The notes: generated from the letters alone by a model not told the origin. Counted from the stretch's first letter, positions 1-64,000 are shown. The stretch is 64,000 nucleotides of DNA from Nemertoderma westbladi (GCA_032718475.1 JAUCBJ010000045.1:38527-102526), one strand, 5' to 3'. Made by a program: numbers and translations.

Positions 1-2534
1 TTTGCTGTGTCTTTCCCGCTGTCCTCTTCTTGAGAAGCTTGGCTTTCGCCGTCGTCAGTATAACACACTGGTATTATCCTTCTCCTAGAAACGGGTTTCT
101 CACTTACCTTATTTTCCGATGTTTTCTCTCTGGACTGCCTTATGAGTTGTAATTTTACTTCACTATCTAAGAAAGACATGAGATCAGCCATGGTAGGACT
201 TCGTCGTTGTTGTTCATTCATGTTCAACACTTTCTTGTCCCAGCGTGTACATACTCCACCCTTTGGTAAAGTAGAGACTACGGCTCCAATAACCATGGAA
301 CTCTGATATTCATGCGACTTACCTAACCAGTCCAGTTGTCTACAGATCTCTTGAATTTCATCGGAAAACTCTATAATCTCGCTACTAAGGAAGTGTCGGG
401 GGGCTACTAATTTTGCATACAAATACTTAGCTATGTTATCCTTGTTACCATACCTGATGTTTAGTGTATCCCAAACTTGTCTTAATCCATTTGGATGTCC
501 AATAAACTTTAACGCCATTAACTTGGGAGGTCCTTCCAAGCACTTGATGAGGAATCTAAGTTTCTCTCCGTTAGATAGTACAGAGTTCTGTATGCTATCT
601 TTGTAATATTCGTTGAAAGGTAACCATTTCATCTCATCTCCATTGAATTTGACGATCTCTCCCACTTTGACCGCTTGGCGGGCTTCTGTTCTAGCCATCT
701 GACGCGTAAAGCTTTCTTGGGCCATCGTGTTATTTAATATCGAATTATCGGTATATAAATTTCTCGGATCATTATCAGGTCTATAGGGAATATCATTAAT
801 AACAGGTCTATAATCACCCTTAATAGGGTTTGCTATAGGAGTTTCAACTTCACTAGCAGTATAGATGCGTGTAGGCTCCACACCTTGCGCATGTAATACT
901 TCAGACCTAACGGGTTGACACAATGTTACAGGGGGCATTGGTATGCCTTTTTGTATATTGACTAATTTGTCGCGTTCTAGCGCGATACTTTGCTGCACTT
1001 CTTGCAACTCTGCTCTACCTTCCCTCACTGTTCCCTTAAGTTGGTGGACAGTCTCCTGCATCTCTCCTAGCAGAAGATTCATCCCCCGCCGTCCCTCTTC
1101 CACCCACTCAACCGCCGAAGCGGGAGTCGCCAACATAGTAGCGGGCTGACGCGGGACGACGGGAGACAAATTATTGATTTCTCTCTCTGCTATCTGGACA
1201 GGGGTATTTGAATGGACTGTTCCACCGGGTACAGGCAGTGTAGTGCTATGTAAAGGGAATTTAGAGTTAAGCTCTGGAAGTGTAGGGGTCTCTAGCACAG
1301 AAGTGACTTTGGGAACTACAGGCCTAATTATTTCAGGTTCATCGACTATAGTAAGGAGTCTTTTGACCTGGATAAATTGTTCTATAGGTTCTGCACTACC
1401 TAAATCTGTGCTAGTTAGCTGTCTTTTAACAGCTGGGGGCAAATCAGGCAATTTACGACGGTAATATGTTTTTCTACGCCTACTTAGATGAGATCTATCT
1501 CCTCCGCCTTCAGGGTCGGTAGTATCGCCTTCCTCCGATGATGTGTACCCCTGGCGCTTGGGAGTAGATTTTCTCATCATCTGCATTTGATTAGCAGTAA
1601 ACTGTTTATTTATACTGTCTTGTGTCTCTTGCAGATTCTCCAACTCCAGTTGGGTAGTCTGCTCAGATGCTCTCCTTTCTGCTTCTCTCACTGCCTTTGC
1701 CACCTTTCTTTCTGCTTCTACTTCTGCCGCTGCTGTCTTTCTTTCTGCTGCTGCTTCTGCCGCCACTGCCTTTCTTTCGGCTTCTGCTTCTGCCGTAGCC
1801 GCCGCCATAGCCGCCGCCTTTTGTTCCTCTATCCTTCTTTTCTTTATTTGTTCTTCTTGGACTCTAACGAGGCGGAGTTTTTCATCACATTCAGCTTGGT
1901 TTGCAGCTAACATTTCAGCATCGAGTGCGTCCAACACAAGCTTGGTTCCTTCACTATTAGGGCGAAGTCCAGACAGTCGTCTCCTCAACTCTTCGTCTCC
2001 TATGAATCGCTGATAGTCTGACAGATAGATGTCAATGGCATCTCTAGTTCGCGGCTTCTCTGCTGCTGTTAATTCGCTTTCCACTTCGCTTTCCACTTCG
2101 CTTTCCACTTCGCTTTCCACTTGAGGAGAAGCAGCGTCGGTTGATTCTTCAAAGGTTGGTCGCTCATCATAAACCGTATCCGCCATCTTCGCTCCGCGTT
2201 CGGGTCTCCGCTCAGCAGTATCCGAACAACTGGAGCCATCGGGCCGCTGAGAACTAGGTTCTGGGCTAGGAGGTTGCTGCTGTTTGATAGCTGCTTCTTG
2301 ATCCCGCTTGACTTGGGCCCGAGTGCCGATGATAGACCTACGGTGTTCTACTAGTCTAGGGTCTGACACTACTACGGTAGGGATGGCCTTTCTTACAGCA
2401 GGAGGTGACTTAGACTTGGATCTAGGATGTTCTATACTGGGATCTGGGTCACTGATCTTTTTAAGACACTGTCTAACAGTCATTCTAACACTTTCCAAAA
2501 GACTATCCGACAGTGATTGGGTTGTGTCCGACAT
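1..2534 (-). CDS. BEL/Pao Gag polyprotein (Ala/Glu/Lys coiled-coil N-terminus + DUF1759-type capsid region), continuing beyond the window edge
   Basis: ATG at 2534 (MSDTTQSLSD...); the same frame holds at 1082 (GMNLLLGEMQ) and 179. Absent from the ORF track, consistent with no stop before the edge. Lacks ~180 codons present in A2 (in-frame indel near 2165) and has a 12-bp VESE repeat at 2075-2122. Confidence 0.85.
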   Translation of the reverse strand, partial: MSDTTQSLSDSLLESVRMTVRQCLKKISDPDPSIEHPRSKSKSPPAVRKAIPTVVVSDPRLVEHRRSIIGTRAQVKRDQEAAIKQQQPPSPEPSSQRPDGSSCSDTAERRPERGAKMADTVYDERPTFEESTDAASPQVESEVESEVESEVESELTAAEKPRTRDAIDIYLSDYQRFIGDEELRRRLSGLRPNSEGTKLVLDALDAEMLAANQAECDEKLRLVRVQEEQIKKRRIEEQKAAAMAAATAEAEAERKAVAAEAAAERKTAAAEVEAERKVAKAVREAERRASEQTTQLELENLQETQDSINKQFTANQMQMMRKSTPKRQGYTSSEEGDTTDPEGGGDRSHLSRRRKTYYRRKLPDLPPAVKRQLTSTDLGSAEPIEQFIQVKRLLTIVDEPEIIRPVVPKVTSVLETPTLPELNSKFPLHSTTLPVPGGTVHSNTPVQIAEREINNLSPVVPRQPATMLATPASAVEWVEEGRRGMNLLLGEMQETVHQLKGTVREGRAELQEVQQSIALERDKLVNIQKGIPMPPVTLCQPVRSEVLHAQGVEPTRIYTASEVETPIANPIKGDYRPVINDIPYRPDNDPRNLYTDNSILNNTMAQESFTRQMARTEARQAVKVGEIVKFNGDEMKWLPFNEYYKDSIQNSVLSNGEKLRFLIKCLEGPPKLMALKFIGHPNGLRQVWDTLNIRYGNKDNIAKYLYAKLVAPRHFLSSEIIEFSDEIQEICRQLDWLGKSHEYQSSMVIGAVVSTLPKGGVCTRWDKKVLNMNEQQRRSPTMADLMSFLDSEVKLQLIRQSREKTSENKVSEKPVSRRRIIPVCYTDDGESQASQEEDSGKDTA

Positions 2535-3869
2535 ATTTGTTTACACAGTCGAATGCCTACAGCTATAAATACAGTTAAAGCAAGTCTAGTAATTCAGTAT
2601 CACTGCTAGCCTAATAATTAATTACCGATACTGCTACTTAATATAGCGGGATATATATATATTATATCAGAATACCGGTATGCTTATAGTATATATAAGT
2701 ATTATTACAGACTAGATTTGCCACAGAGTACCGGTGTATAAATTTAGCACAAATATATATATAAATATATAAATATATAATAGGCCTATCGTGGATACCG
2801 GTATACAGCTTACACTTATAATATATATAAAGTATAACTATGAACTAAAATTAATTACAGAATACCGGTATGATTTCAGCTCAAATTTATAGAAATAAAT
2901 ATAATAAGCCTATGGTAAATACCGGTATGTCAATTATTTTAGAATAATTGAATTTCTGAATATTTAGGGTTACTTGGTTACTTTAACTTACTTTGTTACC
3001 GTTATTTAAGCAGTAGTCCAACTGATTTTGAGACCTAGTTGTTGTATGGCAGGCCTACTACTTATAAATCGTTTGAGTTGATTTATAATAGATATATACC
3101 CGTTTAAATGGGTTTTTTGTCAATATGTGAAATAAATGTTATTATTTCTGGGGGAATCACTACACAGAAGCTGTGCGCTGTCAGTGAAGTGTTACTTATT
3201 GAGACACTAAAACAGATTATTCTAATTTACCTAAGTTACTTATCTACGAATTACTTACGATATGGGTGAGATTAATTCTCTAATTAAACACAACAAAATA
3301 TTACGTACGAATTTTTAGGGTAATTTTACAGGAAGTCTACAAACCAGTCCAACAAAGGGTTAGATTTCTGGTTATTACCAAGGACAGGGTACTAAGGGAT
3401 TTAAATAATAAGTAGTAGTAAATATATTGTACTGTCCAGATAGGAAAATACCACCGCCTGACGACCTATAACCGTATCGCTATAGGTACTACGTTATGTA
3501 TCACGGATTGTTCCTACCCAGAAGCTAATAGAGCTAACGAATGTGCCTATCAACCACTTTACAACACAAATATACTGCCTACACTAATTACTTAGGAAAG
3601 CACTGTACACTAAACCCTAAATTAGGTACAAGTACCGGTATAACAAATAATCAGTAGTTAAATATACTTGAACAGTTAAAAGAACCACGGCATCTGCTGG
3701 AGTGACCGAAGCACAAAGTCGTCAGTCTTTACCTACGCCAAGCAGCCCTGATGTAGTACCGGGGTTAGTTTAACTATAACGGTATGTGTAACAAGCACAA
3801 TTACTGTAGGAATAAACTTGGGGACATGAATGTTGCGAATAATCGCATAAACTCTGAATAATAAATATT

Positions 3870-4440
3870 ACGCTACCCGTACAGAATACTCAAACAAAAT
3901 ACAAACCAAACGCTGGCAAACTACTATCAAGCCTAAACAAACTACAGTATGTGCAGATTCTGAAACTGTTAGTTAGTATGCGTGCTAACACGGTAGTACG
4001 ACTTACTCTTTAAGAGGGGATTGTCCTTACAGCATATGGCTGCCCCAACTTACTAACGGCACTTGATCAGACCAACTCTACACACGCAGCAATCCCTTCA
4101 GACCTAAAAATAGCTAGACAACAATCCAGCCTACAAATATTTGAGTAATAACTATTACGGTACCTGAACAGACCACACGACAAACAAACACAGGCTAAAA
4201 CACTGACAGACTACGATCAAGCCTAAATAAACTACAGTATATGCAGACTCTGAAACTGTTAGTTAGTATGCGTTCTAACACGGTAGTACGACTTATTCTT
4301 TAAGAGGGGATTGACCTTCAGCATATGGCTGCCCCAACTTACTAACGGCACTTTATCAGACAAACTCTACACACGCCGTAATCTCTCCAAACTCAACAAC
4401 AGTCAGACAGCAGCCCAGCCTACAATTATCTGAACAATCT
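3870..4440. repeat. Two ~295-bp tandem copies in the family A leader (equivalent in A2 at ~18250-18830)
   Basis: ATCAAGCCTAAA(C/T)AAAC...AGTATGCG...TGGCTGCCCC block occurs twice in each element. Confidence 0.8.
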
Positions 4441-6050
4441 GAGCAGGGTCACACGCCTTCTGCTCAATATTAGCCTACTAGTAAATAAAACTGACAGAAA
4501 TAGACCTAAGTAAAATCCCAATAAAAACCAGGCGTCCCCGATTTAATATCGAGACCTACCGGTATACAATAATCAAAATCGAATAATACTAAATGTACTT
4601 GTACAGCAGTACCGGTACCGGTGATGACAGTTAGGCCTACTGACCTACAGAAGCACCGGTTCAGTTTTACCAGTCACTACGGTATTTTGCAACCTTATTG
4701 CCTACTGCAATAAGATTATAAACTGTTACTGTTCACCAGAACAGTATTAAACTGTATTTAATGCCTACACTTGCAACCTTATTGCCTACTGCAATAAGAT
4801 TATAAACTGTTACTGTTCGCGCTTTCGAAGACCTTTAGCAGTTTAACCTGCCAAAATTTATATGTCTTTTCGTTAATTAAAACCACTTTAGCATACGACA
4901 ATAATTTATGCTAATACGCAAAACATTAGCCGAAGTCAGCCCATGCGCGATCATTCACCCGATGGATCTACACCCGGGAGACTGAATTCGGATGCTTGAA
5001 TTGTATTATTACAGTGTAAGGTTGCAGTGTATACCTAATGTATTATTCGATAGATCGTTAATAATTAATCTCTGACAGATATTATTGGCTTTCGGGAAAT
5101 ATTAACAGTTCCTTTAGGACGTGGCGCTTTATCTATTTAAACAGAACTAAGACTTATACTAAACGCAACGATACTGCTTATGATTAAAGTATAAAACGTA
5201 TTCTTTAGGAAATACTTTGTTACCAATCACAATCATACACACTCTTCTGCCGACAGTCAGTATATTTGATCACACATAAAGAGAGCAGTAATTGACTCAC
5301 GTAGGGTCTGCTAAATAACATTGGATTCAATACACACCACATTAATATAAATCGCAATTGTTATTTATAGCCGGTCTCTCTAACCTGTAGTGTTATCAAG
5401 AAAATTGGGAATTGGGTGATTTATCCGTATTATCCAAATAGCGATATTTCCATCAACAAATATTTACAATTAATAACTGACGGTAAAATAACAGTACAAA
5501 CAATATGATTAATGAATTAGTGAGTGATTTAAGTCAGGATTGATGAGGTAACAGTTTATACTTTCGATAATTCAAGCAGTTTACGGTACAGCAGTATTGG
5601 TTACAAAATGCCGGTGTTTCTGGCTTAGACAGCAATAACAACAAAAGTAACAACTCTCTCTCTCAGTAAGACAGAACACTCTCCTTATGATCGGCAGGAA
5701 AGCTACACGTCGACAGGAAAAACCGCCCTGATTGGCCCAAGCCAAACAAAGAACCACGCGGCCAATGGCTGTTTCCATGTCAACAACCAGCTGCTAGATG
5801 TCGTAATATGAATCATCACGGCTAAGCTGTGAAAGGTGGTTTGTGCATTACAAGTTTTTGTCTTACCATGTCCGCTAAAACACGTATATAGCAGAATGAT
5901 TTTTATGTCCGTTAAAACACCTGTAAAGGTACCTTGCGGGCGAGGGGAATATATATACAGTTAGAAAACCTTTTTTAGAGTATTCCAGCGCCGGGGGGGG
6001 AACTGGCCAGCAAAGGCAAACGTATCAGTTATCCCACAAAAGCTTTTACA

Positions 6051-6935
6051 GTCTCACTAGGGAATGAGGAGTTCTGATCGAGTATTCCGAAACTCTGATC
6101 ATAGGTTTATTTAAGGATCGTCTGAGTCGAACGAGCGTAGGGGATACATCAAACAAGTTTCGCTCGAAACTCCCATAAGTATAGCGAGTAAAACCGTGTT
6201 TAAAGCAACGTCTCCGCGGATGTTTATGTCTTTCCGTTTGTTGGTTGGGTCTTGGGCATTCATCGCAATAATACCCAAAAACGTACGTCTTGTAGGGGAA
6301 ACGCGAGTGATCTTTCTCCAGCTTACAATATTCCTCCATCCGTTCGAAGCTATTCGGTACAACAGGTAGCGGTCGATCGGCGGTAAGATACATCATAGTG
6401 GAATAGAGCCGTTTGAGTCCTACCATGTGGTCATGATGTATACCTTGAGGATATCGAGTTTCTAGATTCTGTTGACTGGTAATATCGAGATAGGTTTCTC
6501 TCAAGAATTCCAGGTATTTGCTGAAGTCGCTGCGTTTATCCGGCTCTTCAACATCTGCACTTTCGAGTCGGTTTCGAATAGAATTTTCGTGTTCGAGTCT
6601 CAGTTTATCGTTCCGCTTCCGCTGGGTATGATATTTAAATAAACCATTTCCCTTTGGTGTCTATATCATTCGTATCGTGTAGGTTGATAGGATGACCAGT
6701 AGTTAAGAAGTCCACATACGTACCATTACGATGCGTATAGCGAGCGGTGAATTTTCTATAGTCCAACTCACGCGCAAGTTGCTCCCGGGACATTGGCGGT
6801 TAGATATAACGACCATCGTCCTCCGTAGTAGTTGGACCAGCGTCGCCGCGTATCAAGATATCGACAAACGCTTGTAAAGGTAGAGTATATCGCTCCCTGA
6901 TACCAAGATCATCTTCTATCAACTCAATCATATCT
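6051..6935 (-). pseudogene. Degraded extra ORF of unknown function in the 3' region of A2, cut by the A1 insertion
   Basis: The 152-aa ORF frame extends upstream to 6660. A second frame (MIELIEDDLG...RYI*PPMSREQLARELDY...KGKWF) joins through a frameshift near 6640-6660. The apparent stop at 6046 comes from the A1 terminus. Contains CDEC...HKH...C. Confidence 0.5.
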
Positions 6936-7764
6936 GCTATATAAGTTTATCCATATTATAATGAGTTTATATTTAGGCGAGCGGGCGTCGCTGCCTACCC
7001 CTCTCTGCCCCCGGACAGTGCGAGATCCTCAGCGCTGGTGTACTTTCGCCGATGTGCCTATCGCCAACGTCGTAGCTGCACAACGACTACAACAACCAGC
7101 ACGAGCCACTCCACCGTCCATCCCAAAGGCTTAGATATACTTCAGGTTCTTACTGGAGAGTTAGGGTTACTTTCACAATTGCGACTCGCTACTGTAAACA
7201 CACCTTAGTAGTAACATTCACCTACAAACGCACAAATTCCACGTAACAGTCACAAATGGTACACATTCTATCACACATTCGGGTCATTTGTCCGTTAGTC
7301 AAGTGCCTTCCAGAATGTCACGTTGTTATTATGTATCCTTGGATACTAGCGGTGTGCTATTTATTCCGTATGTTATTCAATACGCAAGCCCTTTATTGTT
7401 CTTTTAACTCACTTCTAATTCTAGCGTGGTTGTTGCCATGGTGACATTATGGAAAGCTAGCGGTAGAATTAGGGTAATTCTCATGCATACAGATCTGGGA
7501 TGCTATTTAATAGTAATTCTTTAATGGTCAATATCCCCTTTATACATGATTCTATGAATTTTATCGGCTATTGACTATACATTGGAGATTCTCGCACACA
7601 AATACACTTAATAGAGTGAATCTCCGCTCCCATGATCTATTAATTAATGGAATTTTGGGAATGTTATAAATTGTATAAAATTGCAATTTATTAAATTCAT
7701 TAAAATATATGAATTTAAATTTATTCCCGTAAATTTTATTATTTAATGTTAAATTGACACAATT

Positions 7765-8030
7765 TGATTCCAGAGCAGGTCTGGGGACATAGGATCCTTA
7801 ATTCTAGGAATTTTGTCCTTTTAAGAGTATCGGTAAGTGCTACGATATCTTAATCGACTAGAATTTTAAAGGATCTGATATTTGACAGATTTTTGTAAAT
7901 ATTAATAATTAATATTTAGGATGGGCACCAGTTTATTCCAGAACTTGTCTGGGGACGTTAACCACTGATTCTAGAATTTTGTCTTTCAAGTATATCGGTG
8001 GGTGCCGCGATATCTTAATCGACTAGAATT
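7765..8030. repeat. Degenerate duplication (~170-bp spacing) in the A2 3' region
   Basis: ATTCCAGA...GTCTGGGGAC...GATATCTTAATCGACTAGAATT occurs at ~7767 and ~7935. Confidence 0.6.
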
Positions 8031-8579
8031 ACAGATGGTCAAAGGGTTTAACAGATTTATTTTGCGTTATACGCTACTGTTAAAGGGACATCACGCTACT
8101 ATATGTATTATTTAATATACGGTATGAGAGCAATATCGCACGAAGCAATGTCAGTGTGAAGAGGCAAGTCGTTTCCAAGGTCTACCCAGAGCTTGGTTTA
8201 GCCGAGACACGAGGATCTGAACTTTGCATTCCTAATACTCTGCCTACCAATAATACTTGAATATAGTAGTGGCTTTATTGTACTTTAATAAGTACGGATA
8301 TTTCATCTTACTGTAGTCACGTATTTATAATATGATACGGGCAGTAAGGAAAGAGAAAAATAATTATTTCTCGCCGTCGCACTAAATATATAATATACGT
8401 AATTAAGTAATAAACGCGAATATATATTGCACTAATCTACTAAATAATCACTAAAATAACCATACTACTAAATAAAATTAAATAAAACGATTAAAATAAA
8501 ATTACATAATAATACATACATAAATATAAAAATAAAACAAATACAAAATAATAGAGTCACACACCCACTCCATATGTTG

Positions 8580-11500
8580 TTACGTTATGGAGTCCCTAGA
8601 TGTTTGAAGGATTAGGGAGGTGGTCGTGGGAAGAGAATCTTGCCTTCCACAGTTTCCGGAGAGTCCTCCATTCCCTTCCGGTAAACACAAACGACCGACT
8701 GGGTGATTGAGTCGCTGCATCCCGAATACAATTCCAGGTTTCCTCTTCGTCCTGGAATAGTGACGATAGAAACATCGCTCTAGGTACACGACGGCCTTAC
8801 AAAGCCGATTCCAGGAGCTATAGTGGTCCGTCGCTCCCTGCAGGAGAGGTGAGAGTCCCTGCGAGACGTCTGATGTTCCAGAGCTCCAATCGCTCTCTCT
8901 GATCTTCATGAAGGATCCACTCGCGGTGGGGAGGTCCAGATCCACGGCGTCGTCCCTGGCAATATGTAATACCGACAGATCTATCCCGGGTTCAAATAAC
9001 TCCGATCCACCCGTCCGGGTTTTAGGTTTGACTTTCTCCGCTCCCTTGGCTGGTCTAATCTCAGTCGGAGTAAGATGGGGAGGCCATTCATCCTCCTTAC
9101 TCAGGAAGTCGGGTTCACCTAACCGGTCTGTAGTATCTGTCAGTTCTTGAGGAGTTGCTCCTCTGGAAGCGATGTCAGTTGGATTAAACTTCTTGGGGCA
9201 ATATCTCCATTGATCTACATTGGAGCTAATATCGTCATTATCTGAGGAGTATGGTGTTCCCTCAGTTGGGTCGTCTCCCTCACTAGTATCATCTTCCCAT
9301 TCACTCACCTGGCAGACGCGATCTTGAAGCAGTCTTTCTCTGAGCGTTCTTCGGGAAGGTCCAGTAAGGTACCAACCTACTCTAGTTCTTACCGCATAGG
9401 TCTGAAGTGGTTGCGGTTGAGCAGGTCGTTTCTCCAATGTCTCCAGCGCCTCATGCGCGTTTTGACCGATTAATATTTGTACTCCAGGATAATCGGTGTC
9501 GAATCTAGGAATGTTAAGTTGTTGGGCATGATCATCTTCGTCCCAATTATAAGGTTCCACTTGGGTGGTAGCGAAGTTCTTTATTGCCACCATTTTGACT
9601 GACCTTATACTGTATTCTCCTAGTTTATCCTGTGGAGTGGACAACTCACCTATATAATAGTCGGCAGCCACAGCAGATTTCCAAACCTGCATGATCCCTG
9701 ACATGTTTAGCTTGGTTCGGAACTTGGGTTGTCCAGCAAAGATGTCTTCGGCTAGTTCTTTATCGATGAATGTTCCTGTGCTGCCGGAGTCCAGGAGGGC
9801 GTTCACTATATAGCTCTTCTGAGGTCCGTGGACCCGTAACTGGACTACAGGAAATTCTCGGATTCCTACATTTGAAGTTGGCGCTTTCCAAGATTGTTGT
9901 TGATCTGAAGTAGTTAGGGTGAGGTCGCTGTCTGTATCTTTTTCATGAGTGAGTGCTCGATACACTGCGGTATTTATCATGTAACAGGATTCGTTTTCGT
10001 CGGAGAACTCGTCCGTATAGAATCCTTCCATCTCAGATTGATCAGTGTCGTTCACATCACTGAATTGGACATGTAGTTCGGAATCACTCACCTGACTCGG
10101 ACTATTTCGCTCGAATTCAGTGTGCAACAAGATATGATGTTTCGCACCGCACTTTGCACACCTTGCGTCGGAGTAACAGGTTCGCCGTTGGTGTCCTCGT
10201 CTGAGGCAATTATAACACAACCGCTTATCCCACATGACTTCACGTCTGTCCTTTAGAGATTTCCTCAGGAATTCATCACACGCACTTAAACGGTGGGGCC
10301 CATCGCACAGCACACATTTGGGCTTGATGTTACTTACTTTAACATGTGCTGTGTGGTGCACGTTCGTTCTTTCCTCGGGCTTTCTCACCTGAATTCTCTT
10401 GGGAGACGTAGGAGGAGTTTTTCTTACCTGTTCTCTCCTGTCATTGGTTCGAGACTTGAATTTACTTACCTGGTCTTTAGGCGTTTTGTTGTCATAGTAA
10501 GATCTTTCAGTGTCTTTCCCGCTATCCTCTCCTTGAGAAGTCTGGCTTTTGCTGTCGTCTGTATAACACACTGGTATTACCCTTCTCCTAGAAACGGGTT
10601 TCTCACTTACCTTGTTTTCCAGTGTCTTCTCTCTGGACTGCCTTAGGAGCTGTAATTTCACTTCTCCATCTAGGAATGACATGAGATCAGCCATGGTAGG
10701 GTCTCGTCGTTGTTGTTCCATCATATATAACACTTTCTTATCCCAGCGTGTACCTACTCCACCCTTCGGTAAAGTAGAAGCCACTGCTCTAATAACCATA
10801 GCACTCTGATACTCATGAGACTTACCTAGCCAATCTAATTGTCTGCAGATCTCCTGAATCTCATCGGAAAACTCTATAATTCCGCTGCTAATAAACTTTC
10901 GGGGCGCTACCAACTTTGCATACAAATACCCAGCTATGTTATTCCTATTACCATACCTGATGTTTAGTGTATCCCAAACTTGTCTTAATCCGTCTGGATG
11001 TCCAATAAACTTTAACGCCATTAACTTGGGAGATCCTTCCAAGCACTCTATGAGGAATCTAAGTTTCTCTCCATTAGATAGCACAGAGTTCTGTATGTTA
11101 TCTTTGTAATATTCATTAAAAGGTAACCATTTCATCTCATCTCCATTGAACTTGACGATCTCTCCCACCTTTACCGCTTGCCGGGCTTCGGTTCTAGCCA
11201 TTTGACGCGTAAAACTTTCTTGGGCCATCGTGTTATTTAATATCGAGTTATCGGTATATAAATTTCTCGGATTATGATCCGGTCTATAGGGAATATCATT
11301 ATCAACAGGTCTATAATTACCCTTAATAGGGTTCACTATAGGAGTTTCTACTTCGCTAGCAGTATATATGCGTGTAGGCTTCACACCTTGCGCATGAGAT
11401 ACTTCAGACCTAACAGGTTGACACATTGTTACCGAGGGTGGTGGTATACCCCTTTGAGTATTTACTAATTTATCGCGTTCTAGCGCGATACTTTGCTGCA

Positions 11501-11585
11501 CTTCTTGCAACTCTAGCCTACTTTCCCTTACTGTGCCCTTGAATTGCTGGACAGTCTCCTGCATCTGCCCGAGCAGGAGATCCAT
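8580..11585 (-). CDS. A2 Gag-protease polyprotein, C-terminal part; RT and integrase deleted
   Basis: DUF1759-like region (KFNGD...KLRFL...LEG), BEL triple zinc knuckle (CVLCDGPHRLSAC, CYNCLRRGHQRRTC, CAKCGAKHH), protease LLDSGS. Then only remnants: WRYCPKKFNPTDIASRG, YSSWNRL, PVGRLCL. Confidence 0.85.
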   Translation of the reverse strand: MDLLLGQMQETVQQFKGTVRESRLELQEVQQSIALERDKLVNTQRGIPPPSVTMCQPVRSEVSHAQGVKPTRIYTASEVETPIVNPIKGNYRPVDNDIPYRPDHNPRNLYTDNSILNNTMAQESFTRQMARTEARQAVKVGEIVKFNGDEMKWLPFNEYYKDNIQNSVLSNGEKLRFLIECLEGSPKLMALKFIGHPDGLRQVWDTLNIRYGNRNNIAGYLYAKLVAPRKFISSGIIEFSDEIQEICRQLDWLGKSHEYQSAMVIRAVASTLPKGGVGTRWDKKVLYMMEQQRRDPTMADLMSFLDGEVKLQLLRQSREKTLENKVSEKPVSRRRVIPVCYTDDSKSQTSQGEDSGKDTERSYYDNKTPKDQVSKFKSRTNDRREQVRKTPPTSPKRIQVRKPEERTNVHHTAHVKVSNIKPKCVLCDGPHRLSACDEFLRKSLKDRREVMWDKRLCYNCLRRGHQRRTCYSDARCAKCGAKHHILLHTEFERNSPSQVSDSELHVQFSDVNDTDQSEMEGFYTDEFSDENESCYMINTAVYRALTHEKDTDSDLTLTTSDQQQSWKAPTSNVGIREFPVVQLRVHGPQKSYIVNALLDSGSTGTFIDKELAEDIFAGQPKFRTKLNMSGIMQVWKSAVAADYYIGELSTPQDKLGEYSIRSVKMVAIKNFATTQVEPYNWDEDDHAQQLNIPRFDTDYPGVQILIGQNAHEALETLEKRPAQPQPLQTYAVRTRVGWYLTGPSRRTLRERLLQDRVCQVSEWEDDTSEGDDPTEGTPYSSDNDDISSNVDQWRYCPKKFNPTDIASRGATPQELTDTTDRLGEPDFLSKEDEWPPHLTPTEIRPAKGAEKVKPKTRTGGSELFEPGIDLSVLHIARDDAVDLDLPTASGSFMKIRESDWSSGTSDVSQGLSPLLQGATDHYSSWNRLCKAVVYLERCFYRHYSRTKRKPGIVFGMQRLNHPVGRLCLPEGNGGLSGNCGRQDSLPTTTSLILQTSRDSIT

Positions 11586-11852
11586 GTGGCAGTTCAAGTA
11601 TATAAAACACTGGTTCGGTAATTTTCTACAATCCAAAAATGTCTATAATCAAAAACTAAGTAACATATATCAATAATTCTTATACACTCCTAATACTAAT
11701 ACTCATCCTAATACCAATATACTTCACCAATATTAAGGCACTAACTCAAAAATGTATATAACCAGCTGTTTGCCTTAACCAACCAATATACATTACATAT
11801 TACACAATGTAGTCCTTCAATTAACGTACAGTATACTATGGGGATTGTCACA
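11585..11852 (-). repeat. Probable 3' LTR of element C; PPT/LTR junction tandemly duplicated (11811-11935)
   Basis: Minus strand reads GTCGGGGAG (PPT-like), then TGTGACAATCCC...CTGCCACA, downstream of the integrase stop. The ~63-bp junction segment occurs twice. Confidence 0.6.
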
Positions 11853-12116
11853 CTCCCCGACAAAATATGCAAATAGTCTTTCAATTAACGTACAGTATAC
11901 TATGGGATTGTCACACTCCCCGACAAAATATGCAATTACGACAACTTATACCATTCCACCAATAACTGCAATATAGTTACAATAATGACAAAACATAAAT
12001 GTGACAATGCTGTACAATACAAATCTGTATCAATAATTATATGCAAAAATATCTCACTTATAGTTACACAGTCACAGTTACTTATTTGATGCACGACACC
12101 AACCCTACAGTTAGGT

Positions 12117-13800
12117 CTAGTTGTCAATTTCTAATGGGATAAGTCCTTGTACAGGTCGAGTGATAATTATACTGCTGATTTTTTTGCCTATTTTTGCAAT
12201 TTTTACTTTTACAGATCTGATACTATTATCACGACCATGTAAGAGCTCTACTATAATCCCTAGCTTCCATAATTGGCGCGGTTTCTTGATCTTAGAAGTA
12301 GTTTCATCCAGTAACACCACCTCACCAACCCTCGGCTGACGTGTCTGATATCGGCGAATAGAGTAATGCTGTCTAAGAGTTGTCAGATACTCGCGAGCCC
12401 AAATGTTCCAGAATTTATCTATCAATTGGTCTTTGTATTTGGTGCGTCGGGTCACATTCTCAGCATTCAATTCGTCATTAATATTATTACTGCTGATATT
12501 ATCTGTTTCAGGTCTTTCAGTGAGTCGCTTTCCGATTAATAAATGTGACGGAGTTAGAGGTTCCAAAATCTCGTCTGAATACACGTAAGTTAGTGGGCGA
12601 CTGTTAATTACACTCTCAACTTTTATCAATAAGGTATGTAACTCGTCGCTATTCAATAATGCGTTTCCTATCGACTTCCTCAATGCTCTCTTCACACTTT
12701 GCACTAGTCGTTCCCAGTACCCTCCCCACCAAGGGGCATGTTCACATATAAAGTTCCATTTGATATTTAAATTTGCTATATGGGTTTGTGTTTTCTTGGC
12801 TGTGAAATTACTTCCATTATCTGAAGTTATTGTTGCTGGATATCCCCTGCGACCAAAGAATCTATCTAAACCACGGATAGTAAACTCCGCATCTATACTT
12901 TCTTGTAATTCAAAATGTACCGCTCTAGACGAATTACATGTAATCAGAAGAATATGGCATTTTTCAATCAGTTCATTATTTCGAACATACATTGGCCCCG
13001 CTATATCCACACCGACATCATTAAATGCTAGACTTCCACTCACCCTATCCAGGGGTAAACAAGGTGTATCTGGGGGTGTGAATGCTTTTGCTTGTTGTTT
13101 GCGACATATAACACATTCATTTAATTGTTTCTTAATAATTTGTCTGGCCTGGGGTATATAAAACTTGTTTCTCAGTTGCACAAATGTATCACGAACTCCA
13201 GCATGTAATACTTCTGTTTCGTGACATTGTCTAATGATTAACGTCGTCAGATAAAGTTTTTTCGGTAGCAGTATTGGATCTTTCGCTGTTGTGGGCACCT
13301 GATATGCCATATCAATGCGGCCTTTGCATCTTATCAAGCCCTCAGCATCTAGGTATAAGTGAAGTTGATTGATTAAGTTTCTCACATAAGGCTCTTTGTC
13401 GCATTTTGTCGTCAATTGTGAAACAACTTCAGGATACATTTCTGCTTGAACTTCCTTTAAGCATAAAGTGCTTGCTTTGCTTCTTTCCAGAATAGTTAAA
13501 ACACCTAATTGTTTGGGGGTATCCTTCCCTATCCTTGCCTTCAGATTATTGACAAAACGGTACATCCATGCCACTACTTGAATCAGCTTATTGTAGCTGC
13601 TATAACGAAGTATTATTGAATCATGCACTTCGTTTGAGATAAGTAAGACTGACGGCATTTCTATTGGGTTCTTCAACTCTTTAAAAGCCTCTTCCTCAAT
13701 ATCTCTTGTCTCTATGGTTTTCGAAGGATAATCTATCACATTTGACACCCATTCCGGACCACACCACCAGATATTTCTGGCTGGGGAAGGTTGAATAAGA
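12117..13800 (-). CDS. BEL/Pao integrase region (HHCC zinc finger, DDE core, DUF5641-type C-terminus), 5'-truncated
   Basis: WWCGPEW, YSSYNKL, CHETEVLHAG...CVIC, VGVDIAGP, TSDNGSNF, PWWGGYWERLV, NSRPL, PLTPSHLL, FWNIWAREYL, TRPVQGLIPLE. Confidence 0.92.
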
Positions 13801-14610
13801 CAATGAGGCCATTGACATTTTACAATCAAGGTTTGGACATAAACAGCTACGTATTAACGCCCATATGAAGAGAATAATAAATCTACAGGTAGCCTGTATG
13901 AAAGTGGACGATTTAAGAAAATTGTATGATGAAGTCAATATTCAGATTAGAGGACTCTTGACACTTGGTCTATCAAGTGATACATATGGGGCCCTGCTTG
14001 TTGCCATCTTAGTGTCAAAATTGCCGGAAGAAATTATTTTAGAAATTTCGCGTGTTGAGAAGGGCGAAATTTGGGATATAAACGTTGTATTAAAAACATT
14101 AAGGGAAGAAGTTGAGGCAAGAGAGATTGCAGCACAACAACAGGAAAAAACAGATGTAAAACAGGCAGCCTGGAAAAGCTTCAATGGTGAAATTGGTACA
14201 GCATCGGCATTGTTAGAAAATAGCAATTCAAGATTTAAACCCGCTGTTGCTAGATATACACGTAGGCCGGATAATTGTGTGTATTGCGACAAAGCACATC
14301 GCAGTACTGATTGCGAACAATTCTATAATATGCAAAGCCGAATTGTGCGGTTGCAGCAATTAAATAAATGTTTTTCTTGTTTGGGGGAGGGACACATTGC
14401 TAAGGAATGTGCAAGGAAAATTAGTTGCATCATCTGCTCAAGGCCACACCATATTTCTCTGTGCAGTAGAGTTTCTGCGCCATTTTATGGAAAAGCCGAT
14501 GTAAAATATAGAACAAATTATGAGCGTCAAGGTCCAGGATATAATGTTGGGTTTGTTGAAAACTATCCAATTCCAACGCCACCTAGAGGGGAGATCAAGA
14601 ATGGTATATA
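13801..14610 (+). pseudogene. Inverted BEL/Pao gag fragment (DUF1759 end + three zinc knuckles)
   Basis: NEAIDILQSRFG...LVSKLP...CVYCDKAHRSTDC, CFSCLGEGHIAKEC, CIICSRPHHISLC. Confidence 0.85.
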
Positions 14611-14805
14611 TCAAGCCTGGTATTGTTCTAGTAGTTTGGGTTGTTTTTGCATCTTCTTTAATAGAGTTTCGTACCTACGCTCAGCTAGGTAATAATTATT
14701 AGGCAAATTAGCCTTTTGCGATGAAATCCATGGTAATTTAATTTCGTATCTTCCATTGATCATCTCTGGTTGTTCAATAAAATCTAAGTTAAAATGTGAA
14801 TCCGG
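14611..14805 (-). pseudogene. BEL/Pao pol fragment (linker just before RT)
   Basis: GRYEIKLPW...LPNNYYLAERRYETLLKKMQKQPKLLEQY matches the typical pre-RT segment of this superfamily. Confidence 0.75.
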
Positions 14806-15021
14806 ATTGAAAAATGCCATATTCTTCTGATTACATGTAATTCGTCTAGAGCGGTACATTTTGAATTACAAGAAAGTATAGATGCGGAGTTTACTATCCG
14901 TGGTTTAGATAGATTCTTTGGTCGCAGGGGATATCCAGCAACAATTACTTCCATTATCTGAAGTTATTGTTGCTGGATATCCCCTGCGACCAATGAGGCC
15001 ATTGACATTTTACAATCAAGG

Positions 15022-16918
15022 CCCCCCGCCGTCTCTCGTCCACCCATTCGACCGCCGAAGCAGGAGTCGCCAACGTTGTAGCGGGCGGACGAGGGACAAC
15101 GGGCGACAAATCATGAATATTTCGCTCGGGGTCCAGGACCTGAACTGTCTCCTGGGCAGTTCTACTGGGCATAGGTAGCTTAGTGCTGTGCAAAGGGAAT
15201 TGAGAAGTAGGTTCAGGGAGTACAGGTGTCTCTACGACCGAAAGGGTTGCTTCGGGAACAGGCCTAATTATTTCAGGCTCATCTACTATAGTAGGGAGTC
15301 TTTCTATTGTAATTATTTGGTCTGTGGGTTCTGTACTACCTAAGTTGGTGTTATTTAGTTGCCTTCTAACAGCTGGAGGCAAATCAGGCAATTTCTGACG
15401 GTGGAATGTTCTTTTACGTCTGCTTAGGTGAGATCTATTTCCCTTGCCTTCAGTATCGGTGGTATCGCCTTCCTCAGATGATGTATATCCCTGTCTTTTG
15501 GGAGTAGATCGATTCATCATCTGCATATTACTAGCTGTTAACTGTTTATTAACGTTGTCTTGTCTCTCTTGAAGATTTTCCAACTCTAGTTGGGTTGTCT
15601 CTTCAGATGCCCTCCGTTCTGCTTCTGCCACTGCTATTTTTCTTTCCGCTTCGGCCGCCTTTCTTTCGGCTTCTACTGCTGCAGCTGCCGCTTTTGCCTC
15701 TGCCGCTGCCGCTTTTGCCTCTGCCGCTGCCTCTGCCGCTTTCTTTCTATCTTCTATACGTTTTTTCTTTACTTGTTCTTCTTGAACCTTAACGATGCGG
15801 AGTTGTTCATCGAATTTAGCTTGATTAGCCGCTAACCTATCCACGTCGATGGCGTCAAGCACACGCTGTGCTCCTTCACTATTAGGGCTAAGTCCCTCTA
15901 GTCTTCTCCGCAACTCTTCATCACCTACAAAACGTTGATAGTCTGACAGATAGATGTCAATGGCATCCCTCTTATGCGGTTTCTCTGCCATCGCTTCACT
16001 TTCCACTTGGGAAAAAGTAGCGTCTGTTGATTCTCCATGGGTTGAGCGCTCCTCCAGTTGATCTTTCCACTGAGCTGTTCCTTGAACCTGGCGACTCACC
16101 CGTTGAAACCAAGTCTTTACGGCAACTTGCAACGACGTGTCTTGTCTTCTTTTAGAAGCCTCTTCAAAGGCTGATAATATTAGCCTGATTCGCAGAATTC
16201 TTTCTCTAACTTGATAAAGCAGTTGTCCCTGCTCTTGAGGTCCTAGAGGTTGTTGTAACAGTTGTTTTTCTACTCGCTCCATAGAGCTGAAGAATCCCTG
16301 TGCGTATCCGGCTGCGGACCTCTTCCACACAGCTGGATCGATGGTTTCCTTGGCTACTCCCATCCGGTGTATGTCTTCCCAGGCAGCTTCTGATAAATCA
16401 AACGGGAGTCCGGGTCCGGGGAAGTTCCATTGCGACTCGACCATAGATTTCAGTTCTTCCTTTGTGTATCCTGCATAACTATCTTTAGTTGAGCGCTTAC
16501 TTCGCGCCCAATCGATCTGGTGTTCTTCCACCGCGATCAATAACTTGGTGAGTACGGCTGCAGGAAGGATGAGAAGTGGATCCGAATAAACCGCATCCGT
16601 CATCCTTGCTCCGCGCTCGGGTGTCAGTTCTACAGTATCTTCACTACTGGAGCTGTCGGGCCGCTGAGAAATAAGTTCTTGGCTCACGGGTTGTTGCTGT
16701 TCCGCTGCTTCTTGGTCCCGCTTGACCTGGGCTCGAGTGCCTATGATAGACCTACGATGTTGGACCAGCCTAGGTTCTGTTATTACTACTGGAGGGATGA
16801 CTTTCCTCACAGTGGGAGGTGAACTGAACTTAGGACTAGACGGTTCTACACCCTTATCTGAGTCGCAGATAGTTACATCTAATACACTGTCTGACAGGTT
16901 CTGCTTAGTATCAGACAT
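15022..16918 (-). CDS. A2 Gag N-terminal part (coiled-coil, AAEAK repeats)
   Basis: ATG at 16918, homologous to A1 2534-1083. The last ~22 aa of the ORF-track protein come from the C insertion. Confidence 0.8.
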
Positions 16919-19705
16919 GTTTGTTTGCACAGTTGAATGCCTACTGCTATATTACAGTTTAAGCAAGTCTAGTAATTCAGTATTAACTGCTAGCCTAGTA
17001 ATTAATTACCGATACTGCTACTCAGTGTAGCGTGATATATAATATATTAGTATACCGGTATGCTTATAGTATATATAAGTATTATTACAGACTAGTTTTT
17101 TCACAGAAACCGGTATATAATTTTAGCACAAATATATATAAATATATAATAGGCCTATCGTGGATACCGGTATGCAGTTTACACTTATAGTATATATAAG
17201 TATAATTACAGACTAGAATTAATTACAGAATACCGGTATGATTTCAGCACAAGTATATAAATATATAATAGGCCTATCGTAAATACCGGTATATCAATTA
17301 TTTTAAATAATTGAATTTCTGAATTTTAAGGGTTACTTGGTTACTTTAACTTACTTTATTACCGTTATTTAAGCAGTAGTCCAACTGATATTGAGACCTA
17401 ATTATTGTATGGCAGGCCTACTATTTATAAATCGTTTGAGTTGATTTATAATATATATACCCGTTTAATGGGTTTTGTCAATGTTGAAATAAATGTTATT
17501 ATTTCTGGGGGAGTCACTACACATAAGCTGTGAGCTCTCAGTGGAGTGCTACTTGTTAGACACTAAAACAAATAATTCTAATTTACCTAAGTTACTTAAT
17601 ACTACAAATTACGTACAATTCGGGTTGAGATTACAATCTCTAAATAAACACAAAAATTTACAAAAACACAAAATACGAATTTTCAGGGTAATTTTACAAG
17701 AAGTCTACAAACCAGCCTAACAAAGGGTTAGAATTCTGGTTATTACAACGGACAGGGTACTGCGGTATTTGAAAATAATAAGTAGTAGTAAATATACTGC
17801 GTTGTCCAGATAGGAAAATACCACCGCCTGACGACCTATAGCCGTATCGCTATAGGTACTACGTTATGTATCACGGAGTGTTCCTACCTAGAAGTTAATA
17901 GAGCTAATCGAACGTGCCTATCAACCACTTTACAACACAAATATAATGCCTACACTAATTACTTTCGGAAAGCACTGTACACTAAACCCTAAATTAGGTA
18001 CGAGTACTTGTACAACATATAATCAGTAGTTAAATATACTTGAACAGCTAAAAGAACCACGGCATCTGCTGGAGTGACCGGTGCACAAAATCACCAGTCT
18101 TTACCTACGCCAAGCAGCCCGTGTAGTACCGGGGTTAATTTAACTATAGCGTGTATTTACTGTATGTATAACAAACACAATTATTGTAGGAACAAACTTG
18201 GGGAATGAATGTTGCGAATAATCGCATAAACTCTGAATAATAAATATTACGCTACGCGTACAAACCACTCAAACAAAATGCAGACCAAATACTGACAGAC
18301 TACTATCAAGCCTAAACAAACTACGGTATATGCAGACTCCGAAATGATTAAGTAGTATGCGTTCTAACCCAGTAGTACGACTTATTCTTTAGATGGGGGT
18401 TTACCTTACAGCGATGGCTGCCCCTACTTCCTAACCGTTCTTTATCGGACAGATGCTTTGCACACACCGAAATTTCCTCAAACCCAACAACAGCCAGACA
18501 ACTATCCAGCCTACAAATTATCTAAATAAAATTATACGCTACCCGTACAGACTACACAAACAAAGTACAGACCAAACGCTAGTCAACTACTATCAAGCCT
18601 AAATAAACCACAGGACATGCAGACTCCGAAATAGTTAAGTAGTATGCGTTCTAACCCAGTCAGCCAGTAGTACGACTTATTCTTTAGCTGGGGGTTTACC
18701 TTACAGCAATGGCTGCCCCTACTTCCTAACCGTTCTTTATCGGACATACACTCTACATGTACTGTAATCCGTTCAGACCTAATCAACAGTTAGCCAACAA
18801 TCAAGCCTAGAAATTATCTGTACAATCTGAGCAGGGTTACACACCTTCTGCTCAATATCAACCTACTAGTAAATAAAACTGGCAGAAATAAGTAAACTAT
18901 ACAAAAGAATGAGGGGTGATCAATCCCTATTCCCCTGGCAGCCTACAGTATACAATAGATCACAATCGAATAATACTGCTGTACCTGTACTGTTGTAGGT
19001 ACCGGTCCGGATGATCAGGCAGTCAGGCCTACTGGTTACCGGTCGACCGGTACTTTCGACTAGATTGCTTACACCGCAATCCAGAAGCAATATCTGTTAT
19101 TGTTTGCGCTTTTAAAGACCTTTGACAGTTTAACCTGCCAAAATTAGAATGTCCTTTGGATGATAGATAGTCTTTAGCCTATGACGAGTATTTGATACAC
19201 TACATTAGCCGAAGCCAGTCTATGCGCAATCATTCACCCGTTGGATATACCCGGGAGACTGAGTTCGGGGCTTAATGATTGATGGTGTAAGCCTACTGTA
19301 TTATTCGACTGATCGTAATATATAATCTCTGACAAATATTATTCACTTTCGGGAAATATTAACAGTTCCTTTAGGACGTGGCGCTCTAAATATATAAACA
19401 GAGTTATGACTTAAACCAGACACAACGAAAAGGCTATAGATTCACATATATGGCGCATTCTTTAGGAGATGCTTTGTTATCAGTTACACTCATACACAAT
19501 GCTGCACAATACTGCACACTAATCTGCCAACCTTCACTAAATTTGGTCACGTATAAAGAGAGCAACAGACAATTTATGTTGGGCATATGAAATAGCATTA
19601 GATTCACTTCAAACCACTCAACATACATAGGTCGCAATCGTTTATCTGTAACCGGTCTCTCTAACCTTTAGTATATCAAGAAGGTGGGGTGTCTGACTAT
19701 TGATC

Positions 19706-20244
19706 TGTTAGCTTATTCAATCCCGCCAACACCCCATAAAGTTATAAGCCGATAAGCAATATTGGGAGCCACGAGATTGGGCAATTAACCAACTCGTGCC
19801 ATCCCAATAAGAGTGGGAAGGAAGCACACAATAGAGGTTCAGGGGCCAAACCCCTAACCCAGAGAGAACAGGTGGAGTGAACGGGAATACTCCACGGGGC
19901 GCCAACAAGGGTAACAACCAATCAGAGGGGGGCAAGGCATCGATTAGGTAGTAATTAGGCCAACCGTGCAGTATAGCCACTTGGCAGTAATATTACCTAT
20001 TCAGTCATCTCAGTGCAGCAGTGCTAGCGTAGGATAATAGTTAATTAGTTTAGTTAGGGGAGCACGGGACTTTAGTTACCGTATCCCGCCTACCGTATAA
20101 TTCACAATATATCTATATCCTATAACCTATTATTATACACCGAACTTCAGAACTCATTTAACTTCATTCACTCTTTATACACGGCGGGGACGCGTAAACT
20201 GAATACCAACCGGATAAATCGGGATCCTCCTGGATCCCGTCACA
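19706..20244 (+). repeat. 5' LTR of element B
   Basis: TGTTAGCTTATTC...GGATCCCGTCACA, near-identical to 30937-31475. Confidence 0.95.
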
Positions 20245-20324
20245 GTAACTAAATCCGAGCTGCCGCCCCAGTTAAACTCTAAGAACTACACTGCCAGCTA
20301 GCCGAACTCCACCGACCAGACGAG

Positions 20325-23300
20325 ATGAGTGAATCGGGCGAGACACCGACGCGGACCCCGGACGAAGATCAAACGATCCGCGAGGCCGCGACCAAACGAT
20401 ACAGGCCCACGACGCCGGAGCCATCGATAACGGGCGAACCGGAAGCACAGGACGAGGAGGGCCTGGAACCCGAAGTCGAGCCAAGAGGAAGAGAGAGGGA
20501 AACGAAGAGAGACGGAGATGAGTCGACACAGGACGGAGATCGGCGCACTGATGTCGCCGGCCAGCTACAGGCCGAGGGCGACGAGCGGCCCACCGAAACG
20601 GCGACGGTGGGGCCGACGGTGCAACGCCGGACGCAAAGAGACGGAGGAGAGATCGGTACCGATGTCGCCAGCCAGCTACAGGCCGAGGGCGACGGACGGC
20701 CCACCGGAACGGCAACGGTGGAGCCGCCGGTACGATGTCGAACCCGGAGGGACGGAGGAGAGGTCGGCGACGAAGACGTCGGGGTTTCTGAGCGACTTCG
20801 ACGGGCCTACAACGCGACCCGGAAGCTGATAAACGACGCCAAGAAGGAAGGGGCGAAGGTAGACGAGGTGAGACTGAGAAAGCGACTAGGTGAGTCGGAT
20901 AGACACTTAAATTACCTAATACGTTTTGGGCAGAGAGAACTAGCCGGGGAGAGAGCAAAAGGGATTGCCGGCGAACTGTCTGAACTATGGGAGTGTGGGA
21001 GTATGGAACCTAGCGTAGCGCCAGTGTACATAGGGCCATACTTGGTCGATGCCCGGGGAGTAAAATTAGTGGGTTGGAGGGGACCTGAGGGGGGCGAATC
21101 CGAGGTTAACCCCGAGGATTCGGCCTCGTCGGTCGGAGAAAGTTCCGGGAAGCGGGGGAAAGTTAGTAGGTCGGGAAGGCGGAGGGGGTCCGTCGCAACC
21201 GATAAGTCTGCTACATCCTCCGCGAAAGGAAGAGTGGTGAGAGAGATAGGTGCTGCATACCGTCTCGACGTGGCAGAGCAAGGTCAGAAGGAAATGGAGG
21301 AACGGCTAGAGGAGGGGAGAGCGCGGTTAGCGAGGGAAGCGGCATTGATTAAAGAGGCCGGAGAGAGGGTCGAAAGGGCTTTGAGGAGCCTTAGGGAGAG
21401 TGACGAAATAGAGGAAAATGAGTGTAGAGAGCGTGAGGCAAGGGAGGAAAGGGAACGCAGAGAGCGTGAGGCGAGGGAGGACGAGGAACGCAGAGAGCGT
21501 GAGGTGAGAAGGGAAAAGGAACGCAAGGAATATGAGGCGAGAAGGGAAAAGGAACGCAAAGAGCGTGAGGCGAGACGAAGGGAGAGCGCTAGGAGTGTAG
21601 TAGAGTCGGCCAGACGGGACAGCCAGGAGAGTGAGAAGAGAGGGGCAAAGGCTGAGCGAGAGCTAAGGGAATTAGAGAAACGCCAAGGTGAATGGGCAAA
21701 AAATAAGATTAGACGGGCGCACGAGCTGGAACTGGTCCGAGTGTTGCCGTCTGAAAGCGGGGCCGGCTCGAGTATTTTTGAGGAGCCAGGGGCCGTAGAC
21801 ACGTTCATTAATACCCCACTGACAGGGACCGCACGACAGACCCAAAACTGGTGTGACCGTACGGGCGGGGGGGGGTAATAATAATGATGGTACAGTAGAC
21901 GTTGTTAATATTGATAATACCGTATGGGACAACACTAATCAAACCTTTATTACAGGAAATGCTTTGCCTAGTGGTAGTAATTTAAATTTAAATCAGGATA
22001 ATCCCAATATTAATGTAGGAAATAATTCTAATATTGATGTAGTTACGCAAATTAATTCAAATAATCAAAATAATAACCCAAATTCAAACCTACAAAATAA
22101 TTTAAATAACGCAGTTACGCAAAATAATTCGAATAATTTAAATAATGACCTATGCCCGAATTTACAAAATAATTCAGATAACGTAGTCGCGCAGAATAAT
22201 ACAAATGACTTTGTTCCAAACGAGCAAATTAATTCCGTTTCCAATATGGGTGCTATTAATGTAAACACGTCGGGCCTACATAACCGAGCGGAAGAGGGCC
22301 TGGTAGGTCACATAGTCGGTAGCCAGACGGATGAGGGCCTGGTAGGCCACGTAGTTAGTAGACAGGGAGCAGAGGGCCTGGTAGGCCACGTAGTTAGTAG
22401 ACAGGGAGCAGAGGGCCTGGTAGGCCACGCAATAGCAGAGGGAGAGGCGGGGGTGAATGGACCCGACCGCAGTAGGGTTGATGTGTCGACTAGAGAGGTA
22501 TATAATAGCGGGGAGAGAGGTAGCGAAGTTAGATGTAGAGAGTGGGGGGGGGGGGCTACGAGGACCCCACAACAGAGAGTTAGCGGCGAGAGGGGGGGGC
22601 AGGGAGTGTCCCACAGCCGTCAGCGGATAATGCGAGGGCCAAAATAGGTAAACCGCAACAACCGGCAACGGAAAGTAACAGGGGGATTGCGGGTATCCCC
22701 AGCGGCGTGCGACCGAGCAGAGAGAGACAGGTTGACGTCACGAGAGGGCGGACGAAGCGTCGAGCCCGATCAGAAGAGGGAAGAAGAACAGTGGGGTTTA
22801 ACCGGGAGGTCGACGAGAGATCTCGCGAGCGGGAATATTCCACTGATAGGAGAAGAAAGGAAGACAGTAGTAGAAGTATCGCCGCGAACGATAGAAGAGC
22901 GAGGACGGATAGCGAGCCGTCGATAGTCGAGATGAGAACGGAGAGTCAGTGGGGTCGGACTCCGGGAGATTGCCGTCGCCCCGGAGGGATGCGACCCGGT
23001 GAGATGCATTACACGCCGATGGAGGGGTACGCGATGTACCGGTGCGAAGATGAGAACAGTAGAGGGGGGGGTCGAAGAGAAACTTTCCGACGGAATACAC
23101 CTATTGATCGAGAGTACGGTAGCCGCGGGGAGGATTATTCGAGAAGAATAAACTTCGATCCCGAGGGACACATGCAGACTGTAGGACATACTGTAGGCCT
23201 TACTGCACATACCGTAGGCCATACTGAGAGAGGCAATGTAGGCGATAGGATAGCGTGGACAACGGGATTAAACCCGGAAGTCGCGGAATACATACCGGCG

Positions 23301-26192
23301 AGTAGGCCAGAAGCTGATAGGCCTATACCGGTACCAACACAGCAGTATGACTACAGCATGCAGGGACATAACATATACCCAGGGGAGGGGGGAATTATTG
23401 CGGATAGGTGCATGGGCCCCAACATATTAACATCAACCCCATTACCAAACATACCGGTGGGGGGGGGACAGGGTGACATTCCCCCATCACAATATCAACA
23501 ATATACCCCGATGGTAGCAAGAACAACGAGACCCCTGGACGAAAACAGATCGTGTGACACAGATATATGGAGGGGGCCGCTACCCCCAATGACATACCCA
23601 AGCCAGAGAAGGTCAAGAAGTAGGACAGACGGAACGCACCAGACAGGGGAAACTATACAGCACCCGTCGAATCCATTAGAAGCGCAGGCGATAGGGATGG
23701 CCACGTTGATCGATGCTTTGAAAACGAGGATCGAGTTACCACCCGTGGAACCATTCAAGTTCGACGGGAGTAGGCCGGAAGAATATTTACAATTTCGGCG
23801 AATGTATAGTAACGAAATACTAACAAAAAACTTGACGCAGGCGGAGTGCCTAAAGTATCTACAAGTGTACACGGGAGGCCCAGCATACGATATCGTGAGG
23901 CAATATCAGGGAATAGAGGGCGGCTTCACGACAGCATGGCGGGCACTGGATAGGGAATACGGGCACCCGGCCAAGATCATCAGGCAGACGCTGAGAGGCA
24001 TAACATCGGGTGGCCTACAGGACAACCCCATTAGCATTAAGACGTTTGCTAACAAAGTCGAAAAGGCGCTAATCGTACTGAAGACGCTAGACGCGCCGTA
24101 CGAGCTCAATGCGTCCAACAACATCACCACGATAGCACAGGCACTACCGAACTGGCTGCGCAACAAGTGGAGGAAGATCGCTTTCTCCACTCGAGACAAG
24201 AAGGGTGCGGAACCAGGTTTAGAAGAAATGTCAAACTTCTTAAATTACGAGGCTGAACTAATAACGGACCCAGTCTATAGTGAAGATAGCCTGGGAAAGG
24301 GACCAAAGACAGATCACTACAGGCCGAAACCAGAGCACAATACATCAAACGCATTGCCGAGGCTCAGACAATCATTGCCATACGCAGCGACGCAGGGGAC
24401 TGCAAGTCCACAGGCAAACGAAGATAAGACAACATCATGGAACGGACAGGGGAACAATAACAACATGAATAAACATAACCCCAGTACGTCCAGTAGGCCA
24501 AATCCAGTCAATAAGAATAGTAGGGACTTTGGTACGAATATAACTGCGATACGCAATGCATTGTATAAAGAGGGCTACGACCCAAAGAGCAAATGCCAGT
24601 TACACGCAAATGCGCTTCATAAAACCATGAACTGCAGGTACTGGCAGGCGCTACCGAGGCAAGACCAGATAGATTACGCGTCGAGCAATAAAATCTGCTC
24701 GCGATGTGTGAAGAGTGGACACAAGGCCAGGGAGTGCCAAGAGAAGCCGGTCAAGTTTGGCCAAAGGAGAGGCCAAACGATGGCAACGAGCACGGTAGGG
24801 GCGAAGAAGAAAGGCACGGTGTTACTTGGAGTAGTACCGGTGCGAGTGATCGGGGAAGGCAATCGATCAGTAACAACACTAATGCTGGTTGACAGTGGAG
24901 CTGCCTTCACATTAGTCGAGGAATGGGTAGCCGAAGAAATAGGATTGAGAACAAGGCCAAGCAGGATGGCGGTAACAACCATCTCTAGCAAAGATGAGAT
25001 CCTAGAGATGAGGACAGGACGGTGCGCAATTGCAGCAGTGGCACCAGGATGCGATTATGGGGCAACCATCGACCCCATCCAAGTAATAGAGTCAATTAAC
25101 ATCAATGCCAGGCGGCCAACCAACATCGAGGTTGAGCAGTACAAATTCCTGGACAACATTGACTTCTCAATCCCAGACGTGGACGTTAGGAAGGTATCCA
25201 TCATAGTAGGTATGGACTGCCCAACAGCCCACGAAAGAATGCAAACGGTCTTCGGCGAAGACAAGCAGAGCGACCCGGTGGCCATATTAACACCATTCGG
25301 GTGGACACTGACAGGCCCAATTAAGAGTAATATACCATTCCATGTGTCCGAGAGTTCAGGATGCATGGTGCCAGCAACTGACGAGATAGAGGAGAGGCCA
25401 GAAATGGGCAATAGTGGTAGACAGCTAGAAGTAGAAGCAACACCAAGAGAGTGGGCGGAGGAGAATGGTATGAATGCAGAAGATCTAGAGACGATGGGTT
25501 GGAATAAGGGTCCCAGCAAGTATCGGTATGGAGATGGGGAGGAGCGGACGGTGGAGTGTCGGGAGGACAAACCGGAGAAGTGTCCGGTGGAGTGTCCAGA
25601 GGAGCGCCCGGAAGAGACGCCGGTCCGGTTGAGAGGCATACCGACAAGGGGGAAGCCGAGTAAGAATACAAGATGGAAAGGGAGAAGATGTGAGACGATC
25701 AGACCAGGGGCAGAGAAGCCCATGAATAAACATATGGTGGACAAAGGAGGCGGGAGAGTAGGAGGCGTGCTGCGTACGCACGCGGAATTGACAGAGTGCG
25801 AGGGGGCATTACATGGGCAGACATCGTGTATACCGAAGGACGAACGGGGGTCGTTGAAGCCTTTAATGCCAGCACACATATTAAGGGGGAGGCCAGCAGA
25901 GGTGGCATCTAAGATTAAGGAGAAGAACAGGGGCGGCATTATACCGCCGGGTGACACGTTGAAGGGTGGCACTTTGCCGCCAAGGGACGACCACGAGATC
26001 AGAAACATAAATAACAGACAGCATTTGCCAAAACAGGAGAAAAGACCACCTATCGAATTGACAAGGAGAGCGGAGCGAAGAATTAGAGAACCTATAGGGG
26101 GGCAGTGGGAGAGTTGCCTGCTGGAGGAATCACCCCTTGGGTCGTTGAGTTGTCCAACAGGTTGGACTGGGATGGAAGAGTTAGATCCGTAA
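20325..26192 (+). CDS. Element B Gag-protease polyprotein, broken into 3 ORFs by frameshifts at poly-G runs; RT/RNase H and integrase core absent
   Basis: Glu/Arg coiled coil, Asn-rich tract, 42-bp EGLVGH repeats, DUF1759-like PFKFDG...CLKYL...REYG, knuckles CQLHANALHKTMNC and CSRCVKSGHKAREC, protease LVDSGA, AILTPFGWTLTGP, integrase remnant ECEG...PLMPAHILRG. Frame changes map to G runs at ~21867-21875, 22544-22555 and 22592-22599. Confidence 0.85.
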
Positions 26193-26359
26193 AAGGTGCG
26201 GGCAGAGGTGTTACCTGTCTTCTAGAAGGGGCACCTTAAATTGGAGTTAGTGTGGAGTTTAGTCGTCCAAGTTTTGGACTGAGGGGGGTGGGATTGAGGG
26301 CGAGACGCCCTTCCCAAATAAAATAAAATAAAATCGACAAATAAAATAAAATAAAATAA

Positions 26360-27195
26360 AAAATAGTTAGTTAGTTAGTAGGTACGTAGTACCTAGAGTT
26401 AGTTAGTTAGTAGGTACGTAGTGCCTAGAGTTAGTTAGTTAGTAGGTACGTAGTACCTAGAGTTAGTTAGTTAGTAGGTACGTAGTACCTAGAGTTAGTT
26501 AGTTAGTAGGTACGTAGTACCTAGAGTTAGTTAGTTAGTAGGTACGTAGTGCCTAGAGTTAGTTAGTTAGTAGGTACGTAGTACCTAGAGTTAGTTAGTT
26601 AGTAGGTACATAGTACCTAGAGTTAGAGAGTTAGTAGGTACGTAGTACCTAGTTAGAGTTAGAGTTAGAGGGTACGTAGTACCGATAGTTAGAGAGTTAG
26701 TAGGTACGTAGTACCTAGTTAGAGTTAGAGTTAGAGGGTACGTAGTACCGATAGTTAGAGAGTTAGAGGGTACGTAGTACCAATAGTTAGTTAGAGTTAG
26801 AGGGTACGTAGTACCAATAGTTAGAGAGTTAGTAGGTACGTAGTACCAATAGTTAGTTAGAGTTAGAGGGTACGTAGTACCGATAGTTAGAGAGTTAGTA
26901 GGTACGTAGTACCTAGTTAGAGTTAGAGTTAGAGGGTACGTAGTACCGATAGTTAGAGAGTTAGAGGGTACGTAGTACCAATAGTTAGTTAGAGTTAGAG
27001 GGTACGTAGTACCGATAGTTAGAGAGTTAGTAGGTACGTAGTACCTAGTTAGAGTTAGAGTTAGAGTTAGAGGGTACGTAGTACCAATAGTTAGTTAGAG
27101 TTAGTAGGTACGTAGTACCTAGTTAGAGTTAGAGTTAGTAGGTACGTGGTACCTAGTTAGAGTTAGAGTTAGGGGGTACGTAGTACCATTAGTTA
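26360..27195 (+). repeat. Minisatellite inside element B (32-bp unit AGTTAGTTAGTTAGTAGGTACGTAGTACCTAG, then TTAGAG variants)
   Basis: Visible tandem array between the gag-PR ORF and the extra ORF, preceded by an (AAAAT)n tract. Confidence 0.9.
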
Positions 27196-27694
27196 GAGAG
27201 AGAGAGTGAGAGATAAAAGGGGTAAATAGGATATATATATTAGTTAGCAGTAAGTAGAGTTAGTAGCGAGAGGGGGGCATATGAGTACAGCTGGATAAAT
27301 CGTGTGGCCACACGACGCATACTGCTGTACTGCATGGGCCCACAGAGTAGGCCAGAATATGGATCAGAGAATAGAATAAATCCATAGGCAGTAGTAGGTA
27401 GTAGGACAGTAGGATCAAAGCAAACAAACAAATAAATACAATAGGGCTAAAATCGTAAAATAGTGGCAACACAAGGAAAGTCGTTCTAGAACATAATAAA
27501 AGTAACGGACGGAAATTGTAAATTAGGCTGATTTACTAGCTCCGAAATTAATTAGGTTAAATTTAGCTTGAAAGGCGCAATTAAGTAGAAAGTAGGCCAT
27601 TATCGAACTGTACGAAACATCTTAAATACTTCACTCATCTGTATTGCGCCTTGGTAAGGCACCACCCTGCAGGTGAGCGAGTGTAGTGTTCGGA

Positions 27695-30229
27695 ATGGCG
27701 AGTAAGCTGATCAGGAAGAGAAAGGCGGAGTCAGGAGGAAAAGAAATATTGGTGGATTTCACTGAAAGACACCCAGAAGAGAAGACGAGAGGATACTACG
27801 AGAGGTTGGAAAGGGGTCACGCAGCACGAGCGCTGCAGGATCACTTCCGGGAGGCGCACGAACAGCGGTTGGTCGGGACCTACGGGACCCCGTCACTAGA
27901 CAACGCAATCTTCCAACACTTCCACTACGTGGTGAAAGGGGACGAGGCGAAGTTCGGGATTCCGAAGTATCCGAGGGAATCACCGAGGAAGGACTGGAAA
28001 AGATTCATAGAGTCCGTCAACAGAGGAGGATATATGATCCTAGATGACGAGGGAACCGTGGAAAACGAAGCGGGTTCGAGACGAGGAACGGCAGGATCGG
28101 CCAGGACCATACTCCTACATTTGGCCGCGCCAAATGGGGACATCTTCTTATTCGACCTAGGGACGTATGGGAAGAAGGACGGGCCGAAATTAGACCGATT
28201 ACCGAAAGCGGTACAAGTCTTAGTAAGGGAGAAGTCGACGACGAAAGTGGGATCGGCGATTCGCGAGGACGCGGAGAGGATCATCGGTCCGGACACCACC
28301 AACCTCCTGGATATGCAGAAAGTCTTTATGGCTATGACGGCACCGGATGGATTGGGGGTAGTCGAAAACACAGGCCAATGCGGGGCTGTGGCGATGGGCC
28401 AATTATTGGGGCTCGTATGCCACAAACCGATGGACTGGGGAAAGTTTAGGGAAGAATACGGAGCAGAACTAGCGAACTCGCTGAAGTGGGGAGCGAGACC
28501 GGGAAAGCAGGAGGTATATCAGTTTCGCAGAGGAGCGATAAAGGTATATCAGAAGCGATATATCCTGCAGGAGGACTGGATGATGATAAGTTTGCTTAAC
28601 TTATTCATGACCGTAGTTATCGAAAGGGAACCAGGGGCATTTCTGTTATCGGGATCACCCCTAAGCTACAGGAGAGCCTTTAAGACGGCCTTCGACGGTC
28701 TGGTAGACCACCCGGGGCTGAAGGGCGAGTCGGTGTACTACAACAGCCGACATCTGGTAGACGGGGAGACAGATACACCGTATCAGAGATGGGAGCAGCT
28801 AGAGGCGGACAGACGAGAAGCAAAGCGACTGGAAGAAGTCGCTAGACGGGAGAGGATAGAAGCAGAGGAGAGGGAAGAGGAGGCCAGGGCACAGAGTTAC
28901 GGCTTCGAGGAACAGGCGGGCCTAGACGAACTTCATTGGACTTCGTCAGGGAGTTCGGGGGAGTCTCTAGGGCGAGAATTGGGATGGACGGTGGGATCGC
29001 CGAAACAGTCGACGTCGGGGTTGCAAACGATGCCCATACCAGCGGGCGCCGAGGGCGACCAACCGCCAAGGAAGTTAAGGGAGCTAGAGGGATGGAGAGC
29101 TACGGGCGAGAGCCAAGGCGGGAAGGGACATAGTGGATCCATCGGGATACCGGGGTTGGAAACACTACCAGAAGAGGAAGACGACGGCGACGAGTTCGGA
29201 GAGATGCCGCCCATCGAAAGGATAGGCCACTCGGACACGGACTGGGTTGGCGGAAGGGTGGTGACGGCCAGTGGGGCGAGGGCCTTCTGGAACAGATCCG
29301 GCAAGCGGACCTGGGTGCACGAGGAGCCGGCGATGGATTTCGCGGGGAGCACCATCAGGTTGGGCGAGCAACCGGGAACAGCACCACGGATAGTATTCGG
29401 GGAGACGATGCCCGAGAGGGGCGGAGAGATCGACGTAAACAGGGAGAGCAACGTAGAGAAGTTCGCCTACCAGCGACTCCATAGACCGCGGAGATCGCTT
29501 GGGACGAAAGACGAGGTGGGACGGGAGACATTGGTACTCGGCTGCGACTACTGTGGGAGACAGACCCATCGGGAAAGCAGCTGCCTATACCGGTTCCAAA
29601 AGGGAACCTTTTGTCTGTACTGCAGAGAACCAAGCCACAGGATGGGGGCGTGTCCACGGTTGCATAACCGATGTCCAAAGTGCCACTTTCGGGGACACTA
29701 CGGGCGCGAGTGCGACTGGATGAGCGACGAGGAAAAGTTCACAAGATTCGAGGAGTGGGCCGACGTCGGGGCCATGACGCGCCAGCGCATGAAGGCCCAA
29801 GAGTTCAAGTGGGGTTTCTTCCTCATAAACCAGGAGACCCACATGGAAATCATAAAGCGAAGGTTACCGTTTACCTATCAAGAGGTAGCAACGGCGGCGT
29901 CGTTCGCCGGAGTTATGAACACGCAACGGTACCTGGACAGGTGGACACCAGAGAACCGGAGGGAGTTTAGGGATTTCTTGGCGGAACACGTACCAAAGGC
30001 AATGAAAATGATCCTATGGGACGCCACGCGAGGGAGACAACCAGGCCATTCTGAGGGGCCACCGGCGAAGCGGTATCGGGCATTAATAACACCAGCGCCC
30101 AAGGAACCAACGACCGGGATCAGCAAGGAAGTGGCGGCGAAGGTCCGAAAGCAGAAAGCGGATGATGCCAGAGGCACGGTGATAACCAAGAAACGGGCCA
30201 GGGAAGAGGACGTCAGGAGGAACAGATAG
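27695..30229 (+). CDS. DEDDy-type 3'-5' exonuclease (RNase D/WRN/Mut-7/EXD-like) with three C-terminal CCHC zinc knuckles; cargo ORF of element B
   Basis: ExoI YMILDDEG, LLHLA, IFLFDL, LPKAVQVLVREKSTTKVGSAIRED (ExoII), LLDMQ, QKRYILQED (ExoIII-like). Knuckles CDYCGRQTHRESSC, CLYCREPSHRMGAC, CPKCHFRGHYGREC (29543-29713). Basic NLS-like ends. Confidence 0.8.
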   Translation: MASKLIRKRKAESGGKEILVDFTERHPEEKTRGYYERLERGHAARALQDHFREAHEQRLVGTYGTPSLDNAIFQHFHYVVKGDEAKFGIPKYPRESPRKDWKRFIESVNRGGYMILDDEGTVENEAGSRRGTAGSARTILLHLAAPNGDIFLFDLGTYGKKDGPKLDRLPKAVQVLVREKSTTKVGSAIREDAERIIGPDTTNLLDMQKVFMAMTAPDGLGVVENTGQCGAVAMGQLLGLVCHKPMDWGKFREEYGAELANSLKWGARPGKQEVYQFRRGAIKVYQKRYILQEDWMMISLLNLFMTVVIEREPGAFLLSGSPLSYRRAFKTAFDGLVDHPGLKGESVYYNSRHLVDGETDTPYQRWEQLEADRREAKRLEEVARRERIEAEEREEEARAQSYGFEEQAGLDELHWTSSGSSGESLGRELGWTVGSPKQSTSGLQTMPIPAGAEGDQPPRKLRELEGWRATGESQGGKGHSGSIGIPGLETLPEEEDDGDEFGEMPPIERIGHSDTDWVGGRVVTASGARAFWNRSGKRTWVHEEPAMDFAGSTIRLGEQPGTAPRIVFGETMPERGGEIDVNRESNVEKFAYQRLHRPRRSLGTKDEVGRETLVLGCDYCGRQTHRESSCLYRFQKGTFCLYCREPSHRMGACPRLHNRCPKCHFRGHYGRECDWMSDEEKFTRFEEWADVGAMTRQRMKAQEFKWGFFLINQETHMEIIKRRLPFTYQEVATAASFAGVMNTQRYLDRWTPENRREFRDFLAEHVPKAMKMILWDATRGRQPGHSEGPPAKRYRALITPAPKEPTTGISKEVAAKVRKQKADDARGTVITKKRAREEDVRRNR

Positions 30230-30927
30230 GTTTTCAGAGTCGAGGGAGTGAGACTGAGACTGGGACGTGGTGCGCCTGGAAGGCGCCGCGTGGAACGTAC
30301 GAACTACTAAGTACAAATTTAATTAATGCAAATAATCATATAAGTGCAATTTGTATGTACGTACGTAGTAATTAGTAATCTAAAATACATACGTTTGGAG
30401 TAAGTACTATAGTCATACAACCTTTCTCAATTAGCTACTGGGACTGGGGGATAACTGACTATGGCACTATGGACGAGACAACTGACAATTTCACGCTTCT
30501 TGAGTGCGACGGCACGAGAGGGGGGGGAGGTTCGTCAGGAGAGATAAAATAGTCAAAGTGGAGTTGAGGATCGGAGTAAGAGTGCGAAGTGCGGAGAGAG
30601 TGCGAACGCAATTCTAGTGTGGGGGGGGATAATAAGAGGCTGAGTGAGGGACGAGGAGGTCCGGGGGTATGAGAGAGTTAGGGTGAGAGTGGAGAGGAGA
30701 TAGGGCGAAAGTGTTGGGGAAACAAAAGTTGCGTGGGAGGTGAGCGCGATCGGCCCGACATGAGACGCCAGGCACACAGGGTAGCGTCATCATACCCATA
30801 GGGGGCGGCCTGGAAAGCCGACCCCGAGAGAAAAGAATTCCACCCCACACCCGATACTAGATCGGGATCCAGCGGGATTGTAGCGCACTTTTTGGTTGAT
30901 GCTATCTTCTTACCGGGAAGATAGCAT

Positions 30928-30936
30928 GGGGGGGAG
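30928..30936 (+). promoter_or_regulatory. Polypurine tract of element B, preceded by an 11-bp hairpin (30899-30927)
   Basis: GGGGGGGAG immediately before the LTR TG; ATGCTATCTTC-ttaccgg-GAAGATAGCAT. Confidence 0.85.
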
Positions 30937-31475
30937 TGTTAGCTTATTCAATCCCGCCAACACCCCATAAAGTTATAAGCCGATAAGCAATATTGGGAGC
31001 CACGAGATTGGGCAATTAACCAACTCGTGCCATCCCAATAAGAGTGGGAAGGAAGCACACAATAGAGGGTCAGGGGCCAAACCCCTAACCCAGAGAGAAC
31101 AGGTGGAGTGAACGGGAATACTCCACGGGGCGCCAACAAGGGTAACAACCAATCAGAGGGGGGCAAGGCATCGATTAGGTAGTAATTAGGCCAACCGTGC
31201 AGTATAGCCACTTGGCAGTAATATTACCTATTCAGTCATCTCAGTGCAGCAGTGCTAGCGTAGGATAATAGTTAATTAGTTTAGTTAGGGGAGCACGGGA
31301 CTTTAGTTACCGTATCCCGCCTACCGTATAATTCACAATATATCTATATCCTATAACCTATTATTATACACCGAACTTCAGAACTCATTTAACTTCATTC
31401 ACTCTTTATACACGGCGGGGACGCGTAAACTTAATACCAACCGGATAAATCGGGATCCTCCTGGATCCCGTCACA
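30937..31475 (+). repeat. 3' LTR of element B
   Basis: 539-bp direct repeat of 19706-20244. Confidence 0.95.
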
Positions 31476-32045
31476 TGATCAGTATTCCGATATAATAATT
31501 CATCAACAATATAATGAATAACCGACAGTAAAAGCAGTAATATTAATGTATAAATGATTATTAAGTGAATGAGTTAACTTGTGTAACTCGTGATAACAGA
31601 TATACGTTCTATAATTGAGCCTACTAATGTAAGACTAAAGACTGAAAACACGGAGGTGCCAAAAGCCGGTTCTTAGGCTCTGGGCAAAAACATAACACTG
31701 AACTACTGAGTTTCTGTATACACCTCCAACACAGAGACAAAAAACGCTCTGATTGGTCAACCGAACAACGAGAGAACAAAGAAACAAAGAAACGTCGACG
31801 TGGCAATATCAGCTGTTAGCCGTCGTCATGGTAGCGACACTGTTTTCAAGAGTATCTAGCTTATCGCGTCACGAGATTGCGGATTATGTCCTCTAAAGTA
31901 TAAATACAGTACAAATACATAAGAAATGACTTTTATGTCCTCTAAAACACCAGTACAGCAAGGACACGGCCTTTTTATGCCTGGCAAACCAACTACAGAG
32001 TACTTTAAGGGAAAATAACCGGTTAATGACGCAAAAGCTTTTACA

Positions 32046-33363
32046 GTAACTAACGCTGAAAGATAGATAATTTAACGCTCTATAAGAATGTTTAAATACG
32101 TCTCCCAGACGTTGAGTAGTTTTCGAGCTAGACGTGTTTCCGCGCAGTGAGTTAAAAAAAGTAAAAAGTAAATTTTCTTCGGCCGCTTGGCCAGGGATTA
32201 CGCACAAAGTCTGACGACTTATTTCCAGTGCGGTCCCCCCAGAACTTTACTCCCCAGAGGAAACTCCAGTACTCATTTAGCTACCACTTAAGGATGCAAG
32301 GCAGAGATGAGCCCTGGCTGGTCCCTTTAAAGCATTCGTGCCGAAACGAAAACTGCCCTGGCCCATGTGAGGATCGAACCCACGACCTACAGGAGATGGA
32401 ATTCAATGCAACCACTACACCAAGGTGGAACCGAGTTTGAAACGCGAAATTTTAATATTGGCCCTTATTTTTTCAATATCGTTTGCGCAGCAAAACCAAT
32501 CGAATATTTGGATTCCCCGTATCGATATTAACCGTATAAAATGTACCTTAACTATGTAGAGTCAAAAATAAAAAAGTTATTAGTTATAAACATTTTATCA
32601 TTTTCCGGCCCTTTTTGGACCCTTTTGCCAACATATTGTTTGTACCCCCATTCGATAGGATCGTAGCCCCTGTGGTGTTTTATGCATTCCGAAAAAGAAT
32701 TGGCGGATTCCTACTAGCGTTGTCGAATTAAAAATTTCGGAAATATAAAATATATAAAAAAGATGAGAAAAAACGGACAAAGTTACGGCCCCTTTTTCCA
32801 CCCGAAATTTTAATAAATATCTTACCCCCATTCGATACGAAGATAACGCCACTCTTCCCCTTTTAAACTGCGTTACTTTCGTCCCCGTACGATTAATATT
32901 AGCCGAGTTGTAGTGGATCCAGCAAAGTCATTTTGTCCGTTATTCTAACTTTGACGGACAATAGACGGAAAAGTAACTCGGGGACCCCCTATTTTTAAAG
33001 CTGTAAAAATCTAATTTTGAGTCCCTCTTTACGTTTCAACGATAAAAAAAAGTACTTTTGCCCGTGGTTTTTGTAGTTAACATAGAACCTAATGTTAAAA
33101 TCGACAAAAATTGGAACGAAAATTGTCCGTCATGTCCGTCAAACAGATAGAATGAAAAAAGGGCCAAGCTAAGAATCTTAGAATAAGCCCGCCCGTCTCC
33201 AGTTCGAAAATAAAGAAATAATAGTTGCTAGTTTAGGAGTTACCATGGGAAACACTCGTTTTCGGGATAACGTTATAGATCCTCCGGTATTAGGAGCGGC
33301 CGTATTAACCTCACTCACACGGCCGCGATTGTATAAAAGTGAAAATGGTTTCTTCCCACCAAG
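32046..33363. repeat. Interspersed repeat copy 1 (target of the A2 and SINE insertions); probable non-autonomous DNA element
   Basis: Highly similar to 35201-36233 once the SINE is removed; both end in GAAAATGGTTTC.TCCCACCAAG. Confidence 0.85.
32154..32432 (-). mobile_element. tRNA-derived SINE with a Deu/Nin-like central domain
   Basis: Minus strand has A box TGGTGTAGTGG, B box GGTTCGATCC, core CTCTGCCTTGCATCCTT...TAAATGAGTACTGG...CTGGGGAGTAAAG and a (TTTAC)n tail. GAGTT flanks both sides. Absent from the paralogous site at ~35305. Confidence 0.8.
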
Positions 33364-33957
33364 GCGGACCCATAATGAAGATATACTTTATGAAAGACCA
33401 CGAGGTAAAGGGAAAAGTGATGGAGGGAAGAGGAAAGATATGGGGTATGGGTCGAAAGACATGATGAGGGAAGAAAAGCTGATCTCGTTAATTTTATATT
33501 ACTTGTTATTTTATGTAATATATTTTTGCTCCGACTGAATGCTTGCTCTATAGTCTATATACTGGTTACCCATGAATATTAATATATACTACATTATCGT
33601 TTGTACATAATACGAAGTCTGTAAGTTATAGTTACTGAAACATTTCAGCTCTGAAATTATAATATATGAATCAAGGCTGTCTTTGTTACGATCTACATAG
33701 AATAGATATGGTTATTGAAACCGTTATATTGTGACGATGGATTATAGGATTCTTTCACTGGTAAATCCCTATAGATGTTGAAGTAATACAATTTAATTAC
33801 AGAACCATAGTTCGAAGGTCTGCATTTTATACCACTCATAGCTTAGAAATGGTACAATGTATTGTCAATCTGAGTGAAGTCGTATAGGTTCAACGAACCC
33901 TGCGTAGTAAACAAAAGGTCCTCCAAAGCGAGTGCCTTTGGTAAATTATATCTTGAA

Positions 33958-34005
33958 GGGGGAAGTTAGATTCACTGCATAAATGCAGTTCATCTAACTT
34001 CCCCC
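33958..34005. repeat. Near-perfect 48-bp palindrome
   Basis: GGGGGAAGTTAGAT-tc-ACTGCAT-aa-ATGCAGT-tc-ATCTAACTTCCCCC. Confidence 0.85.
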
Positions 34006-35200
34006 AAATATCCACTATTGAATAAATTTGAAAGGATATTATTAAGTCCAAAATTGTGAGAGGTTTTAATTGTGTGGTCCAATTGTTATTTGATCTCTAT
34101 TTATTGTTTAAAGTGCATTTAATATCATACTGGTTTTTTTAGAATATTATAACCTTATATTTTATTAATTTACCCAATCGAACCCTTATATGGACCAGTT
34201 ATTCGTACACATGTCCCTAATGCGCTCAGTAAGGTCCAAACAACATATTAATATGAAAATAAAGTATCTGCAACGAAAAGAACCCAATACTATACTATTT
34301 GATCTCATTAAAAATTTGCACTTTTGCACACTTATTTGCACAAGTGCACTTTAGCAGATCCTAATGGTGGATCTTATTTAACAAACTTATGTTTATCCTC
34401 TACCGATCTACGATAGTGTATGATCAAGTGTCTGTTGCTAAAAGTGTAAAAAATCCAATTTAAAAAATCTCAACATTAGCGATTTTGGACCATATTCATG
34501 GACGTTTTATGTCACTTTATAGACATAAAAAGTTAAACAAATGTTAAGATTATAGTTAGAAATCACACTAAACTACATTTTAATCCAAAAAATAACATAC
34601 TAGGATGTATAGAACTTGAAATAATACTGTTTGAATTATCGAAAAAATGTGCACTTTTTAAGTGCATATTGCACTAAGTGCACATGCGTTTTTACCAAGT
34701 TGTATCCTATTTCACACACTTCAATCTATTCTCTATCCAATGAAAAACATTTCAGATCAAACGGCCCAGTAGAACCAGAGTTATTGATGTTTAAAAAAAG
34801 ATACTCGAAAATTAAAATTTCACTTTTTTATTTTTTCACTAAAATCGCTCTAACTTCGGTTCTGGTGGTCCAAATTCAATAAAATTGGTATATTCTTTGC
34901 CCTAATTTTTTTTCTATCTTTTAAGAGGGGGTCATTTTTGGCCCCCAAAAAAAAGAAAAAAAAGGGCCAAAATTACGCAATATTTTTTGACCCTTAAAAT
35001 TCGTAATTTTAATTATAAATGTTAAGAAAAAAGATAGCGGAGGTAATTTTCTACATTTTAAATATACTTTTGGCGCAATACGCTAAATTATAATGGATTA
35101 GCGATTTTAAGAAAAAAAAAATTTTTTTCGTCCCTTTTATAAATATTTTATTTCACACGATCGTCTGCCGCACCACCAGCTGTATATTAGCTACGGCGCT

Positions 35201-36233
35201 GTAACTAACGCTGAAAGATAGATAATTTAAAGCTCCATAAGTCTGTTTAAATACGTTTCCCAGACGTTGAGTAGTTTTCGAGCTAAACGAGTTCCCGCGC
35301 AGCGAGTTTGAAACGCGAAATTTTAATATTGGCCCTCAATTTTTTAATATCGCTTGCGCAGCAAAACCAATCGAATATTTGGATTCCACGTATCGATATT
35401 AACCGTATAAAATGTACCTTAACCATGTAGAGTCAAAAATAAAAAAGTTATTAGTTATAAACATTTTATCATTTTCTGACCCTTTTTGGACCCCTTTGCC
35501 GACTTATTTTTTGTACCCCCATTCGATAGGATCGTAGCCCCTGTGGTGTTTTATGCATTCAGAAAAAGAATTGGCGGATTCCTACTCGCGTTTTCGAAAT
35601 AAAAATTTCGGAAATATAAAATATATAAAAAAGATGGAAAAAACAGACAAAGTTACGGCCCCTTTTTCCACTCGAAATATTAATAAATATCTTACCCCCA
35701 TTCGATACGAAGATAGCGCCACTCTTTCCCTTTTAAACTGCGTTACTTTCGTCCCCGTACGATTAATATTAGCCGAGTTGTAGTGGATCCCGCAAAGTCA
35801 TTTTGTCCGTTTTTCTAACTTTGACGGACAATAGACGGAAAAGTAACTCGGGGACCCCCTATTTTTAAAGCTGTAAACATCTAATTTGGAACCCTCTTTA
35901 TGTTTCAACGATAAAAAAAGTACTTTCGCCCGTGGTTTTTGTAGTTAACATAGAACCTAATGTTAAAATCGACAAAAATCGGGAAGAAAATTGTCCGTCA
36001 TGTCCGTCAAACAAATAGATTAAAAAAAAAGGGCCAAGCTAGGCGTCTTAGAATAGGCCCGCGCGCCTCCAAAACGAAAATAAAGAAAAAATAGTGGCTA
36101 GTTTAGGAGTTACCATGGGAAACACTCGTTTTCGGGATAACGTTATAGATCCTCCGGTATTAGGAGCGGCCGTATTCACCTCACTCACACGGCCGCGATT
36201 GTATAAAAGTGAAAATGGTTTCATCCCACCAAG
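35201..36233. repeat. Interspersed repeat copy 2 (uninterrupted)
   Basis: Direct repeat of 32046-33363. Confidence 0.85.
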
Positions 36234-36392
36234 TTCGTGAAATAAATTATATGCTGAATACAATTTGAAAGTTTAAGTTTATTAATTAAGAAATCTTTTA
36301 ACATATTACCATAACCACACTGTTAACTACGCAAATACTACTATGGTAAAGTTTCGCTCAATACATGGCACGCCCCATAATCATGACCCGAC

Positions 36393-38963
36393 TCAAGGGG
36401 GTGGAGGTGGTGGGGTAGGGGGAACCTCGTTACACCAGTTCACTGCGTGACAATCGCTCAACTCCATGCCACTAGTTGCATACCATCGTTCGATACATTC
36501 CCCATCACAGAAGTCTGCCACACAGGTTGGCCCTTCAGACATATGGTTAATACAATAGAAACAGGGGTCGCACAGTTCCATGCATTTCTCCGCCGCGGTC
36601 TCGAGATCGCATGGATCGCCTACACCATCGCCGTCGCAGTCAATTACATTGTTAAGACGGTCGTAGAATATAGCGTGACATCCGCCGCAATAATTGGGCT
36701 CGCAATGAGCCTCCAGGTGGGCCGGACACTCTGCGAATTCGCAGGGATTCACAAAACACAAAACTTCATGAACTCCGGGCGGACACGGACAATCATCGTC
36801 ATCACCACAATCAACAAGGTTGCTGTCCTCGTCGAAATAGTCAGCGAAACAACCGCCACAGTAGTTCGGTCTGCAGTGCGCGTAAGGATGATTGGGGCAC
36901 GAATGTGTGCGACAAGGATCTTCGTTACAACGCAGCACCGCCACACCGTTGGGACAAGGACCAACTTCCTCGCAATCTACCACTTGGTTATCACTGTTGT
37001 AGAAGACGGCATTGCAACCGCCGCAGTAGTTTGGTACGCAGGTGGCGTCGGGGTAGGAAGGACATGTCGCTCGGTCGCAAGGATTCCACATACACGTCGT
37101 GTCGTAGGGAACGCCGGGACTACAAGGGCCGCCGATCGGTTCGCAATCGACTACAGCGCCGTTCTCATCGACAAAATAGTAGCTGCAGCCGCCACAGTAA
37201 TCGCGGACACAGGTGGCCTCAGGGTTGGCCGTGCAGACCTTCCCTTGGCACGGATCCTCGTAACAGGTATGCAACTCCATACCGGAGGCACACCATGTTG
37301 TAGTGACGCCATCTAGAGGTTCCATACAGACACGCTGACAGCCGTCCTGACAACAACGTTGATCTTCTCGACACTCCCCATCGTGATCGCATTCGTCATG
37401 GGGAGCTACGCATTCTGTTCTGGAGAGCGCCGGTACGTGGGGACAAACACCCGGTTTAACTATCCACGAAGGCAAACATGTCCGTTTGCATCCGTTCCAA
37501 CAACATTTCTGCCATTTTCCTTCGCAATCGTTATCACAACAACAGTCATCCACCACACCAAACGGACAAAGAGTAAGTAAAGGAGATACTACAGGAGGAC
37601 AGGATCCTATTTTCACCTTTTTACAAGGCCAAACGCATGGCTGAACGCATTTATATTGGCATCCAACGCGGCAACATTTATACTCTTTAATAAAACACTC
37701 ATTATCACAATCACATTCGTGGATCACTGGTTTTGGAAACAACATGGGGAAGAAAGGTTGCTTTGGACATTTCCCAATTCGAAGAAATTGGCAAGGGAGA
37801 ACTGGTCTTTGACATATTTTCCTGCATCCGTCGAAGCAACATTTATTGGGAGATTTGCAATCCTCATCGCATTGACATAAATCGATGCTCGGATAAGGGC
37901 AAAACAAAGGATAGCAGAGCAGTTTCGGACAACTTCCGATTCTCTCAAATAAACAAGGACAATCAGGTGGCTTACATAACCTGGTACATCCATCGTGACA
38001 GCACTTCCAGTCACCTTTACAATCGTCATCGCATTTACACAAAGGTTCTATGAGATCTATAGGACAATATGGAGGTATCACAGGCTTTGGACATTTACAA
38101 GGCTTCTCGGTGTTACATGGAACATTTAGAGCTTCAACACAAACAAATTTGCAACCATCCGAACAACACTTGGAGTCTCCTTTGCAATGTTTATCGCACA
38201 TGCATTGATGGGGAGGAGGGTACAAGCATGGCGGCTTGATCCACGGATTGGGACAATGACCTGGTTTCGGAATGTCATCTAAACATGGAGCCAATGACAC
38301 AGGCGGGAGACAAACTTTCTTGCAACCCTGATAGCAGCATTTATAATTACCAAAACAATGTTCATCACATTCGCATTCATGGGGTTGGACAGGGGCGCAA
38401 TCGGAAAACAGAATGGAATTTACCAGTTGACAACTACCTGGTTTTTCTATGGCGCATGGCGGTAGTGGGGCTGGGACATGGCATGCACTTTTACAGCCAT
38501 CGTGACAACACTTTTGGTCACGGTCGCAATGACTGTCGTCTTGGCAACTAGACATATCGTCTATGAGACAAGCTTTGTTCATTCTCGATACAATGGGGCA
38601 ATTACCCGGTTTAGGAGGACTTTCAGGATCAACACAAGCATAGCCGCAACCAACACGGCAGCATTTGAGAAGACCATGACATTCATGATCGTAAGTGCAC
38701 TCGGTAGGGCATTCCGCCAGGGCGATGTAAGAGTCGCGATATTGGGGACAGACCCCTGGTTTGACAGACGGTCCGATCGGAATAGCCTCTTTCGCCTCCA
38801 ATTGAACGAATTCATCATGAAGACCAATGTATGGTAACTGTACCTCTTGTAACTCTACCTCTATCTCTGGCACTATGTGCAAAGTATCTCTCGGTACTTC
38901 AGCGCATTGCACCCCATGGTATACAGAGGTAATGGCAGACAGCACCACTAAAATCCACCACAT
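36393..38963 (-). CDS. Secreted multi-WAP (four-disulfide core) protein: signal peptide, 9 WAP domains, 4+1 'PC...C...P.A.C..nYCGGC' repeats, poly-Pro tail; single coding exon
   Basis: MWWILVVLSAITSVYHGVQC signal peptide; nine KPG.CP/RIG.CP...C..D..C....KCC..GC...C units; AATAAA on minus strand at 36278-36283. Confidence 0.9.
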   Translation of the reverse strand: MWWILVVLSAITSVYHGVQCAEVPRDTLHIVPEIEVELQEVQLPYIGLHDEFVQLEAKEAIPIGPSVKPGVCPQYRDSYIALAECPTECTYDHECHGLLKCCRVGCGYACVDPESPPKPGNCPIVSRMNKACLIDDMSSCQDDSHCDRDQKCCHDGCKSACHVPAPLPPCAIEKPGSCQLVNSILFSDCAPVQPHECECDEHCFGNYKCCYQGCKKVCLPPVSLAPCLDDIPKPGHCPNPWIKPPCLYPPPHQCMCDKHCKGDSKCCSDGCKFVCVEALNVPCNTEKPCKCPKPVIPPYCPIDLIEPLCKCDDDCKGDWKCCHDGCTRLCKPPDCPCLFERIGSCPKLLCYPLFCPYPSIDLCQCDEDCKSPNKCCFDGCRKICQRPVLPCQFLRIGKCPKQPFFPMLFPKPVIHECDCDNECFIKEYKCCRVGCQYKCVQPCVWPCKKVKIGSCPPVVSPLLTLCPFGVVDDCCCDNDCEGKWQKCCWNGCKRTCLPSWIVKPGVCPHVPALSRTECVAPHDECDHDGECREDQRCCQDGCQRVCMEPLDGVTTTWCASGMELHTCYEDPCQGKVCTANPEATCVRDYCGGCSYYFVDENGAVVDCEPIGGPCSPGVPYDTTCMWNPCDRATCPSYPDATCVPNYCGGCNAVFYNSDNQVVDCEEVGPCPNGVAVLRCNEDPCRTHSCPNHPYAHCRPNYCGGCFADYFDEDSNLVDCGDDDDCPCPPGVHEVLCFVNPCEFAECPAHLEAHCEPNYCGGCHAIFYDRLNNVIDCDGDGVGDPCDLETAAEKCMELCDPCFYCINHMSEGPTCVADFCDGECIERWYATSGMELSDCHAVNWCNEVPPTPPPPPP

Positions 38964-39479
38964 ATTTAGGGAATGTAGTAAGTATTTTAAATCGTTATCT
39001 CTATTTCCACGATGGGTCAGTTATGCGCCACGCGGAAACAAGTAACTATTTTTAAACATATTTAATGGATTAAATAGAAATAACGAATGAAACTGATGGG
39101 TCGGGATATAATAATAACACTATGAGAAAATTACTCGCGGTTCATTGAATCGCCACGTGTTGCACTGGATGGACAAAGAAACCATTCCAACTCACTCAAC
39201 CGTTTTTTTCTCAAACAATTTCATTTATTCCTAATTTATTAAAACGTAAGTATAAAAACCCTGGATAGAGCAATATAACAATAACACAAGTTTAATCTGT
39301 GAATAACCATTCCGGATTTGTTATTACTTGGTAATATTCGTGTGCTTAGGAACTACAACAGTGGTGCGTGGCTCGAGTTTTGGATCTCCAGTTTCAAAAA
39401 ATTGTTTCTCAAAGTTTCACAAATAAAACAAATTATATACTCCAAACAAGAATCGTAACCACAACTAAACTTAATCTAC

Positions 39480-39540
39480 CGAGATACCGGGTTCGAGCCC
39501 CACTAGGGTCGGCTGAAATTTTTCACTCTGAAGAGCATTA
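39480..39540 (+). other. tRNA/SINE-like fragment (B box)
   Basis: CCGGGTTCGAGCCCC B-box-like motif; no correctly spaced A box or cloverleaf. Confidence 0.3.
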
Positions 39541-39701
39541 TCATACTGTTCTACTGCATTATTATATAATTATATTATACGTACACCACACAAACGTATT
39601 TGTTTAATTAAATGTACATTTATAACGGATTGGTAGCTGTGTATAAAAAATTAAATGTACGGTCAAGTCTGCTAGTTAGTTGGTGGTTTCTATTACTTTA
39701 A

Positions 39702-41960
39702 GTGTTGCTGCAGGTATAAATCCTGCCTTTAAAATTACTTATTTTACCAATTTACCCAAAATACTGTATATTTATTGATAAAGGACCAGTTACGGTATCA
39801 TATTGATTTGTTTCTTACAAATTATTCTTTAGTAAAGGTTCTTACGCCATCTAGTGCTATTACACCTATATTCGATCTAATTTCTGTTGTATGGCCTACT
39901 AAGCCTCAAATGGAATACGTGAATACGTGAATTGGCTAGGCTCCTTGCTGATAAAGCTAGTATGTATATAAGTGCAGTTGTGCTATGATTGATTTCTCTC
40001 TCTTTTTGTTATTGTTTGACAGAAGAAGTCGCACTGCCCATGCAGAGGCTTTGTTCCCCGGTCAAGTTTAATTGACTGGTGGTTATTACAGGCCTAAGGT
40101 CTAAACTTAAAGAGTTAATAATTGAATTGTAATTATTCATCGCTACATTGTATATTCTACTGGTTTATTCAATTTATCTTTATTATTTGCTTAATATATC
40201 GCCGATATTACGTAATCAAGGAGGTTTTACACGCGCCACAACAGGTGGGTGCTGTAACTAAGTATCAGTGATAATCTGGACAATTGTATTAGATTCGTGT
40301 GTTGTCTTACCTCTGACTTACTAAATAATTAATATATGGCGATATTTCAGACCATTAATGTAAGCAAAGCTCTCGTTATTAATTACATCACGATTGAGAG
40401 TTGTCACAAATTGAAAATGTAGCGATATCGATATATTTAGACCCAAAGACTTGTCACTATACGTTTCCTCTAAAGGGAAACACAATCACCAGTCTTGAGT
40501 TCTTACAGAATTAATTAGTCAGTCATTTACTTGTTATACTTTGTTGTCACACCCTCCCGGTATAGTATCTCAGTTAAATACAATAGATAATCAAATACCG
40601 TATTGAACTAAGTGAAATATAGAGCAAATCAATACATCAATGGGAGAAAGGGTAAATAAACAGATACAGTGAGCGGCCCTTGTTGACAGGTACACAGGCG
40701 CAATCCCGTTTATTGTATCAGACCGGACATCTTGCCTTCATTTTTGCATGGTTTATTAAGTAACAGAAAAGAGTCAAAATATATGAAAATTGAGAGTGAA
40801 AGAACATAATTTACTAAAAGCGCTAACAGTAATAACCAACTCTCAGCCCCCCTCGAGTGTTTTTGATTTGCTTATTTGTTTGGTAAGCTTTATTTTCTCT
40901 AATTTTCGACTGACCATCGTAATTAGTAGGAATTTGTGCATAAATATTTATTGATTAATATTCTAGACCTGGTCCGTTTATTGTATTTTTTGGTAAGTAT
41001 TTTGCAAGTATTTGATAAACTTATTTACTGTTGTATAACCGGAGAGTGTAAAGGAGTACTTTATATATCGTTATTTATAATTGGTGTATTTGTTGTTTTT
41101 TGCTTTCACGTATTGGTGAGTTTTGAACATTAACTGATAGCGCCCTATGTATCATTGGACGTTGTAAGGCGTAGACGTTCGTTTTCTACTGTAAGCCGGG
41201 TACAATAGGTAAATTCCCGCGGCAATAATTCTAGATTGGTCGGGTCAGATAATAGACGGAATCTGTTAGCGCTTTTAGTAAATTATGTTCTTTCACCCTC
41301 AATTTTCATATATTTTGACTCTTTTCTGTTACTTAATAAATAAACCATGCAAAACTGAAGGCAAGATGTCCGGTTCGATACAATAAACGGGATTGCGCCT
41401 GTGTACCTGTCAACAAGGGCCGCTCACTGTATCTGTTTATTTGCCCCTTTTCCCTTCGATGCATTGATTTGCTCTATATTTCACTTAGTTCAATACGGTA
41501 TTTGATTATCTATTGTATTTGACTGAGATACTATACCGGGAGGGTGTGACAACACAGTATAACAAGCAAATGACTGACTAATTAATTCTGTAAGAACTCA
41601 AGTCTCGGGGAATAAAGCCTCTGCATGGGCAGTGCGACTTCTTCCTTCAAACAATAACAAAAAGAGAGTAAAATCAATCATAGCACAACCACACTTATAT
41701 ACTAGCTTTATCAGCAAGGAGCATAGCCAATAAGCATCACGTATTCCATTTGAGGTTTAGCAGGCCTTTACAGTAGAAATTAGATCGAATATAGGTGTAA
41801 TAGCGCTAGATGGCGTAAGAACCTTTACTAAAGAATAATTTTTAAGAAACAAATCAATATTATGATACCGTAACTGGTCCTTTATCAATAAATATACAGT
41901 ATTTTGGGTAAATTGGTAAAATAAGTAATTTAAAGGCAGGATTTATACCTGCAGCAACAC
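39702..41960. mobile_element. Foldback/long-TIR non-autonomous element
   Basis: 39702-40060 is the reverse complement of ~41605-41960, and ~40492-40825 of ~41265-41603. The left arm has ~430 extra bp. No coding capacity and no clear TSD. Confidence 0.8.
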
Positions 41961-42089
41961 CGCTTCCATTCATTTAGCTACCAGGGTGTTAAAGTCAAGG
42001 CAGAAGTTCAAATTCGTACATAAAAAATAATCTAATAAGTAAATAATTCAGTTATCAATACCAAACTAGAATTATACAGAACATTATGT

Positions 42090-42360
42090 AGCCAATCATA
42101 TAAAAAATCTCAACTCGTGAACAAATTAAATCGAGTAGATTAGTGAATATCTATCACCTCTAAATAAGCAAACTATAGTGCCAAGAGTATCTAATACATA
42201 TATAAAAGGTTTCAGCTCGTGAACAAACCAAATTAAATGAATTATTGGGTACCAATTACTTCTAAATAAGCAAACTCTAGTGCTAAAGAATATATATCTA
42301 ATGCATATAAAATGTCTCAGCTCGTGAACAAATAAGCTAAATGAATTATTGGGGATACCA
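42090..42360. repeat. Three degenerate ~105-bp tandem units
   Basis: CTCGTGAACAAA recurs at ~42114, 42216 and 42321. Confidence 0.6.
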
Positions 42361-42894
42361 CTTACTTACAGTATTTTACGCTCATAATATAAAGTAGGAA
42401 TATAAGTGGTATAAAGTAGAATAGACATAATAAAAAGTAACCGGAAAAAATAACGTTTATTTACGGGTTCTTTTCCTTTTTGGGGGTCGATTGGGACGTT
42501 TCGGTACGGGAAGCCATTACCAGGTACCGGAGGTGGAGAACCTTGCACTTGTAGCCCCTCAGTGGCGGAAGGATGAAGTTCCAGTAACACGATCGCCCAG
42601 CAGAACGGTGACGAGTACATTTCTAATCATCGCATCCCGATCGTCGCTAATGATCGTCGCATCCCTAAGGGTAGAGTTCGCCTAGTTCGCCTCTCTAAGG
42701 GCAGAGTTTCAGTTGTGCAGAAAGTACTTTAATATTTGAATTTTTATATTTATATAGAACAAGCGATTACTACCTAGTATAATCTCATTCATTATATTAC
42801 ACAATCTAAATAAATTAATGTTTGATGTATATTAATTTGAAAAACCTGGATTATAAGGATATCGGGATGATACGGATATTCCTTATATAAACTT

Positions 42895-43345
42895 CTATTC
42901 GATCTGTACACCTGCCATGAAACTCAACCCTCACACAACCTATTCGATCTGTACACCTGCCATGAAACTCAACCCTCACACAACCTATTCGATCTGTACA
43001 CCTGCCATGAAACTCAACCCTCACACAACCTATTCGATCTGTACACCTGCCATGAAACTCAACCCTCACACAACCTATTCGATCTGTACACCTGCCATGA
43101 AACTCAACCCTCACACAACCTATTCGATCTGTACACCTGCCATAAAACTCAACCCTCACACAACCTATTCGATCTGTACACCTGCCATGAAACTCAACCC
43201 TCACACAACCTATTCGATCTGTACACCTGCCATGAAACTCAACCCTCACACAACCTATTCGATCTGTACACCTGCCATGAAACTCAACCCTCACACAACC
43301 TATTCGATCTGTACACCTGCCATGAAACTCAACCCTCACACAACC
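42895..43345. repeat. 45-bp minisatellite, 10 near-identical copies
   Basis: CTATTCGATCTGTACACCTGCCATGAAACTCAACCCTCACACAAC x10, one substitution seen. Confidence 0.95.
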
Positions 43346-43559
43346 ATATTTTATTGCCTGTAATGTCAATATCTGAAATATATGGAAATAACTAAATTAT
43401 TTAATGATTTTTAAATTTTTTAAACATTAAAAGTTTTAAACAAAATATAATGTAGCACGACTAAGAAAACGGCGGAACATAACAATTAAAAGAAATTATT
43501 AATTCCCAAATAATGTAACACCAACTAGAATATAGACTAAAAACATTCATAAGATTAGA

Positions 43560-44180
43560 AGTCTACATGGAAGAAATAATCCTGTCTGCGTATCGGGTTG
43601 TCCGTCGATGTCGAAGTCCGACATACTGACTATCATCTGTAAGGATAACGCCCCCAGCCATTCCTCTGGGAAGCCGCACTCATCGTCTCATAGGATCTTA
43701 GTTGCGATGTCTCCAATGAGCCCAAGTTTTATCACTCTATTATCGAATGCAATGAGCTACAACAATGTGATTCCCGCGCTCATTCCGGTATATGCGATAA
43801 GCCGTTGATATTTCTTCACCCATTCAGTATCTACCCACGTCCAAAAATAAACTGAGATGCGATGGAGGATGGATCATATTTTATAGTCGCATCGACAGTC
43901 GCGGTGACATTTGGGGTGGAAGTTATTACCGCAATGGACTCGGAGATCCCAAAGGAAGTTACTTTCTCGGATTTCATAATATCTATTTTCTGACACTCAA
44001 CAAGAATTGTTTCCTAAATATCGACTTGGGAGAATCGAGGATAATCTACAGCAACTTTACTTCGGTGTCTCCTTTTAAGTTAAACGTACTACTGTACGAC
44101 CGGTTGCTGATGGAGCTTACAATCTCACTGTCCTGAATAACATGGAGTTTCACCGAAGTTATGGATGGCGGATTAGGTAC
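43560..44180 (-). pseudogene. Possible decayed coding sequence, unidentified
   Basis: GC-richer island; minus strand reads WTWVDTEWVKKYQRLIAYTG...DDECGFPEEWLGALSL with in-frame stops. Confidence 0.25.
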
Positions 44181-44194
44181 AACTGTGTTTTGGG

Positions 44195-45685
44195 TATATG
44201 TTTTATACTTGCTACTTTTTGTTACTTTTTATTTTGATTATTTTCTAGAACATGTTATCTATTCTATTATATAACATGATATATATATTATTTTATAATA
44301 AATATATTTCATATAAATATATTTCATTCTAGAACATTTATATGAAAATAATTTTTCAGTTATGGTTTTTGTTAGCTTATATTTAAAAATATTCCACAAA
44401 ATATGTGAGCTTTATTATTTAAAAAGTAAATATGTAAAAATACATTTTTTTAAACTCGCTAGTAATAAAATACTTAGATTCCATAAAAATAGGTCAATAA
44501 GGTCAATAAGGCCAATAAGGCCAATAAGGCCAATAAGGTCAATAAGGCCAATAAGGTCAATAAGGTCAATAAGGTCAATAAGGTCAATAAGGTCAATAAG
44601 GTCAATAGGTCCTATTGGTAATTAAACAGAATCGGTTTAAAATGAAATCACCAAAATAAATATAACATTTTAATAAATGTTCTAGAACCAAAATATTTGT
44701 TTTACAACAAAGAGGAACAAAGTAACAAAATCTAGCGATTATAAAAAATTAGGAGGCGGTTTGCCCACTACGACTGAACTGTAGGCCAAGTACAGATGGA
44801 CTGGAAGAATTCACCAAAATGAATGGGAACCGAAATATGAAACATTAGAGATGAAACTGAAGTGCCTGCCGTATCAAAGATAACAGAAACAAACTGTACC
44901 GTAGCAGTAGTAGGTTACTTATTGTTATTGTGTAACTAACAAATATAATTTACAACAAATAATGAGCAACAAAAACAGAACTGGAATAGTTAATGGATTT
45001 CTGGAATATTTTAGGCACTACTACAGTATGTGTACCCATGACCGGGATTTATTTTGTAGTAGCTAGTTTTTGCTACTTTATTTTTTTTTAATGTTCTATG
45101 TCATATTAGCTATAGTTTTGCAAAAAAAATGTTCTAGAACAAATCTTCCTTGTTCTAGAATATTTTTTTTTAAGTTTATAATTCTTAATAATAAACCTTA
45201 ATCTGTTGCCTTTAAATACTTCAAAATATTATTCTAGAATGTTTTTTAATGTTTACAGTAGTAGGTTCACTTTAACTGTTTTCATTAAATAAAATGCCAC
45301 GTCATGAAAACAAAAAGTGCTCTAATGCTCTAAAGATCCAAATATTATTGAGATTTCCAAAGAATAGTTATAAAAGAAAAGTATATAAATTTGAAAAAAA
45401 CATTTTTTTTTAATAATAGCTAACTTGGAAAATCACTAGCTCGTCTGATAATTTGTATTTCTTAAAAAAAGTGTTAAATGTTTATAGATAAATAAACTAT
45501 TTATTACACATAATAATAAATTTTTAATAATTTTTTTTTTATATATAAATGTTCTAGAACAAAAAATATTTGTTCTAGAACATAACTTTTTTACCTACCA
45601 ATAGCTAACATGAAATAAAATAGTTCTAATAAAAAGTAGCAAAAACTAGCTATAGTAAAAAAAATATGGTCATGGGTACACATAC
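44195..45685. repeat. Two related AT-rich foldback modules (~44195-44750, ~45055-45660) rich in TTCTAGAA palindromes
   Basis: TAGCTAGTTTTTGCTACTTT (45059) is inverted at 45632-45651; similar arms at 44205/44720; nine TTCTAGAA copies. Confidence 0.6.
44488..44610 (+). repeat. 9-bp microsatellite (AGG[T/C]CAATA)n, ~13 copies
   Basis: Direct inspection. Confidence 0.9.
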
Positions 45686-45879
45686 TGTATGTAGTAGTGC
45701 CATATTTGATTTATACCAACATATAAACAAGTTTCTAGAACTCCATGAAAAGTTAAACCAACATGTATTAATATCCTCTGAGTTACAATAAATATATGAA
45801 CGGCACTTCCGTAGGTCGTGTCGCTTCCGTTGGAACGTCGGTTCCAGGAACCGCGGTAGGAATCACATAAAGGATAGAT

Positions 45880-46100
45880 GGAAACCGTAGACCCAAAGGG
45901 TAAACCATATGTAACAACCAACCCGTAGACCCAGCGGGTAACCCATGGGTTACATCCAACCCGTCAACCCAGCGGGTAAACCATGGGTTCTAACAAAACC
46001 CGCCAAGCCAACTGGTTACCCATGGGTTCCACCCAACCCGTGAATCCATCGGGTAACCCATGGGTTCCATTCAACCCGTCAACCCAGCGGATAACTCATG
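45880..46100. repeat. ~40-bp degenerate tandem repeat with AACCCATGGGTT palindrome and ACCCG motifs
   Basis: About 5-6 units of CAACCCG.....CCCAGCGGGTAACCCATGGGTT. Confidence 0.75.
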
Positions 46101-46284
46101 TATTCTCATGGTAATGACACATCTACTTTTGCGGCAATATCATCATTACATTTTCGTTTGTGTAGAACAAGAGAGGTGTGAAAACTTGACCCACACTCAG
46201 AGTGTTTAATATTAAAATGCACTATTTACAGTAGACATATAATAACACAACACAAATACCGTGTAATTATTAATTAACTGAGAA

Positions 46285-46955
46285 TTAATCTGTTATATAT
46301 TGATCTTCTCTTCCTCGAGATGTTACTTCTGTGTAGATTTGATCCAGCTGTGTGGTCTCTAGGTAACTCTTGTAGTATCGAATGTGAGCCATCAATCCCA
46401 GAAAGTTCCTTTTTTGACCTATTAAACGTTTTCCAATGAGAAACTGATACGATTGGTCCGATCTTTCGGCCGCAGTTATATGTTTCTCTTTAATCTTGTG
46501 TTCTCCGCTATCTATGCTACGGATGTACAAATACATCTTGTTGGATGTGTTAGTTCCACTCACTGCCGCTACGGCCATGTACCACTTGTCGACTGTAATA
46601 CAATCAGGTAGTGTAATTTGGTTTGGTGACGATTCATAGGAAAGAGATGTTGAATTGGGATGTATCGCAACGTGCGATCCTTGACTTTGGTTGTTGCCAA
46701 ACCCCAGTAACGGAGTTCTGTCCGTTGCCGTTGTCTGCTTGATAAAGGCAATCACAGTGAACGTCTCTGTCTGGAGCCTGTCGTCATGGGGGATGGAAAC
46801 ATAGCCGCTACTAAAATCCGCTGATTGGCCCGCAAATCCTCGGGGTCCTTCTTTGTACTTCAGGTTGTCATGGACGACTCCATTGAGTCGCCCCAATTGG
46901 TCATTCCCTTTGTATTTTAAACCGAGTGGCCAATAAGCAACCAGTGTGGTGTCAG
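46285..46955 (-). CDS. Last exon (LamG/concanavalin A-like domain) of a secreted PAN-PAN-Cys-rich-LamG protein
   Basis: Acceptor tttttgattctgattcag|CT at 46955, phase 1; (A)DTTLVAYWPL...FTVIAFIK...KWYMAVA...FLIG...NFLGLMAHIRYYKSYLETTQLDQIY. Confidence 0.85.
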
Positions 46956-47109
46956 CTGAATCAGAATCAAAAAAATATATAAATGTATTGAAATGATTTA
47001 GTAATCTAATTTATACTGAGAGCGAGAGCATCCATGACCCATATACAAACTACAGTAGACTAGCTTATTAATACCTATATATATAATACCTAAACATTTT
47101 ATAAATAAT

Positions 47110-50100
47110 GCCTTTGGAAACACTTGACCCGTCTTCTGTGAGCCAATCTTACCTTCGCAAAGCGTTGACCCATCTTCTGTGAGCCAATATTACCTTCGCA
47201 AATCTGAGACTCGCCTTCTTTGAGCCAATATTACCTTCGCAAACCGTTGACCCTTCTTCTGTGAGCCAAAATTACCTTCACCAACCGTTGACCCATCTTC
47301 TGTGAGCTAATATTACCTTCGCAAATCTTTGACCCGTCTTCTGTGAGCCAATATTACCTTCGCAAATCTTTGACCCGTCTTCTGTGAGCCAATATTACCT
47401 TCGCAAATCTGAGACTCGCCTTCCTTGAGCCAATATTACCTTCGCAAACCGTTGACCCTTCTTCTGTGAGCCAAAATTACCTTCGCAAAGCGTTGACCCG
47501 TCTTCTGTGAGCCAATATTACCTTCGCAAACCTTTGACCCGTCTTCTGTGAGCCAATATTACCTTCGCAAACCGTTGACCCGTCTTCTGTGAGCCAATAT
47601 TACCTTCGCAAACCTTTGACCCGTCTTCTGTGAGCCAATATTACCTTCGCAAACCGTTGACCCTTCTTATGTGAGCAATATTACCTTCGCAAACCTTTGA
47701 CCCGTCTTCTGTGAGCCAATATTACCTTCGCAAAGCGTTGACCCGTCTTCTGTGAGCCAATATTACCTTCGCAAACCGTTGACCCGTCTTCTGTGAGCCA
47801 ATATTACCTTCGCAAAGCGTTGACCCGTCTTCTGTGAGCCAATATTACCTTCGCAAACCGTTGACCCTTCTTCTGTGAGCCAACATTACCTTCGCAAAGC
47901 GTTGACCCGTCTTCTGTGAGCCAATATTACCTTCGCAAACCATTGACCCGTCTTCTGTGAGCCAATATTACCTTCGCAAACCGTTGACCCATCTTCTGTG
48001 AGCCAATATTACCTTCGGAAACCGTTGACCCATCTTCTGTGAGCTAATATTACCTTCGCAAATCTTAGACCCGTCTTCTGTGAGCCAATATTACCTTCGC
48101 AAATCTTAGACTCGCCTTCTGTGAGCCAATCTTACCTTCGGAAATCGTTGACCCATCTTCTGTGATCCAATATTACCTTCGCAAATCTTAGACTCGCCTT
48201 CTGTGAGCCAATCTTACCTTCGGAAATCGGTGACCCATTGTCTGTGAGCTAATATTACCTTCGCAAATCTTAGACCCATCTTCTGTGAGCCAATATTACC
48301 TTCGCAAATCTTAGACTCACCTTCTGTGAGCCAATCTTTCCTTCGGAAACCGTTGACCCTTCTTCTGTGAGCCAATATTACCTTCGCAAACCGTTGACCC
48401 GTCTTCTGTGAGCTAATATTACCTTCGCAAATCTTAGACCCGTCTTCTGTGAGCCAATATTACCTTCGCAAATCTTACACTCGCCTTCTTTGAGCCAATA
48501 TTACCTTCACAAACCGTTGACCCTTCTTCTGTGAGCCAATATTACCTTCGAAAAGCGTTGACCCGTCTTCTGTGAGCCAATATTACCTTCGCAAATCTTA
48601 CACTCGCCTTCTTTGAGCCAATATTACCTTCGCAAACCGTTGACCCATCTTCTGTGAGCCAATATTACTTTCGCAAACCTTTGACCCTTCTTCTGTGAGC
48701 CAATATTACCTTCGCAAAGCGTTGACCCGCCTTCTGTGAGCCAATATTACCTTCGCAAATCTTACACTCGCCTTCTTTGAGCCAATATTACCTTCGCAAA
48801 CCGTTGACCCATCTTCTGTGAGCCAATATTACTTTCGCAAACCTTTGACCCGTCTTCTGTGAGCCAATATTACCTTCACCAACCGTTGACCCATCTTCTG
48901 TGAGCCAATATTACCTTCGCAAACCTTTGATCCGTCTTCTGTGAGCCAATATTACCTTCGCAAAGCGTTGACCCGTCTTCTGTGAGCCAATATTACCTTC
49001 GCAAACCGTTGACCCATCTTCTGTGAGCCAATATTACCTTCGCAAACCGTTGACCCGTCTTCTGTGAGCCAATATTACCTTCGCAAACCGTTGACCCGTC
49101 TTCTGTGAGCCAATATTACCTTCGCAAATCTTACACTCGCCTTCTTTGAGCCAATATTACCTTCGCAAACCGTTGACCCTTCTTCTGTGAGCCAATATTA
49201 CCTTCGCAAACCGTTGACCCATCTTCTGTGAGTTAATATTACCTTCGCAAATCTTAGACCCGTCTTCTGTGAGCCAATATTACCTTCGCAAATCTTACAC
49301 TCGCCTTCTTTGAGCCAATATTACCTTCACAAACCGTTGACCCTTCTTCTGTGAGCCAATATTACCTTCGAAAAGCGTTGACCCGTCTTTTGTGAGCCAA
49401 TATTACCTTCGCAAATCTTACACTCGCCTTCTTTGAGCCAATATTACCTTCGCAAACCGTTGACCCATCTTCTGTGAGCCAATATTACTTTCGCAAACCT
49501 TTGACCCTTCTTCTGTGAGCCAATATTACCTTCGCAAAGCGTTGACCCGCCTTCTGTGAGCCAATATTACCTTCGCAAATCTTACACTCGCCTTCTTTGA
49601 GCCAATATTACCTTCGCAAACCGTTGACCCATCTTCTGTGAGCCAATATTACTTTCGCAAACCTTTGACCCGTCTTCTGTGAGCCAATATTACCTTCACC
49701 AACCGTTGACCCATCTTCTGCGAGCCAATATTACCTTCGCAAACCTTTGATCCGTCTTCTGTGAGCCAATATTACCTTCGCAAAGCGTTGACCCGTCTTC
49801 TGTGAGCCAATATTACCTTCGCAAACCGTTGACCCATCTTCTGTGAGCCAATATTACCTTCGCAAACCGTTGACCCGTCTTCTGTGAGCCAATATTACCT
49901 TCGCAAACCTTTGACCCGTCTTCTGTGAGCCAATATTACCTTCGCAAACCGTTAACCCTTCTTCTGTGAGCCAATATTACCTTCACAAACCTTTGACCCG
50001 TCTTCTGTGAGCCAACATTACCTTCGCAAAGCGTTGACCCGTCTTCTGTGAGCCAATATTACCTTCGGAAATCTTAGACTCGCCTTCTGTGAGCCAATCT

Positions 50101-53100
50101 TACCTTCGGAAATCGTTGACCCGTCTTCTGTGAGCCAATATTACCTTCACAAATCTTAGACCCGTCTTCTGTGAGCCAATATTACCTTCGCAAATCGTAG
50201 ACTCGCCTTCTGTGAGCCAATATTACCTTCGCAAACCGTTGACCCATTTTCTGTGAGCCAATATTACCTTCGCAAATCTGAGACTCGCCTTCTTTGAGCC
50301 AATATTACCTTCGCAAACCTTTGACCCGTCTTCTGTGAGCCAATATTACCTTCGCAAACCTTTGACCCCGTCTTCTGTGAGCCAATATTACCTTCGCAAA
50401 CCTTTGACCCGTCTTCTGTGAGCCAATATTACCTTCGCAAACCTTTGACCCGTCTTCTGTGAGCCAATATTACCTTCGCAAACCTTTGACCCGTCTTCTG
50501 TGAGCCAATCTTACCTTCGTAAACCTTTGACCCGTCTTCTATGAGCCAATATTACCTTCGCAAACCTTTGACCCGTCTTCTGTGAGCCAATATTACCTTC
50601 GCAAACCTTTGACCCGTCTTCTGTGAGCCAATATTACCTTCGCAAACCTTTGACCCGTCTTCTGTGAGCCAATCTTACCTTCGCAAACCTTTGACCCGTC
50701 TTCTGTGAGTCAATATTACATTAGCAAACCTTTGATCCGTCTTCTGTGAGCCAATATTACCTTCGAAAACCTTTGACCCGTCTTCTGTGAGCCAATCTTA
50801 CCTTCGCAAACCTTTGACCCGTCTTCTGTGAGCCAATATTACATTCGCAAACCTTTGACCCGTCTTCTGTGAGCCAATCTTACCTTCGCAAACCTTTGAC
50901 CCGTCTTCTGTGAGCCAATATTACATTCGCAAACCTTTGACCCGTCTTCTGTGAGCCAATATTACCTTCACAAATCTTAGACTCGCCTTCTGTGAGCCAA
51001 TCTTACCTTCGGAAACCGTTGACCTATCTTCTGTGAGCTAATATTACCTTCGCAAATCTTAGACTCGCCTTCTGTGAGCCAATCTGAATTTCGGAAATCG
51101 GTGACCCATCTTCTGTGAGCTAATATTACCTTCGCAAATCTTAGACCCGTCTTCTGTGAGCCAATATTACCTTCGCAAATCTTAGACTCGCCTTCTGTGA
51201 GCCAATCTTACCTTCGGAAATCGTTGACCCATCTTCTGTGAGCCAATATTACCTTCGCAAATCTTAGACTCGCATCCTGTGAGCCAATCTTACCTTCGGA
51301 AATCGTTGACCCATCTTCTGTGAGCCAATATTACCTTCGCAAATCTTAGACTCGCCTCCTGTGAGCAAATCTTACCTTCGGAAATCGTTGACCCATCTTC
51401 TGTGAGCTAATATTACCTTCGCAAATCTTAGACCCGTCTTGTGTGAGCCAATCTTATCTTCGGAAATCGTTGACCCATCTTTTGTGAGCTAATATTACCT
51501 TCGTAAATCTTAGACCCGGCTTCTGTGAGCCAATATTACCTTCGCAAATCTTAGACTCGCCTTCTGTGAGCCAATCTGACCTTCGCAAATCTTAGACTCG
51601 CCTCCTGTGAGCCAATCTTACCTTCGGAAATCGTTGACCCATCTTCTGTGAGCCAATATTACCTTCGCAAATCTTAGACTCGCCTCCTGTGAGCCAATCT
51701 TATATTCGGAAATCGTTGACCCATCTTTTGTGAGCTAATATTACCTTCGTAAATCTTAGACCCGGCTTCTGTGAGCCAATATTACCTTCGCAAATCTTAG
51801 ACTCGCCTTCTGTGAGCCAATCTGACCTTCGCAAATCTTAGACTCGCCTCCTGTGAGCCAATCTTACCTTTGGAAATCGTTGACCCATCTTCTGTGAGCC
51901 AATATTACCTTCGCAAATCTTAGACTCGCCTCCTGTGAGCCAATCTTATATTCGGAAATCGTTGACCCATCTTTTGTGACCTAATATTACCTTCGTAAAT
52001 CTTAGACCCGTCTTCTGTGAGCCAATATTACCTTCGCAAATCTTACACCAGTCTTCTGTGAGCCAATATTACCTTCGCAAATCTTAGACTCGCCTTCTGT
52101 GAGCCAATCTGACCTTCGCAAATCTTAGACTCGCCTTCTGTGAGCCAATAGTACCTTCGGAAATCTTTGACTCGCCATCAGTGAGCCAATCTTACCTTCG
52201 GAAATCGTTGACCCATCTTCTGTGAGCTAATATTACCTTCGCAAATCTTAGACCCGTCTTCTGTGAGCCAATATTACCTTCGCAAATCTTAGACCCGTCT
52301 TCTATGAGCCAATATTACCTTCGCAAATCTTAGACTCGCCTTCTGTGAGCCAATATTACCTTCGCAAATCTTAGACTCACTTTCTGTGAGCCAATATTAG
52401 CTTCGCAAAAAATCTTAGAATCGCATTCTGTGAGCCAATCTTACTTTTGCAAATCTTAGACTCGCCTTCTGTGAGCCAATCTGACCTTCGCAAATTTTAG
52501 ACTCGCCTTCTGTGAGCCAATAGTACCTTCGGAAATCTTTGACTCGCCATCTGTGAGCCAATCTTACCTTCGGAAATCGTTGACCCATCTTCTCTGAGCC
52601 AATATTACCTTCGCAAATCTTAGACCCGTCTTCTGTAAGCCAATATTACCTTCGGAAATCTTAGACCCGTCTTCTGTGAGCCAATATTACCTTCGCAAAT
52701 CGTAGGCTCGTCTTCTGTGAGCCAATATTACCTTTGCAAATCTTAGACCCGTCTTCTGTGAGCCAATACTACCTTCGCAAACCTTTGACCCATCTTCTGT
52801 GAGCTAATATTACCTTCGCAAATCTTAGACTCTCCTTCTGTGAGCCAATCTTACCTTCGGAAATCGTTGACCCATCTTCTCTGAGCCAATATTACCTTCG
52901 CAAACCGTTGACCCATTTTCTGTGAGCCAATATTACCTTCGCAAATATGAGACTCGCCTTCTTTGAGCCAATATTACCTTCGCAAACCTTTGACCCGTCT
53001 TCTGTGAGCCAATATTACCTTCGCAAACCTTTGACCAGTCTTCTGTGAGCCAATATTACCTTCGCAAACCTTTGACCCGTCTTCTGTGAGCCAATATTAC

Positions 53101-56100
53101 CTTCGCAAACCTTTGACACGTCTTCTGTGAGCCAATATAACCTTCGAAAACCTTTGACCCGTCTTCTGTGAGCCAATCTTACCTTCGTAAACCTTTTACC
53201 CGTCTTCTGTGAGCCAATATTACCTTCGCAAACCTTTGACCCGGCTTCTGTGAGCCAATATTACCTTCGCAAACCTTTGACCCGTCTTCTGTGAGCCAAT
53301 ATTACCTTCGCAAACCTTTGACCCGTCTTCTGTGAGCCAATATTACCTTCGAAAACCTTTGACCCGTCTTCTGTGAACCAATCTTACCTTCACAAACCTT
53401 TGACCCGTCTTCTGTGAGCCAATATTACATTCGCAAACCTTTGACCCGTCTTCTGTGAGCCAATATTACCTTCGCAAATCTTTGGCTCGCCTTCTGTGAG
53501 CCAATCTACCTTCGGAAACCGTTGACCCATCTTCTGTGAGCTAATATTACCTTCGCAAATCTTAGACTCGCCTTCTGTGAGTCAATCTGAATTTCGGAAA
53601 TCGGTGACCCATCTTCTGTGAGCTAATATTACCTTCGCAAATCTTAGACCCATCTTCTGTGAGCCAATATTACCTTCGCAAATCTTAGACTCGCCTTCTG
53701 TGAGCCAATCTTACCTTCGGAAATCGTTGACCCATCTTCTGTGAGCCAATATTACCTTCGCAAATCTTAGACTCGCCTCCTGTGAGCCAATCTTAACTTC
53801 GGAAATCATTGACCCATCTTCTGTGAGCCAATATTACCTTCGCAAATCTTAGACTCGCCTCATGTGAGCCAATCTTACCTTCGGAAATCGTTGACCCATC
53901 TTCTGTGAGCTAATATTACCTTCGCAAATCTTAGACCCGTCTTCTGTGAGCCAATCTTACCTTCGGAAATCGTTGACCCATCTTCTGTGAGCCAATATTA
54001 CCTTCGCAAATCTTAGACTCGCCTCCTGTGAGCCAATCTTAACTTCGGAAATCATTGACCCATCTTCTGTGAGCCAATATTACCTTCGCAAATCTTAGAC
54101 TCGCCTCATGTGAGCCAATCTTACCTTCGGAAATCGTTGACCCATCTTCTGTGAGCTAATATTACCTTCGCAAATCTTAGACCCGTCTTCTGTGAGCCAA
54201 TCTTACCTTCGGAAATCGTTGACCCATCTTCTGTGAGCCAATATTACCTTCGCAAATCTTAGACTCGCCTCCTGTGAGCCAATCTTAACTTCGGAAATCA
54301 TTGACCCATCTTCTGTGAGCCAATATTACCTTCACAAATCTTAGACTCGCCTTCTGTGAGCCAATCTTACCTTCGGAAATCGTTGACCCATCTTCTGTGA
54401 GCTAATATTACCTTCGAAAATATTAGACCCATCTTCTGTGAGCCAATATTACCTTCGCAAATCTTAGACTCGCCTTCTGTGAGCCAATCTTACCTTCGGA
54501 AATCGTTGACCCATCTTCTGTGAGCCAATATTACCTTCGCAAATCTTAGACTCGCCTCCTGTCAGCCAATCTTAACTTCGGAAATCATTGACCCATCTTC
54601 TGTGAGCCAATATTACCTTCGCAAATCTTAGACTCGCCTTCTGTGAGCCAATCTTACCTTCGGAAATCGTTGACCCATCTTCTGTGAGCTAATATTACCT
54701 TCGCAAATCTTAGACCCGTCTTCTGTGAGCCAATCTTACCTTCGGAAATTGTTGACCCATCTTTTGTGAGCTAATATTACCTTCGTAAATCTTAGACCCG
54801 GCTTCTGTGAGCCAATATTACCTTCGCAAATCTTAGACTCGCCTTCTGTGAGCCAATCTGACCTTCGCAAATCTTAGACTCGCCTCCTGTGCGCCAATCT
54901 TACCTTCGGAAATCGTTGACCCATCTTCTGTGAGCCAATATTACCTTCGCAAATCTTAGACTCGCCTCCTGTGAGCCAATCTTACCTTCGGAAATCGTTG
55001 ACCCATCTTCTGTGAGCTAATATTACCTTCGCAAATCTTAGACACGCCTTCTGTGAGCCAATCTTACCTTCAAAAATCGTTGAACCATCTTCTGTGAGCC
55101 AATATTACCTTCGTAAATCTTAGACCCGGCTTCTGTGAGCCAATATTACCTTCGCAAATCTTACACCCGTCTTCTGTGAGCCAATATTACCTTCGCAAAT
55201 CTTAGACTCGCCTTCTGTGAGCCAATCTTACCTTCGCATATCTTAGACTCACCTTCTGTGAGCCAATATTACCTTCGTATATCTTAGACTCGCCTTCTGT
55301 GAGCTAATATTACCTTCGCAAATCTTAGACCTGCCTTCTGTGAACCAATCTTCCCTTCGCATATCTTAGACTCACCTTCTGTGAGCCAATATTACCTTCG
55401 GAAATCTTAGACTCGCCTTCTGTGAGCTAATATTACCTTCGCAAATCTTAGACTCACCTTCTGTGAACCAATATTATCTTCGCAAATCTTAGACTCGCCT
55501 TCTGTGAGCCAATCTTACCTTCGAAAAACGTTGACCTGCCTTCTGTGAGCCAATCTTACATTCGCAAACCGTTGACCCGCCTTCTGTGAGCCAATCTTAC
55601 CTTCACAAACCGTTGACCCGCCTTCTGTGAGTCAATCTTACCTTCGCAAACCGTTGACCCGTCTTCTGTGAGCCAATATTACCTTCGCAAACCGTTGACC
55701 CGCCTTCTGTACGCCAATCTTACCTTCGCAAACCGTTGACCCATCTTCTGTGAGCCAATATTACCTTCGCAAACCGTTAACCCGTCTTCTTTGAGCCAAT
55801 CTTTCCTTCGCAAACCGTTGACCCGCCTTCTGTGAGCCAATCTTACCTTCGCAAACCGTTAACCCTCTTCAGTGAGCTAATATTACCTTCGCAAACCGTT
55901 GACCCGCCTCCTGTGAGCCAATCTGACCTTCGCAAACAGTTGAACCATCTTATGTGAGCCAATATTACCTTCGCAAACCGTTGACCCACTTCAGTGAGCT
56001 AATATTACCTTCACAAACCTTTGACCCATCTTCTGTGAGCCAATCTTGCCTTTGCAAACCTTTGACCCAACTTCTGTGAGCCAATATTACCCTCGCAAAC

Positions 56101-57290
56101 CTTTGAACCATCTTCTACGAGCCAATCTTACCTTCGCAAACCTTTGACTCTTCTTCTGTGAGCCAATCTTACCTTCGCAAACCTTTGACCCATCTTCTGT
56201 GAGCCAATATTACCTTCGCAAACCGTTGACCATCTTCTGTGAGCCAATCTTACCTTCGCAAACCTTTGACCCATCTTCTGTGAGCCAATCTTACCTTCGT
56301 AAACCTTTGACCCATCTTCTGTGAGCCAATATTACCTTCGCAAACCTTTGACCCTTCTTCTGTGAGCCAATCTTACCTTCGTAAATCTTAGACTCGCCTT
56401 CTGTGAGCCAATCTTACCTTCGCAAACCGTTTACCCATCTTCTGTGAGCCAATATTTCCTTCGCAAACCGTTGATCCGCCTTCTGTGAGCCAATCTTATC
56501 TTCGCAAACCGTTGACCAGCCTTCTGTGAGCCAATATTACCTTCGCAAACCGTTGACCCGCCTTCAGTGAGCCAATATTACCTTCGCAAACCGTTGACCC
56601 TCCTTCTGTGAGCCAATATTACTTTCGCAAATCTTAGACTCACCTTCTTTGAGCCAATATTACCTTCGCAAACCGTTGACCCGTCTTCTTTGAGCCAATC
56701 TTTCCTTCGCAAACCGTTGACCCTTCTTCTGTGAGCCAATCTTACCTAAGCAAACCGTTGACCCGCCTCCTGTGAGCCAATGTTACCTTCGCAAACCGTT
56801 GAACCACCTTCTGTGAGCCAATCCTACCTTCGCAAACCGTTGACCCGCCTTCTGTGAGCCAATCTTACCTTCGCAAACCGTTGACCCGCCTTCTGTGAGC
56901 CAATATTACCTTTGCAAACCGTTGACCCACCTTCTGTGAGCCAATCTTACCTTCGCAAACCGTTGACCCGTCTTCTGTGAGCCAATATTACCTTCGCAAA
57001 CCGTTGACCCGCCTTCTGTAAGCCAATCTTACCTTCGCAAACCGTTGACCCGCCTTCTGTGAGCAAATCTTACCTTCGTAAACCGTTGACCCTCCTTCTG
57101 TGAGCCAATAATACCTTCGCAAAACGTTGACCCGCCTTCTGTGAGCCAATATTACCTTCGCAAACCGTTGACCCGCCTTCTGTGAGCCAATATTACCTTC
57201 GGAAATCTTAGACTCACCTTCTAGCTTTGCAAATCTAAGACTCTCCTTCTATGAGCCAATCTTACCTTCGCAAACCTTTGACCCGTCTTC
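47110..57290 (-). repeat. 41-bp satellite, roughly 250 copies, derived from the exon 3/intron 3 boundary
   Basis: Minus-strand unit AAGACGGGTCAACGGTTTGCGAAG-gtaatattggctcacag; the first unit is the end of the coding exon at 57266-57290. Confidence 0.95.
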
Positions 57291-57397
57291 TTTGTGCGAA
57301 ATATATGATATCGCACACGAGTTGCAGTCCGGTTCTTGTCTGTGTTTTATTACACATTTATATTCTAAGCCACAAACTTCGCACGGGTTGTCAACAC
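57266..57397 (-). CDS. Exon 3 (132 nt, phase 1-1), Cys-rich/EGF-like module
   Basis: ctatttcag|GTGTTGAC ... TGCGAAG|gtaaga; (C)VDNPCEVCGLEYKCVIKHRQEPDCNSCAISYISHKEDGSKVCE. Joins in frame to both neighbours; not in the ORF track. Confidence 0.8.
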
Positions 57398-57637
57398 CTG
57401 AAATAGTAAAAATTAAATTAAATAGTCATAGAAATAATTTTATCACTAATATATACATTATCTACTAAAATAAGTTAATTATCACTAAAATCTATATCGT
57501 TGTCATCAAAAATAAAACTATAACCTGTTATTTTCTATTGAATTTCGTTTGTTGTTTTGGTTCGATTAATAATGTGCCACTGTAACCTGCCCCTTTCACT
57601 TATTTAGTAATATTTTACATAATTTATAAGTGGGGGT

Positions 57638-58479
57638 AGTCCACTGTTAAAGTCCACAGTTAAAGTCCACTGTTAAAGACCACTGTTAAAGTCCACTGTT
57701 AAAGTCCACTGTTAAAGTCCACTGTTAAAGTCCACTGTTAAAGTCCACTGTTAAAGTCCACTGTTAAAGTCCACTGTTAAAGTCCACTGTTAAAGTCCAC
57801 TGTTAAAGTCCACTGTTAAAGTCCACTGTTAAAGTCCACTGTTAATGTCCACTGTTAAAGTCCACTGTTAAAGTCCACTGTTAAAGTCCACTGTTAAAGT
57901 CCACTGTTAAAGTCCACTGTTAAAGTCCACTGTTAAAGTCCACTGTTAAAGTCCACTGTTAGAGTCCACTGTTAAAGTCCACTGTTAAGGTCCACTGTTA
58001 AAGTCCACTGTTAAAGTCCACTGTTAAAGTCCACTGTTAAAGTCCACTGTTAAAGTCCACTGTTAAAGTCCACTGCTAAAGTCCACTGTTAAAGTCCTCT
58101 GTTAAAGTCCACTGTTAAAGTCCACTGTTAAAGTCCACTGTTAAAGTCCACTGTTAAAGTCCACTGTTAAAGTCCACTGTTAAGGTCCACTGTTAAGGTC
58201 CACTGTTAAAGTCCACTGTTAAAGTCCACTGTTAAAGTCCACTGTTAAAGTCCACTGTTAAAGTCCACTGTTAAAGTCCACTGTTAAAGTCCACTGTTAA
58301 AGTCCACTGTTAAAGTCCACTGTTAAAGTCCACTGTTAAAGTCCACTGTTAAAGTCCACTGTTAAAGTCCACTGTTAAAGTCCACTGTTAAAGTCCACTG
58401 TTAAAGTCCACTGTTAAAGTCCACTGTTAAAGTCCACTGTTAAAGTCCACTGTTAAAGTCCACTGTTAAAGTCCACTGT
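57638..58479. repeat. 13-bp minisatellite (GTCCACTGTTAAA)n, ~65 copies, intronic
   Basis: Direct inspection. Confidence 0.95.
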
Positions 58480-58634
58480 CAGTGTTAAATTACACAGTTT
58501 ATTAATAATTAATAGATTTTAGGGGTAATTAATATTGTAGTGATTTTCCTGTTAAAATTAATTGAAAAATGCTTATTTTTGTGGATTTTAATAACTTTCA
58601 CCCATTGTATGTTATCTATCCAATATTTACTTAC

Positions 58635-58907
58635 ATAGGAAAGGAATTTTATCGACTTTATCGAAGAAGGCGACATTTTCACCAAACGTAGCGACAACTG
58701 TACTGAGTTTGGTGTCGGTTTCATAGTCAGTTTCGTATCCACAGAATCTCGTGATATTCCAAGCCCACACAGCCGCCTTACATTCGGTATCGCCGCCACA
58801 TCTCCTCATGCATTCCTTGTAAGAGTCGATGTCTGTCTGGCTCTTTAGACCCACAGCTCCAAGGTTACGGGCTCTACATGGGGACGCGAACTTTCCAACC
58901 CAACCAG
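58635..58907 (-). CDS. Exon 2 (273 nt, phase 1-1), PAN/apple-like domain
   Basis: ttattcag|CTGG ... CTAT|gtaagt; SYKECMRRCGGDTECKAAVW...C pattern. Confidence 0.8.
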
Positions 58908-59395
58908 CTGAATAAGTAACATACAGTACATACAGTTCATTCGCATCTAAACTACGTTCCAATAAATCAGTGATGATACCATTTAGCCAGTTCACCAACA
59001 TTATCGTGGCATATAACGTATGTAATTGAGAATTCAGCAAACTTAAAATTAGGCAAACCAGGTAATACCATACTACTAAGTTGGTATATCTTAAAAATAA
59101 GTATTTAATAATAAGTATAACTACAAGTAAACATAAGTACTACTATTACTATAACTAAGTATAGTAATAAGTTTTTATTATCAAGCTTTTAAAATAACTG
59201 ACTATGGCTGTCTTTACTACGTCGAACCCAACTCAATTAATTATAATGATGCCACTCTTCACCCAAATACCAATAATTAACACTTATAATCAGATACGGG
59301 ATTATTGACACAATAATGTGGATTACCACTCGCCAATGTCATAACACAATGACGTGAAAGACACTGCCATAACTACTACCCAGTCATTATTATAA

Positions 59396-60575
59396 ATAAT
59401 TGAATGTACCGACATACTGACTAACAGGGGGTTGTGATGTATATATATTTTTGACTTATATATTTGATTTTTAAAAACACTTTTGTTTGTGTTTTTTGTT
59501 TGTTTTGTTTTGTGTTCCTTGATGGCCTTAGGGTCTGGAAGGTATTTTGGGCTTAATGTCCTGATTCTATATTTTTTTGTAGTTAAAGGGTGTAAGACTC
59601 TAGTGTTTACCTTAAAGTTAATATATACATCACAACCCCCTGTTAGTCAGTATGTCGGTTACATTCAATTATCACATATGAATATCCCGAATTTTTACTG
59701 GGATAGAGCAGAACTCCGGCATCACTGCATGTTGTTAAATCTTATATAATTTTTGTGCTGTGTGTTTGCTCTAGCAAACTACCAGTTTTCCATTGGTAAC
59801 ATGTTTACTTACCGTAGGCCTATAGGGTTCCAATGTTCTGAGGTCTGAAGTCTGTTTGGGCTGAGTGGTAACTGAGTTGATGGTGCGATTAATTTAGGTC
59901 AATGGTGCAATATAGTTAGGCTTGGCTAATTCCCTGTCCAGCTGATGAGGTGTCGAGGATTAGCGCGTACTGGCCCTAGACGCCGAAACGCAACCATATT
60001 TTTAACAAATTAATTATTTTTGTCTTAGTCCTACCTCTTTTACGGCGACAAAAATGTCATATATTTTCTTATAGAATATAGGCTTAGCTTTTGTGCAGTT
60101 TAATACCGGTATCATTTAGTGTATGGCGGTTAGGTTTTAGGGTTAGGGTTGCGATACATACTTGTATGTGGAGCATGGTATAATATATTTTGTTTATGTT
60201 TTTTGTTTGTTTTGTTTTGTGTTCCTTTATGGCCTTAGGGTCTGGAAGGTATTTTGGGCTTAATGTCCTGATACTATACTTTTGTTTGTTTTGTTTTGTG
60301 TTCCTTTATGGCCTTAGGGTCTGGAAGGTATTTTGGGCTTAATGTCCTGATACTATACTTTTGTTTGTTTTGTTTTGTGTTCCTTGATGGCCTTAGGGTC
60401 TGGAAGGTATTTTGGGCTTAATGTCCTGATACTATACTTTTGTTTGTGTTTTTTGTTTGTTTTGTTTTGTGTTCCTTGATGGCCTTAGGGTCTGGAAGGT
60501 ATTTTGGGCTTAATGTCCTGATTCTATATTTTTTTGTAGTTAAAGGGTGTAAGACTCTAGTGTTTACCTTAAAAT
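59396..60575 (+). mobile_element. Rearranged intronic repeat with inverted and direct duplications; possible Penelope-like remnant
   Basis: 59396-59448 inverted at 59621-59672; 59480-59615 repeated at 60440-60575; 79-bp unit x4 at 60200-60520; hammerhead-like core inside. Confidence 0.45.
59935..59996 (+). ncRNA. Hammerhead-ribozyme-like motif (incomplete)
   Basis: CTGATGA (59942-59948), stem II GGTGTC/GACGCC extended by AGG/CCT and TTAG/CTGG, then GAAAC (59985). No clean stem I or NUH site found. Confidence 0.45.
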
Positions 60576-60592
60576 TATTATAAATAACTAAC

Positions 60593-60884
60593 CTGTTCTC
60601 ATACTTGTCCATCTACTTTTTAGCTCATTCTCAACAACTTCCCAGGTGTCCATTACTTCTACACAATTCTCTTTGTAGATCTCGCAGACACCATCCCGGT
60701 AACTGAACCCCAGACACCCACCCCCGAGACCTTCGCACGCGATGTTACAGAGGAGCGAAGATGATTTCTTTGTGGTGAAACCATTGGCGGTCGGGTTTGT
60801 GCAGAAGTTGTATCTGTAGATGTTGCAAAAGGAGTTGGTTACCAGAGTTAATACAACAACAACGATTAGTGCGTCAGTAAACAT
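60593..60884 (-). CDS. Probable first coding exon: signal peptide + PAN/apple-like domain
   Basis: MFTDALIVVVVLTLVTNSFC; LCNIACEGLGGGCLGFSYRDGVCEIY; donor ACAG|gttagt, phase 1. The four exons sum to 1368 nt (455 aa + stop). Could instead be a separate small gene ending at 60588. Confidence 0.7.
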
Positions 60885-62343
60885 GATGACAACCACGAAT
60901 GATACGAATGGTGAAAGAGTCAGTAATCCAACCTGCAGGTCACTAGTTCGATCCCACATGGAAGTGAAACCGACGGCAATATCAAACCAATGGTATAATA
61001 ATAAACCTCGGCAAACTGGATGCGCTATATATAATAGAATTTACGAACCATTGACGATTGGTTTAAAAAATAGCTGCTGAATTCCTACTTACTGTACAGT
61101 AATCTAGTAAGATTACCGAATCACTACTATTATTTTTTTATGTATCTATACTATGTGTGCATCTCAGGAAATTCAATTAAAAGTCACTTACTAAAAGATG
61201 CGTAACACAATAGCTAGTCCATTAAGTCCATCGGCATTTCAATCTATCGGGTTTGAGTTACGTCGATAAAAATTAATTTTTTTTTTATATCCGGTCCATT
61301 ATCTTGTGAAGAGGGGAGATATAAAAGAGTACGGACGTGGTGCTAATTACGTTCCCTTTGACACGACCAACACTTTCACACGACGAAAATAACGCAATTT
61401 ATTATTAAATTGCCAACGAGTCAACGAGGGCAGAATTTCTGAATTTTATGAAAATTATTGGAAAATTGTGTTTTCCGTCTAAAAAATATCACCAGCGCTA
61501 TCACCGTGGCTACCACCAGGTCCGGTGCCGCTAACAGCCATTCTGTAGGATCTGAAGATGAGACCGGGCTATCTACTATCACCAATTCCAGTACTAGAGA
61601 CGGGCCTATCGGCCCGTGAAGCAAGTTGTAGGAGACAGTACGAGTCAGGTAAAAGCTTTTTGTTCTGTCTGATAATTAATTAGTGTGAGCGTAGCGTAGT
61701 CCCGGTGGTGTACGATAAATTTTCTAGACAACTTCAAACTATAATTATTATGTTGTAATCATCTAATGAATTATAAAAGCTGTTGTGATTATAGAAGATA
61801 GATAGCAGTTAGCGAAATGATTATTTTGTTCTATCGGATAGAGTAGTCAGAGGGGAGTCGAGGTGTCAATCGCGCACAAGAAGTGATAAGACAAATTCGT
61901 TCTTATATTTGTAATAAATAAAAGAAGTTGAGATGTTTCAATGTAAACCGCGATTAACAATTTACACTGTTCAATGTAAACCACGATATTAATTAAATAC
62001 AACAACTATATTATTATTATAACAGATTTTTATATTTCAAACTATAATGTTAGCCTTATGGAGAATCATTATGAGGCTGAGTAAACATTCAGCCTTATAA
62101 GCATACAGCCTCCACAGTATTAATGTTGGCAGAAAGATTTCAAAATAAAACAATAATTAGATGAGAGCACAGTGCAATCAATAGTAGCCAATACTACGGA
62201 AGACCACAACTGTCAAGGACAAAACATTAATACAACTTAGATGCAATTAAATAAAGTTCATACAAAGCCATAGAAAGCATGCCATTTCAAAATTCATCAG
62301 GGCATTTTGCCCTGAGGGCATTTTGTCCTGAGGGCAGTTTGCC

Positions 62344-63331
62344 CTAATCACATTTCGTACTTTCACGACTCCATAAACTTAAAACACGACTAATTGGAGC
62401 TCCTCTCCTAACAGTTAACAAGAATTGGCCTGAATCATCAACAACAGTTGATAAATGATGAATGAGTTCCGAAACTGATAAAAAAGTTGTTGGCAAAGGA
62501 ACGAGATATTCAAGACAAGAAAATTGATCCTGAAAGTCATCGGAAACGGAAATGAAGGGTGGCTCGCACGAAGTTCCCACACTTTCATCATTAATTACTA
62601 TTTCTGGAATTTCTTCACTATTTCGATCAATCTTGACTCGTTTCCTTCTTGGTCGAGAAACCTCGCGCTCGCAGCTACTGGCATTTGCTGTAGGGCCATC
62701 AAGAGTTGAGAGTAAATACAGTGTGATTCTCTTATATTGTTTCCCTGTTCCTGTACCATCTTTATAACCCTTGAGAGTGAATTCCGTTTGCGTCCCAGGC
62801 AAATATTCAGCTACCCGTCCCCTATCATAAGATAGTTGGTACTCCTCGTCAATCTCATAGTCATCAGGGTAGTATGCTTTCCATGTATCTAAAGCGAGTG
62901 GAAGTATATCGGTATATTTAGCTGCTTCGCTTACTCTCACATTAACTACTTTTTCCCCAAATAGGTTTATATTTGGCATCACCATTGTTCCAGCGAAGCA
63001 TACCTATATTCATATCAACAACGGCCTCTGGTTTAGACACTGATTTGGGAGTTGACACCTTTGTCTTCCATTCTTTCCCCTTACTGACTCGGTATTCTTT
63101 GAATGATAAAACTCTAGATTTACTTGGATTCTCAACACTTCCACTATTACTACTGGTAGACAGTTCTGTTTCTCTAAGCTTGGTTGCTGGTGCTGCTGGT
63201 GTGGATATCGACGACCCAATTACTGACACATCAGAAATTACAGAGTAGGATGTGATTACGTTTCCACACTTGAAGCAGTAATTGTCGCCTTCCGCAGGCT
63301 GAAATCCACATGTCCGGCAAAACATTGTCAT
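62344..63331 (-). pseudogene. Frameshifted, truncated zinc-ribbon protein resembling the N-terminus of invertebrate G2E3-like HECT proteins
   Basis: MFCRTCG...NYCFKCG; KPIWGK/VVNVRV frameshift in an A run at ~62950; LPGTQTEFTLKGYK...GKQYKRITLYL; ends at LTVRRG...LSLW next to a 17-bp repeat (62300-62345). Family call from memory. Confidence 0.5.
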
Positions 63332-63495
63332 TGGTACACTACTACTGTAAGATAATGCAATAGATAACTGTAGACCTGCTGCTTTATTATGACTGAGTTT
63401 AGTAGGCCTACCTCCTTCAGGGACTGTTCACAGATTACGTAAAGCCATTTTTGAAACAAATTACCAAATGTAAAAGATTTTACAAATAATATTTT

Positions 63496-63496
<1 letters not shown>

Positions 63497-63530
<34 letters not shown>

Positions 63531-64000
63531 GGTGATTAAATCCACTAGCATATATGGTCCGGAGGGGGGGGGGGGGGGTTGGTGATTAAATCCACTAGCA
63601 TATATGGTCCGGAGGGGGGGGGGGGGTTGGTGATTAAATCCACTAGCATATATGGTCCGGAGGGGGGGGGGGGTTGGTGATTAAATCCACTAGCATATAT
63701 GGTCCCGAAGGGGGGGGGGGTTGGTGATTAAATCCACTAGCATATATGGTCCGGAGGGGGGGGGGGGGGTTGGTGATTAAATCCACTAGCATATATGGTC
63801 CGGAGGGGGGGGGGGGGGGGTTGGTGATTAAATCCACTAGCATATGTGGTCCGGAGGGGGGGGGGAGGGTTGGTGATTAAATCCACTAGCATATATGGTC
63901 CGGAGGGGGGGGGGGGGGGGTTGGTGATTAAATCCACTAGCATATGTGGTCCGGAGGGGGGGGGGAGGGTTGGTGATTAAATCCACTAGCATATATGGTC
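63497..64000. repeat. G-rich minisatellite (~46-52 bp; variable poly-G + TTGGTGATTAAATCCACTAGCATATATGGTCCGGA), runs off the edge
   Basis: About 10 units visible. Confidence 0.95.

Follow-up and report, generated by a model that had tools for sequence, protein, structure and literature searches.

A predicted DEDDy-type nuclease-knuckle gene as selected, lineage-wide cargo of BEL/Pao retrotransposons: an element of Nemertoderma westbladi and its relatives

An LTR retrotransposon of 11,770 bp in Nemertoderma westbladi carries an additional gene, ORF3, whose product joins a predicted DEDDy-type 3'-5' exonuclease domain to three CCHC knuckles, and this gene is almost certainly a selected component of a whole lineage of BEL/Pao elements. 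The copy described here lies in a 64,000-nucleotide stretch of DNA (the window), and its anatomy, obtained by ORF, repeat and profile searches, comprises the following features.

19701..19705, plus strand: left target-site duplication TGATC, a 5-bp repeat; runs X1 and X3 contain an empty-site joint, 19701->31477
19706..20244, plus strand: 5' LTR, 539 bp, 99.6% identical to the 3' LTR
20283..22647, plus strand: N-terminal gag-region frames 20283-21878 and 21823-22647, without Pfam match
22584..26192, plus strand: gag and aspartic protease ORF with Pfam matches, the final ~280 aa matchless
26365..27198, plus strand: tandem array of 32-34-bp units inside the non-coding spacer
27695..30229, plus strand: ORF3, 844 aa, its ATG in GGA-ATG-G context
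27917..28642, plus strand: predicted DEDDy-type 3'-5' exonuclease domain, ~aa 75-316, D117-E119-D192-Y289-E293
28910..29530, plus strand: predicted disordered linker, ~aa 406-612, pLDDT mostly <50, preceded by a charged helix at aa 362-402
29543..29900, plus strand: three CCHC knuckles, then a helical segment conserved in the family; conservation among the relatives is highest here
30928..30936, plus strand: polypurine tract, G-rich, directly 5' of the 3' LTR
30937..31475, plus strand: 3' LTR, 539 bp, 2 differences from the 5' LTR
31476..31480, plus strand: right target-site duplication TGATC

The element is a non-autonomous BEL/Pao derivative. The definition used for the family includes LTRs of 0.2-1.2 kb, a target duplication and a polypurine tract (PMC8742986), all of which are present; both LTRs have TG...CA ends, and the near-identity of the LTRs (2 mismatches over 539 bp) and the TGATC duplication bear out the first-pass annotation of this DNA, as does an uninterrupted sense ORF, put there at ~845 codons, between gag-protease and the polypurine tract. 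The gag ORF at 22584-26192 contains DUF1759 at aa 393-531 (Pfam, E 1.2e-10), an aspartic protease at aa 740-922 (Asp_protease_2, E 3.5e-5) and a weak CCHC at aa 700-720, and a Pao gag-pol profile made from 16 related gag-pol proteins matches the element at E 2e-31 over its gag and protease parts only. No reverse transcriptase (RT), RNase H or integrase was found in the element with the gag-pol profile in six frames. A candidate integrase C-terminal remnant at 26090-26239 was rejected, its profile E being 4.4 and Pfam giving no match. The gag region is split over three overlapping frames, and the overlaps hold G homopolymer runs (21867-21875 and 22592-22599), so that decay and assembly error are indistinguishable in this region. 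Between gag-protease and ORF3 lies a 1.5-kb non-coding spacer with the 32-bp tandem array. The family definition also names a primer-binding site for tRNA-Arg or -Gly; no TGG start of such a site was seen behind the 5' LTR of the window copy, and in several relatives the primer-binding-site region begins TGGCGCCC.

The element is inserted into a high-copy repeat (19094-19705 and 31476-31800, with another copy at 4807-5402) of which empty-site contigs exist. Nested BEL/Pao fragments occupy 3-16951 of the window, among them a gag fragment at 3-2540 (minus strand), a gag-protease at 8580-11642 that jumps to a post-RT piece and is thus another RT-less derivative, an integrase at 12117-13853, and gag at 13799-14692 (plus strand). 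Downstream of the 8580-11642 element, a 204-codon ORF with a Cys/His-rich end (6046-6660, minus strand) has no Pfam match and is unrelated to ORF3. The remainder includes a single-frame host gene of 875 aa whose product has 9 WAP domains plus additional Cys-rich repeats (36393-39020, minus strand), a laminin-G-like ORF (46285-47010, minus strand) adjoining a 41-bp satellite array of ~240 copies (46980-57000), a pair of 930-bp direct repeats with 94% identity (32432-33363 and 35303-36233), and two elements with long inverted arms (39702-41960 and 12806-14968). No other homologue of the exonuclease domain or of the knuckles was found within the 64-kb window.

The N-terminal domain of ORF3 is predicted to be a DEDDy-like DnaQ fold in which the ExoI D-x-E and the ExoII D are present. 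D117 and E119 lie at nt 28043 and 28049, the positions given earlier, the ExoII D192 lies at nt 28268, and the ExoIII residues Y289 and E293 lie at nt 28559 and 28571 with D294 next. A Y-x3-ED variant had been read at ExoIII, and those residues are there, but once the family is aligned the fourth acidic residue proves to be E293 and not D294; the pattern Y289-x3-E293 in place of Y-x3-D is common to five other proteins that cluster with the window protein at weak support (0.83). As a single sequence ORF3 has no match in Pfam or among PDB sequences, so that its identification as a nuclease depends on the family profile and the structural model; a word-index search with residues 60-360 or the family alignment likewise gave no match, and with the knuckle alignment it returned 8 unnamed proteins. 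The family profile matches EXD2 (E 9.6e-14), Egalitarian (7e-6) and WRN (2e-5), and when built without the window protein it still scores that protein at E 4e-29. The model of the exonuclease domain (pLDDT 79, pTM 0.79) has Nibbler as its best structural match (Z 14.7, rmsd 3.2, 196 aligned), with the apPol exonuclease domain, Drosophila Nibbler and WRN (Z 13.8) within 1 Z unit of that match; the apPol, WRN and Klenow exonuclease domains match at Z 12.5-14.3 and EXD1 at Z 11.9. For the full-length model the best Foldseek match is Trypanosoma brucei RNase D, a viral fold search with ORF3 gives exonucleases, and the Atlas lead for ORF3 (0.94) is a cluster with PF01612 on 34% of its members. The earlier assignment to the DEDDy fold is thus upheld by the structural check. 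No transmembrane stretch was found in ORF3 by hydropathy, the maximum over 19 residues being 1.3, and the N-terminus is charged, in agreement with the earlier view that a protein lacking signal peptide and transmembrane segment is not an envelope protein; the absence of a hydrophobic anchor, the charged N-terminus and the exonuclease fold matches together speak against an env glycoprotein.

The knuckles, described previously as three CX2CX4HX4C motifs, are all three exact and start at aa 617, 640 and 660 (nt 29543, 29612 and 29672). No solved-structure sequence match beyond chance was found for the knuckle-helix module, for which the Atlas leads are all <0.9. The module also occurs in other settings: at L047:3341-6529 and L059:6880-9648 (motif strand) an ORF behind BEL pol carries it with a different, acidic N-terminal part and the exonuclease domain undetected, P0058 has a homeodomain behind it, and in P0001 it is present twice.

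Within the host, ORF3 is under purifying selection. Across three DNA runs, representing two samples, contigs span all 30 element bins and include thousands of variant contigs, with empty sites present among the contig joints and a minority of host copies lacking 29707-30252, which removes the end of ORF3. Among the best-supported 40 of 86 variant sites in the exonuclease region, 32 are synonymous against 12.7 +/- 2.9 expected, an excess matched in 0 of 20,000 simulations and corresponding to a dN/dS of roughly 0.12, and none falls in a catalytic codon. The selection that had been suspected from the open frame is thus seen in dN/dS, both here and in relatives, where values for the exonuclease domain run from 0.04 to 0.53 (20 of 22 hand-picked, non-independent pairs giving a value).

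A HMMER search with ORF3 recovered 74 relatives at E <=0.001, nearly all through the knuckle region, and those of at least 450 aa that were aligned (n=40) mostly have a common N-terminal domain. A degenerate pattern for knuckles 2-3, which matches 59 of 75 proteins, was used as a scan motif and gave at least 120 loci in metagenomes, 80 of them with flanks, and 0 matches in viral contigs. Among these, BEL/Pao gag-pol lies upstream on the same strand in 38 of the 44 flanked loci with at least 3 kb upstream (the six others being L005, L008, L012, L032, L052 and L071), and the exonuclease domain is present in 50 of the 58 flanked loci with at least 1.8 kb. Pao Pfam families were detected in 25 of 30 long neighbouring ORFs tested (30 of 32 listed), and many of the neighbouring pol ORFs are whole polyproteins of 2,100-2,400 aa. 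By its genomic neighbourhoods ORF3 is standard cargo of autonomous relatives and not peculiar to an element devoid of RT and integrase. The proposal that this element lost RT and integrase while keeping the ORF holds in its first part, both being absent here, and has to be amended in its second, the gene being carried by autonomous relatives too. The trees of pol and ORF3 have 12 of 17 splits in common, with a Mantel r of 0.93 (20 of 26 loci, six with short pol pieces having been dropped), and one of eight strong ORF3 splits conflicts with the pol tree (20 loci); ORF3 has thus been inherited together with pol across deep divergence. A BEL integrase from the window, of unknown ORF3 status, was placed unresolved among the ORF3-bearing lineages in a quick pol tree, so that the ORF3-bearing group was not recovered as monophyletic. 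At L051 (7342-12108, motif strand), L033 and L060 a further gag-pol follows shortly after ORF3, which suggests tandem elements or collapsed assembly, and the ORF3 frames of L051, L005 and L043 reach 1,400-1,600 aa.

The catalytic residues are unevenly retained. The alignment of the catalytic columns has 91 rows, including some protein/locus duplicates, and 46 of the 83 complete rows carry D-E-[D/E]-Y-[D/E], whereas a separate clade of 22 rows (support 0.997) is without the catalytic set. Despite this loss the dead clade is still under purifying selection, with exonuclease-domain dN/dS values of 0.04-0.48 (9 pairs).

DEDDy ORF3s are known from LTR elements of bdelloid rotifers, namely Juno, Vesta and Athena/Terminon (PMC5408684), an account repeated in several reviews (PMC6431247, PMC5718144, PMC6338049), and the earlier mention of DEDDy cargo in rotifer retroelements is confirmed by it. 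As in Juno and Vesta, an RNase D-like DEDDy gene without a transmembrane segment occupies the env position; it lies downstream of pol in the relatives, as it does in those elements, and after gag-protease in the window copy. The rotifer proteins have a variant acidic set (DEED) and no demonstrated function, and a variant set (Y-x3-E) occurs here too. By published description, the rotifer elements are gypsy-like, not described as BEL/Pao, and carry a dUTPase, whereas the window lineage is BEL/Pao. Their ORF3s are described without a knuckle array, only with a Cys-His-Cys motif in two, and are called recent acquisitions with no clear departure from neutrality, in contrast to the selection and deep co-inheritance found here (PMC5408684); the accessible text of the paper makes no mention of "nematode" or "CCHC".

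Outside retroelements, the mitochondrial RNase D of T. brucei, TbRND, likewise combines a DEDDy domain with a C-terminal CCHC array (PMC7797062; PDB 7C42-7C4C), but it is a cellular enzyme in which a short linker carries four fingers, whereas ORF3 has three knuckles ~300 aa downstream and a family-specific helical tail, at ~15-18% identity. Nibbler/Mut-7, EXD2, WRN exo, EXD1 and Egalitarian share the fold and the layout of ExoI, ExoII and ExoIII; they differ from ORF3 in being host genes without the knuckle module, with 13-19% identity and without its Y-x3-E. Within BEL/Pao, for which the ICTV profile lists gag, pol and sometimes env only (PMC8742986), the env-bearing elements Tas, Cer7, Cer13 and Atlas also have extra coding sequence after pol (PMC8742986, PMC554778, PMC9094657). 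Their additional gene encodes a membrane glycoprotein, whereas ORF3 encodes a predicted soluble protein of nuclease fold. For nematode Cer/Tas elements an exonuclease-like domain may have been described before. The word "exonuclease" is absent from the accessible main text of four BEL/Pao papers (PMC3118150, PMC554778, PMC6238403, PMC9094657) and from the main text of PMC7084138, and the available portions of PMC2754532 and PMC13172572 hold nothing further on a BEL/Pao DEDDy gene or readthrough. A search of openly available main texts gave no report of either.

Two candidate modes of expression emerge. The ORF3 of the window copy starts with an ATG of its own in good context; ahead of it there are three other ATGs and, at 27232, a TATA-like run. 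The splice acceptor ccctgcag suggested earlier at ~27672 fared poorly, having 9 pyrimidines in 18 positions, fitting the donor consensus equally and ranking below the element's 12 YAG sites with the highest pyrimidine content; no conserved acceptor before ORF3 stood out in 28 relatives. Among the 41 relatives' loci that hold both the pol end and the exonuclease domain, pol ends in TGA-C in 14 (ORF3 itself in 5 of 63), pol is in frame with ORF3 in 11 of these 14 against 9 of the 27 others, and a stem of at least 8 bp, beginning ~9-11 nt downstream, is present in 14 of 16 loci of the readthrough type but in 2 of the 25 others, counts that are not independent, since the loci are related. Over the first 100 codons past the stop, the pol frame contains 4 stops, whereas the other two frames average 26, and TGA is the pol stop in all 12 loci whose frame continues directly into ORF3; 4 of the 14 TGA-C loci are not directly open. 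The arm sequences of the stems differ yet still pair, with a common TCGG bulge, and spacers in readthrough-type loci range from 463 to 866 nt. The cassette of UGA, 9-bp stem and TCGG bulge is seen at L007, L029, L031, L034, L065, L066, L068, L069, L076, L080, L021 and L039.

The UGA-C and 3' stem of these relatives are predicted to form a readthrough signal of the alphavirus (Type II) kind. What they have in common with the Type II signal of alphaviruses and tobraviruses (PMC3159437) is a UGA-C, in these relatives often UGA-CGG, with a stem-loop ~9-11 nt downstream; two of the present loci, L031 and L034, have TGA-CAA-TTA (UGA-CAA-UUA) at the pol stop. Unlike the viral cases, the predicted readthrough would join pol to an accessory gene, and the window copy is without it, having a TAA stop and a 1.5-kb spacer with stops where the cassette was sought. 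ORF3 is also separate from pol in 25 of the 41 relatives which, with the fusionless window copy, indicates that packaging by fusion is not general. In readthrough-type loci the post-stop linkers are poorly conserved and ORF3 keeps its own conserved Met, so ORF3 may also, or mainly, be made alone. Most readthrough-type elements belong to the dead clade, while L029 and L076 keep the catalytic set.

The reading tentatively preferred, and given slightly less than even weight, is that ORF3 is an accessory protein that would bind the element's own RNA and handle 3' ends in its ribonucleoprotein. RNA bound by the knuckles would be passed on to the nuclease domain, by analogy with Trypanosoma RNase D, in which the knuckles raise RNA binding and cleavage (PMC7797062), and the nuclease would trim or hold 3' ends of nucleic acids while the particle assembles and reverse transcription proceeds. 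UGA readthrough would, in some relatives, extend Gag-Pol by ORF3 and thereby bring the protein into the particle; the window copy would produce ORF3 as a separate protein, translated from the ORF3 ATG on a subgenomic or spliced RNA, with RT and integrase borrowed in trans. The survival of dead versions under selection suggests RNA binding as the core, and it is likely that binding is the core function of ORF3 and cutting optional.

The main rival, rather unlikely, is that ORF3 is an anti-silencing factor that acts on host small RNAs (piRNA/siRNA or precursors) by trimming, degrading or sequestering them or, in an alternative form of the same idea, acts as a decoy for partners of host Nibbler/Mut-7/EXD1. 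Nibbler as best structural match and the match to EXD1 (Z 11.9) agree with such a role, a soluble, separately expressed protein suits the window copy, and for the rotifer ORF3s a part in silencing has been suggested (PMC5408684). The fold does not name the substrate, however, since the DNA-acting apPol and WRN domains come within 1 Z unit of Nibbler, and the predicted Gag-Pol fusion of relatives suits a role in the particle better; together with the loss of catalysis in a selected clade, this fusion points to a role in the element's own ribonucleoprotein over anti-silencing.

Catalytic loss bears also on an improbable third explanation, by which ORF3 would be an adaptor comparable to Egalitarian, its nuclease fold being used chiefly to bind RNA without cutting it, and so to localise or protect that of the element, and its acidic residues being a dispensable ancestral trait. 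The 22-row clade (0.997) is without the catalytic set yet under purifying selection, only 46 of 83 complete rows carry that set, and Egalitarian is among both profile and structure matches; against this, most other, very divergent branches keep the set, including the window protein, and no catalytic-codon variant is found among the best-supported 40 of 86 host sites. A DNA-acting helper for cDNA proofreading or end-polishing, like the WRN or polymerase-I exonuclease domains, is very doubtful: the apPol, WRN and Klenow matches (Z 12.5-14.3) would fit it, and readthrough fusion behind integrase would put ORF3 at cDNA ends, but most readthrough-type elements carry a dead domain and the window element itself lacks any RT or integrase that ORF3 could assist in cis. 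The neutral, one-off capture of a host gene, which the missing Pfam, PDB-sequence and word-index matches of the single protein might have suggested and which the first-pass annotation had set against its own reading, is virtually eliminated by the finding of a multi-copy host element, several lineages of relatives and selection.

For the family as a whole, opinion is evenly poised on a wider picture in which an ancient, undescribed BEL/Pao lineage would be defined by a fourth core gene, the DEDDy-knuckle protein, delivered in some branches by UGA readthrough behind integrase as a pseudonuclease and made in others as a separate active nuclease, a counterpart of Nibbler and Egalitarian that processes RNA of the element or works against piRNA silencing in animals. 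With an accessory nuclease gene conserved and selected over a deep lineage, the question raised by the rotifer elements, namely how a retroelement benefits from DEDDy cargo, finds a tractable case. Active and dead forms of ORF3 occur naturally and can be compared, and the relatives add a predicted recoding signal testable by a simple reporter. The anti-silencing reading, if true, would make ORF3 a rare instance of transposon-encoded counter-defence in animals.

Follow-up and report, generated by a model that had tools for sequence, protein, structure and literature searches.

A 41-bp minisatellite of about 247 head-to-tail units fills almost the whole of predicted intron 3 of a gene in Nemertoderma westbladi, taking up 10.15 kb of the 10.31-kb intron on the minus strand (positions 57289 to 47104 of the 64,000-nucleotide stretch analysed, here called the window). 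In all probability the array is an exon-intron-boundary minisatellite, likely derived from tandem duplication and ordinary repeat turnover and likely removed in one piece by splicing at the first donor. It belongs to a known kind of repeat, found in the human F7, CBS and IFI6 genes and in the amphioxus "mirage" repeats, in which splicing mostly goes through the first donor, and is unusual only in its size. A first-pass annotation of this DNA had proposed either a satellite born at a splice junction, loading the intron with decoy donors, or an array of micro-exon cassettes, and the former proposal is supported.

The predicted gene and its third intron

The gene model, including its donor choice, is a prediction made from sequence. 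Its four exons join into 1368 nt encoding 455 aa with no internal stop, giving the gene an intact appearance, and all exon junctions are phase 1-1. The earlier statement that the 24-nt segment of each repeat unit (the 24-mer) shares this phase with the exons was borne out. The predicted architecture is PAN / EGF-like / LamG, and all features described here lie on the minus strand. Predicted exon 1 (60593-60884) contains the ATG, a putative signal peptide (a hydrophobic N-terminus judged by eye), a Cys-rich segment and the donor CAG/GTTAGT; no Pfam match at E<=0.1 was found for it. Predicted exon 2 (58635-58907), with a TTCAG acceptor and a GTAAGT donor, encodes a PAN domain (Pfam PAN_1, E 5.7e-5, 23.3 bits vs. 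a cutoff of 21.4). Predicted exon 3 (57266-57397) ends in the authentic donor AAG/GTAAGA and encodes a six-Cys module, which is called EGF-like from its Cys spacing only, as judged by eye; no EGF match was found in Pfam, and all matches in an Atlas search of this exon were under 0.9. The sixth Cys of the module sits in the last 24 nt of the exon. Predicted exon 4 (46285-46955) encodes a LamG/concanavalin-A-like domain (Pfam Laminin_G_3, E 3.3e-10) and the terminal stop codon.

Orthologue searches, which covered longer proteins only, retained none of 781 candidates for exon 4 and none of 162 for exon 2. A homologue search found 42 distant LamG-type representatives with 22-37% identity (four inspected), and a metagenome search found three loci with 36-39% identity across a short stretch. 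A close homologue or orthologue that could show selection on the gene was not found in these searches.

The estimate of about 250 copies of a 41-bp unit held up under two procedures. TRF reported a repeat at 47124-57213 with period 41, 246.1 copies, 86% matches and a score of 13662, and parsing of the minus strand, begun at 57289, divided the array into 248 segments, comprising 240 of 41 nt, five of 40 nt and one each of 42, 44 and 69 nt. The substitution statistics were computed on 238 of the 248 units, leaving out units 0, 1 and 247 and seven units with indels. Among these 238 internal 41-nt units, an AG precedes the 24-mer in 225 and a GT follows it in 221, a stop codon interrupts the 24-mer in three, and 208 combine AG, GT and a stop-free 24-mer, in agreement with the AG/24-mer/GT layout described earlier. 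The 24-mer of unit 0 was likewise confirmed as the last 24 nt of predicted exon 3, followed by GTAAGA. The internal units include 138 distinct sequences and 63 distinct 24-mer peptides, with a mean pairwise difference between units of 13.4%. This difference grows with distance, being 0.105 for units at lag 2 and reaching 0.148 at lag 100, and an 18-unit block is duplicated at an offset of 20; tandem-repeat turnover, by block duplication and local homogenisation, is thus present in the array. Elsewhere in the window the unit gives only 10-nt chance matches. A coding repeat was considered and rejected, the longest stop-free run in the six frames being 86 codons.

Without the array, intron 3 would measure 156 nt. 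Most of this is the unique remainder at 46956-47103, with a T-rich tract and a TTCAG acceptor. At the other end, the first spacer (57249-57265) contains an in-frame TAG five codons past the end of exon 3, and the first downstream copy (57221-57248) is a 28-nt remnant without a GT donor. The first-pass annotation had described the unit correctly and had overlooked these two features, together with the exon-derived 3' part of the spacer.

Origin of the repeat unit

The likely source of the spacer's 3' part, its AG included, is the exon sequence at 57290-57300, where the duplication probably has its left edge. Over the final 11 nt of the spacer, 8 of 11 positions agree with the exon bases that immediately precede unit 0, a level reached by only 106 of 107158 non-array 11-mers (0.001), and one period further upstream the match drops to 5/24. 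At the right edge, the last unit matches the start of the spacer at 6 of 8 positions (null 0.009) and then at 2 of 9. From these two edges it follows that the unit joins the last 35 nt or so of the exon to roughly 6-8 nt from the start of the intron, the first monomer spanning the authentic exon-intron boundary as predicted from sequence. Because the duplication spans exon sequence, the "acceptor" AG of the unit and its 1-1 phase are inherited, and the AG is not an evolved acceptor. A foreign satellite that was inserted and then exonised is unlikely, since the 24-mer supplies the sixth Cys and the left edge lies within the exon.

A tandem duplication across the exon 3-intron boundary is the likely founding event of the 41-bp unit, and it may have begun by slippage at a short AT-rich microhomology. 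Slippage or unequal exchange would then have amplified the unit by ordinary repeat turnover, of which the block duplications are traces.

Donor choice and known boundary repeats

Through this origin the donor is reiterated head to tail along the intron, with 226 GT donors downstream of the authentic one. The copied donors are of good quality; among 241 scored, 46 are identical to the authentic 9-mer AAG/GTAAGA and 147 fall short of it only by the G at +5; +5G donors are denser near the exon, with 16 in the first 30 units vs. three in the last 28. Taken as alternative ends of exon 3, all 226 downstream donors lead to the same premature stop. Use of any one of them would run into the in-frame TAG of the first spacer and yield a 237-aa product without LamG, and such transcripts would presumably be substrates for decay. 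Inclusion of separate 24-mers as cassettes would escape this TAG but would require the poor acceptors of the units.

The closest precedent is the 37-bp VNTR in intron 7 of human F7, where the first monomer also spans the exon-intron boundary, the donor is also reiterated down the intron and the downstream donors, though identical, remain silent (Borensztajn et al. 2006, PMC1557585). In that account the F7 repeat has 5-9 copies, each with 4 nt of exon, vs. about 247 copies and about 35 nt here, and first-donor use, which has been shown for F7, is predicted for the present array. The same source lists further minisatellites of this architecture with 10-26 copies: intron 2 of IFI6 (6-16) has 25 pseudo-sites, one or two of which are used besides the authentic donor, intron 13 of CBS has 15-20 repeats with one or two downstream donors used, and the LMNB2 and PDGF intron 4 minisatellites use the authentic donor only (PMC1557585). 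Invertebrate tandem duplications of exon-intron boundaries comparable to the present one are the amphioxus mirages of Adh3, the globins BflGb6 and BflGb9, troponin C and PGBD5. These reports describe boundary duplications under concerted evolution, with splicing apparently undisturbed, and propose them as a possible source of new exons and introns (PMC3087553, PMC3902484); BflGb6 has 3-6 units there, vs. about 247 here.

By analogy with the F7 and amphioxus reports, exon definition from the strong acceptor of exon 3 would select the most upstream donor, and the spliceosome would then remove 10.3 kb as one piece. With about 250 donors spread across 10 kb, the array takes the class of boundary minisatellites to some ten times the copy numbers given in the literature compared; a literature search with aims other than size records found no array of this copy number. 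It offers an extreme natural test of the rule that the most upstream donor wins, and likewise of the proposal that boundary repeats seed new exons or introns. The importance of the array is modest, and the sequence analysis shows no function for it.

Selection, splice signals and alternative readings

Substitutions and indels build up in the copies regardless of the GT and AG positions, the frame or the Cys. When the distinct units were placed on a spanning tree, 6, 5, 5 and 4 changes fell at the GT and AG positions vs. a mean of 5.0. Private changes at GT/AG numbered 16 of 160 vs. 15.6 expected (p=0.89), and a halved mutation rate at these positions was rejected (p=0.008). Such a per-position comparison had been suggested in the first-pass annotation as a check on its cassette proposal, and at the sequence level AG, GT and frame proved to mutate at the background rate. 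Raw counts show a synonymous excess, which speaks against the neutral reading: 39 of 122 events on the spanning tree are synonymous, compared with about 21% of all possible changes, and among private changes the figure is 28 of 93. Two third-codon positions are CpG sites, and with CpG transitions excluded, a step applied to the private-change count alone, synonymous changes make up 16 of 74 vs. 18.9% expected (p=0.55). The raw excess vanishes only after this exclusion, and once it is made the frame shows no protection. A distinct-allele test gave p=0.76, four of six single-base indels fall inside the 24-mer, and the Cys is retained in 177 of 238 units. No sign of purifying selection on the splice dinucleotides and frame was thus detected among the units. 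Strong array-wide constraint is excluded, and occasional use of a few copies is compatible with neutrality over 238 redundant copies.

Long AG-free zones mark acceptors. Each of the three real acceptors of the gene reads TTCAG and has 9-10 pyrimidines within 14 nt, and their AG-free zones measure 37, 46 and 48 nt. The unit "acceptors" are mostly CACAG (202/238), with a mean of 6.75 pyrimidines vs. 9-10 at the real ones, an AG-free zone of <=25 nt in 231/231 and 1-6, mostly 2-4, competing AGs within 40 nt upstream vs. none at the real ones; judged against the set of three, they are unlike the acceptors of the gene. This context speaks against the cassette proposal, by which non-adjacent 24-mers would be spliced in through introns of 58, 99, 140 nt and so on, so that the EGF-like and LamG domains would be joined by variable linkers containing Cys. 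The proposal could draw on the 1-1 phase of the 24-mer, on the many units that combine AG, GT and no stop, on the variety of peptides and on the raw synonymous excess. It is nevertheless highly improbable and was not upheld, given that GT/AG, frame and Cys are without constraint, that phase symmetry and AG are accounted for by inheritance from the exon, that neighbouring units are just 17 nt apart, and that exon 3 already has the 24-mer, so that each extra unit would give the six-Cys module a surplus Cys. Schistosome micro-exon genes, as presented in PMC4350168, resemble the array in their small symmetrical segments and probably secreted product, but their coding region consists mostly of small exons and they are documented to undergo alternative splicing, whereas the segments of the array are intronic repeat copies without sign of splice-site or frame constraint. 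The units do have the small, symmetrical, frame-preserving form (24 nt, phase 1-1), which is explained by copying of the exon end, and they lack acceptors like the three real ones. The SRRM3/4-type UGC motif, as described in 10.1101/2024.09.17.613571, occurs in just three of 246 spacers.

The least probable reading is recursive (zero-length) splicing, in which the AG/GT at the ends of the 24-mers would remove the 10-kb intron stepwise. Recursive splice sites have a conserved AG/GT preceded by a strong pyrimidine tract. In most units AG does stand directly ahead of GT, but the upstream pyrimidines average 7.0/14 vs. 9-10 at real acceptors, the AG/GT positions are conserved no more than background and the AG/GT is merely the copied exon end; neither the strong tract nor the conservation is seen in the units. 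If nearby downstream donors were used in a leaky or regulated manner, in the style of IFI6 and CBS, output would fall or a secreted 237-aa form without LamG would be made, with array length tuning expression. The exact 9-mer copies, the gradient of +5G donors toward the exon and the IFI6/CBS precedent in PMC1557585 speak for this reading, but the first downstream copy has no donor, donor conservation is no higher than background, and in F7 identical or stronger downstream donors failed to compete (same source), which leaves it quite unlikely. It is also unlikely that the gene is silent or dispensable, the array being tolerated for lack of selection, or that assembly error accounts for part of the copy number. 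The failure to find a close homologue and the presence of some near-identical blocks fit this idea; on the other side, the four exons join stop-free with canonical sites, and the 138 distinct units and 13% divergence are unlike a collapsed or stuttered assembly.

A further reading is considered very unlikely. The array might serve as a DNA-level cassette reservoir, in which unequal exchange or conversion with unit 0 would rewrite the last eight EGF-like codons from the 63 peptide variants, with a few copies occasionally spliced as nascent micro-exons. Four units lying 6.4-6.7 kb from unit 0 differ from it by a single base, whereas the 12 nearest 41-nt units do so by 2-6 bases, and 3 of the 11 exon bases just ahead of unit 0 disagree with the spacer. 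The likeness of unit 0 to distant units may hint at such a reservoir, and a founder effect explains it equally well.

Tandem repeats in the window

Tandem arrays make up 14,952 of the 64,000 bases of the window, as 18 arrays obtained by merging the 44 rows that Tandem Repeats Finder (TRF) returned for the whole stretch, and 10 kb of this total belongs to the main array, the 41-bp minisatellite of predicted intron 3 of the host PAN/EGF-like/LamG gene (47104-57289, minus strand). In this gene, predicted intron 2 is largely taken up by a 13-bp repeat (57638-58479; 64.8 copies with 98% matches by TRF), which does not reach the exon boundaries. Since TRF also placed a 79-92-bp repeat in predicted intron 1 (60201-60537), all three predicted introns of the host gene carry tandem repeats. 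A 49-bp repeat identified by TRF at 63500-64000 continues past the window end and shows long G runs of variable length.

Splice donors along the main array

The donors of the main array have G at the +5 position in 16 of the first 30 units, numbered from exon 3, and in 1 of 30 and 3 of 28 units in the final two bins, a decrease that may reflect drift of local blocks.

Other open reading frames and domains

Upstream of the host gene, two overlapping ORFs of 161 and 219 codons lie in different frames on the minus strand (62344-63427) and are perhaps a single frameshifted gene; a Pfam search with the 219-codon ORF gave no match. The GC-rich, purine-skewed block at about 20-31 kb contains an 850-codon ORF (27677-30229, plus strand), possibly a mobile element, for which no Pfam match was obtained at E<=0.1. 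Cys/His knuckle-like motifs were noted by eye in this ORF. A fragment of a Fibrinogen C-terminal domain was detected by Pfam at 43801-44136 on the plus strand (E 6.1e-6). The minus strand also harbors an uninterrupted, Cys-rich ORF of 875 codons (36393-39020), in which Pfam WAP (E 5.6e-46) matched over nine stretches, corresponding to WAP four-disulfide-core repeats. Other, unnamed Cys repeats are present in the same ORF.
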